IMG/VR virus record: IMGVR_UViG_3300037851_000445
Location: 6,729-70,728 of that record
Length of the DNA stretch: 64,000 nucleotides
From: a virus
Direction: 5' to 3' (one strand)
The notes under the pieces are model-generated. The model made no database searches and was not told the origin of the DNA. It saw only the letters and a program-made list of their open reading frames with translations. A program made the position numbers and the translations under genes. Below are positions 1 through 64,000 of this stretch, piece after piece. The number at the start of each line of letters is the position of its first letter. The stretch's first letter is position 1.

Positions 1-726
1 TACTGGCTCGCCGACCGGCGTGATCAGCTCGCGTTCCTCACTCTCTCGGGTGTGTCGTACGCGTACAAGACCGACGGCACCGCGCGCACGGGCTCGCAGC
101 TGAGCCTGCTCGAGTTCGCCGCCGACGTGGCAGCGCCCTCGACCTACCGGCGCCTGCGCTGGGACGTGGGGACCCCCAACAGCCTGATCACCGGCGCGGC
201 GACGACCGACGTTGCGGCGGCGGACACGCCGAGCTACGAGATGATCGTGGCGCTCAAGGCGTACGCGAAGGACAACTTCATCAAGGGCATTCGCGAGGGT
301 TCGGAAGAGACCTACCACCTCTTCATGACGCCGCAAGGCATCCGGCGTCTCAAGATGGACCAGAACTACCTCGACGCGATGAAGCATGCTCAGCCGCGCG
401 GCGACATGAACCCGCTCTTCACGGGGGCTGTGGCGAAGATCGACGGCGTCTACATCCACGAGTTCCGGCACGTCTACCACTCCTCGACCTGGGGCGGCGG
501 TTCGCAGGCCGGCCAGCAAGCTCTGTTCTGCGGCGCGCAGGCTCTCGCCAGCTGCGACCTGGGTCCGGCGGGCTGGGTGGAAGAGTACGACGACTACGAG
601 AACCAGTCGGCGATCGCGATCGACAAGATGTTCGGCCTGCTCAAGCCGAGCTTCATCACGCAGTACGGGCAGGGTGCGGGCACGTCGCAGGACTTCGGCG
701 TGATCTCCTGCTACACCGCGGTCTAA
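1..726 (+). CDS. Major capsid protein, N4-gp56/DUF4043-like (5' partial)
   Basis: Frame is open from base 1 (YWLADRRDQLAFLTLSG...). C-terminal GAQALA...WVEEYDDYENQ..IAIDKMFGLLKP..F...DFGVI pattern is typical of this MCP family, and the gene heads the structural arm. Confidence 0.85.
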   Translation, partial: YWLADRRDQLAFLTLSGVSYAYKTDGTARTGSQLSLLEFAADVAAPSTYRRLRWDVGTPNSLITGAATTDVAAADTPSYEMIVALKAYAKDNFIKGIREGSEETYHLFMTPQGIRRLKMDQNYLDAMKHAQPRGDMNPLFTGAVAKIDGVYIHEFRHVYHSSTWGGGSQAGQQALFCGAQALASCDLGPAGWVEEYDDYENQSAIAIDKMFGLLKPSFITQYGQGAGTSQDFGVISCYTAV

Positions 727-753
727 CCACCGAGCGAGGAAAGGAGATACACC

Positions 754-1188
754 ATGGCTCTGCTCAAGAAGAACCGCACCGGTCAGTTCCCGATCGTGCT
801 GCAGTTCAGCTTCAACGCGACCGACACGATGGTCGACACGCTCGGCGCCACCCAGTCGTTCAATGACGACGGGAAGGCGTTCGATGTGGCGAACGTGCCG
901 ATCAACGGCGAGATCGTCGGCGGCCACCTCTCGGTGGTCACCGCCAGCGACGCCGCGACCACGCATACGTGTTCCGTCGGGGACTCGGGTTCGGCGACGC
1001 GCTACGCGTCGACGGTCAACCTGAAGTCCGCGGGCTCCACCGAGCTCACCCGGACCGGCTACCGCCATGCCTCGGGCGCTCCCCTGCGCCTGACCATCGC
1101 GCGCACCGGCGCCGCGGCCACCGTCGGTACGTTCCGCCTCACGGCGTTCGTGATCGGCGCGGATCGCGTGAACGAGAACGCGCTCTAA
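754..1188 (+). CDS. Capsid decoration/cement protein (putative)
   Basis: 144-aa beta-rich ORF directly after MCP, strong AGGA/GGAG SD, followed by a terminator. Confidence 0.6.
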   Translation: MALLKKNRTGQFPIVLQFSFNATDTMVDTLGATQSFNDDGKAFDVANVPINGEIVGGHLSVVTASDAATTHTCSVGDSGSATRYASTVNLKSAGSTELTRTGYRHASGAPLRLTIARTGAAATVGTFRLTAFVIGADRVNENAL

Positions 1189-1198
1189 GCGGCAACAC

Positions 1199-1229
1199 CC
1201 CGGGGGCCACAAGCCCCCGGGTTTCCTTC
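1199..1229 (+). terminator. Rho-independent terminator after capsid genes
   Basis: 9-bp stem CCCGGGGGC/GCCCCCGGG, 5-nt loop, then TTTCCTTC. Confidence 0.65.
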
Positions 1230-1249
1230 ACACGACAGGAGACTTCCAC

Positions 1250-1648
1250 GTGAAGTTCGTTTCGAATCGCAACATCGTCGTCGCTTCCACTACCGGCAAC
1301 GCGGTCCGCTTCGAGAAGGGCGTCCCGCAGTTCGTGCCGAAGAGCATGCACGCGGAGGTTCTCGAGAAGGGCATCCTACCCGCCGAGGACGACACGGGCG
1401 AGGCGCTCAACGTCGAGGACGATGAGCAGGCGCGCGTGATCCTGGGCCTGGACGAGCGGGCGCAGAAGATCGCGGAGGCGTGCACGAAGGTTGCGGAGAC
1501 GAACCGAGGAGACGACTTCACCGCCGCCGGCGCCCCGCGCGCCGACGTCGTGTCGCAGATAGCCGGGTTCCGGACGAACTCGAAAGAGGTCGGTGTGGTG
1601 TGGGCGAAGATCAAGCCCGGGATTCTGCAGGCTAAGATGACGGCGTAA
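1250..1648 (+). CDS. Hypothetical head-associated protein
   Basis: 132-aa ORF, CAGGAG SD, GTG start, in the structural operon. Confidence 0.6.
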   Translation: MKFVSNRNIVVASTTGNAVRFEKGVPQFVPKSMHAEVLEKGILPAEDDTGEALNVEDDEQARVILGLDERAQKIAEACTKVAETNRGDDFTAAGAPRADVVSQIAGFRTNSKEVGVVWAKIKPGILQAKMTA

Positions 1649-1651
1649 GCC

Positions 1652-2344
1652 ATGGCGCTGACGCTTGACCAGCTGCGTGAACGGTTCCGGCGCGAGGTGA
1701 GCGACACCGAAGCGCCGTACCTCTGGTCCGACGATGATGTGCTGGACTACATCATCGACGCCCAGGACATGTTCGTTCGGCTGACGGGCGGCATCGCCGA
1801 CACGTCGACTGCGGCGGTCTGCCAGGTCACTACGGCGATCGGGCAGCCGTTCAGCGCGCACTCTCCCTACATCCTGCGGATTCGGAGCGCGCGGCACGCG
1901 GATGGGCGGGACATCTCGCTCATCAGCGAGGGCGACTTGGGGCGCATCGGGTTTCTCGACTACGGTGTCTGGAACCCGCAGAAGTTGGACGACACACAGG
2001 GCCCGGTGACGCTTGGCGTCCTCGGACTCGAGGACAACAAGATCCGGTGGATCAACGTGCCGGAGGCGGTCGAGACGATCCACCTCCACGTACTGCGGCT
2101 GCCGTACCCGCGCATTACGGACTGGGACGACACGGGCAATGCGCTGGTGATCGGTGAACAGCATCACCGGCACCTGCTCCGGTGGATGAAGCACCTCGCC
2201 TATGGGCGGGAGGACAGCGAGACGTACGACAAGACGCTGTCCGAGGAGAACGAGGCGGCGTTCCGCTCGTACTGCGCCGACGCGCGCGCAGAGATCGAGC
2301 GCGCCAAGTTCAAGCCGCGTGTGGTACGATACAGGGGGCTGTAG
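1652..2344 (+). CDS. Head-tail adaptor / tail tubular A-like protein
   Basis: MALTLDQLRERFRREVSD..PYLWSDDDVLDYI.DAQ N-terminus and HHRHLLRWMKHLAY motif resemble podophage adaptors; position after the capsid genes fits. Confidence 0.65.
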   Translation: MALTLDQLRERFRREVSDTEAPYLWSDDDVLDYIIDAQDMFVRLTGGIADTSTAAVCQVTTAIGQPFSAHSPYILRIRSARHADGRDISLISEGDLGRIGFLDYGVWNPQKLDDTQGPVTLGVLGLEDNKIRWINVPEAVETIHLHVLRLPYPRITDWDDTGNALVIGEQHHRHLLRWMKHLAYGREDSETYDKTLSEENEAAFRSYCADARAEIERAKFKPRVVRYRGL

Positions 2345-2638
2345 ATGGCGTCGTTCCCCTCACTGGTTAAGCAGCCGAGCGAGAACCGCCTCTACTCGAT
2401 GGACTTCTCCGGCCTCATGGCTTCGGGGGAGCTCATCACGGGGTGCACGATGACCCCGGCGCACGAAGTGACGACGCCACCGCTCGTGGTCGGCACCCCG
2501 GTGTATGCGGGGCAGATTGCGCAAGTGCGCATCAGCGGCGGTCTCGCGGGGACGACGTACAAGATCACGTTCCTCGTGACGACCAACGGCGGCAATACCC
2601 TCGAAGGTGAGGGCAACATGATCGTACGGGAGATCTGA
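2345..2638 (+). CDS. Small beta-sandwich fibre-adaptor-like protein
   Basis: KQPSENRLYSMDF..L..GE.I ... VRISGG.AGTTYKITF.VTTNGGNTLE pattern, typical of small virion proteins next to fibre genes. Confidence 0.55.
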   Translation: MASFPSLVKQPSENRLYSMDFSGLMASGELITGCTMTPAHEVTTPPLVVGTPVYAGQIAQVRISGGLAGTTYKITFLVTTNGGNTLEGEGNMIVREI

Positions 2639-2862
2639 TGCTTTCGTTGTTTAAGGTGGTACCGAGGCAAATCGAGTTTTCGGCCGTAGTCCTGAACGCG
2701 GACGGAACGATGAAGGAAGACCTGGGCGCGGTTTGCTACTGGCACCGCAACCCGCTCAAGAGGGCGGTCTACTGGGTGAAAGGGAAGTGCGCCGGGAAGC
2801 GTGTCCGGCTCATGTCCCGCACCGAGGCGATCGCGGTTGGGGACAAGTTGCGGAGCCACTGA
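2638..2862 (+). CDS. Hypothetical protein (74 aa)
   Basis: Stop/start overlap with the upstream gene; fills the gap in the operon. Confidence 0.5.
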   Translation: MLSLFKVVPRQIEFSAVVLNADGTMKEDLGAVCYWHRNPLKRAVYWVKGKCAGKRVRLMSRTEAIAVGDKLRSH

Positions 2863-2875
2863 CAAGGAGAACTCC

Positions 2876-3244
2876 ATGGCCACAGTAGTTACCAACGCCG
2901 GTCTGGCGATCATCACGAACCGCATCAAGGGTTCCGGCACCGAGCCGCTCTACGTCGCCTGGGGCACGGGCGCCGGCACTGCGGCCGTGGGCGACACGAC
3001 CCTCTTCACCGAGGCGTCGGAGTCGCGCGTGTCGGGCACCTCGACCCGGGTCACCACGTCGCAGACGAACGACACCTACCAGGTGGTCGGGACTCTGACC
3101 GCGGACGCGAGCAAGACCATCACCAACGCGGGGCTGTTCGACGCTTCGACGTCCGGTAACCTGTTCGTGAAGGGGGACTTCACCGGCGTCGCTCTGGCGC
3201 TCGGCGAGTCGATCCAGTTCACGATCAAGGTTCAGTTCAGCTAA
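2876..3244 (+). CDS. Virion structural protein (collar/fibre-associated, putative)
   Basis: AAGGAG SD then ATG at 2876; VVTNAGL..I...YVAWGTG....DTTLFTE...ITNAGLFDASTSGNLF pattern. Confidence 0.65.
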   Translation: MATVVTNAGLAIITNRIKGSGTEPLYVAWGTGAGTAAVGDTTLFTEASESRVSGTSTRVTTSQTNDTYQVVGTLTADASKTITNAGLFDASTSGNLFVKGDFTGVALALGESIQFTIKVQFS

Positions 3245-3303
3245 GCACGCGGCCCGCCTGCTCCCTTGGGCGCCGGCGGGCTGCTGCGCCCGAGGAGCAG
3301 CGC

Positions 3304-4416
3304 ATGCACACGCATAGCCAACGGCTCGAGCGCTGGCTCGGGGCCGAGAACGTCGATAGTGTGTCGCGCGCGATGCGCGACTGGTACGGCCCGCCCATCG
3401 CGCTTCACGGCGCGCCCGGGCAGGTATGGGCGGCGAAGGGCGGCGACTTCGTAGGGGCGATCGACGCCGGCTACGAGGCGTCGGCCCTCGATCGCTTCGC
3501 CGACATCCACAAGCGCGAGGTCACCCGGCGCCGCGCGCGCCTTGCAAGGGCGTGGAAGCAGCACGGGGCGATCACGTCGCTCGATGAGTGCATCGCCGCG
3601 GTCGCCGCCGGCGGTCGCCGGGACTTCAATTTCAACAAGGCCGGCTCGACGGGCGTCGCCGGGGTGACGAACAGCCTGTGGGGCGTCGGCTCCATGCCGG
3701 CCGCCGGCGCGAATGCCGCGAACGCTCCGGGCGGGGAGTCCCCCACGGACGCCACTACGGGCGCGTTCACGTTCGATAACCCGTCGAGCGGCACGCAGCA
3801 TGTCCTGATGGGCTACCCTGTCGCGAGCGTCGCGGCGAACACGCTCCTTCTGTACGACCGGCTGTTCCAGGTCAACAAGACCATGAACAGCACGGCCACC
3901 GAGGCTGTGACTGGAACGCAGTCGCGCTACGCCAGCACCACGGCCGGCGCTGCGGACTCGGCGGAGGGCAACTTCCTGTTCATCGAGGTCGGCGGCACGG
4001 CGCTCGCCGCGACCGCGCACAACTGGACCGTCTGCACCTACACTGACCAGTCGGGCAACACAGGCGCTACGCTTCCGTCTGTGACGGGGAACTCGGGCGC
4101 GATTGTGCGTCGCCTGGATCACCCCACGTCCCAGTGGTTCGCACCGCTCGCGTCTGGTGACACCGGCATCCGCTACCTCACGCAGATGCAGTGCTCGGCC
4201 GCCGTGGCGACAGGCGTCATCAACTTCGTCATCGGGCACCCGCTGGCGTGGATGCCGTGCCCCATCGCGAACCACGTGTGCGTGTACGACGGCGTCACCT
4301 CTTCGTTCAGTCTCGTGAGGGTCATGGACGACGCCGCGCTCGCGTTCCTCGAAATCTGCAAGCCGGCTACGACCGCGACGACCTACACGGGGCAGTTTTC
4401 CACGATCCGGGGGTAG
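3304..4416 (+). CDS. Virion structural/adhesin-like protein
   Basis: GAGGAG SD; 370 aa with a beta-rich C-terminal domain (SLW..G..PAAG...PT..TTGAF.F.NP...LLLYDRL). Confidence 0.6.
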   Translation: MHTHSQRLERWLGAENVDSVSRAMRDWYGPPIALHGAPGQVWAAKGGDFVGAIDAGYEASALDRFADIHKREVTRRRARLARAWKQHGAITSLDECIAAVAAGGRRDFNFNKAGSTGVAGVTNSLWGVGSMPAAGANAANAPGGESPTDATTGAFTFDNPSSGTQHVLMGYPVASVAANTLLLYDRLFQVNKTMNSTATEAVTGTQSRYASTTAGAADSAEGNFLFIEVGGTALAATAHNWTVCTYTDQSGNTGATLPSVTGNSGAIVRRLDHPTSQWFAPLASGDTGIRYLTQMQCSAAVATGVINFVIGHPLAWMPCPIANHVCVYDGVTSSFSLVRVMDDAALAFLEICKPATTATTYTGQFSTIRG

Positions 4417-4419
4417 GTC

Positions 4420-5718
4420 GTGGGCTGGATCGTTGGAAGCGGGCGTCGACAGTGGCTCGGCATCTACATCGGGTACCGGATCCCGATCAAGACGCCGTCG
4501 GGCGGCGGTACCACGTACCTCACTCTGACGTCGAACATCTGCGACACCGCGCCCACGCTGACGAAGCTGGCCGCGTACCTGCGCACTATGACCCAAGTGT
4601 CGACGGCGTCGGCGACCAGGACGCGCGAGGTCCGTTACATCCGTGCGACGCTGAGCGACTCCACGCCGGTGTTCACGCGCCTCGTCAGCTATACTCGGAC
4701 TGCGGCCGCCACCGCGACCGCTACGCGCTTGCGCCTCATCAGCTACACTCGGGCCGTGGCCAGCACCGCGGCTGCGACTATCACGAAGCTGTTTGGCTTC
4801 GCCCGTACGCTCTCAGCCGCTGCGACCTCGGTCGCGACGCGCTCGCGCCTCATCAGCTATGCCCGCGCCGCGCTCAGTGACACGACGCCTATGCGCGTCA
4901 ATCAGGTCTGGAAGAGCCTGTCTGTCGCCGCTATTGGTCAAGCGGCGCGACTCCGCACGGTGAACCTGATCCGCTCCGTGCTGTCTGACACAACGCCGGC
5001 GCTTGAGAAGGCGAAGTTCGTGCTCAGGGAACTGGTTGCCGCGGCCGTCGCCGCAGCGACGCGCAGCCGCCTGGTGCTCAGGAACTGGGCACTCAGTGCG
5101 CTTGGAACCCCAACGCGCATCCGTCTGATTTCGCGTACAATGTCGGATGCCGTCACCGGCGCCGCCACCATCGTCGGCCTCAAGGTTCTGTTCAAGGTCC
5201 TGAGCGCCGCCGCCACCACCGCCGCGACGCGCGTCCGCGCGATCTTTCTAGCTCGCGTGGCCGCGGTAACCAGCACGGCAACTCGTATCAGGGAGATTCG
5301 TATGAACTGGAACCTTGCAGTCACCGCAGCTGCGTCCCGAGTCCGCGAAATACTCAGGGCCCTGAGTGAAATCGTGACGAGTGGCGCGGCGCTCACGAAG
5401 CTCAAACTCGTGGCGAGAGAACTCATGGCGGCGGTCGCGACGACTGCGACCCGCGTGCGGAGCATCTACCGCGTAATCTCCGCAGGAGTCGCGACGAGCG
5501 CCGACCGCATGCGGGAGATCCAGCGCGTCCTGGCCCGCGTGGTGGCCGCAGCAGGGGACCTGGCGAAGTCGAGGTTTGTGACGAAACTGCTGTCCGTGGT
5601 GTCGTCCGCGGGGGCTAGCCTCGTGGCTTCCACTACCGCGGTTGTGAAGCCCGCGCTCGATACGCTCTGGAACGCGGCGAAGCGGCTCTCTATCTGGAAG
5701 GCGGGGAACCCGAAATGA
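4420..5718 (+). CDS. Arg-rich 19-aa-repeat fibre-like protein 1
   Basis: Tandem xRxLSxxxxxxATRxRxx repeats and Trp-spaced C-terminus; paralogous to 8084 and 9238 ORFs. Confidence 0.7.
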   Translation: MGWIVGSGRRQWLGIYIGYRIPIKTPSGGGTTYLTLTSNICDTAPTLTKLAAYLRTMTQVSTASATRTREVRYIRATLSDSTPVFTRLVSYTRTAAATATATRLRLISYTRAVASTAAATITKLFGFARTLSAAATSVATRSRLISYARAALSDTTPMRVNQVWKSLSVAAIGQAARLRTVNLIRSVLSDTTPALEKAKFVLRELVAAAVAAATRSRLVLRNWALSALGTPTRIRLISRTMSDAVTGAATIVGLKVLFKVLSAAATTAATRVRAIFLARVAAVTSTATRIREIRMNWNLAVTAAASRVREILRALSEIVTSGAALTKLKLVARELMAAVATTATRVRSIYRVISAGVATSADRMREIQRVLARVVAAAGDLAKSRFVTKLLSVVSSAGASLVASTTAVVKPALDTLWNAAKRLSIWKAGNPK

Positions 5719-6683
5719 CCCGCACCGTATACGTCTACAAGGACACGGACTCCAGCGCGCCGGTGCTGACCGGCACAGCGAACGACTTTGTCAACTTGCT
5801 CGACAAGTGCTTGGTGGCGGGGTACGGGTCGAAGTCCGCGGCTGGGTGGACGAAGCCGTACACTGGTACGAGCAAGGCAGCGTTCCGAAACGACACAACG
5901 GACGGGACGGGCACGTACTACCGGATTCAAGACGACCTGACCAGCACGAACCAGCGCTACGCGTACGTGACGATGTACGAGTCGATGAGCGGCATCGACT
6001 CCGGGACGAATCCGTGGAGGTCTACGAACGCAGAACTGGGTGTTCAGAAGTCGAACACCCAAGACTCCACCGCGCGGAAGTGGACGGTCGTGGCGGACAA
6101 CTGCGCTGCGCACATCATGATTCAGCACGGCGCGAACGGAACGGACTGGGAGTACGCGTTCATTGGCGACATCTTCAGCTTTGTACCGTCTGATGCGTAT
6201 CGAGGCTTCGTTATCGGGCGGTACGTTGCCTCGTCGATGGCTGGGTCGAGCTACACGTCTTACACGTCCGGGAACACCAACAGACTGGTTGGGGCGGCCG
6301 AGAATGGGCTAGGTGTAGTGCGCGCCCACACCGGCACGGGTAGCGCGATTGCGTGCGGGCTCCACACGGATGGGCACAAAGGTAACTCCAGCGGCTCGGC
6401 CAGTGCCTCGTACTTCGGCGGTAGCACGTTCGCCATGCTGGCGTACCCGAACGCAGTGAACAGCGGGCTGTTCGTGGCGCCGGTGTGGGTGCACCAGAAC
6501 ACGACGTCCCCCTACATCGTGCGCGGCTACATGCCCGGGCTGTGGGCGCCGCTGCACAACCGCGGACCGGCCAACAACGACACGTACAGCGGGTCCGGGT
6601 CGCTCTCGGGTAAGACGTTTGAGGCATTCAACATCTACTCTTCCGGGCAGATCCACATCGAAACGTCTAACACCTGGTCCTGA
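5715..6683 (+). CDS. Tail fibre/receptor-binding-type protein A
   Basis: N-terminus VYKDTDSSAPVLTGTANDFVNLLDKCLVAGYGSKSAAGWTK resembles proteobacterial phage fibre proteins; paralog of the next gene. Confidence 0.65.
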   Translation: MTRTVYVYKDTDSSAPVLTGTANDFVNLLDKCLVAGYGSKSAAGWTKPYTGTSKAAFRNDTTDGTGTYYRIQDDLTSTNQRYAYVTMYESMSGIDSGTNPWRSTNAELGVQKSNTQDSTARKWTVVADNCAAHIMIQHGANGTDWEYAFIGDIFSFVPSDAYRGFVIGRYVASSMAGSSYTSYTSGNTNRLVGAAENGLGVVRAHTGTGSAIACGLHTDGHKGNSSGSASASYFGGSTFAMLAYPNAVNSGLFVAPVWVHQNTTSPYIVRGYMPGLWAPLHNRGPANNDTYSGSGSLSGKTFEAFNIYSSGQIHIETSNTWS

Positions 6684-6686
6684 GCC

Positions 6687-7649
6687 ATGGCGATCACCAC
6701 TTACAAATCGAGCGATGCGAGCGCGCCGAGCATTGCGCGGGCGGCGGGGGATCTCATCACGCTACTCGACGCGGTGCTCGTCAACGGCTACGGTTCCAAG
6801 TCCGCGGCTGGGTGGACGAAGGAATACAGCGGTACTAACAAGGCCGTGTACAAGCAGGGCACAGGGTCCAGCGGGAAGTACCTCCGGGTCGTGGACGACG
6901 GGACGGACTACTGTGGCGGCGCGGTAGCGGACATTCAGGTGTCGGATGGGGCGTCGGGTATCGACACCGTGACCGGCGTCAGTATCGGGGCGACGACGGC
7001 GACGTACTACATCCACAAGCCCGATTCCGTAGCGAATCGCGGCTCGTGGGTCATGTACGCGGACTCCAAGGCGTTCTACCTACTCACGCAGCGCGCGCCG
7101 ACAACGGCCGTTACGGATTCGCACGTGTCGTACTCTGTCTCGTTCTTTGGGGACGCGATCTCATACGCGCCGACCACCGACGCGTACCGGTTCTTCACGC
7201 TGTCGGACCAGAGCTCTTCCCCCAGCTCGTCCGTTCCGCTGTACTCCATGTCGACGACCGCGCTCGGCGGGGTCCCGGGCGGTTTCCATGGGGACCCGAG
7301 CGGGCGGTGGGACAACGGCATCACGACGTACCTGTGCTCGGGCCATCCCGGGTTCATGGACCAGGTCGTCTACCCCAGCTACATCGCCAAAGGGCTGCTA
7401 GCGTTCCCCGTGTATCTGGTGCATTCGTCGGTGCTGCGCTCCGGCCCGGAAGTGCGCGGGAGGCTTCCTGGTGTGTTCGTGGCTCCGTTCTCTTCCACGT
7501 CGCAGTTCTACATCAAGAACGGGGACAGCTTCACGTTCTCCAGCGGCGACCTGAACGGCAAGACGCTCGAGGCTCGGTACATCCTAGGCGGCGGGGCCTA
7601 CGGCGGCCGGCTGGCGCTGTTCGAGACCTCTAACACCTGGGGGAACTGA
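6687..7649 (+). CDS. Tail fibre/receptor-binding-type protein B
   Basis: YKSSDASAPSI..AAGDLITLLDAVLVNGYGSKSAAGWTKEY; shares N- and C-terminal (ETSNTW) motifs with 5715..6683. Confidence 0.65.
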   Translation: MAITTYKSSDASAPSIARAAGDLITLLDAVLVNGYGSKSAAGWTKEYSGTNKAVYKQGTGSSGKYLRVVDDGTDYCGGAVADIQVSDGASGIDTVTGVSIGATTATYYIHKPDSVANRGSWVMYADSKAFYLLTQRAPTTAVTDSHVSYSVSFFGDAISYAPTTDAYRFFTLSDQSSSPSSSVPLYSMSTTALGGVPGGFHGDPSGRWDNGITTYLCSGHPGFMDQVVYPSYIAKGLLAFPVYLVHSSVLRSGPEVRGRLPGVFVAPFSSTSQFYIKNGDSFTFSSGDLNGKTLEARYILGGGAYGGRLALFETSNTWGN

Positions 7650-8080
7650 TGGCGGACCTGGGCACCATCGGATACAGCGTCGAGACGCAGCGCAGCACGC
7701 GGATCCCGTCGATCACGAACAACACCTCGGGAAAGGCCGGCGTGTCGCAGGCTGGTGCGAAGCAGCTGGACAGTTTGGTTGTTGGGCGGTCGCTCGTCAT
7801 TACGTCCGTGCCGGAACACGGCCACAGGTTGCAGTCCTCGGGAACTTACCTGGTGACCGGCACAGTGTATGAGTCGGGGACCCCGAAGAGCAACTGGCTC
7901 GTTCGCCTGTACCGGCGCGACAACGGCGTGTGGCTTGGCGACGCTCGGACGAACGGGACCGGGTCGTTCTTCTTCACGGTGATCGGGTATAACGGGGAGG
8001 TCACGTGCGTGGCGTACGACGACACGTCTGTAAGTCCGGACTACAATGCCCTCGTTTACGATCGTGTGATCCCGGTGTGA
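7649..8080 (+). CDS. Small fibre-associated protein with transthyretin/carboxypeptidase-regulatory-like fold
   Basis: VTGTVYESGTP...VRLYRRDNG..LG.ARTNGTGSF.F...AYDD...DYNALVYDRVIPV pattern. Confidence 0.55.
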   Translation: MADLGTIGYSVETQRSTRIPSITNNTSGKAGVSQAGAKQLDSLVVGRSLVITSVPEHGHRLQSSGTYLVTGTVYESGTPKSNWLVRLYRRDNGVWLGDARTNGTGSFFFTVIGYNGEVTCVAYDDTSVSPDYNALVYDRVIPV

Positions 8081-8083
8081 CCG

Positions 8084-9238
8084 ATGCCCTACAGCCCGCC
8101 GGCGGGGGACACCGTCAACTTCAGCTTCTCCGGTTCGGCGTACTCTCCGCCGGCCGGCAACAGCATCACGTTCGATTTTGTCGAGATCGGCGGGGCGATC
8201 AACCGCTACCTCACGGCTACATGCAATGTGGACGTGTCGTACGCGAGCATGCTGGCGAAGGTCCTGTTCGTCCAGGTGTACGGCGCGCTGTGGCCGCTGA
8301 TCCTGCGCGGCTTCTTCCGGACGATGTCCGCGTCCCGCTCGGTCGCGATGACGTGGGACCGCGTCACGATCCGGTACTTGAACCTGATCACCACGGCTGT
8401 GTCCTCGGCCGCGACGATGCGCCGGGACTTCGCTGTGTTCCTGACGCGCGTTGTGGCGGCGATGCCCTCGCGGCAGCGCGTCATCTCCCTTTCACGGAGC
8501 CTGGGCGCGAGCGTCGCCGGCACCCGGGTGAACGCCTTCCCTCGGACCCTGGTGGCTGCCGCCGCCGCCGGCGCCGCCCGCATCCGGCAGATCAGCCGCC
8601 GCCTCACCGCCGGCGCAAGCGGCGCGGCGCTCTTCCTCAAGGTGCGCCCGATGGTCATCTGGTTCACGGCGCACCCCGCGCCGGCGCTGCTCCGGCACCG
8701 GTGGATGACCCTCGCGACCGCGGTGGCCGGCGCGGCTTCGCGATCGCGGGCGGTGCAGCTTGCACGAGCCGCCAACTCGGCCCTTACAGGCACTTTTAGT
8801 CGGAAAGTCGTCAAAACCCTGTCCGCGGCCTCGCTTGTGCTGGCTATGCGCGCTCGTACGGTCGGGAAGACCCTCGCGGCGCTCGCCCGCGCAACGCCGC
8901 GCGCGCAGCGCGCCCTGCTCCGCGAGCTGACCGCCGACGTTGCGGGCGCCGCCGCGCTCGAGCGTCCGCGTCTGCTCCCCCGCCTCCTAACCGCCACAGT
9001 GAGCGCGGCCTCTTCGATTCTCCGAAACTATGGGAAGCTGCTTTTCGTCTCCGTGCCGGCCCTGCTTTCTCTCTCGCGCGTCCGAGGGGCCTTCAGGCGC
9101 GTCCTGGACCCGCGTGAGTGGCGCGCGCAGGCGGTGGTGACGGAGTGGCTGCTGGACGCCCGATCGACGCGCTGGGGGGCTGAGGCGCGGTCTGCGACGT
9201 GGACGCCGGCGCCTGACGACGTGCCGAGGGAACCGTAA
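8084..9238 (+). CDS. Arg-rich 19-aa-repeat fibre-like protein 2
   Basis: Duplicated N-terminal YSPPAG..(V/I)xFxF motif, then 19-aa repeats and a C-terminus with Trp every 9 residues. Confidence 0.7.
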   Translation: MPYSPPAGDTVNFSFSGSAYSPPAGNSITFDFVEIGGAINRYLTATCNVDVSYASMLAKVLFVQVYGALWPLILRGFFRTMSASRSVAMTWDRVTIRYLNLITTAVSSAATMRRDFAVFLTRVVAAMPSRQRVISLSRSLGASVAGTRVNAFPRTLVAAAAAGAARIRQISRRLTAGASGAALFLKVRPMVIWFTAHPAPALLRHRWMTLATAVAGAASRSRAVQLARAANSALTGTFSRKVVKTLSAASLVLAMRARTVGKTLAALARATPRAQRALLRELTADVAGAAALERPRLLPRLLTATVSAASSILRNYGKLLFVSVPALLSLSRVRGAFRRVLDPREWRAQAVVTEWLLDARSTRWGAEARSATWTPAPDDVPREP

Positions 9239-11826
9239 TGGCTCTCGGCCGCACCGGGCTGCTCGGGCAGAAGAACGCCCGGCTGGGGCGGTTCGTCCTT
9301 GCGGCGGCGCCCGCCGGCGCCGGCCCGATTCTCCAATCCCTGAACGCCGCCAGCGCGGCCACGGCGTCGAGGATTCGCCAGGTCGGGCGGGTCTGGGCCC
9401 TGGCTGTCACAGGCGCCGCGTCTAGGATCCGACAGGTGTCGATGGCGCGCGCTGCCAGCGCGGTGGCTGCGGCGGTCAGAGTTCGGCGGGTCGAGCTGTC
9501 GCGGGCCGTTATTATAGGCACAGCGGCGTTCCTTACATTCCTCCGGACCCTGTTAAAGTCTGCCTCTACTACAGCCTCCACTACGGCGTCGAGGATTCGT
9601 CAGGTAGGACGGGTATGGGCGCTGCTGACCGCCGTCTCGCCGTCGCGGGTTCGCCAAGTGAACCTGATCCGGGCAGTCTCGTCGGCGGGGGCCGCCACTT
9701 TGGCGTACACCCGGGTCCTGATGAAGTCGCTGTCGGCCGTCGCCGCCGCGACTGCGTCGAGGATCCGACACATCAGCCTTCTACGGGTCGTCGCCAGCAC
9801 CGCCTCGGCGTCGCGTAGCCGCTTGGTGTCCATGATCCGCGCCGTCGGCGCGACCGGCACGGCGACCATGTCCCGCCTGCGGACCGCCTTGCGCACCCTG
9901 TCCGCCGCGGTGACCTCAGCCGCCACCCGCGTTCGGCTGGTCGGCCGGGTCCGCGCTGCCAGCGTGACCGGCTCCGCCACGCTCTCGGCGCTTCGGGCCC
10001 TCCTGCGGACACTCTCCGCCGGCGCGGCGGCTGCGGCCACCCTGACCAAAGTGCTCGCGTTCCTGCGCACCCTGTCCGCCGCGGCGACCGCCTCCGCCAC
10101 TCGCGTTCGGCTGGTCCAGATGATCCGCGCCGTCGGCGCGACCGGCACGGCGACCATGTCCCGCCTGCGGACCGCCTTGCGCACCCTGTCCGCCGCCAGC
10201 ACCGTCTCGGCCGTTCGAGTGCGGCTGGTCCAGATGACCCGCGCCGTCGGCGCGGCGGCCAACGCCACCCTCGCCAAAGCGCGCGTGGCCCTGCGCACGT
10301 TGTCCGCCTCGGCGACCGTGGCTGCCACCCTGACAAAGGTGCTCACGGCCTTGCGCACCCTGTCCGCTGCGGTAACCGCCTCGGCCGTTCGAGTGCGGCT
10401 GGTCCAGATGGTTCGGGCGGTGTCGAGCTCCGCCGCCGCGTCCCGCAGCCGCGTGGTCAGCTTGACGCGCGCCGCCGGCGTCGCGGCGACGGCCGTGCTC
10501 GAGAAGCTCAAGGCGGTGTTCCAGACCCTCTCCGCCTCAGTGTCGACGGCGGCGACGCGTTCCCGCGTCGTGTCGATTACACGCGCCGTCGTGAACACGA
10601 CTACCGCGACGCTCGTGCGCCTGCGTGGGAAGGTCCTGAGCGCCGTTGCGGCCGCGGTGGCGTCGCGCTCTCGGGCCGTGCTGCTGGTGCGGTCGGCGGC
10701 CGCTGCCGGAGCGGCCAGCCTGACGAAGGTTCGGCTGATCGAGAAGATCCTGGCGGCGGCCGCCACAGGCGCGGTGACGCTGATTCGGATGGTGAACCTG
10801 AATAGATTCGTGACGGTCGGTTTGACCGCTTCGCGGCTTCGTCTCGTGGCGCTAACCCGCGCGGCCGCTTCGACCGCGACCGGCACTATGACGAGGCTCC
10901 GCACCGTCCTTCGGACGCTGTCGAGCGCTGTTGTCGGAGCGACCAGCATCCTGAAGACCCGGTTCCTGAGCCTGTCTCGGACGGTTTCGCTCACGGCAAC
11001 CCGCGTGCGGACCATCTACAGGAGCATGGAGTTCGAGCCCTGGGTGGCGGTGCTCCCCGTGCTCACCAAGCACCGAATTCTCGTTCGCGCGCTCTCCGCG
11101 GCTTCGAGCGCAGTGGCCACGCGCGTGCGCCAGATGAATCGAATTCTGACTGTATTCGTGACTACATTCCCGACCCTGGTGGCTTCGAAGGCGTACCTGC
11201 GGGAGCTTTATGCCTCAGCTTATGCCTCAGCGACGCGGCAGCGCCTCATTTCTCTGATGCGCAGCGCTTCGGCGACGGCTGCCGCCCAAGTCGTACGCGA
11301 AATTCGACGGATTCTGTCTCTTTCCGCATACGCGTTGGGGACGCTCTCCCGCTTCGGGCAGATCGTGCTCACCGCTTCGGTCGGGGCCGCTGCGTCGTTC
11401 AGCCGCCAAGTGGCCAAGACCCTGAGCGACGCGGTCACTGCGACTGCGACGATGTATCGCGCGCGAGCTCTGCTGCGCAGCCTCTCGGCCGGCGCGGCGG
11501 CAACCGCGAGCCTGATCCGGCGCGTGCAGCGCGAGCTCGTTTCGGCCGCACACGCGGCTGTGCTCCTGCTGAAAAATCCGGCAGCGTTTCTGACACTCCT
11601 GGCTGCTTCCGGTACGATCGCGACGCTGCTGAGGACCCGGTTCGTAGAGCTGCAAGCCACGGTTTCTGCTATACTTGTTACTCTCTCGTCGCTCGTGATC
11701 CGGTCGGTCTCGGCCGCTAAGGCCTGGGTACTCAGCCGCCGCGCGACTGAGTGGGAGCTCGGCGCGGGGAATCGCGGCACCGTTTGGAAAGCCAAGACGA
11801 GGAATAAAGGATGGCCGAGAACCTAG
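9238..11826 (+). CDS. Arg-rich 19-aa-repeat fibre-like protein 3 (862 aa)
   Basis: Dozens of LRTLSAAxTxxATRVRLVx-type units and Trp-spaced C-terminus. Confidence 0.75.
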   Translation: MALGRTGLLGQKNARLGRFVLAAAPAGAGPILQSLNAASAATASRIRQVGRVWALAVTGAASRIRQVSMARAASAVAAAVRVRRVELSRAVIIGTAAFLTFLRTLLKSASTTASTTASRIRQVGRVWALLTAVSPSRVRQVNLIRAVSSAGAATLAYTRVLMKSLSAVAAATASRIRHISLLRVVASTASASRSRLVSMIRAVGATGTATMSRLRTALRTLSAAVTSAATRVRLVGRVRAASVTGSATLSALRALLRTLSAGAAAAATLTKVLAFLRTLSAAATASATRVRLVQMIRAVGATGTATMSRLRTALRTLSAASTVSAVRVRLVQMTRAVGAAANATLAKARVALRTLSASATVAATLTKVLTALRTLSAAVTASAVRVRLVQMVRAVSSSAAASRSRVVSLTRAAGVAATAVLEKLKAVFQTLSASVSTAATRSRVVSITRAVVNTTTATLVRLRGKVLSAVAAAVASRSRAVLLVRSAAAAGAASLTKVRLIEKILAAAATGAVTLIRMVNLNRFVTVGLTASRLRLVALTRAAASTATGTMTRLRTVLRTLSSAVVGATSILKTRFLSLSRTVSLTATRVRTIYRSMEFEPWVAVLPVLTKHRILVRALSAASSAVATRVRQMNRILTVFVTTFPTLVASKAYLRELYASAYASATRQRLISLMRSASATAAAQVVREIRRILSLSAYALGTLSRFGQIVLTASVGAAASFSRQVAKTLSDAVTATATMYRARALLRSLSAGAAATASLIRRVQRELVSAAHAAVLLLKNPAAFLTLLAASGTIATLLRTRFVELQATVSAILVTLSSLVIRSVSAAKAWVLSRRATEWELGAGNRGTVWKAKTRNKGWPRT
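9832..10196 (+). repeat. 77-bp exact direct repeat (9832-9908, 10120-10196), spacing 288 bp
   Basis: ATGATCCGCGCCGTCGGCGCGACCGGCACG...CTGTCCGCCGC occurs twice, five protein repeats (19+19+19+20+19 aa) apart. Confidence 0.9.
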
Positions 11827-14800
11827 CCAACGACGTCAAGACCACGCTGAATGGAGCGATCAACAACTCCACCACCACCGTGGTCTTCACCTCGTCCACG
11901 GGCTTTCCTTCCGCAAACTTTCGCATCCGCATCGACGATGAGCTCATGCTCGTCACGAATAGCGCGAGCGCGCCGACGTACACCGTCACGCGCGGCGTTG
12001 AGGGCACGACCGCGGCCTCCCACGCGGATCTCGCCGACATCTACCACGTCCTGACAAAGACCGGGCTCGACACGTACGGCGACGAGCGCTGGGTGCAATC
12101 CGAGCCGCTGAACCAAGTCGTGTACGGCACCGGCACCGGTCTCGATTCGAACGCGAACTTCACGTACAACGCGACGACGGGAGCGCTGTCCCTAACCCCC
12201 AGCTCGTCGTCTCCGGCGGGCTCCACGATCCGCGCGGCGAGCCACAGCGGTTCGGGTAATGGCGCTTCTCTCACTCTGCAAGGTGGTACTGGAGGGGCCT
12301 CCAATTCCGGCGGCGACTTGACTATCAACGGCGGTTCGGGCGGAGGCACGACCGGCGCCGGCGGCACCGTGTACATCTATGGTGGCTCTGTCACGGACGG
12401 CAACGGCGGTGGGGTGCAAGTTTACGGGCGCAACGCGGCGGGGACGAACCGCGCAGGCGGCGCACTGTCGATGGCGGCTGGTTCCTCGACCGGCTCAGCT
12501 ACTGGCGGGCAGGTCTACATACAATCTGGTCAGGGCGGTGCGACAGGCGCCGGCGGGACGCTCCTGCTCTACGGTGGAACGGGCGGGGCCACATCCGGCG
12601 CTGGTGGGGCGGTTACTATCGCCGGCGGCTCAGCCGCCGTTGGCGCGGGTGGAAGCACCACATTGCAGGGCGGTGCGGCCGGCGGCGGGGATTATAGCGG
12701 TGGCACTACATACGTTAACGGCGGGACGTCGTCCGGGAACAACAACGGCGGCGCCGTCAACATCACAGGCGGTACCGCCCCGAGCGGTAGCGGTGCTTCC
12801 GGCGGCACGGTCACGATCGCGTCCGGGACTTCCGGAGCGACCGGCACCGGCGGCGCCGTCACTGTGCAAGGAGCCGCGGGCGGGGCCACCTCCGGTGCGG
12901 GAGGTTCGGTCACGATCCAAGGCGGTTCGGCTACGGACGGTAACGGCGGCACGGTGACCATCACTGGGCGCAACGCGGCCACCACTACTAGCGCGAGCCG
13001 CAGCGGCGGTGGGGTAACGATCACCTCTGGCGACAGCACGCAAGTTTCCGCCGGCGGAGTGATCACCATCACTGCTGGTAAGGGCGGCACGGGTGGTAAC
13101 GGCGGCGTCGGCGGGTTGATCACGATCTCTGGCGGGCGCAACGGCAGCAACACGTCGTACACGGACGGCAACGTTGTAATCCAGGGCAACTCCGACACCG
13201 ACATACCGGTTGGCACGACCACAACCGGCAACGTCGTTACGATTCGCGGTGGGAAAGGCGCGGCCACGGGTACCGGTGGGCAAGCAAGACTCCGAGGCGG
13301 CGCGGGCGGCTCGACCTCCGGCGCCGGCGGCGCTGCGTACGTTTACGGCGGCATCCCCACGGACGGTGACGGCGGCGCGGTGTACCTCTACGCGTGGGAC
13401 GGGGTCGGTACGAACCGTTCAGGTGGGGGAGCGACTGTACGCTCGGGTAACGGAGTTGGCTTGGGCTCCGGTGGCGGAATAAGCATCTCCGCGGGGGCGG
13501 GCGGGGCTACAGGTATCGGCGGGTCTGTCACTGTCACCGCGGGGGCGGGCGGGGCCACGTCCGGCGCCGGCGGGCAACTCAACTTGTATGCCGGCACCGC
13601 CACGGACGGCGCAGGCGGCGCGGTAACGATTCTCGGCAGAAACGGCACAGGAACGGACCGGGCTGGGGGCGGGGTCACGATCACGGCCGGCAACTCCACA
13701 GGCTCCGCCGCGGCCGGCGCGATCAATGTCACTGCGGGGGCGGGCGGGGCTACAGGTATCGGCGGGTCTGTCACTGTCACCGCAGGGTCGGGCGGGACCA
13801 CGTCCGGCGGCGGCGGGCAACTCAACTTGTATGCCGGCACCGCCACGGACGGCGCAGGCGGCGCGGTAACGATTCTCGGCAGAAACGGCACAGGAACGGA
13901 CCGGGCTGGGGGCGGGGTCACGATCACGGCCGGCAACTCCACAGGCTACGCCGCGGCCGGCGCGATCAATGTCACTGCGGGTACTGGCGGCGCGACGGCC
14001 GCTGGTGGGAGCATTACGCTCACCGCCGGCGCCGGTGGAAGCACCAGCGGTACGGGCGGCTCGGTGAACTTCTACGGCGGTTCCGCCACGGACGGGAACG
14101 GCGGCGCGGTGAACCTCTACGGGCGGAACGCCGTAGGCACTGCGAGAACTGGCGGCGCCGTAACGATCTTGGCCGGCAACTCCACTACTTCAAGCACGGG
14201 TGGCGCGGTCTCTGTCACTGCGGGCAATGGCGGCCCGACGGGCTCCGGGGGCACGGCGACGATCACGGGCGGCGCTGGCGGCGCCACCAGCGGCGCTGGC
14301 GGCGCCTGTACACTGCGCGCAGGAACACCGACCGCCGGGAATGGCGGATCGGCGACGGTCCAAGCCACGAGCGGGGCCGGCGGCAGCGCTGCGTCCGGTG
14401 GGTCTCTGAACCTCCAGTGGGGGGCCGGAGTTAACGGCGGAACGGACGGGGTACTGAACTTCCTCCACGGCGGAGCGGACAACTCCAGAATCCAGAAGCA
14501 CAAGTGGATGCAGGCGTCGCACGGCAACTTCTCGGTGTTCGGTGACGCGGTACGCGAGACCTACGTTCTGAGGGTCACGACTACGGACGCCACGCAGACG
14601 GAGGCGTACCTGGACGGAGCGACTGCGACTCAGCGCCTCGTTCTCCCGAACGACACAACCTGGAAATTCCGCGCCAGCGCGGCCGCGCGGCGCACGGATG
14701 TCGATGGCGAGAGCGCAGGATACGAGTACTCCGGCGTCATCGATCGCCAGACGAACGCGGCGTCCACTGCGCTCGTCGGAACAGTGCAGACTCTAATGAC

Positions 14801-14942
14801 TCCGCAGGAGGACAACGCTGCGTGGGACTTGGCGCTCGACGCCGATACCACGAACGGCTCTCTGCGGGTTCGAGTTACCGGCGAAGCGTCGAAGACGATT
14901 CGCTGGGTCATCTTCGTTGAGGTTGTGCAAGTGACGGGGTAA
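11811..14942 (+). CDS. Glycine-rich long tail fibre/adhesin (1043 aa)
   Basis: N-terminal TTLNGAI...GFP..FRIRIDDELM.VT....VTRGVEGT.AASH anchor-like domain, about 750 aa of GGxVTIxAGxGGxTxG repeats, globular C-terminal domain. Confidence 0.75.
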   Translation: MAENLANDVKTTLNGAINNSTTTVVFTSSTGFPSANFRIRIDDELMLVTNSASAPTYTVTRGVEGTTAASHADLADIYHVLTKTGLDTYGDERWVQSEPLNQVVYGTGTGLDSNANFTYNATTGALSLTPSSSSPAGSTIRAASHSGSGNGASLTLQGGTGGASNSGGDLTINGGSGGGTTGAGGTVYIYGGSVTDGNGGGVQVYGRNAAGTNRAGGALSMAAGSSTGSATGGQVYIQSGQGGATGAGGTLLLYGGTGGATSGAGGAVTIAGGSAAVGAGGSTTLQGGAAGGGDYSGGTTYVNGGTSSGNNNGGAVNITGGTAPSGSGASGGTVTIASGTSGATGTGGAVTVQGAAGGATSGAGGSVTIQGGSATDGNGGTVTITGRNAATTTSASRSGGGVTITSGDSTQVSAGGVITITAGKGGTGGNGGVGGLITISGGRNGSNTSYTDGNVVIQGNSDTDIPVGTTTTGNVVTIRGGKGAATGTGGQARLRGGAGGSTSGAGGAAYVYGGIPTDGDGGAVYLYAWDGVGTNRSGGGATVRSGNGVGLGSGGGISISAGAGGATGIGGSVTVTAGAGGATSGAGGQLNLYAGTATDGAGGAVTILGRNGTGTDRAGGGVTITAGNSTGSAAAGAINVTAGAGGATGIGGSVTVTAGSGGTTSGGGGQLNLYAGTATDGAGGAVTILGRNGTGTDRAGGGVTITAGNSTGYAAAGAINVTAGTGGATAAGGSITLTAGAGGSTSGTGGSVNFYGGSATDGNGGAVNLYGRNAVGTARTGGAVTILAGNSTTSSTGGAVSVTAGNGGPTGSGGTATITGGAGGATSGAGGACTLRAGTPTAGNGGSATVQATSGAGGSAASGGSLNLQWGAGVNGGTDGVLNFLHGGADNSRIQKHKWMQASHGNFSVFGDAVRETYVLRVTTTDATQTEAYLDGATATQRLVLPNDTTWKFRASAAARRTDVDGESAGYEYSGVIDRQTNAASTALVGTVQTLMTPQEDNAAWDLALDADTTNGSLRVRVTGEASKTIRWVIFVEVVQVTG
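13491..13980 (+). repeat. Tandem 243-bp (81-aa) near-identical duplication inside the Gly-rich fibre
   Basis: 13491-13733 and 13734-13976 differ at only a handful of positions (e.g. GGCTCC vs GGCTAC). Confidence 0.9.
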
Positions 14943-14946
14943 CGCC

Positions 14947-15216
14947 ATGGACCAGACTAAACTCAATACGATCATCCAGGACATCATCGAAGACAAGCTC
15001 GGTCCTGTCGAAACCATGCAAGCGGAACGCGAGTTCGTGCGGCTCCTGATGCAAGAGCGGGCGGAACGAAAGCAGCTCTGGCAGAAGGTGAAGCAGAACG
15101 TGGTCGGTCATACGATGATCATTCTGTTGTCGGGGTTGGGATACCTCGGGTGGCAGATCGCGAAGTTCCTGTTCAATCACGCGCCGGAATTCATCAGGGA
15201 GTGGGGTTCCAAGTGA
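14947..15216 (+). CDS. Small single-TM protein (holin/antiholin-like, uncertain)
   Basis: Coiled N-terminus plus one hydrophobic helix (VVGHTMIILLSGLGYLGWQIA), at the start of the lysis region. Confidence 0.45.
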   Translation: MDQTKLNTIIQDIIEDKLGPVETMQAEREFVRLLMQERAERKQLWQKVKQNVVGHTMIILLSGLGYLGWQIAKFLFNHAPEFIREWGSK

Positions 15217-15689
15217 CCACTATTGCAGCGAACCTGGAGTACATGGCCGCCGACACGAAGGTGACCATGGGGTCGAACGACATCTACCACACGCGCAAGA
15301 AGATCCAGCGGATCAAGGTGAAGGGCAAGACCATGATCGCCGGCGCCGCCGGGCTCGACTTCTACATCCAGCAGTTCTTCCTGTTCCTCAAGCAGGGCGG
15401 CGAGCCGAAGATGCAGCGCAGGGACATCGACGAACACACCGAAGATCTGAACTTCGAGGGGCTGGTTCTGTGTAGCGAGGGCATCCTTCTGTACGACGAC
15501 ACGCTCACAGCCGCGAAGATCGAGGAACCGTTCTACGCCATTGGCAGCGGCGGGCAGGCCGCCCGCGCGGCCATGACGATGGGAGCGGACCCGAAGCAGG
15601 CCATCAAGATCGCGTCGAAAATCGACAGCGCGACCGGGCTGCCGATCGTCACCCTCAAGCTCTCGAAGGACAAGACCAATGCCAGGTAA
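15213..15689 (+). CDS. Ntn-hydrolase (HslV/proteasome-beta-like peptidase)
   Basis: GTG start gives M-TTIAA (N-terminal Thr nucleophile); AADTK, KI..I, and FYAIGSGG..ARAAM..GA motifs. Confidence 0.75.
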   Translation: MTTIAANLEYMAADTKVTMGSNDIYHTRKKIQRIKVKGKTMIAGAAGLDFYIQQFFLFLKQGGEPKMQRRDIDEHTEDLNFEGLVLCSEGILLYDDTLTAAKIEEPFYAIGSGGQAARAAMTMGADPKQAIKIASKIDSATGLPIVTLKLSKDKTNAR

Positions 15690-16227
15690 AGCGGTACTCG
15701 CGGTGATCTTCCCGGCCGCGTTCAAGCGCGGACAACTCGACCAGTGGATCGAGCCGCTCAACGACACCATGCTCGCGTACCAGATCGACACGAAGGAACA
15801 GCGCGCCGCGTGGCTCGCGAACATCGGCCACGAGACGGGCGAGTTCCAGTGGACTCGGGAGTTGTGGGGCCCGACAGCGCAGCAGCGGAAGTACGATACG
15901 GACCCCGCGCTGATGGCGGCGCTGGGCAACGTGCGCGGTGGGGACGGGTTCAAGTATCGCGGTCGCGGGCTCGCGCACTTGACGGGGAGAGGGAACTACA
16001 CGAAGTACGCGGCGTACAAGCAGATCCCGTGCATCGAGCACCCGGAGCTTCTCGAGCTGCCGGTGTACGCGGCGGACAGCGCCGGGTGGTTCTTCGCCAT
16101 CGAGAAGGACATGCTACCGGTCGCGGCGGCGGGGAAGTTCAAGGACACTGTGAAGAAGTGGAACGGCGGTTTCAACGGGTGGGCTGAGCGGAAGGCCTAC
16201 TACGATCGCGCGCTGGCGGTACTGTGA
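15679..16227 (+). CDS. Glycoside hydrolase family 19 endolysin
   Basis: AAWLANIGHETG, GDGFKYRGRGLAHLTGRGNY, NGGFNGWAERKAYYDRA motifs. Confidence 0.9.
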   Translation: MPGKAVLAVIFPAAFKRGQLDQWIEPLNDTMLAYQIDTKEQRAAWLANIGHETGEFQWTRELWGPTAQQRKYDTDPALMAALGNVRGGDGFKYRGRGLAHLTGRGNYTKYAAYKQIPCIEHPELLELPVYAADSAGWFFAIEKDMLPVAAAGKFKDTVKKWNGGFNGWAERKAYYDRALAVL

Positions 16228-16385
16228 TGATCGCCCTGTCCGCCGCCGAGCTCGCGCAAGTCCTCGCCACGTTCGGCGGCGAGGAGCTTACGCGCGAGGA
16301 ATTGGAGCGCCACGGCCCCGCCGCGTGGGGCGAGTTCGTGGCGCTGATACTGAGACTCCAAGGAAGGAACCTCCGTGACACCTGA
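16227..16385 (+). CDS. Hypothetical protein (52 aa, not in ORF track)
   Basis: TGATG coupling to the endolysin stop; MIALSAAELAQVLATFGGEELTREELERHG...; fills the gap before the holin. Confidence 0.45.
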   Translation: MIALSAAELAQVLATFGGEELTREELERHGPAAWGEFVALILRLQGRNLRDT

Positions 16386-16812
16386 GAATCCTGAGCGACC
16401 CATGGTGTGGTCGCTGCTGCTCGTGCTGGCGGCGTGCGCGCTGTACGCCGGCAGCGCGCAAGCGGAGACGTTCATGGAGTGGGTATACGCGCAACCGATC
16501 GAGCGCTACTGCGTGTTCCTCGGGTTCGGCGTCCTCGGCATGATCGCCCACTACACGAAGCTGTGGGCCACGAAGGAAATCGACTCGTGCCTGTGGGACT
16601 ACTGGGTTCGGCAGTCGCCCAGGCGCACTGTGCTGTCGTTCATGGGCTTCTTCTCCGCCGCAGGCGCGGTGATGCTAGCCGGGGACTTCCCGAACACGCC
16701 GTGGTCCACCCTCGTCAGCGCCGCTATCACGACGGGGTACACGGCGGACAGCCTGCTGAACAAGCCCGGCGCCGCCGGGCGGAGTGGAGGTAACGATGTT
16801 CGGCCTGAATAG
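16375..16812 (+). CDS. Holin (multi-TM, putative)
   Basis: Several hydrophobic helices; lies between endolysin and spanins. Confidence 0.6.
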   Translation: MTPENPERPMVWSLLLVLAACALYAGSAQAETFMEWVYAQPIERYCVFLGFGVLGMIAHYTKLWATKEIDSCLWDYWVRQSPRRTVLSFMGFFSAAGAVMLAGDFPNTPWSTLVSAAITTGYTADSLLNKPGAAGRSGGNDVRPE

Positions 16813-17305
16813 CCTGATAGGCTACGTGCTGATCGCTCTGATCATCGCGGCCACGTCCTTCGCAGCAGGAGTGAAGGTCGAGTCGTGGCATCGAGACAGC
16901 GCGGAGCTCGCCGCCCGGGAGTCTTGGGAGACGATGTACAAGAAGCAGATGGGCAGCGCGCGCAAGCGGGCGGAGGAACTGCTCGCCGCCGTGCTGAGTG
17001 GACAGAAGGAACTTCGCAAACTCCGTCAGAGGATCGCCAATGTACCCGACACAATCACTCTCCCGTGCACTCCAGAAGGCAGCGTCACTCGGCCTGCTTG
17101 GGTTGTTACTGACGACGATGTACGGCTGTGGAATGACATCGTCGCTCAAGGGCTCCCCGCAGATGGACGCGGCGCTAGTGGCGAGGCCGTGCGAACCGAT
17201 CCTCCTACCGGAGGGCCCGGCGACGAAGCAGGACCTGCTGAACAACCTGGCGGAGAACATGGCGTGCGCGGCGGACATCCGCCGGCAGCTGAACGCTCTG
17301 ATTGA
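16796..17305 (+). CDS. Rz: Inner-membrane spanin (Rz-like)
   Basis: GGAGG SD; N-terminal TM then coiled-coil (SFAAGVKVESWHRD); contains a nested lipoprotein ORF. Confidence 0.75.
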   Translation: MFGLNSLIGYVLIALIIAATSFAAGVKVESWHRDSAELAARESWETMYKKQMGSARKRAEELLAAVLSGQKELRKLRQRIANVPDTITLPCTPEGSVTRPAWVVTDDDVRLWNDIVAQGLPADGRGASGEAVRTDPPTGGPGDEAGPAEQPGGEHGVRGGHPPAAERSD

Positions 17306-17336
17306 CGAACTGGAGTCCCGCAATGAAAATCCGTAA
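17040..17336 (+). CDS. Rz1: Outer-membrane lipoprotein spanin (Rz1-like), overlapping Rz in another frame
   Basis: Signal-like LGLLGLLLTTMYG-C lipobox; Pro/Cys-containing periplasmic part; start codon uncertain. Confidence 0.65.
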   Translation: MYPTQSLSRALQKAASLGLLGLLLTTMYGCGMTSSLKGSPQMDAALVARPCEPILLPEGPATKQDLLNNLAENMACAADIRRQLNALIDELESRNENP

Positions 17337-18540
17337 ATGGCTCGGCCTGCGCAACAACGTGGCGCGCGAGCGCATGAAGCCCGGGGACCTCGACAGCGCG
17401 CTCAACATCGACCTGGACGATGACCAGAAGCCGACCGTGCGCGACGGGACGACCCAGCTGCTATCCGGGGCGTGCCACTCCCTGTGGGGCGACGGGAGGA
17501 TCATGCTCTACGCACAGGGGTCGTCGCTCTACCGCCTGTACCCCGACGGGTCGACCGTGCTGATCCGGTCCGGGCTCCTCGGCCAAGGGCCGTTGTCCTT
17601 CGCCTCCCATGGCGACTTCGTGTGCTACTCCAACGGCTTGGACACCGGGATCGTGGAGCGCGGCGCCTCGCGTCCGTGGGGCATCGCCCCTCCGCGGCGC
17701 CAGCCGGCGGCGGAAGCGGCCGCGGGCCATCTCCCGCCGGGGCTGTACCTCTACGCCATGACGTTCGTGGACGCCGACGGCCGTGAATCCGGCACCGGCC
17801 CGGCGGGAGTATTCGAGCTCTTCGAGCCCGGTGGCATCGAGTTCTACGAGATGGAAGTCTCGACAAACCCGGCAGTTACGGGTAAAATGGTCTACTTGAG
17901 TACCCCCGGCGGCGAAGTGATGTACCAGGCCGGGCTGGTCTCGAACGCCGTACAGTCGACGGTCTATTCAAACGACTCGCTCGACATGGGAAGCCCGCTG
18001 GCCACTCAGTTCGGCCGGCACGCCCCGGCGGGCGAGATCGTGGCCCTCTGGAACGGCTACGCCTTCGTGGTGCAGGGTGACGCGGTGTACTACTCGGAGC
18101 CGTACAACTACGAGCTCTTCAAGGTGGGCACCTCCTTCCTGCGGGCGGACGGCGCGATCACGCTCTTCCAGCCCATGAAGGAAGGCATCTTCCTCGGCAC
18201 GACCGAGAAGGTTCTGTTCCTGCGCGGTACTCGTCCCGACCAGCTGCGCCCGGAACCCGCTGCGTCCACCGGCGCAATCCCCGGGACAGGCGCGCGCTGT
18301 GGCGCACATGTCGTCGGCGACGGGACCCAGGCTGGTGACGCCGTGATGTGGACAGGACAAGACGGTGTGTGGGTCGGCTTCGATAACGGAGCCGCTCGGA
18401 ACATGACGCAGCAACGAATCAGCCTCCCGGTTACCGCCCGCGGCGCCGGAATGGTGAGGCAGGTGAACGGGTTCACGCAATACGTGACCTCGCTCCAGGG
18501 CGCGGGCGAAGCTCTTAACGCGAACAGCAAGGGAGAGTAA
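17323..18540 (+). CDS. Tail protein (nozzle/beta-propeller-like, putative)
   Basis: GGAG SD; WLGLRNN...LDSALNIDL start and beta-repeat content resemble podophage tail tubular B-type proteins. Confidence 0.55.
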   Translation: MKIRKWLGLRNNVARERMKPGDLDSALNIDLDDDQKPTVRDGTTQLLSGACHSLWGDGRIMLYAQGSSLYRLYPDGSTVLIRSGLLGQGPLSFASHGDFVCYSNGLDTGIVERGASRPWGIAPPRRQPAAEAAAGHLPPGLYLYAMTFVDADGRESGTGPAGVFELFEPGGIEFYEMEVSTNPAVTGKMVYLSTPGGEVMYQAGLVSNAVQSTVYSNDSLDMGSPLATQFGRHAPAGEIVALWNGYAFVVQGDAVYYSEPYNYELFKVGTSFLRADGAITLFQPMKEGIFLGTTEKVLFLRGTRPDQLRPEPAASTGAIPGTGARCGAHVVGDGTQAGDAVMWTGQDGVWVGFDNGAARNMTQQRISLPVTARGAGMVRQVNGFTQYVTSLQGAGEALNANSKGE

Positions 18541-18542
18541 AC

Positions 18543-19319
18543 ATGAGTGCACGTTTCAGCAAGGCCATCCGCAACTTCATGCTCGAGGCCGGCAGCCTCA
18601 AGCAGGCCCTGAGCAACTGCAAGATTAAGTTCTACACGGGCAGCCAGCCGGCCGACGCGGACGCCGCGCCGACGGGCACTCTTCTGGTGACGTTCACGAA
18701 GAGCGGCGGGGCGCACACCGCCGAGGTTCTGTCGTCCGGGTCGATGACCCTGACCGGCGGCGGCTCGGGTTCGGTGAACACCGTCACGGTGAACAGCATC
18801 GACATCCTCGGCGCTGCGGTGAACTACAACACCTCCCTCGCGCAGACCGCGCTGGATGTGATCACGCAGATCAACAACAACCCGGCAAACCTCCTCTTCG
18901 TCGCGTCGAGCGGCGGCTCCGCCGTCATCACGATCAAGGCGAAACCCGGCCTGGGCGCGCTCCCGAACGGCTGGGTCGTGTCTGCAACCCTTACCACGAT
19001 CACCGCCTCCTACTCCAACATGGCCAGCGGCGTGACTGCGGTGAACGGCCTTACCTGGGGAGACGCAGCGGCAGGCGTCCTCGTCAAGCACCCGACCGAA
19101 GTTTGGCAGGGCACGGCGGTAGCGTCCGGCACGGCGGGCTGGTACCGGGTCGAAGCGGCCGTGGCTGACTCGGGCGGCGCCGACGGTTCGGAGGTCTACC
19201 TCCGCCACGACGGCGCGATTGCGGCGAGCGGCGGCGAGGTGAACAGCACGAACACTTCGATCTCTAGCGGCGGTGTCCAGACGCTGAACAGCTTCACGAT
19301 CACGCTGCCGACCGCCTAA
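18543..19319 (+). CDS. Virion structural protein
   Basis: FSKAIRNFML..GSLKQAL....IKFYTGSQPADADAAPTGTLL and C-terminal A.ASGTAGWYR...DG.I..SG motifs, a common phage virion family. Confidence 0.65.
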   Translation: MSARFSKAIRNFMLEAGSLKQALSNCKIKFYTGSQPADADAAPTGTLLVTFTKSGGAHTAEVLSSGSMTLTGGGSGSVNTVTVNSIDILGAAVNYNTSLAQTALDVITQINNNPANLLFVASSGGSAVITIKAKPGLGALPNGWVVSATLTTITASYSNMASGVTAVNGLTWGDAAAGVLVKHPTEVWQGTAVASGTAGWYRVEAAVADSGGADGSEVYLRHDGAIAASGGEVNSTNTSISSGGVQTLNSFTITLPTA

Positions 19320-19331
19320 TAGGGGCGGCCT

Positions 19332-20462
19332 GTGGCTGATTTCGACGGGGCTGTACAACTACGACAGCTGACCGTCTCCGCCCTCGTGCGGGACGGTCAA
19401 GCTTCGATCCCGCTCTTCACTGCCGCGGCATGGCAGCTGAACGCGGCGGCCGCGCTCGAGCAGATTACAGTCACCGGCGACTTCGCCCTCACCAGCTTCG
19501 AGGGCGCGGTCGAGCTACTTCCGCTTACTGCCGAGGGAACGGCGACCCTCACCACGGCGTTCGACGGCAGTGTCATAATGCCTGCGCTCACCGCGCAGGG
19601 CACGACTCCAGACTACAACCACGTAGTCATGGAGGCGCTCACCGCCTCCGGGGAACACCTCCCCGGCGGTGTGTGGGACGCAGCGGCCACGCTGCTCAGT
19701 TTCCAAGTTTCCGGGGAATCCGACCACCCGCATGCGTGGTTCGGAGCCGTCAGCTTCGAGTACCAGACGGCTCGGGCGCAGATCGACCAGCTGCACGGGC
19801 CGTGGGATGGAGTCGTCACGCTGCGCGCTGCGCGCGCCGCAGGCACCCACACCGTCGGCGGCGTGTGGGCTGGGGCACCTCACGTCTCCGCGCTCAGTAT
19901 CCAGGCGCTCTGGACTCAGCCGCTGAGCGGCGACGGGGCTACCGCGCTGATGCCGCCCACGGTGCAGGTAAGCTGGTGGAACCAGCCGGCTGCGACGTAC
20001 CGGACCTACGTGATGAATGCGAAGCACGGCGCGGTCACGCAATACGATGCGCACAACTTCAACGGCTACGCGACTCAGAACGGAGAGGAATTCGCCTCCG
20101 GCCCGAGCGGAATTTACAAGCTGTCGGGTGACACGGACAACGGCGTCGAGTATAATGGCAGCATGCGGAGCGGGTTCCTGAGCCTCAACGAGGCGCAGCT
20201 TTCGCGGCTCAACGAAGTGCTGCTCGCGATCCGCACGGACGACACGCTCATTCTGCGGGTGTGGACGGACGAAGAAGAGTACTTCGACTACGCGCTCCCC
20301 GCCTACAACACGGACGGGTTCATTCGCCAGATGCGCGTGAAGCTCGGCAAGGGGCTGAGGTCCAGGTACTACAGGATCGAGATCACCGGGCGCAACGGCG
20401 CGCGGTGGGACCTCGACGAAATGAACATCGACTCAACGGCGCTGACGCGCCGTGTGGGGTAA
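19332..20462 (+). CDS. Tail-associated virion protein
   Basis: GTG start; C-terminal YVMN....AVTQYD..NFN.Y and RVKLGKGLRSRYYRIEI motifs. Confidence 0.6.
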   Translation: MADFDGAVQLRQLTVSALVRDGQASIPLFTAAAWQLNAAAALEQITVTGDFALTSFEGAVELLPLTAEGTATLTTAFDGSVIMPALTAQGTTPDYNHVVMEALTASGEHLPGGVWDAAATLLSFQVSGESDHPHAWFGAVSFEYQTARAQIDQLHGPWDGVVTLRAARAAGTHTVGGVWAGAPHVSALSIQALWTQPLSGDGATALMPPTVQVSWWNQPAATYRTYVMNAKHGAVTQYDAHNFNGYATQNGEEFASGPSGIYKLSGDTDNGVEYNGSMRSGFLSLNEAQLSRLNEVLLAIRTDDTLILRVWTDEEEYFDYALPAYNTDGFIRQMRVKLGKGLRSRYYRIEITGRNGARWDLDEMNIDSTALTRRVG

Positions 20463-20465
20463 ACC

Positions 20466-22337
20466 ATGGCCACAACTCCTGTCGTCGGCAGCATCCAGTT
20501 CACGACCCCGACCAGCGGCTCCGTCACGGACATCGTTCAGGCCTTGGGCGAATCGGCGGAGTCGATGATCAACGAGGGGAACCGGTTCGTCCAAGGGATG
20601 GTGGACTCGAAGGCGTACAGCTACGACGTCGGCGATCTCCCGACCCTCGGCTACGGGTTCCTGAACAACACGGACGCGCTGGATGCCGGCGCCGCGGCGA
20701 AGCCGAGCCGCGCCGACCTCGTGGACTTCGCGGCCCTGGAGTACGCCCTCGACCAGCTGGCCACCGTCGCGGTCCCGGTCGCGCCGACTCTGGACGCGGT
20801 GACCGGGCAGGCTCCGACGTTCGACCTCACTGCGCCGACCATCACGCTGCCGGCCACGCCGGACGCCTCGCTTGGCTCTGCCCCGGGAGACGGCCCCGCG
20901 ATCTTGGACCCGCTGATCCCGGACGCGCCGCTCCTCGTGTTCCCGACCGTGCCGACCTTCGAGTCCCTGGCGATCCCCGCAGCGCCGAGCGTCGTGCTGC
21001 CGAGCTTCGACGGGGAGAAGCCGGACTACAACCTCGTGGCTCCGAGCATCGGGCTCGAGTACAACGACGCCGGCTACCAGGCCCAGCTGGCGGACCCCGC
21101 CGTGGCGAAGCTCCTGAACGACCTCGTCAACGGCGGCTACGGCATCGACGACGCGGACGAGGTGAAGCTCTGGAACCGTGCGCGGGACCGCGAGAACCAG
21201 GCGGCACGTCACGAGCAGAGCGAGATCATGCGCGAGCACACCGCCATGAGCCAGAGCATGCCGCAGGGCGCGCTACTGGCCCGGCTGGACCGCGCACGTC
21301 AGACGCTAATCGAGAAGATGTCCAGCGTTTCGCGCGAGATCGCGCTCAAGCGAGCGGACATGTACGTCGAGAACCGGAAGTTCACGCTCCAGGAGGCGCG
21401 GGCCTGGGAGGGCTTCCTCTTCGGCGCATACAACGCGATCGCGCAGCGCGCGTTCGAGGTCGAGCGCGCCCGCGTCGAGCTCTCGATCGGAATCTACGAC
21501 TCCCAGGTGAAGGCGTACAACGCCCAGCTGGAGGGCTACAAGGCCGAGGCCCAGGTCTTCGAGACGAAGATGCGCGCCGCGCTCAATGCCGTCGAGCTCT
21601 ACAAGTCGCAGATCATGGCGTCGAACCAGATCCTGGAGATGAACAAGGCTCAGGTGGACCTGTACCAGGCGCAGCTGGCCGGCATACAGAGTGTGGTCAG
21701 CGTCTACAAGACGCGCATGGAAGCCGCGAACCTGTACTCGGAGATCCAGCGGACGAAGCTGGAGGTGTTCCGCTCTCAGGTCGAGAGCTACAGCGCCCGC
21801 GTGCGCGCGAAGCAGGCGGAGTTCGGGATGTACGAGAGTGCTGTGAAAGGGCAGTTGGCGAGCCTCGACGTGTACAAGAGTCAGATCGACGCGTTCAACG
21901 CTCGGCTGCAGAGCGTGAACCAGGCCAGCGACATCACGATCAAGGCGAACGACGTGAAGGTCGAGCAGTACAAGACGAAGATCCTGCAGTACCAGAGCCA
22001 GCTCGAGGCCCTGCTCAAGGACGTTGCGGGCCGACAGGAGCAGATCAAGGCGGGCACGGACACGTACCGCGCCGACGTCCAAGCGTACAGTGCATTCGTC
22101 GGTGCCCTCGCGGAGAGCGCCCGCACGAAGGTGAGCCAACAGAGCGAGAACAACAAGTGGAACATCGCCGCGCTCAGCAGCAACGTCGAGAAGGTGCGCT
22201 TCCGCCTGGAGAAGTTCAAGGACGAGATCAAACACGTCGACAGCATCAATCAGTGGGGCGCGGAGTTCTTCCGCGGAGCCATCTCGTCGGCGATCAACGG
22301 CATCAGCGGCCTGTCCGTGCAAACGACTACCGCGTAA
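20466..22337 (+). CDS. Virion protein with Pro-rich linker and long coiled-coil (internal/tail)
   Basis: 623 aa; P-rich 20.8-21.0 kb, then heptad-like Y/K/Q/A repeats. Confidence 0.6.
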   Translation: MATTPVVGSIQFTTPTSGSVTDIVQALGESAESMINEGNRFVQGMVDSKAYSYDVGDLPTLGYGFLNNTDALDAGAAAKPSRADLVDFAALEYALDQLATVAVPVAPTLDAVTGQAPTFDLTAPTITLPATPDASLGSAPGDGPAILDPLIPDAPLLVFPTVPTFESLAIPAAPSVVLPSFDGEKPDYNLVAPSIGLEYNDAGYQAQLADPAVAKLLNDLVNGGYGIDDADEVKLWNRARDRENQAARHEQSEIMREHTAMSQSMPQGALLARLDRARQTLIEKMSSVSREIALKRADMYVENRKFTLQEARAWEGFLFGAYNAIAQRAFEVERARVELSIGIYDSQVKAYNAQLEGYKAEAQVFETKMRAALNAVELYKSQIMASNQILEMNKAQVDLYQAQLAGIQSVVSVYKTRMEAANLYSEIQRTKLEVFRSQVESYSARVRAKQAEFGMYESAVKGQLASLDVYKSQIDAFNARLQSVNQASDITIKANDVKVEQYKTKILQYQSQLEALLKDVAGRQEQIKAGTDTYRADVQAYSAFVGALAESARTKVSQQSENNKWNIAALSSNVEKVRFRLEKFKDEIKHVDSINQWGAEFFRGAISSAINGISGLSVQTTTA

Positions 22338-22346
22338 GGAGGCACC

Positions 22347-23993
22347 ATGCCTAGCATGAAGGAAGTCCACGAGTCCCTGCTCCGCGCCAAGAACTGGGCG
22401 CTGAACCAGGCCAGCTCCCTCCGCGGTACCCAGCCAATCCCCGAAGCACCGCCGGTGAACGCGGCCGCCGGGGAGATTCCGCCGTACGCGCGCGGCGCCG
22501 AGAAGGTCGCCGGGAAGCCGAACTACGTCGGGCCGAAGGGCGTCACGGGCGCCCCGGCGCACTACCCGCGCGGGCGCGGCCCGGCTGCGGCCGAGGCGTT
22601 CCTGAAAGAGAAGGCCGCCGCGAAGGCCGCCGCGGACACCATCAAGGTCGCGCCGGGCGGCGGCGCCACGCCCACGCTACGGGCCGCGGCGAACGCGGCC
22701 CCGACGGCGCTACGGGCCGCAGGCAAGTTCGGGGGCCCCGTTGTCGGTGCCGCGTTCGCCGCGAAAGATGCGATGAAGGGGGACTACACCGGCGCTGTGG
22801 ACGCGGCCACGCTGGGCACCTCCGCCTACGTCGCTCCGGTGCTCGGCCCGCTCGTAACGTACGGATTGCAGAAGGCGCGGGACGCGGCGCTCGAGCCGGT
22901 CCTCCGGGCGACGGGAGTGATGCCCGCCGATTACAACCCGAACGTCATCACCCCGGCCATGCAGAAAGCCCTGCAAGAACAGGACACGCCGCGCGCCGTG
23001 AGGTCCGAGGGGACAGCGCCGACGATGCTGGACAGGAACACGCGGATCGCGGACCGGGCGGTACAGCCCGGCGCGTCCACCACGGCGGTGACGCTCGGCT
23101 CGAACGGGCCCTACGGCACCGCACCTGCGAACGTGCCCACCGTGGCGGCGGCGTCGGGCCGGGCGATCGACCCGAGCTTCAAGGTGGGCGAGGGGGAGGG
23201 AGCGTTCGTGAACAGCCGCGGGCAAGGCACGGTCATCAAGACCGCGCCCCGGGCTCAGACCGGGGTGAACCTGAACGCCTACGCCCCGCACCAGGGCGGC
23301 ACGGGGGCCGCGGCGCCGAGTTCCCGCCTGCGCGCCGGGGACCGCGGCGTGTTCGGCTTCATGGTAGACACCCTGGCGGCGCGCGGCGCGCTCGAGAACA
23401 TTCGGCGGGAGGACGCTATCGGCCTCCGGAACCGCACGCAGGACATCGCGCTCGAGAAGGCCCGGCTGGAGGCCGCCGGGAAGGCGTTGGATCGCCAGAT
23501 CGCGATGGGCCAGTGGGGCGCAGAGCAGCGCGCGAAGCGCGCTGAGCGCGCCCAGACCGGGCTCGACTCCTTCGCCGACAGCGTGGCGGACGTCGACAAG
23601 AACGGGAAACCGCTGCAGAAGAACCGGGACGAGTTTCGCGGCATGGTGGCGCTGTCCCTGAGCCGCCAGGGCAAGGACCTCGCCGATGCTACGCCGGCGG
23701 ACATTCAGACCCTGCAGAACGGGTATGCCGTGAAGCGGATCATCGACAGCAACCGGTCCTACTTCGGAGACCAGCGGACCTCGCGCGATCTGAACGACTA
23801 CGCCCCGGTTGCCTCGCGGACCTCCCTGACCGGGAAGGAGTACCTCTTCCCCTCCGGCCAGTGGGTGTCGGCGGACGTGTTGTACGGGGACAAGATGCGG
23901 CTCTTCAGGCCGAACGACCCCCGGCGCGCGGACATCGTCCGCTACCTGGAAGAATCCGTGGCTCAGGCCCAGGCGAAGCAAGCAACCAAGTAA
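22347..23993 (+). CDS. Internal virion (ejection) protein, putative
   Basis: AAGGAGG SD; 548 aa, Ala/Gly-rich helical, directly before the giant protein. Confidence 0.55.
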   Translation: MPSMKEVHESLLRAKNWALNQASSLRGTQPIPEAPPVNAAAGEIPPYARGAEKVAGKPNYVGPKGVTGAPAHYPRGRGPAAAEAFLKEKAAAKAAADTIKVAPGGGATPTLRAAANAAPTALRAAGKFGGPVVGAAFAAKDAMKGDYTGAVDAATLGTSAYVAPVLGPLVTYGLQKARDAALEPVLRATGVMPADYNPNVITPAMQKALQEQDTPRAVRSEGTAPTMLDRNTRIADRAVQPGASTTAVTLGSNGPYGTAPANVPTVAAASGRAIDPSFKVGEGEGAFVNSRGQGTVIKTAPRAQTGVNLNAYAPHQGGTGAAAPSSRLRAGDRGVFGFMVDTLAARGALENIRREDAIGLRNRTQDIALEKARLEAAGKALDRQIAMGQWGAEQRAKRAERAQTGLDSFADSVADVDKNGKPLQKNRDEFRGMVALSLSRQGKDLADATPADIQTLQNGYAVKRIIDSNRSYFGDQRTSRDLNDYAPVASRTSLTGKEYLFPSGQWVSADVLYGDKMRLFRPNDPRRADIVRYLEESVAQAQAKQATK

Positions 23994-24002
23994 GGAGCGC
24001 GC

Positions 24003-27000
24003 ATGCCGCGTCTTGACGATGCCCCCATCGTTATTGGGGGTGCACTGGCGGATGCCTACGCCGCCCCGACCGAGCTAGAGGTCGCGCAGGAACAAGCCCT
24101 CCAAGATAAAGCCACCTCCGGGCCGCTCATGCACGGGCTCCGCTCTGGGTGGCTCGGCGTGCGGGGCGGCCTCACCTCTCTCGCGGGCACCGCCGCCGAG
24201 AACATGGGGCTGACGGACTTCGCCAACGCGCGCTTCCGCGAGGCGGACCTCTTCGCTCAGCAGGCGGAGGCCGCGGCGCCAGAGGTGCGGGACTACCGCG
24301 CCGTCAAGGATCTCCGTTCCGCGGCGGTCTACGCCCTGGGGCAGCTCGGGAACGCGGCCGCGACGATGGGGCCGACGGTCCTCACCGCGCTCGGGACGCG
24401 CGGGAGGATGGTGCCTACGTTCGGGGTAGCCGGAGGGATGATGGCCGGCGAGCAGGACGTGAACATCCGCCGGGAGAGCCCGCAAGTGGGCGCCGCGGAC
24501 CGCCTGGGCTCGGACGTAGCACAGGGTGTCGTTGGCGGCGCGCTGGAAGCCGCCGTGCCCCTCGCGCTCGCCCGCCGGGCGTCAGCCGGGCTCGGCGCTG
24601 GGCGGATCGGGACCTCGATGGCGCAGGAGGCCGCCACGGAGGCGGCACAGACCGTCTCGGGGCAACAGCTGCACGGGGCGGTAGACCCGGCACGGGATAC
24701 CTCGGACGACCGGGCTGAGATCATCAACGCCGCGATCGGCGGCGCGATCGGTGGCGGAGGTGCGCATCTGGTCAGCAGTCTGCCGGCTGCGGCGCAAGAC
24801 GTCGCTCCGCGAGTCCGCGACACCTTCGACGGCACACTCGAAGGCGCGAAGAAGCTCCTGGACAGGACACCTAGCATCGAAGACCTCAAAGGGATCACCC
24901 TGCCGGACGAGGTCAAGGACATCGACGCGGCCGTCAAGTTCGTCTCAGAGACGGAGAAGACCGCCCGCGAGGCCGCGGCGAAGGCCGCGAACTGGGTGGC
25001 GGAGCAGCCGCGGGCGCCGGAAGGCCTCAAGAAGGCCATGAGCGCGGTAGCCGATAGGCTCCAGGACCCGCTCCTGGACCCGGACACGCTGACCGAGCTT
25101 ACCGAGAAGACGAAGGCAGCCGTTGACAAGATCAAGGTCGATGAGAAGGTCCGGAGAGTCTCGAAGCGAGTGCGGCAGTACATCGAGGACGCCAAGACCA
25201 GCGTCGACGAGATCATGGCCGGGCGAGAGGCTGGTCGGCAAGCCGAGCGGTCCGCCGGGGACTACAACTTCGAGGAGCTCTCGAAGGCCCCGCCGAAGAA
25301 AAGCAAGTTCGACATGCGCCCGCTCTGGTCGCCCTCCCCGCTCGGTAGCGTCGGCCCTGCCCCGTCGAAAGGGGTTGTCGGCGCGCCCAGCGACATCCGC
25401 ATGGGTCCGAAGCCGCCGTCATACAAGACGGCCGCCGCAAGGATCATCGGACCGCGCCTGGACTACACGCCGACGAACGCGCCGCGCACGATTCCGGAAG
25501 ACGAGTACACGCCGGCAACGCAAGAGCAGCTGCAGGCACTTGCGCGGAAGTACTCCAAGGACCCGAGCCCGGCTCCGCTCGAAGCCCCAGGCCGCGAGCC
25601 GGACCTCGAGGTCCTGGACATCATGACGTCGCACCTGGACCCGCAGTTCGTAGCCCAGGCCGACGCGGAGGCTCTGCTCGACCTTGCCGAAACCCACCAG
25701 GAGTACGTCAAGCACATCGTCCAGAAGACGGTCGAGCGGCGCGCCCAGGCGATCAAGACCGGCTCGATCCAGAACGACCCGGACGTTGCTCCGCTGCCGT
25801 TCCGCCCGGACGCCGAGCTGGTCGAGCTCTACGGCTCGCCGAAGAAAGCGAAAGCCGCGCTGACGGCTGTTGCGAAGCACATGTTCAAGCGCGGGGACTG
25901 GGCGGACGTCGGCGCGATCCCGGAGGATCTGGATGAGGTACCGCGGTTCGACCGGAGCCTACGGCAGCAGGCAACATACGGCAGGGCCGTTGAACTGGCT
26001 GTGGCGAGGCATCTGTACCCGCAGTTCCTCAAGACCCGCGACGTCCGCGCGCACGTCGCCAATCAGGTCGGCGAGCGAGTGACGGACTGGCTGCGCGATC
26101 CGCAAGCTGGAGCGGCGCAGGAGCTCGTTACGGACATCAAGAGGTTCGTGAAGGACCCCGAGGGCCTGCTGGACGAGCTCTTCGCTCTCACCGAGCAGCG
26201 CCGGTCGTTTGTCAGCGGTGCGCAGCTGCTCGACGACAACACCGGAGACCTCGTGGACCTCGAGTCCGGCGCCCCGCGCGACGAAACGCGCGGCGCGGAC
26301 CTGGCCCCGACGGAGCAGATCGGCCGGGTTGGCGACGTCGCCGGCGGGCCGAGCGGGGACCGCACCGGGTTCGGTATGCCGCAGCGCCGGGAGCCGACCG
26401 ACGTCGAGCTCCGTCTCTTCAAACAGATCAAGTCTGGCATCGCAAACTGGTTCCAAGACGTTCCGACCGAGGGCGCCAAGGAAGGGATCATCAAGACCAT
26501 GCCCCTCGGTTTGTACCGAGACATCCAAGAACTGCTGGAACAGGATGGGCTCGATGAGCTGAACCCCGATCACGTTCAGTTCATCGAAGAAACTCCGGCG
26601 AAACTGGAGACGCTGTACAACATCGAGCTCAGCAGCGCCGACAAGATCAAGCAGGCTCGCGAGCGCGCGGACGGGATCCTCGACGTGCTGCAAGGGCGCG
26701 GCACGGAGTGGTATGCGCTGTCGATCACGAAGCGGTACAACAGCGGCCAGTTTACCGTCAATCTGAACGTAGGCACGAAGCGCGTGGACACACAGCGGCT
26801 GTTCAACGCGATGAACCGGCGCTACAAAGGCGAGTACGACGCGAACGAGCGTACCGGCCAGACAGCGCGGAAGTACGTGTCGGACATGTTTGCCCGCGGA
26901 ATCTCCCACCTCGTCGCCGACGAGCGAGTCCGCCAAAACGCCCCGCTGCACGCGAACGCCTTCAACTTCGACGACGACGAAGTCCTGGTGACCCACAACG

Positions 27001-30000
27001 GCGTGAAGTACACGTGGGGAGACATCAAGCATGGCCAGCTCGAGCAAGGCGAGTCGGAGGTGATACGGCGTCTGCGCTCCGTCGACGACCCCACGCTGCA
27101 TGTCTCGCGCGCGCAGGGGGCGGAGGAGATCACCAAAGAGGCGACCGACGAGTGGGGCAACAAGCGTATCGAAAGCCGCGCGCTCGACGCGGCGCGCGTC
27201 GTGAAGAACAAAGACGGCACTGTGCGCGGGGTCATCGTTCCGGAAGACAACACGGACGCCGGCTACATCGCGGACGAAGCCACGCTCGCCGGTCTGGAAA
27301 CGGAGCACGAGCAATTCGAGGCGAGTGAAGCCCGCAAGGAAGCAATGCGCGGGATCCTAGCGAAGTACGCCAAAGAACGCTCGGGCATCAGTGCGGAGCT
27401 GAAAGCCGGCAAGCTCACGAAGGAAGAAGCGCGGGACCAGTTCGCCGAGATCTCGGCAGCTGAGAACCGAGAGCTCGAGGCCCTTCCGCGCGAAGAGGCC
27501 ATGGCAACCCTGCGCACTACGCGGATAGCAGACACACTGCCGACGGGTACCGAGCAGCGCAAGGCCATGAAGGCCGAGCGCGCAGCGCCCAGGATCCGCG
27601 TTACGGATGAAGAAAAAGCGGGACAAGAAGAGCGAGAGGCTGAGCGGCGGCGCATCAACCGAGTGACCGAAGAGGCTCGGCTAGAAAGGGCCGCGGAGCG
27701 CAGCAGCCCCACAGCTGTGCGGACCCACGCCGGCGCGGACACGGCTAATACCGACACCGTCTCCGCCCTCGCTAGGGACGCGGTGACTGCTCGCCAAGCC
27801 CCCAAGAAGAACAAGCCGCAGGAGACCTTCTCGGATGACGTTGCGGAAGCCCGCGCTATCGGGACCTCGGCGCAGGCCGCGACCGCCGCGAACTGGTTGC
27901 TGAACAAAGGGAACCTGAACGACGAGCAGAAGAAGACGCTGCGGAACCTGATGGCGAAGAAGAACTGGATGGGCGTGCTAGATTACGCCTCTCAGTTCGT
28001 GGAGCCGAAGCAGACGAAGATGCGGATCGACGGGACGGACGAGCTCCATCCCGAAGCGCAGGCGGCGATCCGCGCGGAGATCGAACGGATACTCGGCAAG
28101 AAGGACACCGAGGTGCTCTTCAAGAAGCTCGAGGAGATGGACGGCGCACAAGGGCGCTTCATCGACCTCGACCCGATCGAGCGCATCCAGATCTCCCTCA
28201 TGACCGGCGCTCCGATGGCTACGGCGTACCACGAGGTGGCCCACGCGTTCTTCGCGCGGCTCGCCAAGTCCAACTCCCCGCTGGCCAAGCGCGTGATGAA
28301 CGACCTGCTCGAGTTCTCCGCGACTCCGCGCACTCGCGCGCAGCTGGAGAAGCTCATCCGCGAGCACGCGACTAAGGACAGCGTCGACGACGCGTTGAAG
28401 CAACTGGATGACCCGGAAGAGCGCGTCGCGTTCGCGTTCCAACTGTGGCGGCAGGGCAAGCTGGAAGTAGGACCGCGCACCGACGGCTGGTTCAACCGCA
28501 TCCTGAACTGGATCGCCAAGGTGGTCAACATCGTGCCGAAGGATCAGCGCATTGCTGACTACTTCGACGCTCTGTATCGCGGTCGCTTCGCCAACAAAGA
28601 CGCGCTCACCGAGGTCCTAGCGGACGTCCGCCGGGACGACGCGTTCGATCAGGCCGACGCGAGCATGCCCCATGTGATGAACTGGGTGAACAAGGCGTTC
28701 AGCACCGCAGACGGCTGGATTCGGGACCAGAAGATCCCGGCCCTGACCGAGCTCGCCGACAAGATGTCCCTCGGCATGGGCGAGCAGAACAAACGCCCGG
28801 GCTTCATGCAGGCGAAGCACGTCGAGCTGAACAAGCGGATGAACCGGCTGATGGCTACCGTGCGCGGGAAGAGCAAAGAGCAGATGCGCATGGCGCTCGA
28901 CGCGCTCCAGAAGCAGAGCGGCGTGCCGCCGCAGGACGAGGGGGCGAAGGCAATCTACAACAGCGTGCGGGAGATCCTCGACGAGACGCACCAGTACATC
29001 ACGAAGGCCGGCGTGCGGCAGTACGTCGGGCGGAATGACGAGGGCGAGCCGCAGTTCGCGCCGATCAAGTACCTCCAGAACTACTTCCCGCAGATGTGGG
29101 ACCCCGAAGCCATCCGCGCCGACAAGGCCGGGTTCGAGAAGCTGCTCGCCGACTCCGGCATGAAGCCGGAGATGATCAAGATGGTGTACGACTTCCTCAC
29201 GCAAATGCACGGGAACAACGTGACTCTCGGGAAGAACGACCTCACCGGCGCGCTGCAGTTCCGCTTCGACGCGGCGAACGCGCGGATCCTGGACGACCTC
29301 AACAGGGACCTTGCGCAGAAGTACATGCAGAAGGACCTCATCTTCGCGATGAGCACGTACCTGAATCAGGCGGTGAAGCGCGCGGAGTGGTCCCGCCGCT
29401 TCGAGAACGGGCAGGGAGAGAGCACGATCCCTGACACCATACTGAAGGCGAAGGAACAGGGGATGTCCGACGCAACGGCGAAGGACGTGACCCGGTACCT
29501 GCAGGCCATGGAGGGCACCCTGGGGCACGACATCCCGCAGGAGCTCCGCAATCTGTTCGGCGGCCTCACGGTGTACCAGAACATCCGGCTGCTGCCATTC
29601 ACCCTCATGAGCTCCCTCGTGGACCCCATGGGGATCGTCGTGCGCGGCGGCTCCTTGGCCGACGCGTTCCAGGCGTACGTCAAGGGCGTGAAGGGCCTGG
29701 TCGGCAAGGGCGCCGATGAGGACTTCGAGCTGGCCTCTACGCTCGGAGCGATCGAAGAGGGCTCCGCGATGTCCATGTACGGGGACCTCTACGGCTCCCA
29801 GTACATGACGCCGTGGCAGCGCCGTGTGAACAGCGCGTTCTTCCGCTGGAACGGGATGGAGGCGTGGAACCGTGGCATGCGGATCGCAGCGACGCGAGCC
29901 GCCGTGCGCTTCCTGGACCGCCACGCTAAGGGCGCGAACCAGCACTCGGCACGCTACCTCGCCGAGCTGAACGTGACAGCGGAGGACATCGCCGCGCGGA

Positions 30001-30512
30001 ACGAGAAGTGGGCTGAGGCGGTGAACAGCTGGGTCGACCAGTCCATCCTGCGGCCGAACGCTTCCCAGCGCCCGATGTGGATGAGCGACCCGCACTGGCA
30101 GCTGGTCAGCCACCTGAAGCAGTTCACGTACAGCTTCCAGAAGGTGATCCTCGACCGCGTGTTCCACGAGCTCAAGCACGGCAACTCGTCGCCCTTGATC
30201 GCCCTGAGCAGCTACGTTCCCATGATGATCGCGTCCGACATCATGCGGCAGTTGCTCACGCTGGGCACGGACGAGCCCGACAAGGACTTGAGCCAGTGGA
30301 TGCTCCAGGGCGTACAGCGCGCGGGTATCCTGGGGCCGGCTCAGTTCGTCGTGGATGCTTACGGGGACGCGAAGCATGGTAAAATGGGCGCGGAAGGGCT
30401 GTTCGGCCCGAGCGCCGAGCAGTTGGCGGACCTGGCCCGAGCCACTACCGCCAAGGGCTCGATCTCCGACTGGCTCGTCCGAGCCGGACCGGTCAACGCG
30501 ATCTACAGGTGA
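24003..30512 (+). CDS. Large internal virion/ejection protein (2169 aa) with zincin HExxH metallopeptidase motif
   Basis: AAGGAG SD; AYHEVAHAFF at 28230-28244 plus downstream EERVAFAF; C-terminal helical domain typical of podophage ejection proteins. Confidence 0.75.
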   Translation: MPRLDDAPIVIGGALADAYAAPTELEVAQEQALQDKATSGPLMHGLRSGWLGVRGGLTSLAGTAAENMGLTDFANARFREADLFAQQAEAAAPEVRDYRAVKDLRSAAVYALGQLGNAAATMGPTVLTALGTRGRMVPTFGVAGGMMAGEQDVNIRRESPQVGAADRLGSDVAQGVVGGALEAAVPLALARRASAGLGAGRIGTSMAQEAATEAAQTVSGQQLHGAVDPARDTSDDRAEIINAAIGGAIGGGGAHLVSSLPAAAQDVAPRVRDTFDGTLEGAKKLLDRTPSIEDLKGITLPDEVKDIDAAVKFVSETEKTAREAAAKAANWVAEQPRAPEGLKKAMSAVADRLQDPLLDPDTLTELTEKTKAAVDKIKVDEKVRRVSKRVRQYIEDAKTSVDEIMAGREAGRQAERSAGDYNFEELSKAPPKKSKFDMRPLWSPSPLGSVGPAPSKGVVGAPSDIRMGPKPPSYKTAAARIIGPRLDYTPTNAPRTIPEDEYTPATQEQLQALARKYSKDPSPAPLEAPGREPDLEVLDIMTSHLDPQFVAQADAEALLDLAETHQEYVKHIVQKTVERRAQAIKTGSIQNDPDVAPLPFRPDAELVELYGSPKKAKAALTAVAKHMFKRGDWADVGAIPEDLDEVPRFDRSLRQQATYGRAVELAVARHLYPQFLKTRDVRAHVANQVGERVTDWLRDPQAGAAQELVTDIKRFVKDPEGLLDELFALTEQRRSFVSGAQLLDDNTGDLVDLESGAPRDETRGADLAPTEQIGRVGDVAGGPSGDRTGFGMPQRREPTDVELRLFKQIKSGIANWFQDVPTEGAKEGIIKTMPLGLYRDIQELLEQDGLDELNPDHVQFIEETPAKLETLYNIELSSADKIKQARERADGILDVLQGRGTEWYALSITKRYNSGQFTVNLNVGTKRVDTQRLFNAMNRRYKGEYDANERTGQTARKYVSDMFARGISHLVADERVRQNAPLHANAFNFDDDEVLVTHNGVKYTWGDIKHGQLEQGESEVIRRLRSVDDPTLHVSRAQGAEEITKEATDEWGNKRIESRALDAARVVKNKDGTVRGVIVPEDNTDAGYIADEATLAGLETEHEQFEASEARKEAMRGILAKYAKERSGISAELKAGKLTKEEARDQFAEISAAENRELEALPREEAMATLRTTRIADTLPTGTEQRKAMKAERAAPRIRVTDEEKAGQEEREAERRRINRVTEEARLERAAERSSPTAVRTHAGADTANTDTVSALARDAVTARQAPKKNKPQETFSDDVAEARAIGTSAQAATAANWLLNKGNLNDEQKKTLRNLMAKKNWMGVLDYASQFVEPKQTKMRIDGTDELHPEAQAAIRAEIERILGKKDTEVLFKKLEEMDGAQGRFIDLDPIERIQISLMTGAPMATAYHEVAHAFFARLAKSNSPLAKRVMNDLLEFSATPRTRAQLEKLIREHATKDSVDDALKQLDDPEERVAFAFQLWRQGKLEVGPRTDGWFNRILNWIAKVVNIVPKDQRIADYFDALYRGRFANKDALTEVLADVRRDDAFDQADASMPHVMNWVNKAFSTADGWIRDQKIPALTELADKMSLGMGEQNKRPGFMQAKHVELNKRMNRLMATVRGKSKEQMRMALDALQKQSGVPPQDEGAKAIYNSVREILDETHQYITKAGVRQYVGRNDEGEPQFAPIKYLQNYFPQMWDPEAIRADKAGFEKLLADSGMKPEMIKMVYDFLTQMHGNNVTLGKNDLTGALQFRFDAANARILDDLNRDLAQKYMQKDLIFAMSTYLNQAVKRAEWSRRFENGQGESTIPDTILKAKEQGMSDATAKDVTRYLQAMEGTLGHDIPQELRNLFGGLTVYQNIRLLPFTLMSSLVDPMGIVVRGGSLADAFQAYVKGVKGLVGKGADEDFELASTLGAIEEGSAMSMYGDLYGSQYMTPWQRRVNSAFFRWNGMEAWNRGMRIAATRAAVRFLDRHAKGANQHSARYLAELNVTAEDIAARNEKWAEAVNSWVDQSILRPNASQRPMWMSDPHWQLVSHLKQFTYSFQKVILDRVFHELKHGNSSPLIALSSYVPMMIASDIMRQLLTLGTDEPDKDLSQWMLQGVQRAGILGPAQFVVDAYGDAKHGKMGAEGLFGPSAEQLADLARATTAKGSISDWLVRAGPVNAIYR

Positions 30513-30515
30513 CCC

Positions 30516-31043
30516 ATGGAAGCAGCCGACGAAATCGAGAACCCGCTCCGGCCCCAAGAAGCCACGCCGCAGTTCACCGCCGGTCGGGTGAACATGGCCC
30601 CCCGGAACGAGCATCCACTGCTCGACGACCCGTTGCGCCTCACCAGGATGGCCCTGGCTGGCGGCGGCGGAGCACTGCCGTTCGCCCTCCGCGCCGGGAC
30701 CACGGCCTACAGCACGATCACGAGCCCGCCCCCGATCATCAAGGACGCCGTCGAGAAGATGTTCGACTCCGCCCCCGCGCGCTCGATCGCCGCGCGGCTC
30801 CGGAACGCGACCGCCCAGCCGCTGGGCGTCGGCCCCGGGCAGCCGAATCTCGGGATCGGGACGCGTGTCGGCCAGTGGAAGCCGCCGTCCGAGCTCATCC
30901 AGAACGCCCAGGCCGCCGGCAAAGCGCTCGGTGACGCGAGCAGGTTCGCCACGAAGAACCATCTCCGCGACAAGTGGCTCGAGCTACACGGCCAGGACGG
31001 CAAGAAAGCCGCTGGCTACGCTATCGCCGACGTTCTCTACTAG
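30516..31043 (+). CDS. Hypothetical protein (175 aa)
   Basis: In-operon ORF with normal codon usage. Confidence 0.55.
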   Translation: MEAADEIENPLRPQEATPQFTAGRVNMAPRNEHPLLDDPLRLTRMALAGGGGALPFALRAGTTAYSTITSPPPIIKDAVEKMFDSAPARSIAARLRNATAQPLGVGPGQPNLGIGTRVGQWKPPSELIQNAQAAGKALGDASRFATKNHLRDKWLELHGQDGKKAAGYAIADVLY

Positions 31044-31052
31044 GAGACCACG

Positions 31053-31505
31053 ATGGACATCATCAACTGGCTTACGGGCACGTCCGCACGCAGGCAGAAG
31101 GCGGAGGACATGGCCATGCAGGCCCACCTAGAGCGCGTCCGCTCGGGACAGATGACCTTGGAGCAAAGCGAGGCCGTTCGCGTCAAGACCCTCGCCGACA
31201 TGGGATACGCGCCAGCGGCCGCGCCCCCTACGCTGCGCGACCCGAAGGCCCCGCTCCGGCCCGACGCGCCCCCGCCGCCCTCCGCTCCTCTGCCGGCAGC
31301 TGCTCAGGGGTATCAGAACTACAGGGACAACCGCGACGCGGTTAAGGACCTGGACCCTCTGACGGGCAAGCCCAAGGCGCCGGCGCCCCCGCCGGTTACG
31401 CCCCTCAAGCCGCCGGCGATCGGCGAGGCGAACCCGGCCAACGCCGAGGTCCTGGAAGCCGCTGGGATGGGTTCTCCGCTGCGCCGGAGACCGGTGCAGC
31501 CGTGA
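31053..31505 (+). CDS. Hypothetical Pro-rich protein (150 aa)
   Basis: AGGAG SD; in-operon. Confidence 0.55.
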   Translation: MDIINWLTGTSARRQKAEDMAMQAHLERVRSGQMTLEQSEAVRVKTLADMGYAPAAAPPTLRDPKAPLRPDAPPPPSAPLPAAAQGYQNYRDNRDAVKDLDPLTGKPKAPAPPPVTPLKPPAIGEANPANAEVLEAAGMGSPLRRRPVQP

Positions 31506-31822
31506 TTCTCGAAGCCCTGGCGGCCTTCGTAGCCATGTTCCTGGCCGACTTCGTGTGGGCCAAGTACATCAAGGCTATCGCGGACCACCGCCGCCCCTCC
31601 GCGTCCTCGTGGGCGGTGCTGCTCATGGTGCTGTCCGGCGTCGCCACGATCACCTACGTCAACAACCACTGGATGCTGATCCCGGCCGCGCTCGGTGCGT
31701 TCGCGGGAACCTGGTTCTCGGTCCCCAAACCCCACGGCATCTACCTTCTTAGCCCTGAGCCCGTAGCGGCGGGATTGAATGCCCGCCCCATGAAGGACAG
31801 TCCAAAAGAAAAGGGCCCGTAG
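31502..31822 (+). CDS. Small multi-TM membrane protein
   Basis: GTGA overlap; three hydrophobic helices (ADFVWAKYI...NNHWMLIPAALGAFAGTW). Confidence 0.6.
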   Translation: MILEALAAFVAMFLADFVWAKYIKAIADHRRPSASSWAVLLMVLSGVATITYVNNHWMLIPAALGAFAGTWFSVPKPHGIYLLSPEPVAAGLNARPMKDSPKEKGP

Positions 31823-31827
31823 GCCCT
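31804..31827 (-). terminator. Rho-independent terminator ending the minus-strand arm
   Basis: Minus strand AGGGCC-UACG-GGCCCU followed by UUUCUUUU, at the convergence of the two arms. Confidence 0.75.
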
Positions 31828-31849
31828 AATCTGTTGGGTCACCATCTTC

Positions 31850-32029
31850 CTAGTAGACGGGGCGAACGCTCCACCGTTTTGCGTATTCTCCGGTTACGCC
31901 CGCCATCATCACAGCCGCAACGGCGGCCTGCTCGCTGTTAAACAGAGGCCAGTGCTTATGTGGTGATCCGTCGACGAACACACACCACGCCACCGGCTCT
32001 TGCTCGGGGAGGGTTGGAGGGGCGGTCAC
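31850..32029 (-). CDS. Hypothetical protein (59 aa)
   Basis: GTGA overlap; QEPVAWCVF motif common in phage small proteins. Confidence 0.5.
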   Translation of the reverse strand: MTAPPTLPEQEPVAWCVFVDGSPHKHWPLFNSEQAAVAAVMMAGVTGEYAKRWSVRPVY

Positions 32030-32166
32030 ATGTCCTCGCTCTTCGTCGCCTTGAGTCGTACCTTCATCTTGTGGCCCGTCTCCCGGGCGTGCGCCACGGC
32101 CTTGTTCTTGATCACAGTGGTGAAGGGGCAGTCGTAGCACCAGTAGCTGTCGAACTGGAACGTCAT
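32026..32166 (-). CDS. C2H2-type zinc-finger microprotein (46 aa)
   Basis: GGGAG SD; YWCYDCPFTTVIKNKAVAHARETGH = C-x2-C-x12-H-x5-H. Confidence 0.55.
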   Translation of the reverse strand: MTFQFDSYWCYDCPFTTVIKNKAVAHARETGHKMKVRLKATKSEDM

Positions 32167-33026
32167 GCTCCCGCTGGCCTCAGCCCGAGATAGACAGGGT
32201 GTCTCGGCTTGTCCTTCACTCCCACGGGGAAGAACTTGTACTTCACCACCTGCCCGATCATCGTCTTTCGTTGCTTCCAAAATACCTCCTTGTCGTTGTC
32301 ATCCAGCCCTGTACCCACCGTGAACTCGACTCCGGTGTAGCAATCCCGGACCGCAAGGCCTCCGGCCCTTCCCTTCGGGACCAGGCCCTTCTTAGCGCTC
32401 GAGCGGCTCGTACGACCGAGCTCGTTCTTTGTCGCGGCATTCGTGTTCTCCATCTCCTCGATCACTTCGAGGATCCTCGCTTCCGAATCCTCGAACCGCT
32501 TCAGCTTCATCATGCCCTGCTCCTTCATCGTGGAGCGGCCGAATTTGTAGACACCCTGCGGGCTGCGCAGTATCAGACCTTCGTACCCAGCATCCAGGCA
32601 CTCGCTTTCGTAGTCGAGTAGCTGCTTCTCGGTCTTGATCCGACGCTGTTCCAGAACAACGACGCTCACGCCGCGGTACGGGTTGAGCGTCTTGATACGG
32701 TCCTCAAAACCGAGATCCGAGTCCCAGTTGTCGAAGACGAAGAGGCGCACGAGTGGTTCCCCGTGCTCACGCATTACGCCCGCAACGGTCTGGCGGTAGC
32801 AGTCTGGCGCGGTTGGCCGATCGACGATGAGTTCACCGTCTGCTCCGTGAAAACGCGGACTACCGAATAAGACGTTCACGTGCGGATTGGGCACCGGCTT
32901 TAATGCGCGGGTGAACAACGTACCGCGGTTGTTCAGAACTCGGACGCCGTCGAGCTTTGGCGACGCGAGCACGGGGAAATTGACGGCCGACACGTCTTTG
33001 ATAGTTGCGGCCAGCATCGGCTTCAC
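32163..33026 (-). CDS. ATP-dependent DNA ligase
   Basis: KPMLA, motif I SPKLDGVR, DGEL, EGLILR, LKRFEDSE, OB-fold VGTG and KYKFF...KPRHPVY; AAGGAG SD before GTG at 33026. Confidence 0.92.
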   Translation of the reverse strand: MKPMLAATIKDVSAVNFPVLASPKLDGVRVLNNRGTLFTRALKPVPNPHVNVLFGSPRFHGADGELIVDRPTAPDCYRQTVAGVMREHGEPLVRLFVFDNWDSDLGFEDRIKTLNPYRGVSVVVLEQRRIKTEKQLLDYESECLDAGYEGLILRSPQGVYKFGRSTMKEQGMMKLKRFEDSEARILEVIEEMENTNAATKNELGRTSRSSAKKGLVPKGRAGGLAVRDCYTGVEFTVGTGLDDNDKEVFWKQRKTMIGQVVKYKFFPVGVKDKPRHPVYLGLRPAGA

Positions 33027-33499
33027 TTTGTGAGCTCCTTGAGTTTGAGTCCGATTGCGACGAGTTCCTGCCATGTCGCGTTGTTCTTGATCGTGTTGGC
33101 TCGGTGCGATACGACCAGCACGTTGCCCGGAGTGTAGCCCAATGATGGGATGATACTGTCGAGAGTTGGACTATTTGGCCCGAACTTCTGGCCATTCCTC
33201 ATCAACCTCACCCCGAGATACGGGCACAGCCCGTTCTTGGGGAAGACGATGTCTTCGAGGGTGATGAGGAATGGGACTCCGCGCGCTTTGGCGCGCGCTT
33301 TAGCACTAGACAGCAGCTGGCGCCGTGGATCTCGGCGCCACTTATGGCTCTTCTCGATGTTGTGCTGCGGGTTGTCCTTCAGGCGCTGCTTATCGCGCGC
33401 CTTTGTACAGTGAACGCAGTGGCCTGACTTGTACCTCTCGGTGGTACCGCAGGCCTTGCAGAGTTTTCCGTGGTAGGTAGTCGTAGTGGCACGTGGCAT
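33023..33499 (-). CDS. HNH-family endonuclease with N-terminal Zn-ribbon
   Basis: CKAC..CVHC; CPYLG...SPTLDSIIPSLGYTPGNVLVVSHRANTIK. Confidence 0.8.
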   Translation of the reverse strand: MPRATTTTYHGKLCKACGTTERYKSGHCVHCTKARDKQRLKDNPQHNIEKSHKWRRDPRRQLLSSAKARAKARGVPFLITLEDIVFPKNGLCPYLGVRLMRNGQKFGPNSPTLDSIIPSLGYTPGNVLVVSHRANTIKNNATWQELVAIGLKLKELTK

Positions 33500-33506
33500 G
33501 CCTTGA

Positions 33507-33515
33507 AGTTTAGCA
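33507..33515 (-). promoter_or_regulatory. Extended -10 promoter (TGCTAAACT), probably leaderless HNH mRNA
   Basis: TGnTAAACT ends 7 nt before the ATG at 33499; no SD present. Confidence 0.45.
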
Positions 33516-33536
33516 CGCCACGCGCCAAAAACCAAG

Positions 33537-34007
33537 CTACGGAAGCTGGCACTCCTCGCTTTCAGCCACCTCGGGGATCTTGCACATCACCTTCTGCACG
33601 CTGCGAACCGTGAAACCGGAGGCGCGCATGCCGTCGGCGATAGCCAGAAATTTGCAGAACTCGACGCTGTAAGTGCCGCCGAACGGGCCCACACTGATGG
33701 ATCCCTGACAGCTGTTCGCGGACGCGGCCAGACCCGTTCCCCCGAAGCTCAGGGACTTGGTCTCGACGTCCACCGGATTGTTGACGACTGGGTTAGCCGT
33801 GGCCGTAGCCGCGCCGCCGGAACCGATGCCGAGTGCACTTGCCTGTGCTGCCGCAGCAGAGAACGCGTGACCGCCGGTGGCGGTTGCCGTCGGACTCCCG
33901 CCGGAAGTCGGGCAGTTGCCCTGACAGCCGTTCTGGTTCCCAGTCGCGAAGGCGCTAGTGGCCAAGAGACCGAGGATGATGCCGATGAAGAGGTGCTTCA
34001 TGTTCAC
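33537..34007 (-). CDS. Secreted Cys-containing protein
   Basis: Sec signal MKHLFIGIILGLLATSAFA; NGCQGNCP, Ala/Gly/Thr stretch and further Cys. Confidence 0.6.
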   Translation of the reverse strand: MNMKHLFIGIILGLLATSAFATGNQNGCQGNCPTSGGSPTATATGGHAFSAAAAQASALGIGSGGAATATANPVVNNPVDVETKSLSFGGTGLAASANSCQGSISVGPFGGTYSVEFCKFLAIADGMRASGFTVRSVQKVMCKIPEVAESEECQLP

Positions 34008-34672
34008 TCCGTTGTTGAAGGTTCAAGACAATGGGACCAGTAGCGGGAGTCTTTGTACCCCTGCTTCTTGTCCCAGTAGGCGCAGCGGGCGACGTACGGC
34101 GAGACGCCAAGCGCCTCGCTGCGGCCGACCCAGTCGGTTTCGATCTGTTCGTATTGTTGTTGTGTCTGCCGCCCGTTGCGCCGCTCCACCCCGTAGAGGC
34201 GTAGCATGTGCACGTCCAGGCAGGTGAGCTTCACTTCGAGCGGGAACGCCATCTCGAGCGCGAAGGTGGTCTTGGCGAGCCCAAGCCCGGCGACGCGTTG
34301 CTCCAGGCGGTTCCGTGCGTTGCTCCACGGCTCGTGTAGGCCGCGGTAGTACACCGTCGGGTCCGCCCAGAAGTCCTCCTTGAAGGCCCAGATGTACTTG
34401 GTGCGGTTGTTGTGCATTCCTGCGCGGGAGCAGATCAACAACCGGCGGAGCTCCTCCTTGTCCGTCATCCAGACCTTGAAGTCCTTGATAGCGTTGTAAG
34501 CATTCACGTTGCTCTTCCACGTCGTGTGGACCGAGCAGAACGCGAACAGCCAGCGCCGGAAATACTCGTTGTCGTCCTGGGCAGCGACGCCGCTCCAGTA
34601 GTTGGAGTAGTCGTCGCGGCCTGGGAAGTCTTGATGCAGCTCGTTGAAGACCGCGGCGACTTCGGGTGTCAC
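34004..34672 (-). CDS. HhH-GPD superfamily DNA glycosylase/AP-lyase-like protein (OGG/EndoIII-like)
   Basis: HhH VAGLGLAKTTFALEM (Lys at lyase position) followed by CLDVHMLR (catalytic Asp); start inferred at GTG 34672. Confidence 0.7.
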   Translation of the reverse strand: MTPEVAAVFNELHQDFPGRDDYSNYWSGVAAQDDNEYFRRWLFAFCSVHTTWKSNVNAYNAIKDFKVWMTDKEELRRLLICSRAGMHNNRTKYIWAFKEDFWADPTVYYRGLHEPWSNARNRLEQRVAGLGLAKTTFALEMAFPLEVKLTCLDVHMLRLYGVERRNGRQTQQQYEQIETDWVGRSEALGVSPYVARCAYWDKKQGYKDSRYWSHCLEPSTTE

Positions 34673-34842
34673 GTATTCGGCCCCTTCGCGACAACTTGCC
34701 GCAGCCAGATGCCGCCGTCTTGGGGATCGTACGTCACGATTAGGGGCCCGACCAAGTGGTACCCCTGATCCAGGTACACGACCACGCAACGCGAGAACGT
34801 GACGCTGTCGACGCCGGTGAGGATCTTGTAGTCGTTGATCAT
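34669..34842 (-). CDS. Hypothetical protein (57 aa)
   Basis: Overlaps both neighbours by ATGA/GTGA; MINDYKILTG...YLDQGYHLVG. Confidence 0.5.
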   Translation of the reverse strand: MINDYKILTGVDSVTFSRCVVVYLDQGYHLVGPLIVTYDPQDGGIWLRQVVAKGPNT

Positions 34843-35021
34843 TTCTTCTCCGATTCCGCCAGGCGGTCGAAAACGGCGCGAGTGAGTTCTGCGCGCGCAC
34901 GCGCTACCTCGGCCTCTTTCTTCATAAAGAAATGGTGGGCTTCAGCCATCGAGTCGACGGCCTCTTCCAGCTTCAGGATTGCACTGCGGATGCTCTCCGG
35001 GAGATCACTGAAGTACTTCAT
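34839..35021 (-). CDS. Hypothetical coiled-coil protein (60 aa)
   Basis: ATGA overlaps, helical sequence. Confidence 0.5.
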   Translation of the reverse strand: MKYFSDLPESIRSAILKLEEAVDSMAEAHHFFMKKEAEVARARAELTRAVFDRLAESEKK

Positions 35022-35350
35022 TGCACGGTCCTCGCCATGAGGAACTCGTAGTCCCCCGGCAGCGCCGGCAGAACCAGCACGCGAAGGACGTTCAACTCGG
35101 CGCCGTCGAACACGGCGATGAGTTTGTCCTTGGCTTCTTGGACGCTGTGCGCCGCGACGCGGTAGACCCAGACCTCGTTCGGGCCGTCGGGGACCTGGAC
35201 GGTCACGTTGACGGGGTAGAGCCGCGCCGGGTCCTGGAAGTCCACGAACGTGGGGTTGAAGAGCGATTCCTCCGGCGGCTGCATGGCAGCTTCGCCGATT
35301 GCGTTCCCGTTGCACCTGGCGGCGAGCTCGATTTCCTGGATCCCGCTCAT
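35018..35350 (-). CDS. Hypothetical protein (110 aa)
   Basis: Coupled in-operon ORF. Confidence 0.5.
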   Translation of the reverse strand: MSGIQEIELAARCNGNAIGEAAMQPPEESLFNPTFVDFQDPARLYPVNVTVQVPDGPNEVWVYRVAAHSVQEAKDKLIAVFDGAELNVLRVLVLPALPGDYEFLMARTVQ

Positions 35351-35571
35351 GCTTGCTTCCTCTTCTTGGTTGCGACCAGTGGATGCGCTTTGTGTCCGGT
35401 AACCACACACGTACGCGGGCGGCGTTCCGAGATCAAGTGCTTAGCACGAAGTTCGAAGACAGCGCGGCACACCGAATTAATCGGCACGCCGCTAAAGCGG
35501 GAAAGCTCGCTGCGAGTCACAGATCCGAGCAACCGGATGTCGCGGAGCAAGCTCTGTTCCTGAGTGATCAT
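35347..35571 (-). CDS. Winged-HTH DNA-binding protein (putative)
   Basis: VTRSELSRFSGVPINSVCRAVFELRAKHLI helix-turn-helix pattern, then CVVTG. Confidence 0.6.
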   Translation of the reverse strand: MITQEQSLLRDIRLLGSVTRSELSRFSGVPINSVCRAVFELRAKHLISERRPRTCVVTGHKAHPLVATKKRKQA

Positions 35572-35579
35572 TGGGTCCT

Positions 35580-36263
35580 CTAATGTGGTGCGAAGTGAAT
35601 CGGCCTGTCAGTGCTCCAGCACAGGCCGCAAGTTAGGCAAGATTGGGTCTTGCCGGTCTGCTCGGGGCACGGTATCCCCTCGCCAGATACGTTGGCGCTC
35701 ATCTTCCCGCCGCGATCGGAGAAGCGTATCCAGCATCTGTCGCTGTTCATTTCCTGAATCACCTTCCCGATTCCATCCGAGTGCTCCGGCCACCGGTGTG
35801 TATACCCGAAGATCCGCAATCGGGGGTACTTCACCAGTGCGTGCTTCCAGAACGCCGTGTATTTCTTGTCCAGAAAGTCGCCAAGGACGTGCAACCGGAC
35901 GACAAAGCCATCGATGTGCTTCGCGTGCAGCTCGGCTAGCTCTCCGGTGAGACAGTCGTAGAAGTCCGGGTGCGTTACGTCCGCGCGGTGCGCGAGGTAC
36001 ATGTTGTTGCCGTAGCAGTTGGCCCACTGTGCGCAGGATGCTGGGCATGTTTTCCTTTCTTCAAGGGTCAGTTGGTAGAGCGGCATGCCCTTCCATTTGC
36101 CCTTCGCGATCTTCATCTTGCCTTTGCCTAGTTTGTTATTCGAGTTGGCTGGCTTAAGCAGCCTCGTCTCGTACGGGCTCTTCACTGACTTCGTGAAGAT
36201 TGTGCGCCCTTTACCGGCCAAAGCTGGGTGATCTGCACGCAGCGTTGTCACAACCGAGCCCAC
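35580..36263 (-). CDS. GP88-family Cys-rich (Fe-S/radical-SAM-like) protein
   Basis: N.KLGK, TCPASCAQWANCYG, VRLHVLGDF, FGYTH, C-terminal CPEQTGKTQSCLTCGLCW. Confidence 0.7.
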   Translation of the reverse strand: MGSVVTTLRADHPALAGKGRTIFTKSVKSPYETRLLKPANSNNKLGKGKMKIAKGKWKGMPLYQLTLEERKTCPASCAQWANCYGNNMYLAHRADVTHPDFYDCLTGELAELHAKHIDGFVVRLHVLGDFLDKKYTAFWKHALVKYPRLRIFGYTHRWPEHSDGIGKVIQEMNSDRCWIRFSDRGGKMSANVSGEGIPCPEQTGKTQSCLTCGLCWSTDRPIHFAPH

Positions 36264-36499
36264 TTTCCGCCCCGCGCGCCATGCCCAGTTGGCGATGGAA
36301 CCCAGTAGCGTACGGCTCCAGAGGCGGTCACTTTGTAGCGCCGTTCTTCCACTACTGGCAAGTCTACGATGAAGTACGGAAGAGGATCGAAAGAACCCGC
36401 GTACTCCGCGGTTTTGGGCATGAGAACTGAGAGCTTGTAGGCGTGGCCGGCCACCAGCTGTGCCCTGCCGTTAACCCACATTCGAATCCAGTCCTTCAT
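36248..36499 (-). CDS. Hypothetical protein (83 aa)
   Basis: In-operon ORF. Confidence 0.45.
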   Translation of the reverse strand: MKDWIRMWVNGRAQLVAGHAYKLSVLMPKTAEYAGSFDPLPYFIVDLPVVEERRYKVTASGAVRYWVPSPTGHGARGGKWARL

Positions 36500-36693
36500 T
36501 GTGCGTCTTTTGGCTTGCGAAACAGTACTCGTCCGCTACGCAACGAGGCTTGCATGTCAGCGATCTCGGCAAACAAGCGCTCGCGCTGCGAGAGTGTCAG
36601 CGCCGAGAACTCTTTCTGATTCACCAAGATCCCATCGAGATGCCCGGCGAGGCGATCGCAAACCCACCACAAGCGTTCCTTTTTGCTTTTCAT
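36496..36693 (-). CDS. Hypothetical protein (65 aa)
   Basis: AGGAG SD; ATGA overlap. Confidence 0.5.
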   Translation of the reverse strand: MKSKKERLWWVCDRLAGHLDGILVNQKEFSALTLSQRERLFAEIADMQASLRSGRVLFRKPKDAQ

Positions 36694-36749
36694 TTGGTGT
36701 CTTTCTCCTCTCGTAGTTCAGTCGAGAATGATGCCACCCGGAAGTCCTT

Positions 36750-37097
36750 TTAGAAGGCCTTGCCATGCTTGTAAGGGCGGGTGGTGTTGTACTCGTGCTT
36801 CAAGCGAATCGCTTCGCCGATGTTGATACCGTACATGTAGCAGAAGTCGAACACGCGGATCACGACGTCCGCCATCTCAGCACCCAGCGCTGAGATTTCG
36901 GGGACCTTGGTATCGCGCGCTGTCGGATCCTTTCGAAGAACCTCAAGCGCTTCGGAAAGCTCGCTATGCATCAGCGCGATTTTCTCCGGCAAGTTCGGTT
37001 TGTCATTCCAGAAGCCGTGGTCGTAGGCGTTGTCGAAGGCCAGGCGCGCCACCTTATTGATGACGGCGGCTTCCTCCGGGGAGATTTGGTTGGCCAT
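36750..37097 (-). CDS. MazG-like nucleotide pyrophosphohydrolase
   Basis: IALMHSELSEALEVLRK...EMADVVIRVFD...AIRLKHEYNTTRPYKHGK. Confidence 0.85.
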   Translation of the reverse strand: MANQISPEEAAVINKVARLAFDNAYDHGFWNDKPNLPEKIALMHSELSEALEVLRKDPTARDTKVPEISALGAEMADVVIRVFDFCYMYGINIGEAIRLKHEYNTTRPYKHGKAF

Positions 37098-37142
37098 GCT
37101 TTCGTACTCCGTACTTGAAGATGTTGTACATCAGCGCAGTTG

Positions 37143-37619
37143 TCAGGACGATGGTGTAGAGCGCCTTGACAACTTGCGCGGTCGTAAAGATGTGGTGCTT
37201 GACGGACATGGATCCTTTAACGTACGGCTCGCAATCCACTCCGCACACTTGGCCCGGGAGACCACCCCGGCGAGGAACGTGGATCGCGTTAGCGTGAGCT
37301 TCCTGAGCTCGTTCGGGTCGGCGCCCCAGACAAACGCCCCTTCTTTACACCCGACGATCACGGCGACATGTCGGCCTTCCAGGTGACGCCTAGTGATCCA
37401 TTCCCATTGCAGCGGCGACAACTCAACGTCTATGACGGTGTCTGCGCGCTTGGGGAGGATGACGAACTTGTACTCGACCCAAAGGTCGGCCTTGTCACCT
37501 GAGTACCACACATCTGGCGTCCCGCCACGGTAGGGATTCGCCATCTTCTCTCTGTGAAGTTTTGGAGGGAGATGGTTGTGCACGCTGCTGATGAACACGT
37601 TTTCCGGCTTCCTACTCAT
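37143..37619 (-). CDS. VRR-NUC / PD-(D/E)XK nuclease (resolvase-like)
   Basis: ENVF...GTPDVWY...LWVEYK...LSPLQWEW. Confidence 0.75.
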   Translation of the reverse strand: MSRKPENVFISSVHNHLPPKLHREKMANPYRGGTPDVWYSGDKADLWVEYKFVILPKRADTVIDVELSPLQWEWITRRHLEGRHVAVIVGCKEGAFVWGADPNELRKLTLTRSTFLAGVVSRAKCAEWIASRTLKDPCPSSTTSLRPRKLSRRSTPSS

Positions 37620-37833
37620 CGTCGGATTCAACCGTGTACTCGGCGATGATTTCCACGGGCTGCGCCGGTTTGTCCATGTGGAACACGAACGATTGGCCCG
37701 AAGGGAATGCGCCTTCTATGAAGCGCTGAGATGTGGCTAAGCGCTCAAGTGCTTCCGCCACGTTTGGCGCAAGAGTCTCGTTACCATGACGTGCGCCCGT
37801 CATGATCTTTAGCATTAGCGTGAGCCTACGCAT
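37612..37833 (-). CDS. Hypothetical protein (73 aa)
   Basis: Coupled in-operon ORF. Confidence 0.45.
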   Translation of the reverse strand: MRRLTLMLKIMTGARHGNETLAPNVAEALERLATSQRFIEGAFPSGQSFVFHMDKPAQPVEIIAEYTVESDDE

Positions 37834-38203
37834 CGGCTGTGGCTCGTTCCAGGGTGAGTTCCATGTTATGAAGCGGCACGTAGTGAACGTCGATGCCGCA
37901 CGCTCTTGCGACCTGGATCTCCCGCTGCACGCCTCGCGATTCCTCCCATCCCGGGAGCATCAACACCACCAACGCTTCGCAATGCCGCAGAACCGATAGG
38001 TCCTGCCGCATCCAGAACTCGTGGTCAAGCTGTCGCTCAGGTTCCAGGTGCAGAGAGATGAAGTGGCTGTGCGGGATCGGTGCGAACACCGTATACCCTT
38101 CTGCCATCAGTTGCGCTGCGTACTTACATGCGATGTCGACACGCTCTTCGAGCAGCGCTTTGTCGTTGGTCGAGTACGGAGTCGCGAGGTAGATGAAGCT
38201 CAT
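37826..38203 (-). CDS. DUF1937 / nucleoside 2-deoxyribosyltransferase-like protein
   Basis: IYLATPYS...VFAPIPHSH...FWMRQDL..L..CEALVVLMLPGWEESRGVQREI. Confidence 0.8.
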   Translation of the reverse strand: MSFIYLATPYSTNDKALLEERVDIACKYAAQLMAEGYTVFAPIPHSHFISLHLEPERQLDHEFWMRQDLSVLRHCEALVVLMLPGWEESRGVQREIQVARACGIDVHYVPLHNMELTLERATADA

Positions 38204-38204
38204 G

Positions 38205-38597
38205 TTAGAACTCCGGAGTGAGCTTCGCGAACGTGTGCGGCATGTCGTCCAGTTCCTTCGGGAGGACGCCCACGCGGATGCGGTGCTTGGTTTCGATGTA
38301 GTGTGCGATGTTCCACATGGCCGCGGCCTCGTGGTCCTCGTCTTCGTACCCGGCGATCTCCTTGTCGAGGTGCCGGATGGCGCTGTTGATGAACTCCGAC
38401 AGCGGAATGCCCTTCTCCCAGTTGCGCGCGTCGTACTTCAGCGAGCCTTTCTGGTTGTGGAGGTCGTACCGCTGCAGCGCGTGCACCGCGCGCAAAACAG
38501 GGAGGCCCTTGAGGTCCCCGCGGTCGCGCACGGCACCGGTCTTGAACTTGCGGCGCTTGCCGCTGTCCTTCAGTAGGCCCTGGGCCTTCTTCTTCAT
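38205..38597 (-). CDS. dATP/dGTP diphosphohydrolase (DUF5664-like)
   Basis: F.TGAVRD....K...GSLKYDARNWEKGIP....SAIRHL....EDHEAAAMWN. Confidence 0.8.
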   Translation of the reverse strand: MKKKAQGLLKDSGKRRKFKTGAVRDRGDLKGLPVLRAVHALQRYDLHNQKGSLKYDARNWEKGIPLSEFINSAIRHLDKEIAGYEDEDHEAAAMWNIAHYIETKHRIRVGVLPKELDDMPHTFAKLTPEF

Positions 38598-38845
38598 GGG
38601 ATGGTGACTCCGTCGACGGTCACTTTGGACCTGGTTTCGATGAAGACCCGCGCCCCGCAGTTGAGGGGGCGCAGGCCGCATTCGACGGCGTCAACCAGCA
38701 CGCTGGGCCCGTCGATGATCACTCGCTTGCCGTAGTGGTTCTCCTTGCCCACCTTGACGGTGAGCGTCGGCTTGTGGTCGCCGTGCTTGATGTTCCAAGC
38801 GATGTGATGTTTGTTCACGTGGATTCGCTTCAGTCTTGCGCTCAT
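38594..38845 (-). CDS. Conserved phage hypothetical protein
   Basis: IHVNKHHI..N.K...PTLTVK.GK.NHY...PLNCGARVFIET pattern recurrent in phages. Confidence 0.6.
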   Translation of the reverse strand: MSARLKRIHVNKHHIAWNIKHGDHKPTLTVKVGKENHYGKRVIIDGPSVLVDAVECGLRPLNCGARVFIETRSKVTVDGVTIP

Positions 38846-38917
38846 GGTTGCTTCGCCTTGATGTAGAGTTCGATCACGATGATCAGCGCGAGGCCGATCA
38901 GTAGGTCGATGGCGACG

Positions 38918-39346
38918 TCAGTCTCCACTGCAACCTCCGCCGTCCCCACCCCAGTCTCCGCTGGCCCCGCCACCCCCGAACGATCCGCCTCCGCTGCTGT
39001 AGTCGCTGCGCTGTGTCGTCGTTTCGTACCCGACGGTTGCGATCGCTGCACCCAACACCGCCGCAGCTAGGTGGTCGACCGTCTCTTCTTCTCGGCGCGC
39101 GGCTTGTTGAACCGTGCGGCGGTGGAGCTCAGACTTGGATACAGACGGACGGCTTACCGGTCTTCCGGCAATGGTGGTGAGCGGCGCGTTCATGGCCCGC
39201 TTGACCTGTTCCGCTTGCAGCTTTTTGCTAACGACCGGCACGTCGTATGCTTCTCGTTCCGCCTTCCGTTTGGCCACCAGATCGTAGTTCGCCTGGAGGC
39301 GCGTGGCTTGGTCGCGGAAGAACAGCCGCTTGATCCACTTGATCAT
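38918..39346 (-). CDS. Hypothetical protein with SSGGGSFGGGGASGDW tail
   Basis: GAGGAGAGG SD; the Gly-rich tail resembles that of TPM-domain protein C-termini. Confidence 0.55.
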   Translation of the reverse strand: MIKWIKRLFFRDQATRLQANYDLVAKRKAEREAYDVPVVSKKLQAEQVKRAMNAPLTTIAGRPVSRPSVSKSELHRRTVQQAARREEETVDHLAAAVLGAAIATVGYETTTQRSDYSSGGGSFGGGGASGDWGGDGGGCSGD

Positions 39347-39765
39347 AGTGCCTCTCCTCTCTCCATCATGGTGAGAACCTGGTTGTTGAGCGTCTGCCGC
39401 GAGATACGGTGTGCGCGCCGGGCGATAGCGAGACACAGATTCCGTTGCCGCTCTAGATAGCGGCTCATGGCTGGTGTGTACGCTTTGCCCTGCTGCTCCA
39501 TGAAGTATCCGTAGACGCGCGACAACTGGTAGATCGGACGATCGATCCAGACAGGACCGGACGAACGCAGCGAAGACCCTTTTCGTAGCGGGGACCGCGG
39601 CTTCTGCCGACGAGATCGCGCCGCCACGAACGAGAGCCCAGCGGCTTTCAACTTGCCTTGTCGCCACCCGCGTTTCATTGCGTTCGTGGCGTCGTGAAGA
39701 TCCCGCTTGGAAAGCGTGACCTTGCGCGCCATGGCACGCATTCGCTTGGTTCTGCGGTGGCTCAC
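39343..39765 (-). CDS. Basic hypothetical protein
   Basis: Coupled ORF; start uncertain. Confidence 0.45.
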   Translation of the reverse strand: MSHRRTKRMRAMARKVTLSKRDLHDATNAMKRGWRQGKLKAAGLSFVAARSRRQKPRSPLRKGSSLRSSGPVWIDRPIYQLSRVYGYFMEQQGKAYTPAMSRYLERQRNLCLAIARRAHRISRQTLNNQVLTMMERGEAL

Positions 39766-39950
39766 AGCTGATCCAGTTGGTTTCGGAGCTCGATGCCTTC
39801 CTGTTGCGCGGCCTCGAGCTCCTGCTTCGCCTTGGCCAGGCGACTGGCGTTCGCTTTCAGCTGCGCTTTGAGCGCGGCCTTGGCGTCTTTGTTCGCAGCG
39901 GGGGGTTTTTCCTCCCCGATGTGAAGGATGGCGGATTGTTCTCTGGGCAT
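39762..39950 (-). CDS. Coiled-coil hypothetical protein (62 aa)
   Basis: ATG at 39950 downstream of a TATAAT box; helical sequence. Confidence 0.5.
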   Translation of the reverse strand: MPREQSAILHIGEEKPPAANKDAKAALKAQLKANASRLAKAKQELEAAQQEGIELRNQLDQL

Positions 39951-39969
39951 GGTGTGGTTAGGGGCGCCC

Positions 39970-39986
39970 AAATTATAGGAAGAGGG
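39970..39986 (-). promoter_or_regulatory. Candidate promoter CCCTCTTCCTATAATTT
   Basis: Consensus TATAAT in an intergenic gap; near-identical motif at 56982-56999. Confidence 0.45.
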
Positions 39987-40032
39987 TCGTTTAAGCCGCG
40001 CACTCCTTCGCGGCCCCCAAATCGTGTGTTGA

Positions 40033-40761
40033 CTACTTCTTGCCCTTCTTGCCGGCCTGGGCCCGCTTGACGGCTTCCTCGTAGCCGGATACATCCGGCT
40101 CGGCAAGCACCATCTCGGTGGCCTTCTTCTGCTGGCCGAACGACGCGTCGACGTTCGGGTTAGGCCCGGCGACGGCGAATCGTAGCGAGGCGTAGGAACT
40201 GCCGGCGTCGAAGAAGATCTCGGTGATCACCTGCATCGGGTGGACGTTCTTCACGCGAAGATCGTTCACGTACTTGGCGAAGTACTTCCGCGCAGTCGGC
40301 GAAACGATGATCGTGTGCACGGTGTCCTCCGTCACGCCGGGCATCCCCAACGCGATCTTCACGGAGTTCTTGCACGCCTTTCCCTCGTCTCGCGAGCCAA
40401 ACTGGTTCATAGGGCACGCGTCGCAGCCGTTCGATTGCACGTCCGGCGAATTCTCGCTCGGTACCATGCCCTTCGGCTCCTGGCTGATCGCGAAGCACGC
40501 CGGTGGCGTGGGGTTGTTGCGATCGAACTTACCCGGGAAGTACGTGTTCGTGTACGCCCAGTCGAGGATCACGGCGCTGATCGGGCCGGCGCCTTCCTTC
40601 CCGTCTGGCATCACGAACTTCTTGTCCTGCGTCACGCGGATGGTGTTGCCCCCGACCGTTTCCACCTTCTTGGCCATGGTCGTCAGCTGCTTTGCCAGCT
40701 GTTCGGCCACGTTCATTGGGAGGTTGGGGGTGCTGCTGTCGATCGGTGCTTGTGTGGTCAT
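40033..40761 (-). CDS. ssDNA-binding/recombination-type replication protein (putative)
   Basis: VILDWAYTNTYF...PACFAIS...CDACPMNQFGS...GKACKNS pattern seen next to phage PolA genes. Confidence 0.55.
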   Translation of the reverse strand: MTTQAPIDSSTPNLPMNVAEQLAKQLTTMAKKVETVGGNTIRVTQDKKFVMPDGKEGAGPISAVILDWAYTNTYFPGKFDRNNPTPPACFAISQEPKGMVPSENSPDVQSNGCDACPMNQFGSRDEGKACKNSVKIALGMPGVTEDTVHTIIVSPTARKYFAKYVNDLRVKNVHPMQVITEIFFDAGSSYASLRFAVAGPNPNVDASFGQQKKATEMVLAEPDVSGYEEAVKRAQAGKKGKK

Positions 40762-41132
40762 GTGGTTCTCAGGTTGAGTTTGCGTTTCGTGAACGGCACC
40801 GTTCCCGGCACCTTCACGCCTTGCTCGAGCAGCTCTCGGTAGCTGGCGGAAGACGGACGCCGCTCCAGCAGATGCCAATACTTCTTCCGCTGGATGAACT
40901 TGTAGAGCGCGTCCCAGTCGTTGACCTGCGGTACGATGGACTCGGTGATCGAGGCCTTCGCCAGCTTGCCCGCGGCGGCGGTCGTGCCCTGCTCGTCGGC
41001 TAGCGCGATGAACTCGTCCTCGAGCCTGCCTTCGTCCTGCTTCATCACCTTCACCTGTTCTTCGAGGGCGAGCCGTGCGGCCCGCAGCGTCGACAGCTGA
41101 TCGATGAGAGAGCCCAATGTGGGCTTCGTCAT
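40758..41132 (-). CDS. Conserved phage replication-region coiled-coil protein
   Basis: N-terminal coiled coil; PQVNDWDALYKFI....HLLERRPS...ELLEQG..VPG. Confidence 0.6.
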   Translation of the reverse strand: MTKPTLGSLIDQLSTLRAARLALEEQVKVMKQDEGRLEDEFIALADEQGTTAAAGKLAKASITESIVPQVNDWDALYKFIQRKKYWHLLERRPSSASYRELLEQGVKVPGTVPFTKRKLNLRTT

Positions 41133-41326
41133 GCTTCACTCCTTCGTTGAAAATTACTCGGGGTTGGAGAGTTCGTCCATCCATTTCTTTCGAGCCAGGC
41201 GCACTTTTTCCTGGATCAGGTACATCTTGTGCCACTGGACTGAGTCCACCGGCAGCCCGATCAAGGCCTGCTCGAGCATCAGCTCCAGTGCGCGGCTCTC
41301 GTCGAGCGTGAGACCTACGACCACGA

Positions 41327-41626
41327 TCACCGGAAGTCGTCCTTCGGGACCATGCCCATCCGCCCGTCGGCGATGATGATCAGGTAGCCGGCCGGCTCGC
41401 CTAAAATCTCGCCGTCCACCCAGCATGCCGGGACGCCGATGTCCTTGCCAGCGATTGTGATCTTCGCTTCCTTGGCGTTTTCGTCGGTCGGAGCGATGGG
41501 GCACGGGCTCTGCGTCAGGGTGATCCGGATTGACCCGTCCGGCGACACAGCCGTTGGAGCGCTCTGCACGCCCGTGGCGCAGCCGGTGAGGAGAACGACT
41601 GCGGCGATTGCGATGTGCTTCTTCAT
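41327..41626 (-). CDS. Lipoprotein
   Basis: MKKHIAIAAVVLLTG-C lipobox; ATGA-coupled to the polymerase stop. Confidence 0.7.
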   Translation of the reverse strand: MKKHIAIAAVVLLTGCATGVQSAPTAVSPDGSIRITLTQSPCPIAPTDENAKEAKITIAGKDIGVPACWVDGEILGEPAGYLIIIADGRMGMVPKDDFR

Positions 41627-43533
41627 TTGCTGTAGCACCTATCGTAGTCTCCCTCGGCGGCCAGGGGGAGGTCTGGTGCCCACGCCGGTGGCGTGGACAT
41701 GATCTTGATCGCCCAAATGAGGCCTTCGTCCGCCTCTTTCTCGGGCATGAGAAACACCACTTCGTCATGCGACATCCAGATGACGGGGTAGCGCTCGTTG
41801 ATGTCGAGGAGTTGGTCTGCCACGACACACCGCGCCAGGAACTGCACGATGTTCTCCGTCAGCGACCCGCCCCAGGTCTTGACTTGCACGGACGTGTGAT
41901 TGTAGGTGATTCGGTCGACTTCTCCGTTCCATCTGTAGGTGCAGTGCATAAACGGATACACCAACCGCATACCCGTCGGGCCTTCAACGTACCCGACGTT
42001 GTCCTTGCGATACCACCTGATGTACTTCCACGAGCCCGAGATTCCACGGTGGAGATCCATCGCGATCTGTTCGGCGCGCGACCACATGTCCACGATGGGC
42101 TTGTTTTCCTGGCGCCAAAAATCGACGTGCCGCACGCACATCTCTTTCGGCAGATCCATCTTCGGCCCCATCATACCCTTCGCCATCGTGTCCTGGTATG
42201 TGTCCGGCCCCATCCCGAAGCCCAGCCCCAGCTCGCAGACCTTACCGACCTGGCGTTCGTCTTTCGTGGCCGGGTTGCTCTTCGAGACCTCGTAGCCGTA
42301 GAGCTTAGAGGCGAAGATGCTGTAGAGATCCTTCCCTTGACGGAAGAGCTCTACCTTCTCGGTGTGCCCCGAGACGTGCGCGTTCACGCGCGCCTCGATT
42401 TGAGCCGAGTCCACGACACCGATCACGAAACCGTCAGGAGCGATGATCGACCGCCGCAGGTTGTCGGTACTCACCACGGCGCCCGTATCGTCCTTCTTGA
42501 GCTTCGGAAGGTTCTGCATGTTCATCTTGTTGCCCGCCGACCAACGCGTCGTGTGCGCTCCGCAGTAGTGCAGAAGGATCGGCAGTTTCTGGTGCCCACG
42601 CCCGGCGTTGAGGAGCCGCACCGCGCGGGTTTCCCCGATCGTGCTCTTGACCGCGAGGCGCGCAGCGACCAGGTTCCGCACCTTTTCGTCCGGGTGCGTC
42701 TGAAGCGCCTGGAACTTGAGGTCGTTCTTGGCGAATGCGTAGATGTCGCGCCCTGTCGGGTGTGTCGAAGTCGGCTTGCTGCGCTTCATTGGCGGTTCTA
42801 CGCCGAGACCGCGCAACGCCGATGCGAACTGTTCATTGCTGGTGAGGTCTTCGCGCGTCACGAAGGTAGCGGCCACGGCTTTCGCTTTCTTGCTGACCTG
42901 GAGCTCGTACTCCGTCTGTACGAGGGCTTCGTCCACGTAGACCTTGGCCTCTGTGAACATTCGCACCGTCAGGTCGATGATTCGTAGCTCGCGCGGCGGG
43001 ATGTGCGGCAGCATGTAGTCGAACATCGCCCGACAGGCCACCGTGTCGCCTGCGCAGTAGACCGCCGCCTTCATCAGAAGGTCGGACGGCAGCACGCGAA
43101 GCCCCTTCATCTCAGCCAGTGAGTCCTTGGCCACCTTGCCCTGAACTCCACAGCGCTCAGCTACGGAGTCCAGGTCATGCCTTCCGATGATCCCGAAGTG
43201 TCCACGGGACATGGACAGCGTGTCGAGATACAGCTTCGGGATCACCTTAAAGCGCTCTGACAGGACGAAGCCGTCGAAGTAGTTGTTGTGGCACAGGAGC
43301 GCAGTCTTCGACCAGTCGATGTCGTTGATCTGCAGGATCTGCTTACCGACCCATACGTCGACGGGTTTGTCGTCGATTTGGATCCCGAGCATGTGCACGA
43401 GGAATCGCTCGTCTCGCACGTACTCGGAGGTCGCCATCTTACGAAGGGAGTAGTCCTTGTCGTAATACGTCTCGATGTCGACGGTTACGATGGATTCCAC
43501 GCCCAAGTCCTGTAGGACCGGAGGTATGTTCAT
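41623..43533 (-). CDS. Family A DNA polymerase with 3'-5' exonuclease
   Basis: ExoI VDIETY, motif A VVDSAQIEARV, motif B RQVGKVCELGLGFGMG, motif C MSHDEV. Confidence 0.93.
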   Translation of the reverse strand: MNIPPVLQDLGVESIVTVDIETYYDKDYSLRKMATSEYVRDERFLVHMLGIQIDDKPVDVWVGKQILQINDIDWSKTALLCHNNYFDGFVLSERFKVIPKLYLDTLSMSRGHFGIIGRHDLDSVAERCGVQGKVAKDSLAEMKGLRVLPSDLLMKAAVYCAGDTVACRAMFDYMLPHIPPRELRIIDLTVRMFTEAKVYVDEALVQTEYELQVSKKAKAVAATFVTREDLTSNEQFASALRGLGVEPPMKRSKPTSTHPTGRDIYAFAKNDLKFQALQTHPDEKVRNLVAARLAVKSTIGETRAVRLLNAGRGHQKLPILLHYCGAHTTRWSAGNKMNMQNLPKLKKDDTGAVVSTDNLRRSIIAPDGFVIGVVDSAQIEARVNAHVSGHTEKVELFRQGKDLYSIFASKLYGYEVSKSNPATKDERQVGKVCELGLGFGMGPDTYQDTMAKGMMGPKMDLPKEMCVRHVDFWRQENKPIVDMWSRAEQIAMDLHRGISGSWKYIRWYRKDNVGYVEGPTGMRLVYPFMHCTYRWNGEVDRITYNHTSVQVKTWGGSLTENIVQFLARCVVADQLLDINERYPVIWMSHDEVVFLMPEKEADEGLIWAIKIMSTPPAWAPDLPLAAEGDYDRCYSK

Positions 43534-43721
43534 TCTGCGTCCTTTGGATCGTCTGCGTGCGGCAGCACCGCGCCTGGTACGAGCAAGGCTCGCAGATCCC
43601 TAGGGTCCACGAGATGAAGAGGAGAGCCTTGCGACGTGAAGCGTTGAACACACAGCCGCCCGTTGTAAATCGCGCCGGTGTTGGCCTCGAAGTCGAACAG
43701 TACGAGTCGCACGTACCTCAC
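43530..43721 (-). CDS. Hypothetical protein (63 aa)
   Basis: Overlaps both neighbours. Confidence 0.45.
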   Translation of the reverse strand: MRYVRLVLFDFEANTGAIYNGRLCVQRFTSQGSPLHLVDPRDLRALLVPGAVLPHADDPKDAE

Positions 43722-45085
43722 TCGTTCTCTTTCATCAGCGTCAGCATCTCGTTCAGGGCAACTCGTTTGCCCTGGCAGATCTCGTACACGTGTTCCTCGA
43801 TCGTGCCTGGTGCGATGATCGAGATGTTCTCAGTGCGTTGCGTCTGGCCGGCACGGTAGATCCGTCTTGAGCCCTGCAGGAAGTGCTCGATGTTGTACGT
43901 GGGTGAAGACCAGATCGAGGTCGTCGCGCGCGTTAGCGTCAGTCCGTGCGCAGCGCTCTGCGGATGCAGGAACGCGACACGATAGAAGCCGGCTTGGAAC
44001 ATGTCGACCGCTTGATCGCGCGCTTTACCCGAGACTGTGCCGTCGATCAGGCACCAGGTCAACCCACGGCGTTCCGCCTCGGCAATCAGCTGGTCCCGTT
44101 GATGCGACCAGTTGAAGAAGCAGATGGAGTTCTTCCGCTGCTCGAGCAGATCTCCAATGAGCTCGTACCGGTCGGTATCCACCACGTGGTAGTTGCCGGC
44201 GTTGTCGTACACGGCGCCGCTGGCGATCTGCAACAGCTTCGTCACCACGGCCGCGGCGTTCACTGCTTGCACCACGGTATCCGGCGATACCATCAGGAGT
44301 TCGAGATGCTCCATCTCCTTGTACCGCTTCAGATGCTTCGCCGTCATGTCGAAGTACTTCACGTACTCGTGGTTCGCCGGAATGCTCAGGCACTCCTCGA
44401 ACACGTGCCGGATCGTGATGTCCTTCAACAGCATCCCTACCGCTTCCGCCGCCTCCGGACGATCCACCCACTTCACCATTTCGGCCCGTGGGCCGATCTG
44501 CTCGGGTCGGCACACTTGGTTCCGGAACCCGAAGAAGCTTGTCCCGAGGCGCTTGCCACCATCGATCAGGCGCACCTGATGCCAGAGATCCAGCACTGTA
44601 TTCGGGTTCGGCGTGCCGTTCAGCCCACGCTTCTTCTCGAAGTGCGTCACCACCTTCTGCATGGCCTTCGAGCGCTGGCTGGTGTGGTGCTTGAACGCCC
44701 CACACTCGTCCATGAAGACGGTGCCGCCTTCGAACTTGCTCCAGAAGGACTTGGGTTGGGCTGCGAGCCATTTGGCGGCGTCCGTGTTCGTGATGTACAT
44801 GTCAGCCTTCACGTTGAAGGCTTTAGCGCGGTTGTCCGCAGTCGCCACGGATGTCTCAAGCCACGGTGCGAATGCGCGTACGTCGTTTACCCAAGCGGCT
44901 TTGAGCAAGCTCTTGGGCGCAATGACCAGTGCGGCCGGGTGACCGCGTTTGTGGTCGTATGCGAATGATTCGATGTGCGCTCGGGTTTTGCCTGTCCCAG
45001 GGTCGCTCGTGTCGAACACTTCATTGTGGGACTTCAAGAACTCGATTGTCTCGATCTGGTGGTCGTACAGCTTGGGTACCGTCAT
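43718..45085 (-). CDS. SNF2-like SF2 helicase
   Basis: LYDHQ, DPGTGKT, LVIAPKSL, FMDECGAFK, LNGTPNPN, HPQSAAHGLTL, QGSRRIYRAGQ. Confidence 0.9.
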   Translation of the reverse strand: MTVPKLYDHQIETIEFLKSHNEVFDTSDPGTGKTRAHIESFAYDHKRGHPAALVIAPKSLLKAAWVNDVRAFAPWLETSVATADNRAKAFNVKADMYITNTDAAKWLAAQPKSFWSKFEGGTVFMDECGAFKHHTSQRSKAMQKVVTHFEKKRGLNGTPNPNTVLDLWHQVRLIDGGKRLGTSFFGFRNQVCRPEQIGPRAEMVKWVDRPEAAEAVGMLLKDITIRHVFEECLSIPANHEYVKYFDMTAKHLKRYKEMEHLELLMVSPDTVVQAVNAAAVVTKLLQIASGAVYDNAGNYHVVDTDRYELIGDLLEQRKNSICFFNWSHQRDQLIAEAERRGLTWCLIDGTVSGKARDQAVDMFQAGFYRVAFLHPQSAAHGLTLTRATTSIWSSPTYNIEHFLQGSRRIYRAGQTQRTENISIIAPGTIEEHVYEICQGKRVALNEMLTLMKENE

Positions 45086-45602
45086 AAGACCATAGTGGTG
45101 AGAGCCATGCGCGCCCGCTTCCGTTGCATGTACCGTCGTTGGTTAGCGGCATGGTTCGGGCCGTTCATTCGGGACTGTTTTTTCTTTTTCGCCAGTTGCC
45201 CCGGCGTGACCCACGGCGCTGGAGGATGCAGGGCAAAGGCAACCAGGAGACTGAGAGAGCTCATGCTTTAGCGATGAGCGGTTCGTTGGCCGATACCGGC
45301 TCGGCGGCGAGATTCGGCTGGAAAGCGCTGTCAAGGTAGTCCCGGTCGACCTGCCCGATCTTGAAGGCCAGGCCGCCTTGGAACAGGATGACGTGCACGC
45401 CGATCTCATTGCTGCCGTCGCGTGCGACGACACATGCGTTGTCGAGGTTGATGATGGCGCCGGAGCCGGGGAGACGTACGAGGTTCATTGGTCGTTCTCG
45501 TCCATGAGAGCCAGCATCACGTGGATCTCGGGGAGACCGCGCGGATACCAGAAGTTGCGGAGGATGATGTCGAGGCTCAGAAACTGAGGGGCAGGCAAGT
45601 CG

Positions 45603-45869
45603 TCATCCATCAAAGCGGATCTCCAGTTGCAGCGGTTGGGGGTCTTGTCGCTGGCACTGCTCGATCAACGCTCGGTACAGTTGGCGTCCCACCAGGTCCG
45701 CGTGTCCTGCGAACGCAATCTGGTGGGCGATGAGCATGCATGCCGCGTCGGTTGTGCACTCGATGTTTTCGCCGTGGGCTTCTCGTGCGCTGAGCCTGAG
45801 CGCCTCTCCTAGTCCTTCGAGGCACGTCATCTCCTGTACGCGCAGGGCCATCATGTGTCTTTGACTCAT
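45603..45869 (-). CDS. Hypothetical protein (88 aa)
   Basis: Directly follows the Cas4-like gene. Confidence 0.45.
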   Translation of the reverse strand: MSQRHMMALRVQEMTCLEGLGEALRLSAREAHGENIECTTDAACMLIAHQIAFAGHADLVGRQLYRALIEQCQRQDPQPLQLEIRFDG

Positions 45870-46616
45870 CTATACTCCGACACTACAGTGGCCCGTACCT
45901 CCATTTTCCGTAGGCTTATACGGGCACCACTTGCAGTTGAACTTGTTGGGGGACGGCGGGAAGTCTTCGGTCGTGGTCATCTTCTCGCCGCGACTGGTGA
46001 AACCGGACATGAACCGGAGCGCTTGGGCTCTCGTGAAGTTCATGCCGTGAAGTTCGTCGAGGTCCAGATACCAGAGCTCGACACGTGCAGTCTCGAGTTC
46101 CGGGTTGCGCAGGAACATCCCAACGATGTACAGATTCATCTGTTCGGAGTGTTTAATCTCGTTGCCGAACCGCTTCCCTGTTTTGTAGTCGATGACGATG
46201 GCGTGCTTGGGAGTCGCTTGCACGGTCGCGTCCGGCTTGATGCGGACCCATGCCGTGCTGGACATCCATGCGACGGGCGACCACTCGCGGTCGAATGCCC
46301 ACTCCTTTTCCAGTGATACGAGTCCAAGCTTGTACAGTTCTCGCAGCTTCCCCATCTCGGCCTTGAACTTACCGAGCTCGGGGATGAGCTCTACGCCGCC
46401 TTTGACGTAGAACTCTGCAGCGTTGTGGATCCTTTCCCCACGCTCGTTTGCATGCTCGGTTTGACCGGGCTTCAGTGGACGGGGAGGTTCGGGAATGCGA
46501 TCCAGGAACTGCAGCTTCGCGCGAAACTTGCACTGTTCGAAAACGGTAAGTCGCGAGTGCGACCAGGCTTTGAGTACCATGAGTTCTTGTTCCCGAGGGT
46601 CGAAGAAGTCGCTCAT
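45870..46616 (-). CDS. Cas4-like PD-(D/E)XK exonuclease with 4-Cys cluster
   Basis: AWSHSRL..FEQC; ERGERIH; KPD..VIDYKTGK; Q..LY; C-terminal CKWCPY..C; AGGAG SD. Confidence 0.85.
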   Translation of the reverse strand: MSDFFDPREQELMVLKAWSHSRLTVFEQCKFRAKLQFLDRIPEPPRPLKPGQTEHANERGERIHNAAEFYVKGGVELIPELGKFKAEMGKLRELYKLGLVSLEKEWAFDREWSPVAWMSSTAWVRIKPDATVQATPKHAIVIDYKTGKRFGNEIKHSEQMNLYIVGMFLRNPELETARVELWYLDLDELHGMNFTRAQALRFMSGFTSRGEKMTTTEDFPPSPNKFNCKWCPYKPTENGGTGHCSVGV

Positions 46617-46629
46617 GATACTCCTATTT

Positions 46630-46960
46630 GTCTTGGTTGTAAAGGTGATGGAGTCACCATTCTACTTGGCCCGCGAGCCTTTCACGGCCCGGGCTCCCTG
46701 CAGGGGTGGCCAAATAATGCGGGGAACTGTCCGGACCAGCCCCGCTTCTCCAGGCCAAGTAGAATGGTGCTCCCTTCCTGCGGCGGTAACTGTACCGGTG
46801 CCGGGCTTTCGCCTCTCCGGCTTCCATCCGCTCCGCGACCAGGAAGGGCTTTCGCGCTGCCAGCGCCGGTTCGGTAGGACCGGAACCACCCTCCAGGGGC
46901 TACCTGGCTTCATTTCGTGCGGGTCGCACTATCCCGTTGCTATCGGGCTTGTCTTCGGAG
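46630..46960 (-). ncRNA. Candidate large structured non-coding RNA, family unassigned
   Basis: Perfect 17-bp helix 46655-46671/46753-46769, 9-bp helix 46772-46780/46840-46848, each closing multibranch loops; further hairpins; GAAA loop and a G-U extension favour the minus strand; no credible ORF. Confidence 0.6.
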
Positions 46961-46961
46961 A

Positions 46962-47411
46962 TCAGCTCCACGTTCTGTGCGCTTCGGCTATGTGCTCTTT
47001 TCCGCCGTACTCCTCGATCTGCCATCGCACGCCGCCGGGCACCTCGACAAGCGAGAGGCGGGCCAATGGACCCGACGCTTTCTCGGTACCGAGCTCGCCC
47101 ACAACCGCGACAAGGTCTGGATCGTCCCGTGGTATGTCGCGGTCACAGCACCAGAGCTCGCGCGCGTATCGCGCGTTCTCTTCGGTTCGCTCGCTGTTGG
47201 TCATCTTGTCCCACGGCTTGTCGTGGATCATCATTCCGCGGCGATCGAGCCGTACCGTGCGTTTCCCTGGCGGTACAAGCCAGTACCGGACCGGGCTGTT
47301 AGAGGTGTCCTCGGGCCACACCTCGATGCCCTTTCGTTGCAGGTATGCGAGGATCGCTTCGTGCGATAGGTTGAAGCCCCCAAAGCATGTGTTGATTACG
47401 ACAGTGGTCAT
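46962..47411 (-). CDS. Conserved phage hypothetical protein
   Basis: VVINTCFGGFNLS...RDDPDLVAVV.ELG.EKASG..ARL..VEVP..V.W.IEEY.G.EHIAE.HRTW; AAGGA SD. Confidence 0.7.
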   Translation of the reverse strand: MTTVVINTCFGGFNLSHEAILAYLQRKGIEVWPEDTSNSPVRYWLVPPGKRTVRLDRRGMMIHDKPWDKMTNSERTEENARYARELWCCDRDIPRDDPDLVAVVGELGTEKASGPLARLSLVEVPGGVRWQIEEYGGKEHIAEAHRTWS

Positions 47412-47430
47412 TTCTTTTCCTTGAAATGGG

Positions 47431-47513
47431 GGACCCGCGAACGCCGGCGAGATCGTGCACGCGCCCTCGTGAGAAGGCGCGCTCGTGGGCACGCTCGCCG
47501 GCGCCGCGGGTTC
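47431..47513. other. Long imperfect intergenic hairpin
   Basis: ACCCGCG/CGCGGGT (47433-39/47505-11), CGCCGGCGAG/CTCGCCGGCG (47442-51/47494-503), inner GTGC/GCAC and CGCGCC/GGCGCG. Confidence 0.7.
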
Positions 47514-47518
47514 TGGTA

Positions 47519-48556
47519 TTACGCCAGCGCCTCGTCGCGGTAGAACTGCACGACTTCGTTGTTGTCGTTGTCCACGAGCTGCACCACGTAGTTGTCGCCG
47601 TTACTGACGTAGTCGCGGAACATTTCTCGAGCCAGGCCTTCTTCGACGGCACTGAACGTCTCGCGCAGTTCAACGTCACCGTTAATGAACGCGTCTCGCG
47701 TGAGGTACGTCCGCACTTCCCACTTGTCCGGAAAGCCCACTTCGTCGCGATACGGCGCCTCGAAGGCGAGGTCCTCGGAGCCGTTGGCGCTGAACAGCCA
47801 GCTGTCGCCCAGCACGTGCCGGTGAGTGTCGTAGTAGTCTTCGACTTCGTCGATCACCTCGTACGCGCAGACGCGCATCTTGGTGTTGTTGTAGTCCGTC
47901 GGGATCGCAACGACGTCCGCCGGGTTCACCTTGCAGATGACCACGTGCCCATCCGCGTGTGCGAACGCCGGCAGGTAATCGAACGAGCAGAGGTGCAGCC
48001 CGTACGAACACGTGCGGTTCTGGTTTTCGTCGACCTTGTTCCGCGGAACGGACGGCGTGGCGCCGATGTGGTTCGAGATCCGGCCGCTGTGAATGTCCAT
48101 CCAGTCCTTCCGGACCGCCTTGTACGCCAGGAAGCAGCCATCTTCGGTGAGCGGCATCTTGCCGTAGTCGAGGAACTCGAACAGGCGTTGCACGACCCGA
48201 TAGCTCGGGTTGTCTTCGAGCAGCGTCAGGAAGTTCACGATCGGCTGCAACGGAAGGCCGGCGCGCACCATTTCGAGGATGCGCTTCTGCACGAACTCGG
48301 GGATCTCCTCGCCCTTGAACAGCACGGTCTGAGTGGCTTCGTTGACCGTGAGATCGTTCAACGACGATCCCCTCACCGCCAGGACCACGAGCTCGCCGTC
48401 GCTGCGTACGAGGTCTTCGAGTTCGAGGTCATCAGTGTTCGGATCCGCCAGTGCTTGGCTGATGGTCTTGAAGCTCGGCGAATCGGCGGCTATGGTCTTC
48501 GGGCGCCCGTCGATGATAAAGGTAAGGCCTTGTTGCGTCTGAATGTAGGGGATCAT
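47519..48556 (-). CDS. rIIB: rIIB-like protein
   Basis: NFL..LE.NPS.R.V..LF.FL.....PLTEDG.FLAYKAVR.D.MDIHSG...R.KVD.N.NRTCSYGLH.CS..Y. Confidence 0.9.
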   Translation of the reverse strand: MIPYIQTQQGLTFIIDGRPKTIAADSPSFKTISQALADPNTDDLELEDLVRSDGELVVLAVRGSSLNDLTVNEATQTVLFKGEEIPEFVQKRILEMVRAGLPLQPIVNFLTLLEDNPSYRVVQRLFEFLDYGKMPLTEDGCFLAYKAVRKDWMDIHSGRISNHIGATPSVPRNKVDENQNRTCSYGLHLCSFDYLPAFAHADGHVVICKVNPADVVAIPTDYNNTKMRVCAYEVIDEVEDYYDTHRHVLGDSWLFSANGSEDLAFEAPYRDEVGFPDKWEVRTYLTRDAFINGDVELRETFSAVEEGLAREMFRDYVSNGDNYVVQLVDNDNNEVVQFYRDEALA

Positions 48557-50886
48557 GCTGCGTCCTTAAGTGAGTTGAGTTGAACTAATTCCTGCTCGGT
48601 AATGAGCAGGGCTTTTACGCGGAGCGCCGCGTCTTCCGGCTTGAGTTTGAGGAGTTGCATGCTCAGTTCCTCGTGTTCAAACGCTTGCGCGAATGGGAAC
48701 TGCGAGAGAGCGGTGTTGTAGAACACGGAAAAGTCCAGCTTCTTGCTGTCGAGATTGATGGCGCCTTTTTGATCCATCAGAGACAGCGCGTTCTGAACTT
48801 CTGCTTTAGCCCGGCTTGCGATCATTGCCTTTGGGGATCGCCAGACCTTGTACTGGTTGTACACGTCCTCTAGACCGGTAGATTTTACCACCGGTTCGAT
48901 GACACGCTTGAGATCCGGGTGTTCGTACGCCGCCTCGATGAAGGCCAGGATCCCGTGGTTTTTGAAGGAAGTCTGCACTTCCATGTTGATCGGCGGCACG
49001 TCCATCAAGATCGTTTCGACTGCCTTGACGTTTATGAGGCTGCCCGCGATCTTCATGAAGAACTCCCACTTGAGGTCCTCGGCCTTTTTGTTCTTCGCCC
49101 ACCATCCGGCCGACACGACGATGTAGCCGGTGTACTTCCCGTTCAGCAGTTTGCGCGCGTTCAACGCGCGGAACGCGTTGATGGTAGCGCGTACTGCATC
49201 TTCGCTCACGGTCTCCCAGCCTTTACCGTCGGAAGTGCGGCCCGTTCGGTATTGACACCATCCATTGATTCTCTCCGAAGAAGAAACCAACCAGCATCTC
49301 GCGCTGGGCGGTACATCCTTCAGCTTGCATTTCGTTTCCTTGCCGGTGAAGTCCACCCACTCGACCTCCTGGTCTATGTCGAGCGGGGCCCCGCCTTTCT
49401 TTCGAGGTCTACTGCCCGCTGCGTAAACCGGTTTGGTGTACGGCAGGCTGGAGACTGGCTTGTAGCCTGGATCTCCGAGCGATCGCGAAATTGACTTCGC
49501 TGTGGCGAGATCCTTTGCCCATAGCACTTCTTGTGTGTCGATCGGTTTCGAAAGTAAGTAGTCCCGGATCCGCGCATGTACATGCTTCGTTGCGTTGTCC
49601 GTGTAGTAGATCTCGAAGTTCTTGTCCGGATGAATGTACAGGCTGTCGGTGAGTGCGGTCAGTACCTTCTTCTTGCACACTCCTTTCCGCACCTGCGTGA
49701 AGATTTGCGGATCCATCGTCCCGTCGGATGGCAGGCCACATTCTTTCCATCGAATCGTGACCCAGTCCGACCACATGTCGCTCACGAACTTCATGATGGT
49801 CGGCGTATCGCGTTTCACGTGCGTGAGGAGTTTGCGCACGTTGTCGGCGAACCGTAGGTTGTAGCCCGTGACGGAGCGCCATTTGTTTGCGACCGTCTCG
49901 CGCTTTGTCCACAGAGTGGATGTTGCGTCCTCGATGTCGTCGGCGATCTGGTTCCCCAGCCACGTAGCGATCTCAGTGAGCCGCGCCTCGATGAGTTGTT
50001 TCGTTTGCGCGTCGTACTGCAGCGCTTCACGGGAGGGTGTCACCTTCAATTCACCGATTCCGAATTCCAGAAGGAATGGCGACGATTGTAAGCCGTACCT
50101 GTTAGACGCTAACACGCCGGCCAGAGGGTGTTTATGGAAGTGCGTACCGATGTCTAGCAAATACGTGATCCCACCCATCGACACGTAGCTTGCGGTTGGG
50201 GAGTTGCCGCTCGTTGAATCGAATCGAGCCCAGCCGACGTGTTGCTCTTTGAACTTGATCGGCTGGATCGTCGCTCCCCCGATCACCTTCGGCTGCACCC
50301 GGAACCATTGGTAGACGGCCTGAGCCCGATCCTTGAAGACGCTAAAGTCCTCTGCCCTCACCGGGATGCGGATCTGCACCCCGGTGGGCCAAGTCGGTGA
50401 GGCGTCCTTTTCCTCGAGCATCGAGATTGTAGGGATGCCGTTGTTATCCACGTAGGCACCGTACGTTCGTTGCTTCCCGTTGTACGCTACGACCATTGAG
50501 TACTGATCGGTATACGCGTATGGGGACTTGCTCCCGATACCAAAGCCGCCGATCTCGCTGTTCGAGGATCGTTTTGTGCTAGCCCCATAGGTCATGAAGA
50601 GCTCCATGACCGTGTTGTGTGACATCCCCGTGCCGAAGTCCTTGATGTAGAACTCCGGGTCCATTTGAGTCGGAAGTTTCACCTCGAACGGCGTGTTCGG
50701 GCATCCATTCGCGACATGCGCGTCGAGTGCGTTGGCTGCAAGTTCCCGCACTATGGCGCGAATCGGATCTGAGTACATCTTCGCCAACATCTGGAACATG
50801 TGGGCGTTCATCGAGATCGTAGCACGCGCTGTCGCAAGAGTGCCGCGCGTAGCTATCACGTGCTGCTCGTCGTGTTGAAGTTTCAT
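48553..50886 (-). CDS. rIIA: rIIA-like protein (GHKL ATPase N-terminus)
   Basis: MYSDPIRAIVRELAANALDAH, KDFGTGMS, YGASTK..SN..IGGFGIGSKSPYAYTD; adjacent to rIIB. Confidence 0.9.
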   Translation of the reverse strand: MKLQHDEQHVIATRGTLATARATISMNAHMFQMLAKMYSDPIRAIVRELAANALDAHVANGCPNTPFEVKLPTQMDPEFYIKDFGTGMSHNTVMELFMTYGASTKRSSNSEIGGFGIGSKSPYAYTDQYSMVVAYNGKQRTYGAYVDNNGIPTISMLEEKDASPTWPTGVQIRIPVRAEDFSVFKDRAQAVYQWFRVQPKVIGGATIQPIKFKEQHVGWARFDSTSGNSPTASYVSMGGITYLLDIGTHFHKHPLAGVLASNRYGLQSSPFLLEFGIGELKVTPSREALQYDAQTKQLIEARLTEIATWLGNQIADDIEDATSTLWTKRETVANKWRSVTGYNLRFADNVRKLLTHVKRDTPTIMKFVSDMWSDWVTIRWKECGLPSDGTMDPQIFTQVRKGVCKKKVLTALTDSLYIHPDKNFEIYYTDNATKHVHARIRDYLLSKPIDTQEVLWAKDLATAKSISRSLGDPGYKPVSSLPYTKPVYAAGSRPRKKGGAPLDIDQEVEWVDFTGKETKCKLKDVPPSARCWLVSSSERINGWCQYRTGRTSDGKGWETVSEDAVRATINAFRALNARKLLNGKYTGYIVVSAGWWAKNKKAEDLKWEFFMKIAGSLINVKAVETILMDVPPINMEVQTSFKNHGILAFIEAAYEHPDLKRVIEPVVKSTGLEDVYNQYKVWRSPKAMIASRAKAEVQNALSLMDQKGAINLDSKKLDFSVFYNTALSQFPFAQAFEHEELSMQLLKLKPEDAALRVKALLITEQELVQLNSLKDAA

Positions 50887-51131
50887 TGGTTTCCCATTCT
50901 CGTTTTCACGATTTCACGCAAGAACTGAAGCTCTTCAGTCAGCTTCGTCAGCTTTTGCGTGAAGGCCAAGTCCTCAGCCCCCAAGATGTAGGAGAGTAGC
51001 GCCTCCCATTCCTGGACTCGCCACAGAGTTACGATCGTGGCGCGAAGCAAGTCGGTTGTTTCAAGCTCGGGAAACCACAGCTTGATTGCTTCGGCCGTGT
51101 GTCGGTTTCCCATCTCTTCAGCCGGACTCAA
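50883..51131 (-). CDS. Hypothetical protein (82 aa)
   Basis: ATGA overlap with rIIA. Confidence 0.5.
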   Translation of the reverse strand: MSPAEEMGNRHTAEAIKLWFPELETTDLLRATIVTLWRVQEWEALLSYILGAEDLAFTQKLTKLTEELQFLREIVKTRMGNQ

Positions 51132-51330
51132 TGGTGGCTCCTTTGATCTGCTCGAGTTTTTCCTTCCGCCATCTTTCCCAGCTCATCGGTTCCTCGTTGG
51201 ATTTGCTGGGTCCGTCCGCCTCCGGTTCAGGCTCAGGTTTCTTCTTCGCTTCCGGTTCAGGCCCAGGTTTCTTCTTCGCTTCCCTGGCCGCCCGTCCTTC
51301 GGCTTCCAGTTGCCGCATGATCTTCGACAT
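51118..51330 (-). CDS. Charged low-complexity protein with a 30-bp tandem repeat
   Basis: KKKPGPEPEA KKKPEPEPEA; DNA copies at 51221-51250 and 51251-51280 differ by one base. Confidence 0.5.
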   Translation of the reverse strand: MSKIMRQLEAEGRAAREAKKKPGPEPEAKKKPEPEPEADGPSKSNEEPMSWERWRKEKLEQIKGATIESG

Positions 51331-51434
51331 CTTCTTCCTCAGGGATGGCGTGGCCTATTTCACCGCAATGAGACCACTGTGTTGGTTCATAGCCCGTGCC
51401 CATCCGTGCACCGCAGTACGGACACACCCAGCGC

Positions 51435-51791
51435 TCAGCCATGAAGATCCTCCAACAAAGAGCGCAGGGCGGCGGTGATGCGCGGGTACAGCTTCGCGAA
51501 CTCCGCTGCTTTCTCGTCATTCATCCACGAAACGCCGGTTTCCAGGTCCCCTTGTAGGGCGTCGTGTAGCGCTTCTAGCTTTTCCTGGTTGGGTTCTCGA
51601 TACTCCCAACCGTTGAGCGCTTTCATGATGTTTTCGGGAGTTTCGTTGACGCTGACTGTTTCGCCGTTTCGAAGCGAAAGCTCGGTGCTGAGCGTGTCGT
51701 TCACATGGTGGTTTTGCACGAAGCTCACAACGGACCTGGAGTCCACCCACACGTACTTTGATGCCGCTCCAAACAGGGTAAAGCGAATCAT
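51435..51791 (-). CDS. Hypothetical protein with FlbD-like N-terminus (tentative)
   Basis: MIRFTLFG...VWVDSRSVVSF...TELSLRNGETVSVNETPENI resembles the FlbD pattern. Confidence 0.4.
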   Translation of the reverse strand: MIRFTLFGAASKYVWVDSRSVVSFVQNHHVNDTLSTELSLRNGETVSVNETPENIMKALNGWEYREPNQEKLEALHDALQGDLETGVSWMNDEKAAEFAKLYPRITAALRSLLEDLHG

Positions 51792-51793
51792 GG

Positions 51794-52006
51794 TTAAAAC
51801 CCCGGAATTTGTCGAATTCGGCCAGAAACTTCGACGCCGTTGGCGCAACGTGCACGAAAGCGCAGCCCATCCCCTGTGGCCATGTGCATTTGCACTCCGC
51901 CGTTGCTTTGACATGCTGCTTGGGCGTAAGCCGTTTGCTCTGCAGTTACCACCATTGAGCACGCGACCAAAGAACCGACCAACAGTAGGGCTAGAACACG
52001 TTTCAT
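51794..52006 (-). CDS. Lipoprotein
   Basis: MKRVLALLLVGSLVA-C lipobox; two further Cys; GAGG SD. Confidence 0.65.
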   Translation of the reverse strand: MKRVLALLLVGSLVACSMVVTAEQTAYAQAACQSNGGVQMHMATGDGLRFRARCANGVEVSGRIRQIPGF

Positions 52007-52462
52007 AGAACCTCCTCGCAGATTTTTCGGTGAATGGATCCGCGTTCGAAGCCGATCCAGTTGTCACTGACCCATAGGGCCTCGATGATACTGCCGTCAG
52101 GCAGGCGGAAACGACGAACCGTCGTCTCCCAGGGTCCAGCATCCGACAGATTCTCGGCGAGGTCGGATGGCATCGCGGATGGCATCTCTTTCCTGCCCAC
52201 GGTTTGTAGTCTCCGAAAGCACAAAATCATTGGATCGCCGGTACATCTGTGCATGCAGGATCTGCAATGCGTCGATGGCGTCTATGTTCTTTAGTTGAAC
52301 GAGCTGATCACCGGAGGTTCGGTAGCTGAGATCGTAGCGAATGAGGTTCATCTACGGTCCAGGAGATACAGGATCAGCGTACCGAGCGCGAGCCCAAAGA
52401 GGTAACCGAGAAACAGGAAAGCGAAGGCTTCCAAGAGCGTCATGTCAGTGTCCTTTTCCGGT

Positions 52463-52987
52463 TCAGTCGATCGGGACCCACCTCGCAAACTCTAGAAGCG
52501 CGTCTGCTTGGTAGACTGCATCGTCGAGTGCATTGTGGTGTGTGCCGGTACGTTCGGGTTTGACCATGCCCATGGCTTTGGCGATCGCTTTCACTGTGCG
52601 AAAGCAGCGGTTGTTCCGCCCGGTCCACGGGGCAACAAGCCCGTAGTTTGTGAAGGCAGAACGCAGAATGACGTTGTCAAAGTCCGTGCCGTTGCCCCAC
52701 ATGCGAACCTCGCTTGGCGCCCCGAATTCCTTCACCCAGGCATCGAAGCGTTTGAGAGCCTCGAGCGGCGGGATGCCGTCTTGCAACGCGGCGCGTGCCG
52801 CGTCGTTCTGCGTCAGCCACCACATCACGGTTTCGCCGTCGATGATTCCGTTGTTTGGGGAAACCGCGGTGTAGAACTTAATGTAGTTCGTGTGCGGGAT
52901 TGTGAACCCGACCGCGCCGATTGCAACGATGCAGGCATTGGGGCCAACACCTAGCGTTTCGAGATCCAACATGATGTGTTTGTTCAT
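52463..52987 (-). CDS. DEDDh 3'-5' exonuclease (Rv2179c/RNase T-like)
   Basis: IMLDLETLG...IVAIGAV; WGNGTDFDNVIL; RCFRT; HHNALDDAVYQA. Confidence 0.85.
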   Translation of the reverse strand: MNKHIMLDLETLGVGPNACIVAIGAVGFTIPHTNYIKFYTAVSPNNGIIDGETVMWWLTQNDAARAALQDGIPPLEALKRFDAWVKEFGAPSEVRMWGNGTDFDNVILRSAFTNYGLVAPWTGRNNRCFRTVKAIAKAMGMVKPERTGTHHNALDDAVYQADALLEFARWVPID

Positions 52988-53169
52988 CTGACCTTCACCT
53001 TGTCTCCGAAGTTGAGTCCCCGCATGTGAAAACCGGGGGCATCGAGTTGTCGTTTAGCCGATACCTCGCCGCAGTTTGAACACTGTAGCGGGGCGTCGCG
53101 CCATTTGATTTCGCGGACAAGCTGGAACCTGTGTCCGCACGCCTGGCACTCGTAGGTGTATGTTGGCAT
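52984..53169 (-). CDS. FmdB-like zinc-ribbon protein
   Basis: MPTYTYECQACGHRF...CSNCG...AKRQLDAPGF. Confidence 0.8.
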   Translation of the reverse strand: MPTYTYECQACGHRFQLVREIKWRDAPLQCSNCGEVSAKRQLDAPGFHMRGLNFGDKVKVR

Positions 53170-53175
53170 AGCGCC

Positions 53176-53766
53176 TCAGCAGCTGCAGGTGAAGAAGTTA
53201 TTCCCGTACTGCCGCTTCGGTACCTTGCGCCCGGTGACGACGGACCAAGCGGCCCAGAAACGGGACCAGTCCTCATTTGTGGCTTCTTTGTACGACTCAC
53301 TGTTGTCGTAGGTGTACTCTTCGTACTCCACCCAGGTATCCGCGGCGTTCATGATTCGGGACACCGTTTGGTCACAGATGTTGGCGAAGCGCGCGATTTC
53401 TGCCTCCGCCTTCTCCTTCTCAGTGAAGGCAGAAAGCTTGGCGGGCGCCGGCGCATCTTTGAATGCCGTGTGCGACCAGTCGTGGCGCAGAGAGGTGATC
53501 GAGCCGGGCACGAGAAACAGCCAGCAGCGCGTTCCCGCAGGCAAATCCTGCTGCGTCAGGAACGGATCGATGACCCCGATGCGTTCGTTCTGGTCGCACA
53601 GAACCACGGTCGTTTGGCTTCCTTCTCGGAGTTTCACGTTGTCTCCGGGGGCCATGTTCTGAGCCAACGTGACCGGCGCGACGGCGATGTGAACTGCGTC
53701 TCGTGCCGGCATGGCGGCTCCGATCAGGCGTCCGATTCCGATGTCACCGCTCATAGCCGCCTCCAT
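53176..53766 (-). CDS. Conserved phage hypothetical protein
   Basis: RDAVHIAVAPV...GVIDPFL...WLFLVPGSITSLRHDWSH pattern. Confidence 0.65.
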   Translation of the reverse strand: MEAAMSGDIGIGRLIGAAMPARDAVHIAVAPVTLAQNMAPGDNVKLREGSQTTVVLCDQNERIGVIDPFLTQQDLPAGTRCWLFLVPGSITSLRHDWSHTAFKDAPAPAKLSAFTEKEKAEAEIARFANICDQTVSRIMNAADTWVEYEEYTYDNSESYKEATNEDWSRFWAAWSVVTGRKVPKRQYGNNFFTCSC

Positions 53767-54173
53767 TCAGTGAGTTGTTTGCTTATGACGTAGCCAGTGT
53801 GGCCGTAGTAGCCGTTGTGGCTGTTGTACACCGCGATCTGGAACGTGCCCCGGTTTGTGTTGACGTTCACGAACATCACGTCTCCGCTGTCGAGACCGTA
53901 CGGGTTTTTTTCTTCCCACTTCGTGACGTTCCGGGCAGTGTCGACTACTTCGATACCAAGAAGCTCAGCTCCGATGAAGTCTTGGATGCTGTCCTCAGAC
54001 ACCATGTAGCCCCACCGTTCGCAGCAGTTTTGATCGTTGCTCACTCCGATTTGGATCTTCTGCTGGTCCGTGATGATTTCGTATCCGTCGCAGTCTTGGT
54101 CGAAGTCTTTGAACGGTCCGTCCGTGCGCGCGGTGAACGTTGTTTCTTCGATACGCAGAATTTTCTCGTTCAT
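53751..54173 (-). CDS. Conserved phage hypothetical protein
   Basis: QNCCERWGY...FVNVNTNRGTFQIAVYNSHNGYYGH. Confidence 0.65.
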   Translation of the reverse strand: MNEKILRIEETTFTARTDGPFKDFDQDCDGYEIITDQQKIQIGVSNDQNCCERWGYMVSEDSIQDFIGAELLGIEVVDTARNVTKWEEKNPYGLDSGDVMFVNVNTNRGTFQIAVYNSHNGYYGHTGYVISKQLTEWRRL

Positions 54174-54175
54174 GG

Positions 54176-54553
54176 CTACCTCGTCAGCCGACGAAGTTCT
54201 TCGATGGCATCTTTGGAAAACCCGTTCGAGCCCCAGTTTTGTTCATCGTCGTGCGCTCTCTGGAGCTTTTCGAGGAAGCTGTAGTCGGCCTGCGTCAGCC
54301 TTTTGTTTTGCCCGTACGTCTCGGCAAGGAACAGTTCGAATTCGGGGAAGTCGTCGAGCAATTCCGCGACGCACCTGCCTTCCATCATCCTGGAGTACAT
54401 CTCGTCGGGAATCAGCGCGCCGATAGCGCACTTGTTGTTACCCGTTCTGTAGAGGCACTGTCCGTTTCTGGAGGATTGTTTCAGCATCTGGCTCAGGTGC
54501 GCTTCTACTACGGCGAAGATTTCTTTGCGATTCAGTGTGTAGGTCATGGTCAT
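54176..54553 (-). CDS. Conserved phage hypothetical protein
   Basis: CLYR.GNNKCAIGALIPDEMY...LQRAHD; coupled to the primase stop. Confidence 0.6.
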   Translation of the reverse strand: MTMTYTLNRKEIFAVVEAHLSQMLKQSSRNGQCLYRTGNNKCAIGALIPDEMYSRMMEGRCVAELLDDFPEFELFLAETYGQNKRLTQADYSFLEKLQRAHDDEQNWGSNGFSKDAIEELRRLTR

Positions 54554-56841
54554 TCCTTCCATTCTACGTGGATCCCGCGCACCTGCTTCCCTTTCACGGT
54601 AGTAGGTGTGGTCAGGATCCGGTGGTGTTTCAGGAGAGACGTGAATTTGTGCGGGCCCACTGGCATGTTCCCGCAGCAGTACTCGAACAGGATCCGCATC
54701 TGGTCCCGTGTGAGGAACTTCGGCTTCGTTGACACGAGCTCGTGCACCAGATCCGCGTACGCAACAGTGAGGTCGCTGTTCATCGACGTCATGGGCATCT
54801 TCGACGTGTCCATGTCCGGAAGGAGATCGACGAAGAAGTTGAGATCCCCAGCTAGTATCGCGTCGCTGCACTGATCGATGCTCGAGCGCGAGATGTAGAT
54901 CATCTCCTTCCTGGCGCTGTTGTTTAGCGTGCTGCGCGCCAGGTCCTTGTCTGCCGGATACATCATGAGCCGCGAGTAGAAGTCGAACAGTTCCTTGTCG
55001 ATCTGATCGAGATCTTCGTTCGTTGGCAGAAACCGCTCCTTTTGGAACGTGCCTACGTTGAAGCGCCGGTCCGCAGGATCGATGCTTACTGGGTTCGGCA
55101 TGTTCGTGGCAAAGATCAGGTTCATGTGATTCGTGACCTGCTTCGCCGCAGCGTGCATGTGCCGCACGCTGATGGTTGGCTCCACTATGTAGCTCTTCAG
55201 CGACGCGTTGATCTTCCCGGCGCCCTGGAGCTTGTCGATCTCCGCTTCGTCGATGAAGAGGACGAAGCAGTTCTCCATGTAGCCGTTGAACTTGTCCTCA
55301 AGCTCTTCCATCCGCTTCGAAACCACGTAATTGCGTCCGAAGATTGGAGCCAGCACGCGATTCAGTAGGAGGCCTTTGCCGGTGCCTTGCGTGCCGTGCA
55401 TGATCCACGCTGTGCCGTTTTGCTGTTTGAACTGGGCGATACACGCGACCCAGTTCATGAAGTGGTCGTAACACGCCTGGTCGTTCCCCAGCGCGTGATT
55501 GATTAAGCGGTCGATCTGCGGCGTGGGCTTCGGTTTCTCCGTCGGCTCTCGCTTGAAGTACTCGCTCGGGACGTAGAGGTTGATCCACCTCTTCTCCAAG
55601 TCCTCGTGGGGATTGATGGCTGGCATCTTAGGATCGAAGCGGAAGCGCCACTGCTTCACCGGATCCTCGAGCTCTTGACCGAGCTCCTTGAGGAAGTCCT
55701 TGAGCTGTGCCTTGCCCTGGGCTGAGCCCACGGTCACCGTGTTCTCTTTTTTGTCCCACAGCACTTTCATGTACGCGCCGGAGTCGAATTCGACGATGCC
55801 CATCCCCACACGATCGCTCGCAAGGCGTGTTGCCGTCTTCGGGTCGATTCGCTGGATCTCGCTCCAGTAGTCAGGCAGGAGCTCGCGCGTGCGATACACG
55901 GGCTCGCCCTTGAAGTTGTAGATGAACTCCGGGTTCCCGACCGGGTGGTAGTACGCCCAGCTGTCCCCACCGTTCAGATTGAAGTACACGAAGCCGCGCT
56001 CCTCGCGATGGCCAGTAATTATGGCTCGATCGGGGTTCGGCAAGTACTCGACTGATTCGTGCACCTTAGTACCGGTGAACTTCTTCTTCTCGAGCCCGCG
56101 TGCTGCACGCAGCTCAGCGAGAGCCTCGTCCATCCTGGTCTTGTTGGCCGCGGCTTTGATGTCGCTCAGTGGCACAGTAGCGTAGCGATCTCGCTGCTTC
56201 GAAAGCCAGATCCTGGGTCCTTTGAGCGTGTCGACCACGCCTTCACCCAGCAAGGGTGGGGCGATGTAGATCAGCTTGTCGTTCTGGCAGGTTCCGATGT
56301 CCAGTGGCCACTTGATGGCATTACCCGTTGTGCTCAGCCCCAAGTTGCTTCGAAGCTCAGGGATTGAGAGGTTCAGGTGGATCAGCCACTCTTTGAGCGC
56401 CGAAGGCGTATACTCCTGGTCCAGGAGCACGAAGATGTGGGCTGAGAGGCCTTTGGATGGGTCGACGCCCATACTAGCGCTCAGCTGAACGATGTGGTCC
56501 ACTTCTGAGAGCCCTACAGCGCGCATGAAGGCGGGCACGCTCTCGAGCCCCTTCACGCCGTCCAGATCCAGCACGGCGATTCTGGTGGGCTCCTTGGCGT
56601 TGGTTGAGCCAGCTCTGGACTCGGAGACCAAGGGCTTGGAGACGTTGCCTTTAAGGAAGCAGGCATTCCGTTCGGCCATGGCCTCGAGCAGGGCCGCGAG
56701 CTCTTCGATGGTTTGGATCTCGGACGTCAGTGACGTGTAGTCGATGATCTTGGGATGCCCGACTTTGACCAGCTTGCCGTTCTCGTCGAGGTTGAAAGAC
56801 TTGGTCAACGGCACCGCCGCGGCCAGGAAAGTGACGCGCAT
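54550..56841 (-). CDS. Primase-polymerase (AEP-like) fused to SF3 helicase (DUF5906-like)
   Basis: VLDLDG, LSASMG..GLSAHIF, QNDKLIYIAPP; Walker A GTQGTGKGLL, FIDEA, FATN, DRRFNV; GGAG SD before ATG at 56841. Confidence 0.85.
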   Translation of the reverse strand: MRVTFLAAAVPLTKSFNLDENGKLVKVGHPKIIDYTSLTSEIQTIEELAALLEAMAERNACFLKGNVSKPLVSESRAGSTNAKEPTRIAVLDLDGVKGLESVPAFMRAVGLSEVDHIVQLSASMGVDPSKGLSAHIFVLLDQEYTPSALKEWLIHLNLSIPELRSNLGLSTTGNAIKWPLDIGTCQNDKLIYIAPPLLGEGVVDTLKGPRIWLSKQRDRYATVPLSDIKAAANKTRMDEALAELRAARGLEKKKFTGTKVHESVEYLPNPDRAIITGHREERGFVYFNLNGGDSWAYYHPVGNPEFIYNFKGEPVYRTRELLPDYWSEIQRIDPKTATRLASDRVGMGIVEFDSGAYMKVLWDKKENTVTVGSAQGKAQLKDFLKELGQELEDPVKQWRFRFDPKMPAINPHEDLEKRWINLYVPSEYFKREPTEKPKPTPQIDRLINHALGNDQACYDHFMNWVACIAQFKQQNGTAWIMHGTQGTGKGLLLNRVLAPIFGRNYVVSKRMEELEDKFNGYMENCFVLFIDEAEIDKLQGAGKINASLKSYIVEPTISVRHMHAAAKQVTNHMNLIFATNMPNPVSIDPADRRFNVGTFQKERFLPTNEDLDQIDKELFDFYSRLMMYPADKDLARSTLNNSARKEMIYISRSSIDQCSDAILAGDLNFFVDLLPDMDTSKMPMTSMNSDLTVAYADLVHELVSTKPKFLTRDQMRILFEYCCGNMPVGPHKFTSLLKHHRILTTPTTVKGKQVRGIHVEWKE

Positions 56842-56867
56842 TTTGGTCTCCAGGGTTGGGAGTTTTG

Positions 56868-56896
56868 ATTGTAGCGGCTTAGTTGCAAAGTTGCAA
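56868..56896 (-). promoter_or_regulatory. Sigma70-type promoter for primase-helicase
   Basis: -35 TTGCAA (56896-56891), 17-bp spacer, -10 TACAAT (56873-56868). Confidence 0.7.
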
Positions 56897-56963
56897 GGCC
56901 GAAAAGCGTGCACTGGGGTGTAAGTCTTGCATTCCACAAGAGAAAATGCGACAATAGTTGCGA

Positions 56964-57048
56964 TCTTCTCTTTTCTTTTCTAAATTATATAAAAGAGGGG
57001 GAAAGAGGGGAAAAGAGGGGGTAGGGGTGTGGGGGTAAAAGAAAGGGG
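56964..57048 (+). repeat. Polypyrimidine/polypurine tract with six G4-5 runs
   Basis: TCTTCTCTTTTCTTTTCT, AT-rich spacer, then G-runs at 56997, 57007, 57017, 57024, 57031 and 57045. Confidence 0.8.
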
Positions 57049-57106
57049 AAAGTGCATAACACGCACTTTTGAAGGACCCCGCGCCCCATGTAACTGGGCC
57101 TGAGAA

Positions 57107-57136
57107 GGCAAAATGACGGAGCTCCGTCATTTTGCC
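57107..57136. repeat. Perfect 30-bp palindrome
   Basis: GGCAAAATGACGGAG|CTCCGTCATTTTGCC, no loop. Confidence 0.95.
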
Positions 57137-57459
57137 GTTTATTACCCTATTTCGCCCCGAGCCCGGTTTCGGGGCCAGGCGCGGAGCACGCCGACGCCCC
57201 CCGAATGCCTGGCGCCGTGCAAAAAAGCCTCCGCGAAGATGAGGTCGAAGAAGCTGCGCAGCAGTTTTCGACCGCGCACGAAGATGACCACCACGTACTC
57301 GATCATGCCATGGCCTTTCGGTTGGTTTGAACGAGGCTGAGCATGCGCATCAGGGCTTGGTCCTCGGACTCGAGCTCCAGGTCCGCAAGGGACCAGTGTA
57401 CGCCGGCGAGGCACAGGAGGAGCAGTAGAGTCTCGGTCAGTGTTGCCAGTTCGAACATG

Positions 57460-57585
57460 TTAGCGGCACACCGTGTGACACACGCGGCGCCCCCAGGCGT
57501 CGTTGTGGCAAGTGGTTGTGCAGCGCGTCTCGGCGTACGCGTTGCCGACGAGGAGCAGAACGAACAGAAGTGCGAAGGTCTTCAT
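57460..57585 (-). CDS. Secreted 4-Cys hairpin micropeptide (41 aa, not in ORF track)
   Basis: AAGGA SD; MKTFALLFVLLLVGNAYA|ETRCTTTCHNDAWGRRVCHTVCR*. Confidence 0.65.
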   Translation of the reverse strand: MKTFALLFVLLLVGNAYAETRCTTTCHNDAWGRRVCHTVCR

Positions 57586-57598
57586 GGTTGTGTCCTTG

Positions 57599-57637
57599 AA
57601 AAAAGAGCCGGACCCGCCTTGTGGGCGAGTCCGGCTC
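57599..57637 (-). terminator. Rho-independent terminator
   Basis: Minus strand GAGCCGGACUCGCC-CACAA-GGCGGGUCCGGCUC then UUUUUU, after the 322-aa gene. Confidence 0.85.
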
Positions 57638-57651
57638 AAGCCCTGGAAGGG

Positions 57652-58620
57652 CTAGTTGATGACGACGCCGTTGCGGATGATGCGCGGTTTGGCGGCCGGT
57701 TTCACGACCTTCTCTGGCGCCGGGGGCAGCTCGGGCTTGGTCTCGAGGCTGTCCGGGAAGTTCGGCATCGTCGCGCCTTGGTCGAGCGCGTCGCGGATCT
57801 CCACGGCCTTGGTGACCATGAAGTCACGCACGATCCGCTCCAGGTCGATGACGTTTGCCTTCAGGATCCCGAAGTTGCTCAGGAATCCTTGAGCGTCGCC
57901 TTTCTTGCGTGTGAACTCGCGCGCGATGCCTTTCGTCATGCCGCGGAGGGCGGCAGCCGCCAACTGCAGCTGAATCATGACGGGCAGAAGATCGAGGACC
58001 TTCTCGATGTCGTCCGGCGTGTACTCGAAGCCGTCTTCGTCGTGCAGAGCCAGGCTCGCGAGGTGGGCTTTGATCTCGGTCTTGTCGCGTTCCAGGAATC
58101 GACGCCGGCTGGCGTTGCTCTGATTCGCGGCCTCGATCAGGATGCTGACGGGAACGCCGGCTTCTTTGGCTTCGGCAGTGAGCACCGCCATGTTGGGCTT
58201 CGCGTCTTGCGTCAGTTTCCAGGTGAGGGTCTCCTCGATGGTCTGTGCGACCTCGTACGGATTCGGGACCTTCTTGCCATTGCTGAGCTCGACGAGACCG
58301 GCTTGCTGGTTGACCATGTCCGCGAAGCAATCACGGACGAACTTCAGTCTCGCCGCGACAGCCATGGGATGGGTACGCGGCGCATAACCTTGTTCTTCGC
58401 GGTTTTCATCCGCCGTTTCTTGCACGTCTTCGACTGCTTTCGCGTCGTTGAACAGATCAATGGTGGGGATGGCCGCGTCGATCTCGCCCTGTGCGGTTTG
58501 CCGCAGGTACGCCTGGATCTGAGTGATGACCAGGTTGTTTGCGGTGGACACGACAGAACGGAGCCCGGCTTGAATCACGACCTTGGGCGTTTGCGGTTGG
58601 TTGAAAATGTGAGCGAACAT
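57652..58620 (-). CDS. Early hypothetical protein (322 aa, helical)
   Basis: Long ORF with phage codon bias, followed by a terminator. Confidence 0.7.
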   Translation of the reverse strand: MFAHIFNQPQTPKVVIQAGLRSVVSTANNLVITQIQAYLRQTAQGEIDAAIPTIDLFNDAKAVEDVQETADENREEQGYAPRTHPMAVAARLKFVRDCFADMVNQQAGLVELSNGKKVPNPYEVAQTIEETLTWKLTQDAKPNMAVLTAEAKEAGVPVSILIEAANQSNASRRRFLERDKTEIKAHLASLALHDEDGFEYTPDDIEKVLDLLPVMIQLQLAAAALRGMTKGIAREFTRKKGDAQGFLSNFGILKANVIDLERIVRDFMVTKAVEIRDALDQGATMPNFPDSLETKPELPPAPEKVVKPAAKPRIIRNGVVIN

Positions 58621-59023
58621 CTGTAGTTCCCTTTCTGAGTGATGTGATTAACAAGGTTTGGATGCGCATTCGCGGACGCCGTACCACTCGGTCAAGACCT
58701 CGTGGAGTGTGCGTCCGCTAGATTCCGCCTCCTGCTCTAAGTGGAGCAGTAGCGCTAGCGGATCATCTAGTTCACTGGCACTGAGTTGTTGCCAGAAGAA
58801 AGACTCTGCATCGATGTGGACTTCCCGACTGAAGCGAGCGCGAATGTCTGGTTTTGTCATGGTGTTCCTTTTACCACCACTAGTGGTACTTCCAGGGGAG
58901 GAGTGATCGGCATGTTGATGGGCGCGCCTTGGAGCCACGCCCCAATCACCATACCGATTACCACCGCACAAACCACCACCAACCACATCAGTAGAGGGTC
59001 GAGTTTGCGCTTTCTTGTGAAGA

Positions 59024-59287
59024 TCAGACGAGGCGCCATTTGGTGTTTTCCTTTCGCCGACGGTCAGACTCGGCTTTGTACTTGTCCCACAAGTCTTTGG
59101 CGGCGGCGAGGCCGAGGTCATGCCACATCCGAAGCCACTTGATGCCTAGCATGATCTCGTTGTGTTCGCAGCACAGATCTAGGAACATCTGATCAGTCGC
59201 GCTGAGGTTCACCTCTTGTGGGTGAAGGACCGTGTAGGTCACCATTCTTGGGACGGGATACCCTTGTTTCGTGTAGTCGCTGTCCAT
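59024..59287 (-). CDS. Early protein with ribosomal bL12 C-terminal-like motif (tentative)
   Basis: GGAG SD; GIKWLRMWHDLGLAAAKDLWD resembles IKxxRxxxxLGLxEAKDLVD. Confidence 0.4.
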   Translation of the reverse strand: MDSDYTKQGYPVPRMVTYTVLHPQEVNLSATDQMFLDLCCEHNEIMLGIKWLRMWHDLGLAAAKDLWDKYKAESDRRRKENTKWRLV

Positions 59288-59834
59288 TCTTTCTCTCCAT
59301 GAAGTTGTGAGCTTCGTCGATTCGGATGCACGCCGGCACTTTGTATGGATCAATGCGGCGTGCACGCATGCTGTCGGCCTTGAGCATGCATGTGACGTAG
59401 GGTTTGTTTTCGTACCATACGCCATCCACGATTTCCGCTTCCGCGTTCACCGTGAATACCATGAGGGCTACTACGGGGGCGAGGGTCCAGTCCATTATGC
59501 ACCTACGGACCATGTAACGATGGCGTCGAGGGAGTAGTCGTCGGGGTCGTCGATCCCTAGGGCTTTGAAGCACGCTATGCCGGCTTCGATGTACTTGGGG
59601 TTCAGGTCGTCGCCGTTGATCAGCTGATCGATGATGAACAACTTCATACGTGCCCTCCTTCCTTTTTGATCCACGTTGCGATGACGCAGCCGGCGTCGCT
59701 CGCGACGGCCCACAGTAATGCATAGACCAGGGCGGCGACGGGGTGCCACCAGTAATAGAGCGCGATGGAGATGAGGACGCCGATGATGCATCGGACGAAG
59801 AAGAGTTTGAGTCTGTACTTGAGGTCGTACATGG

Positions 59835-60125
59835 TTACCTCTTCGGGTTGACTTCTAGGGTGAATGTGCCCGGGTAGTACGTGCCGCCCTTGATGTAGCC
59901 GACGAGGCTACGTGCGGCTTGTACAAACCCGAAGCATAGGATGGCCGCTACCGCTGCCGCCATCATGCCGCTGAACGTGCCATAGTGCAGCACGTATGCG
60001 AGCACACCGAACGGCAGTTCAAGCAGCCAGGGTGTGCCGAACAGCTTGAGCATCGTGCGGCGCGGCAGACGCCACACCAGCACTAGCAAGCTGAGGAACA
60101 CGATGACGCCTGTTTCAACGATCAT
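59835..60125 (-). CDS. Early multi-TM membrane protein
   Basis: Three hydrophobic segments; GGAGG SD. Confidence 0.6.
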   Translation of the reverse strand: MIVETGVIVFLSLLVLVWRLPRRTMLKLFGTPWLLELPFGVLAYVLHYGTFSGMMAAAVAAILCFGFVQAARSLVGYIKGGTYYPGTFTLEVNPKR

Positions 60126-60127
60126 GT

Positions 60128-60355
60128 TTAACCTCCAATCCAGCCGGTTGCGATGTTTTCCTGTTCCATCCCTACGATTGTGTCAATCGCAAGGAGTATG
60201 CTCGAGACGTTGCACTTCTTGATTATGAGGCTGTCCTTCACGAAGGTCAGCGCGACGATGCTGTGCAGCGCCCGCAGTGCGTCCAGCTCCGCGGGGTCCG
60301 CCCCGAGTTCGAGCAGGTGGGTTTCAATCATCGCGAGTGCGAGATCAGTGTTCAT
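60128..60355 (-). CDS. Early hypothetical protein (75 aa)
   Basis: AAGGA SD; in-operon. Confidence 0.5.
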   Translation of the reverse strand: MNTDLALAMIETHLLELGADPAELDALRALHSIVALTFVKDSLIIKKCNVSSILLAIDTIVGMEQENIATGWIGG

Positions 60356-61380
60356 TGTGGTTTCCTTCCAGGTTGGTTGTAGTGATAAACACCACGTGCT
60401 TGCGGCTCATTGTTAGCGTGGTTAGTCCTCCAGTTTGAGTTTGGAGATGCATCGGCCACACACGTACGTTCCGATGAACCGCGTGCTACCGATTCGGATC
60501 GTGAACACGCTGAGGCCTGGTACCCAAAGGGGTACATACAGCGCGAGCCTCGTTATCCACGGGTTTTTCTCGCGAAAATAGTTGTTGAACATGAGTGTCC
60601 TTTCCTGTTCATACGCAAGAGCGCGATCGCTCACCACCCAAAGGCCGGGCGCGAGGCCTTACTCGCGAGCGCCTCCTTTGGATCTACGTGCGCAGCAGTC
60701 ATGGCAGACGAACAATACCGGGCAGACTCTCCCGGTGGCGCCCGCGGCGTGGTACATGATGCCCAGTGCTTCGCGTCCGCACGAGTCACAGACGTCGTCG
60801 ATTTCGTAGTTAAGGTCGCTGGGATTCACGACGGGTGCGCCGTCGTAGTCAGAGTAGTACTGGTTACCGCTCATGAGTGTTCTCCTCGTTGCCGACATTG
60901 TTGAGGTCGAAGTCCTTGGGTTCTGCATTCCAGATCTCGCAGAGTAGCCAGCCCACAATGGCGCCCAGGGCTACGAGTAGGAAGATGGTGACGACCAGAA
61001 GGAAGATAGTGATGTTCATGCCCAGAGCTCCTGTGAGGTTGTGATGACTCTGCCGGATTGGACATGCAGGGCCCAGTAGCCTTGTGCCATCCACCATTCG
61101 GCTTCGAAAACGCCGTACGCGATGAACCAGTTGTCGAAGCCGGGCTTCAACATTCGGTAGATGTCTTGGTGGTTGTGGATAACGGCTTGGGCCCGGGTCA
61201 AGCCGATGGTTTTCATTCTTCGATCCTTTCGATGTTGACGTATGCGACATCGATCCCCACACCGCTCTGCAGTGGAGCTGCGAAGCGGAGAGCCTCGGCG
61301 TAGGAGCGCGCTTCGATGCTGCGTTCCTTGTCACCGTAGTACTTCCAAGTGACGATCCACATGGTGTTCTCCTTGGTGTG

Positions 61381-61548
61381 CTACTGTTCCAGGGTCTTGA
61401 GCAGGTTAGTGAGTGTGGCGATGTAACTTGCGAACTCTTCCTCACTCATGTCGGTAGAGATTGCGAGCTGTTCGATATTGATCTGGCCTTCGCCCGGCAA
61501 TTTGACGTTGAGGCCTTCGAGTTTGAACGAAACGTTCATGGTGTTCTC
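61381..61548 (-). CDS. Early hypothetical protein
   Basis: GGAGAACACC SD-start; MNVSFKLEGLNVKLPG... Confidence 0.5.
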   Translation of the reverse strand, partial: ENTMNVSFKLEGLNVKLPGEGQINIEQLAISTDMSEEEFASYIATLTNLLKTLEQ

Positions 61549-61560
61549 CAGAGTGAAGTT

Positions 61561-61584
61561 TCGGGCCTGCAAATGCAGGCCCGA
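61561..61584. other. Intergenic hairpin
   Basis: TCGGGCCTGCA-AA-TGCAGGCCCGA perfect 11-bp arms. Confidence 0.7.
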
Positions 61585-61596
61585 TTGCTGCGGGTG

Positions 61597-62061
61597 TTAC
61601 GCGACTTTCCCGACCGGGAAGCCGTTCTTGAGTTTCACGTTGAAGTTGGCGTCCTCGAGCTTGAGCTTGAGGATGTTCGCGCCCTTCGTTGCCGTAACGC
61701 CGTAGCGGCAGCGGAGCGTGTAGGTGTGGCCGTCGAGCTCGATGCGGCCGAGGAACTCATCCTCGCCGACTGGTGCGGCGGCTACTTCGGTGACCCGCTT
61801 CCAGGTCCCGAATTCCTTGAGGGTGAAGTTCCAGGTGTTGTCGTTGAAGTAGCCTTGAACGAAGAGCTCTTGGCCATTGCGGGTGCAGAGCGCGCCCTTC
61901 ACGACAGGGTTGGTTGTGGGGCCGGACACGCGCCGCGCGTGGCCGAGCCCGGGGTAGTGCTTGAACTGGGCCTCAGGTGCCGGTGCGGGTTCGGTCTTGG
62001 CCGCGAGCAAAGCTTCGAGTTCGGCGATACGGGCAGCTTGGGACTTGAGTGTCGGTTTCAT
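61597..62061 (-). CDS. Early hypothetical protein (154 aa)
   Basis: TAGGAG SD; phage codon bias. Confidence 0.65.
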   Translation of the reverse strand: MKPTLKSQAARIAELEALLAAKTEPAPAPEAQFKHYPGLGHARRVSGPTTNPVVKGALCTRNGQELFVQGYFNDNTWNFTLKEFGTWKRVTEVAAAPVGEDEFLGRIELDGHTYTLRCRYGVTATKGANILKLKLEDANFNVKLKNGFPVGKVA

Positions 62062-62101
62062 GACGAATCTCCTAAATGGAAAGGTAGTTGTGAAACAACG
62101 A

Positions 62102-62170
62102 GCGGCCTTGGACTGATGGAGCTACGGGGCCGAGCCCCGGAGCTCCTCAGTCCCTCAGCCTCTAGGCCGC
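62102..62170. other. Long imperfect intergenic hairpin (RNase III site-like)
   Basis: Nested GCGGCCT/AGGCCGC, GGACTGA/TCAGTCC, GGAGCT/AGCTCC, CGGGG/CCCCG. Confidence 0.7.
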
Positions 62171-62368
62171 CGCGATCAGCGTGGCCTGGGGCCCGACGAT
62201 GCGCGGCTTCGCAGCGCGTTGCGCCGCGTGACCTTGCTTCGTGCCCTCGATGATCTCGAGCGCACCGTTCTTCGTGGCAACGATCGCGTCCGCGACGCTG
62301 TCCACGGCCTTGACCTCGGTGCGGCCGAGCCACAGCCCGAAGCGGTAACAACGCGAAGTGGTGTTCAT
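62162..62368 (-). CDS. First early protein (68 aa)
   Basis: AAGGAG SD; first gene of the minus-strand arm. Confidence 0.6.
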   Translation of the reverse strand: MNTTSRCYRFGLWLGRTEVKAVDSVADAIVATKNGALEIIEGTKQGHAAQRAAKPRIVGPQATLIAAA

Positions 62369-62740
62369 CTACGTCTCCTTAGCGAGTGAGTCCCTACGGA
62401 GTAGAGAAGCTCAGAAGCCAAGAGGCTGAGCGCGAAGGCCGCAGCTTCATCGCGGCCGAGCGCTCGAGCGGCGAAAGCATTCTTTTTTCGGAGCGCGGCG
62501 ATCGAAACCGAACGAGGGTCGGGGTTTCGCGCCGCCACGGAGGGAGAATCGTCGCGCGGTAGTGCGCTCAGTTTCTAGGTTCCTTTTTGACCGGGTCTCT
62601 TGGCCTCCAAGCCTCGAAGAGACTCCTTTTTCGAGACTCCGCGGGTCCCATCGGAGTTTGGCGGCCGGGGCCCCCAAGCCCCAGGACCGCCAAAACCAGG
62701 TTTCTGTGCCGAAAATGGCATGGTGCGTACCGTCCGCAGG

Positions 62741-62749
62741 TGGTACAAT
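62741..62749 (+). promoter_or_regulatory. Extended -10 promoter TGGTACAAT, probably leaderless terS mRNA
   Basis: TGnTACAAT ends 6 nt before the ATG at 62756; no SD. Confidence 0.55.
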
Positions 62750-62755
62750 GTGTCG

Positions 62756-63496
62756 ATGCCTCGTCTCGTCGCCGTCAGAGAGCCCGGCTTGACCGAGCTC
62801 CAACTCAGGTACGTGCGGGCTCGGGCCACCGGGCTTAGCCAGACCGCTGCCGCGCGGGCTGCGGGCTATTCTGTGCCCGAGGACGCAGCCAAGAACCTCG
62901 AACGGAACCCACGCGTGCGGGCCGCGGTGGAGGAAGAGCGCCGGCGGTACGCGGATGTGGCCGACATGACCCGCCGCGAGGTCATCGAGGGCATCAAGGA
63001 TGGGATTCTGGCCGCGAAAGCGGTCTCGGACGCGGCCTCGATCATCCGCGGATGGGCGGAAATCGCGCGGATTTGCGGTCTGAACGCCCCGGAAGTCAAA
63101 AAAGTCGACGTTTCTGTCACGGATACGTCAAAAATCCAGCGTTTGGAGTCCATGAGCGACGAAGAGCTCATGCAGCTGATGTCCGGGCGCACCTTGGAGG
63201 TCGCGTATGACGCAGAAACTGCCGAGTCTGGACCCACGGACGAATCTGGACAAGTTCAACGCGGGGCTGGAGCGGAGGAAGAAGGCGAACGAGGCCCGGA
63301 ATGCTCGGGAGGAGAAGAAGAAGAAGGCTGCGCAGGCGGAAATCAGTGCGCCGGCCCGGAAAGCCGGGTACGAGGCGTACCTGGAGCTGACGAAGGACGA
63401 GCGGGAGTTTCAGAAGCGGGTGACGTCGGCGAAGAACGAGCTGGTTCGGGCGGAGGCGAAGAAACAGCGGGCGGCGGAGAAGAAGAAGCAGCGTGA
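62756..63496 (+). CDS. terS: Terminase small subunit with long acidic C-terminal extension
   Basis: LTELQLRYV..RATGLSQTAAARAAGYS..LERNPRVRAAVEE..MTRREVIEG..AWAEIARICG; directly upstream of TerL. Confidence 0.8.
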   Translation: MPRLVAVREPGLTELQLRYVRARATGLSQTAAARAAGYSVPEDAAKNLERNPRVRAAVEEERRRYADVADMTRREVIEGIKDGILAAKAVSDAASIIRGWAEIARICGLNAPEVKKVDVSVTDTSKIQRLESMSDEELMQLMSGRTLEVAYDAETAESGPTDESGQVQRGAGAEEEGERGPECSGGEEEEGCAGGNQCAGPESRVRGVPGADEGRAGVSEAGDVGEERAGSGGGEETAGGGEEEAA

Positions 63497-64000
63497 GCTG
63501 ACCGAGGCGGAGCTCGCGGACAAGGAGGCGGCGAGCCGGATTCTGTCCCGCAGGCGCCTTCTGCCGTTCATCCAGCGGTTCAACGAGGACTACGAGGCGG
63601 GGTGGGTCCACATGGACATCTGCCGGCGCCTGGAGCGGTTCAGTGACCAGGTTGCTCGGCGCGAGGCGCCCCACCTGATGCTCCTGATGCCCCCGCGGCA
63701 CGGGAAGAGCGAGATCGCCTCCCGGCGGTTCCCCGCCTGGCATCTGGGAAGGCACCCGAAGCACGAAATCATCGCCTGCTCGTACGCCCTGGACCTGGTG
63801 ACGGCGGAGTTCAGCCGCCCGGTGCGGGAGATGCTCCGGGACCCGGCCTACCACGTGGTTTTCCCGCACACCCGGCTGTCGTCTGACAGCCAAGGCATCG
63901 AGAACTGGAAGACGACGAAGGGCGGCGGGTACACGGCGGCGGGCGTCGGCGGTCCGATCACGGGTAAGGGCGCGCACGTCCTCCTGATCGACGACCCGGT
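63207..64000 (+). CDS. terL: Terminase large subunit (3' partial, not in ORF track)
   Basis: GGAGG SD, ATG at 63207; LMLLMPPRHGKSE (Walker A), IIACSYALDL, GGYTAAGVGGPITGKGAHVLLIDDP (Walker B). Confidence 0.92.
   Translation, partial: MTQKLPSLDPRTNLDKFNAGLERRKKANEARNAREEKKKKAAQAEISAPARKAGYEAYLELTKDEREFQKRVTSAKNELVRAEAKKQRAAEKKKQRELTEAELADKEAASRILSRRRLLPFIQRFNEDYEAGWVHMDICRRLERFSDQVARREAPHLMLLMPPRHGKSEIASRRFPAWHLGRHPKHEIIACSYALDLVTAEFSRPVREMLRDPAYHVVFPHTRLSSDSQGIENWKTTKGGGYTAAGVGGPITGKGAHVLLIDDP

Follow-up and report, generated by a model that had tools for sequence, protein, structure and literature searches.

The window analysed here, i.e., the whole stretch of 64,000 nucleotides taken from a phage genome, encodes three paralogous and strongly basic repeat proteins (R1, R2, and R3) that probably act as separately encoded ropes, with a bead and a collar in common, in tail fibres of the chain-like (beads-on-a-string) type. 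In the arrangement that we propose, each unit of 18 or 20 residues would dock one dimer of the Gp80-family bead (2876-3244), and the C-terminal end of the rope, which bears a W-x8-W motif, would lock into a Gp77-family collar ring around the head-tail adaptor. Single bead and collar genes serving three ropes, with ~11, ~18, and ~40 units, would then yield three fibre lengths, the unit count acting as a ruler. The genes and motifs of this region are the following:

1652-2344, plus strand: SU10-type head-tail adaptor gene (Pfam SU10_adaptor, 1.6e-08; phrog_399)
2345-2638, plus strand: collar, an Ig-like fiber-tail adaptor of the Gp77 family (PF23148, 3.3e-16)
2638-2862, plus strand: 74-aa ORF separating the collar from the bead
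2876-3244, plus strand: bead, of the Gp80 family of small fibre proteins, which includes the GP4 Fiber I monomer (PF23140, 4.9e-07)
3304-4416, plus strand: conserved globular protein of 370 aa, a mobile module
4420-5718, plus strand: rope R1, 432 aa, ~18 units of 18/20 aa, net charge +47
5668-5697, plus strand: W-x8-W motif at the C-terminus of R1 (W417, W426)
5715-6683, plus strand: first phrog_9600 paralog, annotated as "tail assembly protein" (2.8e-52)
6687-7649, plus strand: second phrog_9600 paralog (1e-40)
7649-8080, plus strand: 143-aa protein directly 5' of R2 (phrog_27013 and phrog_21337, both PHROGs of unknown function)
8084-9238, plus strand: rope R2, 384 aa, ~11 units, net charge +34
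9119-9202, plus strand: Trp motif at the C-terminus of R2 (W346, W355, W364, W373; spacing 9, 9, 9)
9238-11826, plus strand: rope R3, 862 aa, ~40 units, net charge +113, whose start overlaps the R2 stop
11725-11814, plus strand: Trp motif at the C-terminus of R3 (W830, W839, W850, W859; spacing 9, 11, 9)
11811-14942, plus strand: Gly-rich tail fibre of another kind, 1043 aa (N-terminus versus phrog_11439 "tail fiber protein", 3.1e-05)

R1, R2, and R3 are composed mainly of Ala, Thr, Ser, Val, Leu, and Arg (71%, 66%, and 80% of their residues, respectively), and Asp plus Glu amount to 16 of 432, 17 of 384, and 12 of 862 residues. A comparison within the phage's own genome revealed their paralogy (R3 versus R1, E=1.4e-18; R3 versus R2, E=1.6e-12). 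The periodicity, which was tested on a reduced alphabet using 200 shuffles as baseline, reached z=11.1, 10.2, and 15.1 at lags 18, 20, and 38 in R3, 7.9 and 5.8 at lags 18 and 20 in R1, and 4.9 and 3.0 at the same two lags in R2. An HMM of the unit detects 32 units in R3, 13 in R1, and 7 in R2, the numbers listed above being estimates by span. The initial annotation of this DNA had delimited the three ORFs correctly and had recognized their paralogy, their composition, and their different N-termini. A SPPAG..F.F motif is present in duplicate at the N-terminus of R2. The repeat described in that annotation is real, but the unit is either 18 or 20 residues long, not 19, and there are super-repeats of 38 and 56.

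None of the three proteins matched a family in PHROGs (E<=0.001) or Pfam (E<=0.01), and their relatives P0157, P0158, and P0021 gave no Pfam or PHROG family either, apart from one sub-threshold match. The PDB searches carried out with R1, R3, and a family profile found no match except one biased low-complexity hit, obtained with the profile. Thus, the earlier statement that no characterized family has this repeat holds at the sequence level, but not for the architecture, for which there are solved precedents. The modular tail-fibre system postulated in the same annotation, in which R1-R3 are length variants of one repeat scaffold, is supported.

The three proteins terminate in the W-x8-W motif, whose spacing, mostly of 9, had already been noticed. 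Over R1, R2, and R3 together, seven adjacent Trp pairs are spaced by exactly 9 residues, a number that none of 20,000 joint shuffles reached, and the 9, 9, 9 spacing of R2 was attained in only 3 of 20,000 shuffles. The motif is limited to a subset of the relatives, 23 of 151 having at least two Trp in their last 60 residues, and the distance between Trp in this terminal stretch is 9 or 10 in 21 of 46 cases. A broader rule of one aromatic residue every 9-10 residues fails in 34 non-redundant relatives (9 observed versus a shuffle mean of 10.3).

The gene at 2345-2638, which had been taken for a small adaptor-like gene, encodes indeed a protein of the Gp77 family of fiber-tail adaptors (60 bits versus a cut-off of 27) that shares 29% identity with gp77 of phage GP4 (BLASTP, 3e-09). 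The Gp80-family gene at 2876-3244 had been missed, and its presence shifts the reading of the repeat proteins to that of a rope threaded through bead dimers. Its product scores 30.6 bits against the PF23140 cut-off of 27 and is 31% identical to GP4 gp80 over the full length. A genome-wide search found the collar as a sole copy in the 71.8-kb genome, and the bead is also present in a sole copy. The bead gene has an alternative GTG start at 2801. The sequence match of the bead to chain a of PDB 8JOU is weak (E 0.03-0.04), and the bead profile did not detect the whisker and collar chains of Bas63 in the PDB at E<=1.

The bead has 329 relatives in IMG/VR, the best 80 being 64-84% identical to it, versus an identity of ~25-35% for the ropes; this much higher conservation fits one bead serving many different sites. 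The regularly spaced Arg residues of the rope would probably pair with conserved acidic residues of the bead, and the surplus charge of the rope may aid the binding of anionic cell-surface polymers. With a net charge of -1 to -4, the bead is only slightly acidic, and the matching of charge between bead and rope is weak (Spearman -0.36, p=0.005, with relatedness ignored).

Linkage, and occasionally fusion, is seen among the genes for the bead, the rope, and the collar. We have fetched with the bead 80 loci of uncultured phages from IMG/VR, and 60 of them contain a relative of R1-R3 downstream on the same strand, 34 of the 61 rope ORFs starting 0-75 nt past the bead gene. A Gp77-like ORF is found in 45 of the 80 loci, and 42 have both rope and collar; in 37 of these 42, the collar ORF starts at most 80 nt from the rope end. 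When only non-redundant ropes are considered (n=38, of which 34 have 400 nt or more of downstream sequence), the collar is present in 22 loci and adjacent in 19. No rope was seen in 20 of the 80 bead loci, 10 of which have less than 2.1 kb of downstream sequence. In a distant SU10-like podophage (L035), a small protein of phrog_5417, the PHROG that is also matched by the bead of the window, is encoded directly 5' of the repeat protein P0010. The order of the cassette is rearranged in the window, where the collar lies upstream and other genes separate the ropes.

Natural fusions fix the polarity of the rope. P0040 consists of a globular N-terminal domain followed by the repeats and by a C-terminal Gp77 domain (8.8e-24), and P0057 carries a BppU_N domain C-terminal to the repeats. 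Both agree with the initial proposal that these proteins dock by their C-terminal end, a process in which the Trp motif itself may take part.

Some of the neighbouring genes have a distribution of their own. Relatives of the 370-aa protein (3304-4416) occur in 27 IMG/VR loci, with 46-68% identity, in unrelated contexts and often as tandem copies, and the repeat protein is absent from all 27; this protein is possibly a candidate for an exchangeable head. The phrog_9600 protein encoded at 5715-6683 matched 58 phage records, mainly of Xanthomonas, Stenotrophomonas, and Xylella phages. Six of the 80 bead loci have a relative of the 74-aa ORF (2638-2862) just 5' of the bead, and searches for Pfam and PHROG families with this ORF yielded no match. 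The 1043-aa fibre (11811-14942) has a relative 3' of the rope in two loci (L051 and L084) and no significant similarity to GP4 gp76.

The alternative that survives best, unlikely as we find it, is that the repeats fold alone into self-standing shafts, either as an alpha-helical coiled coil whose repeat spans 18 residues (five turns) or as a beta-solenoid with one coil per unit, linking an N-terminal or separate head to the collar, in which case the Gp80-like protein would form a separate fibre or whisker sharing that collar. Five turns of an undistorted alpha-helix take 18 residues, which matches the unit, and the hydrophobicity spectra have significant peaks at 3.4-3.6 residues in P0158 (165 versus a 95th-percentile shuffle maximum of 79), P0157, P0021, and R1 (94 versus 72), but not in R2 or R3. 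Such a hydrophobic period would fit the beta-strand rope of the solved fibres less well than it fits an amphipathic helix. AlphaFold2, run on R1 with an alignment of 113 sequences, predicted long helices, whose pLDDT is highest (70-87) in the C-terminal third (residues 290-430). In addition, many relatives have an N-terminal LamG or CBM lectin domain, as ordinary fibres do (LamG in 11 of 40 and 6 of 63 relatives scanned).

These models are, however, of low confidence and discordant. The R1 model has a mean pLDDT of 61 and a pTM of 0.33, the five models of R1 disagree (pLDDT 61, 47, 45, 42, and 39), and a single-sequence model of R2, helical too, has a pLDDT of 39.6. The ESM Atlas model of R1 (pLDDT 0.55) has beta-solenoid neighbours, DUF4097 and DUF2807, at a TM of 0.3-0.4 only, and the presence of about one turn-former (G/N/D/P) per unit in R3 would be awkward for a solenoid. 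It also counts against such shafts that the repeat regions of AT-rich relatives and P0021 have a high Ser plus Thr content (~29-42%) and a Chou-Fasman beta propensity above the alpha propensity, and that residue classes in R3 and P0021 alternate with period 2, lags 7 and 11 being negative. The periodicities of these sequences conflict, and the predicted helices are of low confidence. Moreover, self-standing shafts leave unexplained why, in 19 of the 22 non-redundant collar loci, the rope gene lies precisely between those of the bead and the collar. The beta-solenoid or triple-beta shaft of the initial annotation gains no clear support from these predictions.

It is improbable that R1-R3 are polycationic binders without a scaffold role, i.e., an LPS, capsule, or EPS "glue" or internal nucleic-acid binders, with an incidental periodicity. 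The extreme charge of R3 and the near absence of acidic residues would agree with this role, as would the Arg/Trp-rich C-terminal tails of some relatives, and GP4 Fiber I has been speculated to touch LPS, according to the discussion of the Bas63 paper (PMC12609058). The charge is a family trait, mostly +1 to +3 per 19 residues in the rope relatives, yet unit length and bead/collar gene order are conserved features, and the fusions to collar domains and lectin heads place the protein on the exterior of the tail as a connector. A binding role would be compatible with R1-R3 being ropes and does not replace that reading.

That R1-R3 are not genes at all, but open frames due to high GC and DNA repeats or to true genes on the opposite strand, is scarcely credible, since the long antisense ORFs that overlap R2 and R3 with a high third-position GC as well, the negative AT skew of the R1-R3 block, unlike the flanking plus-strand genes, and the failure of a homologous-protein search to list the window's own R3 stand against 152 representative relatives of R3, most of them carrying in-frame fused globular domains, relatives from genomes of 35-40% GC that keep the 18-residue period with K/S/T/I/Y replacing R/A, the tight coupling of starts and stops between R1-R3 and their neighbours in the operon, and a sequence identical to R1 in the ESM Atlas. 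The negative skew may be attributed to composition, i.e., to many codons with T and few with A at the second position. R1-R3 are real genes, and their third-codon-position GC in frame is 0.80-0.87, as in the neighbouring genes. The best lag stays at 18 in ropes from genomes of 35-69% GC, and this maintenance of period and charge indicates that selection acts on the protein. The antisense ORFs at 9600-11015 and 8206-8997 (minus strand) were rejected as shadow ORFs, because they share the same high-GC third positions with R3 and R2.

Several observations weigh against R1-R3 being ropes: as far as sequence comparison can tell, they resemble none of the solved chains, and the rope region of ORF005 of phage KPP25 is non-periodic, so that solved ropes need not be repeats. 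The lack of a unit-HMM match in GP4 gp78 or gp79, the predicted helices and the 3.4-3.6-residue hydrophobic period, the weak charge matching, the bead loci in which no rope was seen, and the rearranged cassette of the window count against it as well. We also advance, as a tentative extension that has somewhat less than an even chance, that a single bead gene and a single collar ring provide one podophage with bead-chain fibres in three tiers, the rope paralogs being molecular rulers, and that the cationic 18/20-residue unit defines a large undescribed rope family. This family would comprise at least 152 clusters (50% identity), and its members would change fibre length as units are gained or lost and exchange lectin heads and anchors at their two ends. 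If so, the bead would be the most abundant virion protein, with hundreds of copies, outnumbering the coat protein of a T=9 capsid (535 subunits).

To our knowledge, beads-on-a-rope fibres are represented by a handful of cryo-EM structures (2023-2026) with 2 to 11 dimers, and the longest solved beaded fibre has 11. The ropes in those structures were recognized from density and not from sequence. If R1-R3 are ropes, an 18/20-residue unit with Gp80 and Gp77 genes on its two sides would be a sequence signature to find ropes in hundreds of uncultured phages, fibre length would be predictable from the unit count, and several ropes could share one bead and one collar. The control of length by a repeat ruler could then be tested in a simple system, which would also suggest a modular route for swapping receptor-binding heads.

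The first sight of the beads-on-a-string fibre design is said to come from the cryo-EM of GP4 by Zheng et al. in J Mol Biol in 2023. According to texts that describe it (PMC13730344, PMC12609058, PMC11445570), Fiber I of this Ralstonia podophage is formed by five dimers of gp80 strung on a rope that has its own gene and interlocks with the Ig-like collar gp77 (PDB 8JOU). The phage of the window resembles GP4 in having a homologous bead and collar, in having the rope as a separate gene that lies with those of bead and collar, and in being a podophage with an SU10-type adaptor; furthermore, GP4 gp79, which adjoins gp80, is periodic at 10/20 residues (z about 5). On the other hand, GP4 has five dimers per fibre, whereas the three rope paralogs of the window have ~11, 18, and 40 units, and the GP4 order of bead, gp79, gp78, and collar differs from the collar, small ORF, bead, and ropes interleaved with other genes of the window. 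The acidic gp79 (net -7) also contrasts with the strongly basic R1-R3, the unit HMM of R1-R3 has no match in gp78 or gp79, and none of the texts pins down the GP4 rope gene.

In the Escherichia myophage Bas63, and also in Sf14, an N-terminal extension of the collar is the rope, with two whisker dimers "like beads on a string", as stated in PMC12609058. The dimers wrap an extended rope and an Ig-like collar ring sits on the connector, as proposed for the window, and P0040 has the same rope-then-collar polarity in one polypeptide. The difference lies in the short extension with two dimers of Bas63 versus the separate long repetitive ropes of the window.

According to PMC13730344, gp39 of the Pseudomonas podophage A1002 carries 11 dimers on ~268 fibre-dock residues (~24 per dimer). 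The dimers, of the fibre proteins gp40 and gp41, show a fold like that of gp80, and beta-sheet augmentation is their mode of binding. ORF005-007 of KPP25 are the counterpart of A1002 gp39-gp41, and the rope region of ORF005 (620 aa) has no internal periodicity and is Pro-rich and acidic (net -11). A1002 differs from the window in that its rope is fused to nozzle domains, gp39 being a nozzle-rope protein, and in that it has two bead genes instead of one. The likeness resides in the succession of a distal globular domain, a rope, and a C-terminal anchor, which is that of most R1-R3 relatives, and in the ~24 rope residues per dimer, a value near the 18-20-residue unit of R1-R3.

The IMG/VR record comprises 71,790 bases, is complete according to CheckV, and is covered by the window from base 6729 to base 70728. 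Virion and lysis genes occupy the plus strand from position 1 to about 31,500 and include those for a capsid protein, an adaptor of the SU10 type, an endolysin, and a virion protein of 2169 aa. The genes of the fibre module and its surroundings are the following:

1652-2344: SU10-type head-tail adaptor
2345-2638: Gp77-family Ig-like protein (collar)
2638-2862: 74-aa ORF
2876-3244, with an alternative GTG start at 2801: Gp80-family protein (bead)
3304-4416: 370-aa protein
4420-5718 (+): repeat protein R1, 432 aa
5715-6683: phrog_9600 protein ("tail assembly protein"), ending in ETSNTW
6687-7649: tandem paralog of the preceding gene, also ending in ETSNTW
8084-9238 (+): repeat protein R2, 384 aa
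9238-11826 (+): repeat protein R3, 862 aa
11811-14942: 1043-aa Gly-rich fibre

The collar matches the Pfam family Gp77 "fiber-tail adaptor" (3.3e-16) and the bead matches Gp80 "fiber I protein" (4.9e-07), both above the curated cut-offs of these families, which were built from the cryo-EM structure of the Ralstonia podophage GP4. The collar aligns with GP4 gp77 at 3e-09, the bead shares 31% identity with GP4 gp80 over its full length, and a genome-wide search found a single copy of each. The 1043-aa fibre was rejected as a homologue of GP4 gp76, as the similarity is not significant, and a sequence search with the 74-aa ORF returned no PDB match. No match to the region, R3, or the collar was found in a cultured-phage collection at the DNA and protein level; the adaptor found three distant records there. 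The phrog_9600 family is common to 58 phage records (about 35% identity), mostly from phages of Xanthomonas, Stenotrophomonas, and Xylella. The interval 15150-15689, located after the fibre module and before the endolysin, encodes an HslV-family peptidase-like protein (phrog_1040, 2.8e-28). The 2169-aa protein (24003-30512) matches phrog_30152 at 2.8e-115, and its N-terminus weakly matches the virion RNA polymerase family phrog_2206 (2.7e-08).

The initial annotation had described R1, R2, and R3 as polycationic paralogs rich in A, T, S, V, L, and R with very few acidic residues, and we have confirmed this description together with the coordinates and translations. These six residues make up 71, 66, and 80% of R1, R2, and R3, acidic residues number 16/432, 17/384, and 12/862, and the net charges are +47, +34, and +113, respectively. 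In a search of the phage's own genome, R3 matched R1 at 1.4e-18 and R2 at 1.6e-12. The repeat holds up as significant, with a unit of 18 or 20 residues by autocorrelation in place of the 19 proposed within a 19-20-residue range: against 200 shuffles, the z values at lags 18 and 20 are 11.1 and 10.2 for R3 (15.1 at lag 38), 7.9 and 5.8 for R1, and 4.9 and 3.0 for R2. A half-unit of 9-10 residues was rejected, since lag 9 is strongly negative. A unit HMM recognized 32 units in R3, 13 in R1, and 7 in R2, and the spans correspond to about 40, 18, and 11 units.

The Trp-spaced ends are not due to chance, given that none of 20,000 joint shuffles equalled the seven adjacent W pairs found 9 residues apart. 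The motif occurs only in a subset of the relatives of these proteins, among which a family-wide docking tail with an aromatic every 9-10 residues was rejected. At the other end of R1 there is a second W-x8-W pair (W3 and W12; 4426-4455), provided that the GTG at 4420 is the real start; an ATG at 4588 is the alternative. Residues 1-34 of R2 (8084-8185) contain a duplicated motif, SPPAGDTVNFSF followed by SPPAGNSITFDF, that is missing from R1 and R3 and may be a separate docking element.

R1-R3 are real genes. The GC content of third codon positions is 0.80-0.87 in their frames, and R1 is present letter for letter in the ESM Atlas. Two antisense ORFs, 9600-11015(-) (471 aa) over R3 and 8206-8997(-) (263 aa) over R2, have the same high-GC third positions and translations as odd as the sense ones; they are shadow ORFs, and a gene caller could choose the wrong strand at R2 and R3.

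An exhaustive profile-free search detected 152 representative relatives at E<=0.001 (26 at E<=1e-10), and in nearly all of the 152 the repeat is placed C-terminal to a globular part. A Pfam scan, which covered the first 40 and the next 63 of the 152 relatives, detected a LamG lectin domain in 11/40 and 6/63, respectively, in addition to CBM_4_9, GDPD, and DUF7483. The end modules of four relatives are a GDPD phosphodiesterase (P0054), LamG with a C-terminal BppU_N (P0057), CBM_4_9 (P0086), and DUF4082 with a C-terminal Gp77 (P0040), a variety suggesting that heads and anchors are freely exchanged around the repeat. In relatives whose genomes have 35-40% GC, the 18-residue period is retained with K, S, T, I, and Y replacing R and A, and thus the repeat pattern is selected at the protein level. 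An ESM Atlas search with R3 retrieved unnamed viral clusters only, and related-locus searches seeded with R3 or P0040 returned no relatives.

The gene neighbourhood was analyzed in the best 80 (64-84% identity) of 329 IMG/VR loci with a bead relative. A relative of R1-R3 is found on the same strand in 60 of these 80, and 34 of the 61 repeat ORFs start 0-75 nt past the bead gene; among the 20 loci without a match, 10 have less than 2.1 kb of downstream sequence. A Gp77-like ORF is present in 45/80 loci, 42 of which also have the repeat protein, and in 37 of these 42 the start of the collar ORF is no more than 80 nt from the end of the repeat ORF. After removing redundancy, 38 repeat ORFs are left, 34 with at least 400 nt downstream, the collar being present in 22 of the latter loci and adjacent in 19. 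This linkage defines a conserved cassette of bead, putative rope, and collar, the same three components as in GP4 Fiber I. The pairing recurs in a distant SU10-like podophage, where a phrog_5417 protein is directly upstream of the repeat protein P0010. Moreover, in P0040 a Gp77 domain (8.8e-24) is naturally fused to the repeats at the C-terminal end, and P0057 has its BppU_N anchor domain at the same end.

The closest syntenic relative, locus L051, has the order adaptor, collar, small ORF, bead, rope(s), and Gly-rich fibre, and its last rope has a W-x8-W-x8-W tail. The window has identical parts, yet the ropes number three and four additional genes are interspersed. Over the L051 rope region (9382-11132), two open frames overlap, each in another reading frame, which reflects two rope genes or else a frameshift. 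The 370-aa protein adjoining R1 is found in 27 IMG/VR loci (L007-L033; 46-68% identity) from genomes of very different GC content, often in tandem as two or three paralogs (L018, L032, L016, L020, L029). No repeat protein is near it in any of the 27 loci. It lies outside the conserved cassette and is a widely travelling module.

Judging from gene context and analogy with solved fibres, the best explanation is that R1-R3 are probably the rope proteins of bead-chain fibres. Each 18/20-residue unit would dock one bead dimer, the C-terminal end with the Trp motif would lock into the collar ring, and the number of units would determine fibre length, one bead and one collar presumably being common to the three ropes. 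The near-invariant acidic residues of the bead (D40, E46, D66, D89, and D101) could pair with two or three Arg per unit. The net charge of the bead is only -1 to -4, however, and correlates weakly with that of the rope (Spearman -0.36, p=0.005, uncorrected for relatedness).

The main rival, a self-standing shaft of helical or solenoid type, is in our opinion rather unlikely, and the conformational signals in models and sequences conflict: those of helix type argue against a rope and in favour of such a shaft, those of beta type against a helical shaft. AlphaFold2 with a 113-sequence alignment predicted long helices for R1 (mean pLDDT 61, pTM 0.33; 61, 47, 45, 42, and 39 in the five models), with pLDDT 70-87 at residues 290-430; the single-sequence model of R2 was uninformative (39.6). 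The hydrophobicity spectra of R1 and of the relatives P0158, P0157, and P0021 have a peak at 3.4-3.6 residues. Residue classes alternate at period 2 in R3 and P0021, with negative lags 7, 9, and 11, and the repeat regions are about 30-40% Ser plus Thr in P0157, P0158, and P0021. From the modular fibre with a solenoid-like shaft initially proposed, the fibre module, now with bead and collar, and the length variants were retained, but the solenoid is at most weakly supported: the likeness of the R1 model in the ESM Atlas to beta-solenoids is faint, and the AlphaFold2 model is helical at low confidence.

The rope reading can be compared with solved chain-like fibres, described in cryo-EM reports as chains in which a small protein of the gp80 fold forms dimers along an extended "rope" (PMC13730344, PMC12609058, PMC11445570). 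In these reports, GP4 has five dimers on a rope that is encoded by a gene of its own and interlocks with an Ig-like collar (PMC13730344, PMC12609058). The Bas63 rope is an N-terminal extension of the collar protein that bears a pair of whisker dimers "like beads on a string" and passes through grooves, completing the incomplete sandwiches of the whiskers (PMC12609058). A1002 has 11 dimers on the ~268-residue fibre-dock domain in its nozzle-rope protein gp39, ~24 residues per dimer (PMC13730344).

In PDB searches with R1, R3, and the family profile, none proved similar in sequence to a solved chain or an assigned rope: R1 and R3 had no match and the sole match of the profile was biased and of low complexity. 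The R1-R3 unit HMM did not match GP4 gp78 or gp79, which themselves had no PDB match by sequence. GP4 gp79 (10048-11025(-) of the GP4 locus; 325 aa) adjoins gp80 and has a significant 10/20/30/40-residue periodicity (z ~5), so that it is a candidate GP4 rope; unlike the basic R1-R3, it is acidic. The KPP25 (AB910393) ORF005, a 620-aa counterpart of A1002 gp39, is followed by genes of 147, 171, and 398 aa, with lengths as in A1002 gp40-42. Its rope region has no periodicity, and therefore a solved rope can be non-repetitive.

In the full texts searched, no published account of a repeat rope family was found. Three features of the proposed ropes are new: a regular, cationic 18/20-residue unit, three separate paralogs in one phage on one bead and one collar, and predicted counts of up to ~40 units versus 2-11 dimers in solved fibres. 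The initial view that no characterised family has this repeat holds for Pfam, PHROG, and assigned ropes, but not for the architecture. By function and gene context the module groups with GP4 Fiber I, the collar-whisker complex of Bas63, and the chain-like fibre of A1002: its bead and collar belong to GP4-derived families, and the repeat-then-Gp77 fusion of P0040 has the same polarity as the Bas63 protein.

Follow-up and report, generated by a model that had tools for sequence, protein, structure and literature searches.

The window analysed here is a stretch of 64,000 nucleotides (positions 6,729 to 70,728 of the IMG/VR record IMGVR_UViG_3300037851_000445) from an uncultured, PolA-type phage with a genome of 71.8 kb. 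The block of interest spans positions 32163-38597 of the window. All its named genes are encoded co-directionally on the minus strand, and most abut one another. The initial annotation placed them within 6.4 kb of one operon and left out about ten unrelated ORFs, among them the endonuclease VII-like gene and one for a 156-aa protein whose N-terminus resembles a signal peptide. A terminator-like hairpin lies at 31827-31812, and a promoter scan gave results no better than chance. The features relevant to the analysis are:

32163..33074, minus strand: ATP-dependent DNA ligase (Pfam E 1e-9; PHROG 4e-55), a recurrent accessory
33023..33535, minus strand: endonuclease VII/HNH-like gene (PHROG 3322, E 8e-30)
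34004..34672, minus strand: HhH-GPD protein of 222 aa with a predicted OGG2 fold (Ogg-HhH E 9e-7), core
35580..36254, minus strand: GP88, 224 aa (PF17338, E 3e-6), core
36750..37097, minus strand: MazG-like pyrophosphatase (no Pfam match; PHROG 3301, E 2e-30), passenger
37143..37619, minus strand: VRR-NUC-like nuclease (no Pfam match)
37826..38203, minus strand: DUF1937, nucleoside deoxyribosyltransferase-like (E 9e-23), passenger
38205..38597, minus strand: DUF5664/dGTP_diPhyd_N, dATP-dGTP diphosphohydrolase-like (PF18909, E 4e-11), clade-restricted link
47519..48556, minus strand: rIIB, a recurrent accessory beyond the block
48553..50886, minus strand: rIIA, a recurrent accessory beyond the block

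Pfam or PHROG matches confirmed that the ligase, HhH, GP88, MazG-like, DUF1937 and DUF5664 genes are real, and the VRR-NUC assignment was upheld by its motif and by its presence in all polymerase relatives.

The predicted structure of the HhH protein (pLDDT 94) consists of two alpha-helical domains and a HhH hairpin, without the A-domain of OGG1. The model matched T. maritima Ogg (3n0u) with Z 20.2 and an rmsd of 2.7 over 199 residues, whereas other HhH proteins scored Z 12.5 or less; Foldseek matched OGG2 structures at E 1e-4. With OGG2 (M. jannaschii 3fhf/3knt, S. solfataricus 3fhg, T. maritima 3n0u; PF22175) the protein shares the fold (TM ~0.7), the lack of an A-domain, the hairpin, the catalytic Asp followed by His, and the stacking Trp. 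Identity to these proteins is 15-18%. Judged from the model, it is a member of the HhH-GPD superfamily with an OGG2 fold; it is not a canonical OGG2.

The active site differs from that of OGG2 at several positions. The register was taken from sequence alignment to OGG2 structures, and conservation was counted over 136 representatives at 50% identity. The column of the lyase Lys was fixed by crystal constructs in which it had been mutated (Gln in 3knt versus Lys in 3fhf), and a second pair (Ser in 9o02 versus Lys in 9o00) marks the same residue. In this alignment Ala133 appears to occupy the lyase-Lys column and the conserved Lys134 (130/136) follows one residue later; the ungapped register is backed by matching G, S, L and F residues on its flanks. 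The G-h-G-x-K pattern was found in 0/136 representatives, and Phe replaces the His after the Lys. Asp153, ~20 residues past the hairpin, aligns with the catalytic Asp and is kept in 134/136; the His that follows it is retained as His155, and C151 is kept in 130/136. The bifunctional OGG/EndoIII reading of the initial annotation, which had placed both a lyase Lys and a catalytic Asp in this protein, is thus contradicted by the active site: the Asp was identified correctly, but the lyase position carries Ala133, with the Lys shifted to 134. Monofunctional glycosylases of the HhH type have no active-site Lys (PMC13490550).

OGG2 requires Asp194, Trp198 and a C-terminal Lys carboxylate, which reads N7-H of 8-oxoG (PMC3397491). 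The stacking Trp is retained as Trp200, whereas Arg196 replaces the guanine-reading Asp (Arg in 132/136, the column being assigned by way of a canonical-Lys paralog). The C-terminal Lys sensor is absent: at least 17 residues follow Trp200, and the chain bears a C-terminal SRYWS motif, and ends in a residue that is variable across the family (Lys in only 7/136). The strong conservation of D153, R196 and K134 across the 136 representatives argues for a maintained function. Unlike OGG2, the family is almost entirely viral and linked to GP88; our database search found it in no cultured phage. Databases name its relatives thermostable 8-oxoguanine glycosylase; hundreds of phage proteins are auto-annotated with 8-oxoguanine glycosylase activity without the residues that define it.

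GP88 belongs to a subfamily with >2,300 relatives, and the papers searched contained no relevant literature on it. It has an invariant C70-x3-C74-x5-C80, an RLHVLGDF motif and the cysteines C196/C206/C209/C212. The best fold match was spore photoproduct lyase (SPL), at Z 6.0, below the significance range of the tool. Many radical-SAM enzymes matched the model at Z 4.4-5.1 (~15 in the top 50), but unrelated STAS domains reached Z 5.3 and AAA+ domains scored alike; Foldseek and Atlas searches returned only GP88 itself or noise. Like the radical-SAM enzymes SPL (4fhc) and minimal QueE (4njg), GP88 seems, in this weak match, to have three Cys after the first strand and a partial barrel, and the (G/L)GD motif that closes its second strand resembles the radical-SAM GGEP. 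It differs from them in its non-canonical, variable Cys spacing, in Z scores of only 4.8-6.0 and in the lack of a sequence match. The canonical CxxxCxxC is absent; the spacing is Cx3Cx5C here and Cx6Cx3C, Cx13Cx2C or Cx5Cx20C among relatives. Radical-SAM proteins with non-canonical Cys spacing do exist, for example B. multivorans QueE. From this weak fold match, GP88 looks like a candidate for a minimal Fe-S protein of the radical-SAM type.

The HhH gene and GP88 are the conserved core of the block. In five lineages, with 23-37% identity among their HhH proteins, GP88 lies within ~1-2 kb of the HhH gene; beyond the window's clade, the adjacency recurs in L365, L172, L456/L459-464 and L477-487. 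Both gene orders occur. The GP88 partners from different lineages are mostly only 15-26% identical, with incongruent trees, and in large phages the two genes are 3-20 kb apart. GP88 was present in 17/18 complete HhH genomes versus 0/19 complete polymerase-matched controls, and in 11/11 HhH-positive clade contigs versus 1/33 polymerase-picked relatives, although these tallies are not independent because the genomes are related. The polymerase phylogeny, a quick tree, is compatible with a single gain within the window's clade. In a UvdE-picked set, GP88 accompanied HhH in 8 of 11 cases and occurred in 4 of 20 HhH-negative ones, a comparison confounded by fragment length. The association is asymmetric: GP88 mostly occurs without HhH, which was found in only 1/29 GP88-picked records, and cultured phages carry GP88 without HhH. 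Conversely, GP88 was not detected in at least one complete HhH-bearing genome (G029). DUF7178, considered as a substitute partner of GP88, was found in 0/49 records, by a search that had no positive control. The recurrent adjacency and co-occurrence across lineages support a functional link between HhH and GP88 in DNA-base chemistry, as the initial annotation had suggested; no description of the pair was found in the papers searched. The linkage offers a concrete way into the function of GP88, which is very common in phages, and the repeated pairing in unrelated phages points to phage processing of some DNA lesion or base.

Ordinary passengers make up most of the rest of the block. MazG occurs in 1/9 clade relatives and is missing from the closest one (L175), and DUF1937 occurs in 2/9. 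VRR-NUC was present in 9/9 HhH-positive and 14/14 HhH-negative polymerase relatives and belongs to the PolA/helicase/SSB replication module. The proposed seven-gene excision-repair and pool-sanitising pathway was therefore rejected. DUF5664 is linked in this clade only (7/9 clade loci, 1/14 controls and 0/192 loci of other lineages). The endonuclease VII/HNH-like gene is not at the same position in L175 and is probably a mobile insert. The repair-type neighbours proved recurrent. The ligase was found in 9/9 HhH-positive clade loci versus 4/14 controls and near HhH in 17/49 sequence clusters; UvdE or ligase lay <=8 kb from HhH in 24/49 clusters, and UvdE itself in 10/49, a count dominated by a few close lineages. 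Some HhH loci contain a second Ogg-like gene with the canonical Lys, and some phages carry both. Further frequent neighbours are DUF1281 and DUF932.

In several lineages, no close neighbour is more frequent than the T4-type rIIA/rIIB module. It directly adjoins the HhH/GP88 genes in lineages other than the window's and lies 11 kb away in the window's genome. It was absent from 20 polymerase-matched controls, and also from one HhH+GP88 lineage, in which GP88 is retained. The rII module is known to act in counter-defence (PMC11879866); the papers searched held no link between rII and glycosylases or GP88. The HhH/GP88 linkage is a lead on the role of this long-unexplained neighbourhood.

Searches for a base-modification pathway agreed with the initial annotation in that neither PurZ nor a thymidylate synthase (ThyA-type or ThyX) was found. 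The families PF00303 and PF02511 were absent from the complete genome, with controls giving signal. PurZ (PF00709) was absent from this genome and from five related complete genomes, with signal in 14/14 controls. The AADT family PF18724 had no match in the genome in a search in which no positive control gave signal; HhH family members had no ADDT match, and AADT-annotated viral models matched the fold no better than E 2-3. Among 59 further ORFs scanned with Pfam, there was no modification enzyme, including no DpdA, FolE or QueC/D/E. Palindromes were not generally depleted, and HhH-positive loci did not differ from controls; this is uninformative on modified DNA.

We favor, with a probability of about 0.45, the explanation that the HhH protein and GP88 remove an abnormal base or lesion other than 8-oxoG from phage DNA. 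The HhH protein would flip the base against Trp200 and cleave it as a monofunctional glycosylase via Asp153. Nicking, gap filling and sealing could be left to host or phage enzymes such as PolA and the ligase, a task in which UvdE or the paralog with the canonical Lys could share in other phages. More tentatively, GP88, as a three-Cys [4Fe-4S] radical-SAM-like protein, might act on the same class of lesion. Candidate sources of the lesion are UV damage, oxidative damage or a host-defence adduct, the last being suggested by the rII neighbourhood. That the protein is an ordinary 8-oxoguanine glycosylase/lyase, using Lys134 as nucleophile after a local shift and unrelated to GP88, seems highly improbable: its nearest structures are OGG2, K134 is nearly invariant and databases label its relatives accordingly, but the ungapped register sets Ala at the nucleophile column, the Asp that reads guanine has given way to Arg, the chain continues well past the Trp and rarely ends in Lys, and some phages hold this gene together with the canonical-Lys paralog.

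Two further explanations concern the pair as a whole. HhH, GP88, rII and comparable genes might gather as independent passengers in an early accessory/counter-defence region and act separately, in which case the HhH protein may alone bind lesions or attack host DNA. The asymmetric linkage, the frequent presence of rII, DUF1281 and DUF932 nearby, the known role of rII, the existence of HhH without GP88 (G029) and a polymerase tree for which a single gain within the window's clade suffices are all in keeping with this. We nevertheless consider it unlikely, given near adjacency in five lineages, in both orders and with GP88 subfamilies replaced, and the retention of GP88 in the HhH lineage without rII. 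Quite unlikely, too, is a modification pathway in which the Lys-shifted HhH protein would be a base-flipping transferase or base exchanger, with GP88 acting as a tailoring enzyme of the radical-SAM type, yielding modified virion DNA. The analogy is with thymidine hypermodification in M6/YuA (AADT/aGPT-Pplase2, 5-HMUDK, gp53), where the M6 pathway likewise couples an HhH-like protein, AADT, with an SPL-like radical-SAM enzyme, gp53 (PMC8989533). The altered repair residues, the conserved C151 and the DUF5664 gene that accompanies the pair in this clade would fit, and a link between an NDT domain and dZ contigs has been reported (bioRxiv 2025.10.22.683976). However, the window's phage has no match to an hmU synthase, kinase or AADT, PurZ is missing from the related genomes as well, and the 59 other ORFs scanned hold no modification enzyme. 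In addition, the HhH fold is that of OGG2, whereas that of AADT is distinct and metal-dependent (PMC13458397), and the pool enzymes are not common to different lineages. No precursor genes back the modification route via GP88 that was first proposed. It is similarly doubtful that GP88 as a minimal radical-SAM enzyme on DNA and the Lys-shifted HhH protein carry out an undescribed base chemistry, which could be a new base without a known precursor pathway or the reversal of an adduct placed by a host defence, perhaps within the process from which rIIA/rIIB give protection. Direct assays are feasible for both proteins, which are small.

A further close parallel is the phiCbK_186-type N-glycosylase/DNA lyase of Caulobacter phage phiCbK and its relatives, an Ogg-like HhH protein homologous to the one described here (hhalign 98%). 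phiCbK itself had no GP88 match. Genes of this type also lie downstream of rIIA/rIIB or beside a ligase, and near GP88 in many uncultured phages. Unlike the HhH family, they retain the canonical G-h-G-x-K and D-x3-W, and they constitute a separate family that co-occurs with it.

The window is part of a virus record of 71,790 bp (completeness rating 100%) in which the starting sequence recurs near the end. Its structural arm lies on the plus strand, the genome includes terminase-like and portal-like genes, and the minus-strand arm carries primase, rIIA/rIIB, helicase and a family A polymerase. Positions 32163-38597, read in the initial annotation as a possible base-repair or base-modification pathway, occupy the distal part of that arm, closed by a terminator-like hairpin (31827-31812). 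The genes named there all exist, MazG on a PHROG basis only and VRR-NUC on the basis of motif and synteny, and ≈ 10 unrelated ORFs are scattered among them. For the most part the block is an ordinary mixture of nucleotide and replication genes of phages, around a core pair, apparently undescribed, of HhH (a rewired OGG2 fold) and GP88:

34004-34672, minus strand: HhH-GPD gene, OGG2 fold, 222 aa (HhH)
35580-36254, minus strand: PF17338 gene, 224 aa (GP88)

In each of the 11 contigs from the window's clade, GP88 lay upstream of HhH at a distance of 0-2 kb, with the ligase nearby; DUF5664 was found in 7/9, DUF1937 in 2/9 and MazG in 1/9. VRR-NUC was also present in 14/14 relatives matched by polymerase. 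Among relatives chosen by polymerase alone, GP88 occurred in 1 of 33 (0/19 complete ones), and HhH and rIIB each in 0/20. A quick polymerase tree requires two changes to explain the HhH+GP88 state, of which well-supported branches force only one. In this 72-kb PolA phage, rIIA/rIIB occupy 47519-50886 (minus strand); among the polymerase relatives tested, rIIB was seen only in G037, the other HhH+GP88 genome tested.

The model of HhH (pLDDT 94) matched OGG2 with Z 20.2, compared with at most 12.5 for other HhH enzymes. The Lys of GLGLAK had been taken for the lyase residue; it is off that position. In an ungapped profile alignment with OGG2 structures, the residue mutated by crystallographers (Lys to Gln, 3knt; Lys to Ser, 9o02) aligns with Ala133, and profile-profile alignment with a phage paralog (canonical G-V-G-P-K) gave the identical register. 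At E ≤ 0.001 the family comprises 430 representatives, almost exclusively viral; none was found in cultured phages. Of 136 representatives, 102 carry G-h-G-x-x-K and none the canonical G-h-G-x-K; at column 133, 117 have Ala, 13 have Thr and 3 have Lys. D153, R196, E178, W212, K134, C151 and F137 are each conserved in at least 130 of the 136. Two proteins (P0243, P0247) join the domain to a C-terminal region of ∼ 390 aa without a Pfam match. The matches in genomes G107 and G121 each contain one TGA stop, which could reflect a break, recoding or the edge of the alignment.

Invariant residues of GP88 include C70, C74, C80, an RLHVLGDF motif and four C-terminal Cys; in distant GP88s the three N-terminal Cys persist at variable spacing, and the C-terminal four are often missing. 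The top fold match was spore photoproduct lyase (Z 6.0), with many radical-SAM enzymes slightly lower and unrelated folds near these scores (4.8-5.3). GP88 is a plausible candidate radical-SAM protein. The literature searched held no report of its function.

The two genes are also linked in other lineages. GP88 follows HhH by 174 bp at locus L365 and by 871 bp at L172, and abuts it at L477-487 (GP88-HhH-rIIB-rIIA); at L459-464 the order is rIIA-rIIB-GP88-paralog-x-HhH. Identity among the five lineages is 23-37% for HhH and 17-26% for GP88, and the two trees are discordant; therefore, the GP88 partner was swapped and the linkage retained. In phages of 140-350 kb, 3-20 kb separate the two genes, and 28/43 records have GP88. 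In records at least 90% complete, the window's genome included, 17 of 18 HhH genomes, which are not independent, had a GP88 match, one below the Pfam cut-off; no GP88 was detectable in the complete, HhH-positive G029. The link is one-way: HhH was found in only 1 of 29 GP88-picked records.

As the likeliest reading, we tentatively propose (probability ≈ 0.45) that the pair strips phage DNA of an unknown lesion or adduct. That HhH and GP88 are independent passengers, as the one-way link might suggest, is doubtful given the linkage retained across lineages. A plain OGG is highly improbable. OGG2 reads 8-oxoG with Asp194, Trp198 and the C-terminal Lys carboxylate (PMC3397491); HhH retains the Trp, has Arg in place of the Asp, and extends at least 17 residues past the Trp. 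HhH glycosylases without the lyase Lys are monofunctional (PMC13490550). From the changed pocket residues, the missing Lys and the conservation we infer that HhH is, as judged by sequence register, built on an OGG2 scaffold whose pocket is different and strongly conserved. Base modification by HhH and GP88 draws on the precedent of M6, where an HhH-like protein is paired with an SPL-like radical-SAM enzyme (PMC8989533), but is unlikely, as it would require a route without known precursors: ThyA-type, ThyX, PurZ and AADT had no match in the whole genome, and the 59 other ORFs held no modification enzymes.

Within 8 kb of HhH, UvdE occurred in 10 and DNA ligase in 17 of 49 HhH clusters. rIIA was present in 59/173 loci and 19/23 divergent loci, and missing from one lineage. 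Many HhH loci are shared with another Ogg-like family that keeps the canonical Lys (G-h-G-x-K + D-x3-W; L456:730-1302, L459-L487, phiCbK JX163858.1 99394-99966); this family accompanies rIIA/rIIB and often GP88. Its member phiCbK_186 lies downstream of rIIA/rIIB. The phage phiCbK offers a cultured model for the family but had no GP88 match.

Elsewhere on the plus strand of the window we noted:

4420-5718, 8084-9238 and 9238-11826: three Ala/Arg/Thr-rich repetitive ORFs with internal repeats, among tail genes
15150-15689: HslV/proteasome-subunit-like peptidase, adjoining the endolysin
24003-30512: 2169-aa protein closing the structural arm, at a position conserved among clade relatives, and probably an internal virion protein that is ejected

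Over the whole genome, counts on both strands gave 0 TACGTA where 18 were expected; ATAT was strongly depleted, with 4 against 34.

Follow-up and report, generated by a model that had tools for sequence, protein, structure and literature searches.

Genomic context of the gap upstream of the nuclease gene

The window analysed here, a stretch of 64,000 nucleotides, makes up most of the 71,790-bp IMG/VR record of a freshwater phage. Among the sequencing runs listed as containing it, two were DNA runs and none was an RNA run. An identical phage is present in a second freshwater sample, as contigs from sequencing runs, with no variants between the two. Genes in the arm from ~32 to 62 kb are read on the minus strand, which is therefore the sense strand of the operon described below. 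As listed in Table 1, the local operon consists, in transcription order, of rIIA, rIIB, the phrog_16527 gene and a PD-(D/E)XK nuclease gene, followed by small ORFs and then by a SNF2 helicase and a family A polymerase. No function is assigned to phrog_16527: a Pfam search gave no match, and the Atlas returned viral hypothetical clusters only. Among named phages, Pseudomonas phage KPP25 and its kin (Kochitakasuvirus) come nearest, with a nuclease identity of just 41%. In KPP25, less than 100 nt separates the nuclease gene from its upstream neighbour, whereas the gap in the window measures 345 nt. A search of the literature on KPP25-like phages found nothing on intergenic RNA.

Two gene starts near the gap deserve comment. 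The mechanical ORF listing gives the phrog_16527 gene as a 176-aa ORF with a GTG start (46962-47492, minus strand). This is too long, since its first 27 codons overlie a hairpin (47412-47492), and the start is likely the ATG at 47411, which gives a protein of 149 aa, in agreement with database protein P0121. The nuclease family (46578-46616 on the minus strand of the window, and the homologues P0003-P0025) comprises a long form of 248-253 aa, with an MIEV.../MSDFF... extension, and a short form of 232-237 aa. In the long-form nucleases an internal Met at residue 12-13 coincides exactly with the short-form start, and it is conceivable that the nuclease is made as two isoforms.

Table 1. Positions of genes, structural elements and signals around the gap (window coordinates; z, folding z-score against shuffles)
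Feature	Position	Strand	Remarks
rIIA	48553-50886	-	First gene of the local operon in transcription order
rIIB	47519-48556	-	After rIIA
phrog_16527 gene	46962-47411	-	After rIIB; function unassigned; ATG at 47411, stop at 46962
Non-coding gap (spacer)	46617-46961	-	345 nt, from the phrog_16527 gene to the nuclease gene
PD-(D/E)XK (RecB/Cas4-like) nuclease	45870-46616	-	Start at 46616
Nuclease leader	46614-46643	-	TTTACA 46638-46643; 17-nt spacer; TATCAT 46615-46620; SD AGGAG 46621-46625; ATG 46614-46616
Four small hairpins after the phrog_16527 stop	46849-46961	-	In the MFE fold; z +0.1 minus, +0.75 plus; chance level
Second junction	46770-46850	-	9-bp helix 46840-46848/46772-46780 with GGC-GAAA-GCC loop; z -3.3 sense, -1.6 antisense
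Long-stem domain	46650-46775	-	~23-bp closing helix with 81-nt branched interior; z -6.2 sense, -5.8 antisense
Interior of the long helix	46672-46752	-	GCGGGG/CCCCGC, CCC-UGCA-GGG and GUGAAA hairpins; z -0.6 minus, +0.3 plus; chance level
GGUGA-CUCCA-UCACC hairpin	46644-46658	-	-5.6 kcal/mol alone; pair probability in context ~1e-5
Hairpin between rIIB and the phrog_16527 gene	47433-47511	-	~31 bp, imperfect; 21 nt before the ATG at 47411; z -6.2
Hairpin before rIIA	50913-50963	-	Inverted repeat I25; ~26 nt before the start codon; z -4.5 sense, -2.6 antisense

Coding potential and known RNA families

All six frames of the gap scored as non-coding, like out-of-frame sequence. The single candidate gene, an 83-codon ORF at 46662-46913, has a GC content that is flat by codon position and a codon score of -0.39, again as in out-of-frame sequence. 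A search among 1.84 billion representative proteins returned one match, a 1075-aa protein that aligned in ten separate pieces and that we read as repetitive. No gene remnant was detected in the gap by tblastx against all fetched loci of related phages. A search of the whole window with Rfam 15, which includes tRNA, tmRNA, ribozymes, GOLLD, ROOL and Y RNA, gave 0 matches at the gathering threshold, and at E<=10 over 46300-47300 there were only two chance matches, both outside the gap. An intact or decayed tRNA was likewise rejected: ARAGORN found none in the window, and RF00005, run at E<=1 over all 71.8 kb of the genome, gave none either, while the same tools do detect the tRNAs of relatives. 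The original prediction had described the gap as a non-coding RNA without recognisable hallmarks of tRNA, tmRNA, SRP, RNase P or introns, and these searches agree with it.

Folding signal in the gap

The minimum free energy (MFE) of the whole gap was -151.5 kcal/mol on the minus strand, with a z-score of -3.8 compared to shuffled sequences, versus -1.8 for the plus strand. Nearly all of this folding signal lies in the long helix built on a 17-bp repeat, with a smaller signal from the 9-bp helix that closes the second junction (Table 1). As the signal is confined to the long-stem domain and the 9-bp junction, only these two closing helices are real. The 17 perfect base pairs (46655-46671/46753-46769, repeat I12) form the longest perfect non-palindromic inverted repeat of the window. 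By our own arithmetic, a perfect 17-bp repeat within 300 nt is expected ~1e-3 times, and of 9-bp repeats taken alone many are expected by chance in 64 kb. The long helix continues with a U.G and a G-C pair on the inside and with GGAG/CUCC, next to one bulged A, on the outside. Both extensions exist on the minus strand only, as do the GNRA-type loops of the gap. The pair probability of the long helix was ~1.0.

These results confirm the 17-bp helix and its minus-strand extension as first described, and the small hairpins, the 9-bp helix, the GGC-GAAA-GCC loop and the GGUGA-CUCCA-UCACC hairpin listed alongside are all present in the sequence. The wider picture of a helix-packed, multi-domain fold was borne out for the long stem and the 9-bp junction, and not for the upstream hairpins and interior arms, which fold at chance level; the many listed arms are what sequence of 62% G+C yields by chance. 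It had further been proposed that the long helix competes with the GGUGA-CUCCA-UCACC hairpin, and a cis switch for the nuclease-helicase-polymerase operon was one of the roles suggested. The pair probabilities of the two (Table 1 and above) leave no competition at equilibrium, and the Shine-Dalgarno (SD) sequence of the nuclease gene takes part in neither fold, so that such a switch lacks a thermodynamic basis. A long-range CUCC/GGAG pairing between the 5' end of the gap and the nuclease SD, which does occur in the MFE fold, was discarded since it spans no more than 4 bp and the relatives L096 and L085 described below do not conserve it. As for a partnership between the RNA and the Cas4-like nuclease, adjacency is the only link between the two.

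Two further hairpins lie in the same operon, before the phrog_16527 gene and before rIIA (Table 1). With the former on one side and the long stem on the other, the accessory phrog_16527 gene is bracketed by stems on both sides. In relative L096 the rIIB/phrog_16527 junction also carries a hairpin, in that case a perfect one of 15 bp with unrelated sequence. The hairpin before rIIA may fall inside a weakly scoring 76-aa ORF (50883-51113).

Stems and gaps in related phages

Homologues of the nuclease number over a thousand, and for the comparison of relatives we used ~180 loci (80 IMG/VR loci, 80 metagenome loci and ~20 Logan/ENA contigs; L numbers denote individual loci). A blastn search of 50,697 phage records with 46400-47200 as the query found nothing. 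When the gap was compared with all fetched loci by blastn, nhmmer and tblastx, DNA similarity was found only at the 28-nt leader in L085. A covariance model built from the single sequence 46644-46850 matched only itself over 100 sources, and pattern searches of IMG/VR returned one chance match for the leader pattern and none for the repeat arm of L096. Most of the ~180 loci have less than 100 nt before the nuclease gene. Several 65-68% relatives have the nuclease gene immediately next to rIIB or to a small gene. In L091-L094 this neighbour is rIIB, without a phrog_16527 gene between the two; the phrog_16527 gene and its flanks thus behave as an insertion.

The most informative relative is represented by two contigs from the same study that both end in the gap: L085, which carries a nuclease of 87% identity, and L096, which carries rIIA, rIIB and a 56% homologue of the phrog_16527 protein. 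L096 ends in 30 nt that, once reverse-complemented, match the opening 30 nt of L085 exactly. Graph assembly with k=31 breaks in this manner where a perfect inverted repeat exceeds k-1 in length, and these contig ends therefore place in the 87% relative an inverted repeat of 30 bp or more, the arms of which are AT-rich. The repeat starts ~10 nt after the phrog_16527 stop and ends ~31 nt before the nuclease ATG, and this phage has neither the 5' domain nor the 9-bp second junction. Its arms share only CATTCTA/TAGAATG with those of the window; the flanking positions have changed on both strands, and the pairing is still perfect. The leader CTTTACAA...AGGAGTATCATG is conserved in the 87% relative, with 89% identity over 28 nt in L085.

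In the 67% relatives (L086/87 and L088/89) the gap measures 332-372 nt and contains a tRNA-Tyr gene followed by a ~20-bp stem that encloses two or three hairpins and ends ~35 nt before the ATG. The flanks of L086 and L088 are 97-100% identical, whereas their stem interiors are non-homologous. An invertible segment was rejected here, as the interior of L088, compared by eye, is unlike the reverse complement of that of L086. A second mosaic block, with 64-86% identity and indels in otherwise 100% identical DNA, separates the two loci inside an 84-aa gene upstream of the tRNA (L086 795-989). In a 56% relative (L176) a long hairpin, again sense-biased, lies immediately against the start codon. The sense fold was more stable than the antisense fold in each of these elements: -74.0 versus -68.5 kcal/mol for the window domain, -50.6 versus -37.5 kcal/mol for L086, -64.6 versus -48.3 kcal/mol for L088 and -51.5 versus -43.0 kcal/mol for L176. 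The stems of L086 and L088 contain 5-7 G.U pairs.

Many lineages carry tRNA genes or arrays (up to 9 genes) just before or after the nuclease gene, with tRNA-Tyr often the nearest; they lie upstream in L023, L086-L088 and L148, and downstream in L005, L054, L091-L093, L121, L132, L135 and L153. Taken together, these arrangements indicate that the junction before the nuclease gene is plastic. The long stem is kept only in the closest lineages (3-4 neighbouring ones), each time with a different sequence. A homologous element with covariation across its helices, as expected of a conserved class of structured non-coding RNA, did not emerge from the ~180 loci; only the closing helix is retained. 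The original prediction of a new class of ~330-nt, multi-domain RNA is therefore not supported as a conserved class: even the 87% relative lacks its 5' half, its interior is swapped, and most relatives have no such gap. What survives of the expected structure conservation under sequence change is the closing stem, both arms of which have changed in the near lineages, and this does not extend to the interior or the 5' domain.

A proposed double-stranded stem in the operon mRNA

We propose, with a probability of roughly 45%, that the operon mRNA forms a double-stranded stem between two cistrons at 46650-46775, of the type that serves RNase III processing or mRNA stability, and that this stem lies beside a lineage-specific spacer. 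The comparison of near relatives suggests that selection keeps a long stem at a fixed place before the nuclease leader, mostly one that folds better on the sense strand. It is this fixed place, the usual sense bias and the membership of a series of stems in the operon that lead us to read it as a processing or stability stem. Since the rest of the gap folds like shuffled sequence and is missing from relatives, we favour an ordinary hairpin between genes over a new RNA class.

The stem would be transcribed as part of the polycistronic mRNA rIIA-rIIB-phrog_16527-nuclease-helicase-polymerase, and would then be either cleaved or protective. Its core would be the ~23-bp sense-strand helix, which ends 33 nt before the nuclease start codon and would be one of three such stems, preceding rIIA, the phrog_16527 gene and the nuclease gene, respectively. 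Host RNase III, or a similar nuclease specific for double strands, may cut the stem; alternatively, the stem may block exonucleases. Either activity could uncouple the accessory phrog_16527 message, in its stability and translation, from the message for the nuclease, helicase and polymerase. The 81-nt branched interior and the 190-nt 5' part would be lineage-specific filler, at a place where related phages hold tRNA or small accessory genes.

An idealised RNase III substrate measures 22 bp, or two helical turns, and the polycistronic early mRNA of phage T7 is processed at five such signals (PMC3867540). The ~23-bp sense helix, with its one bulge, reaches the ~20-22 bp of double-stranded stem that characterises an RNase III-type site, a length that is itself idealised and may not be that of the host enzyme. 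Several observations speak against a processing stem. The arms pair without a mismatch, over 17/17 positions in the window and at least 30/30 in L096/L085, which would equally fit homogenisation at the DNA level or a recent origin; the antisense fold of the window domain is nearly as good as the sense fold; and most relatives have no stem at all before the nuclease gene. T7-type RNase III sites, moreover, usually combine an internal bubble with a simple loop, rather than enclosing an 81-nt branched interior.

The first two of these observations also feed the first alternative, in which the inverted repeat acts as DNA: as a cruciform or hairpin site, as a recombination footprint at the border of an inserted accessory gene, or perhaps as a site that binds a protein or is related to replication. 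The repeat, which is perfect both here and in the AT-rich arms of L096/L085, would be kept so by template switching from one arm to the other or by gene conversion, and the wholesale exchange of the interior between near-identical flanks in L086 and L088 is a signature of DNA recombination. It also suits this explanation that hairpins lie on either side of the phrog_16527 gene, that many relatives lack this gene at the junction of rIIB and the nuclease gene, and that the window domain folds almost as stably in antisense. A DNA element would not, however, account for the G.U pairs and/or the much weaker antisense folds in L086, L088, L176 and the rIIA hairpin. Furthermore, arms that are 81 bp apart are unsuited to a dimeric operator, no second copy of the element or of its arms exists elsewhere in the genome, and a better origin-like candidate is found at 56964-57136. 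All in all, we consider a DNA-level explanation unlikely. The origin-like region contains a perfect 30-bp palindrome (57107-57136, with overlapping 19-nt arms) upstream of the primase-helicase gene, and this is a better candidate than the gap.

Another explanation, which we regard as rather improbable, is that the gap marks a transcriptional boundary, where a terminator or attenuator would stop read-through from rIIA-rIIB-phrog_16527 ahead of a promoter for the nuclease gene. A promoter-like element of the sigma-70 type (TTTACA-17-TATCAT, 46643-46615) does overlap the nuclease start codon with its -10 hexamer, and the hairpin lies just upstream of it. Its -35/17/-10 geometry is kept in L085, in L086/88 (TTGACA-17-TATGAT), in L090 (TTGACT-17-TATGCT) and in L091 (TTGTAA-17-TATGAT), but the wider sample of relatives shows no consistent promoter. 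The match to the -10 hexamer is, besides, partly forced by the ATG together with an Ile or Ser codon, and a transcript from this promoter would begin inside the annotated nuclease ORF, downstream of a well-placed AGGAG-N5-ATG. Regarding termination, each of the three stems lacks a U-tract behind it on the minus strand, and a search of the minus strand over 45500-48000 for intrinsic terminators, i.e. a G+C-rich stem with a U-tract, found none.

There is a slim chance that the gap yields a free structured RNA, new and narrowly distributed, in which either the ~125-nt stem domain or the whole ~330 nt is processed from the operon transcript and the long stem serves as terminal helix; in essence this is the idea of the original prediction. 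Such an RNA would be consistent with a gap that is non-coding, highly structured on the sense strand and without an Rfam match, and with GNRA-type loops that occur in sense only. In L086/L088 the stem element directly follows tRNA-Tyr, and the tRNA genes of relatives at the same junction point to a place where processed stable RNAs are made. Conversely, the interior and the 5' domain are unconserved at any distance sampled, with the 5' domain missing from the 87% relative, and the arms within the fold do not exceed chance level. A free RNA would also have to do without its own promoter or terminator, as no sigma-70-type promoter was found on the minus strand upstream of the stem element.

Similarly small is the probability we assign to a slot bounded by a hairpin, at a hot spot for tRNA and accessory genes, the interior of which is swapped fast. 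Such a slot could be a site of hairpin-targeted DNA insertion or exchange, or could produce a processed stable RNA whose terminal helix is fixed and whose interior evolves fast and possibly interacts with the host or its defences. Two remaining candidates were set aside: an integron attC-like site, as the arms lack the R'/R'' core, and a repeated promoter or motif, as the 11-mers of the gap show no meaningful recurrence in the rest of the window.

If the element is indeed a processing or stability stem, the finding is an ordinary one: this KPP25-like freshwater lineage would join the phages whose long operon mRNAs are interspersed with double-stranded stems, and it would show an accessory gene that is insulated from the replication genes. 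The unusual point is the combination of a conserved stem with a fast-replaced interior, beside a tRNA hot spot. The analysis also carries a caution, as in a genome of 60% G+C most of a rich-looking, multi-helix fold turned out to be at chance level.

Comparison with known systems

Among known elements, the intercistronic palindromes of the REP/BIME type stabilise upstream mRNA, as in malE-malF of E. coli. The stem resembles them in being a stable hairpin between co-transcribed genes, which could set different levels for neighbouring cistrons. REP elements form a family of repeated sequences, unlike the stem described here, which is single-copy in the genome. In comparison with the RNase III signals of T7, the stem differs in that it is perfect and without an internal bubble, in that its loop is a branched segment of 81 nt, and in that its cleavage is putative. 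The resemblance to the hairpins of the T7 early region lies in stems of about two turns that are placed between the genes of a phage operon, some dozens of nt ahead of the following start codon, with several of them per operon and defined by structure rather than sequence (PMC3867540).

GOLLD, ROOL and the small stable RNAs that lie beside the tRNA genes of T4 are, like the gap, phage-borne, non-coding and structured, and the locus carries tRNA genes in the relatives. The element differs in that it is much smaller than GOLLD or ROOL, has no conserved core and lacks an Rfam match even at E<=10; in the nearest relatives its interior and 5' domain are variable or missing. Intrinsic (Rho-independent) terminators likewise place a stable stem at a gene end, but here the coding strand has no U-tract after the stem, and the stem is far longer than usual.

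Elsewhere in the window, a gene on the plus strand (24003-30512) encodes a 2169-aa virion protein that strongly matches the virion structural protein family phrog_30152, and residues 179-403 of this protein weakly match phrog_2206, the PHROG of the N4-type virion RNA polymerase (E 2.7e-8).
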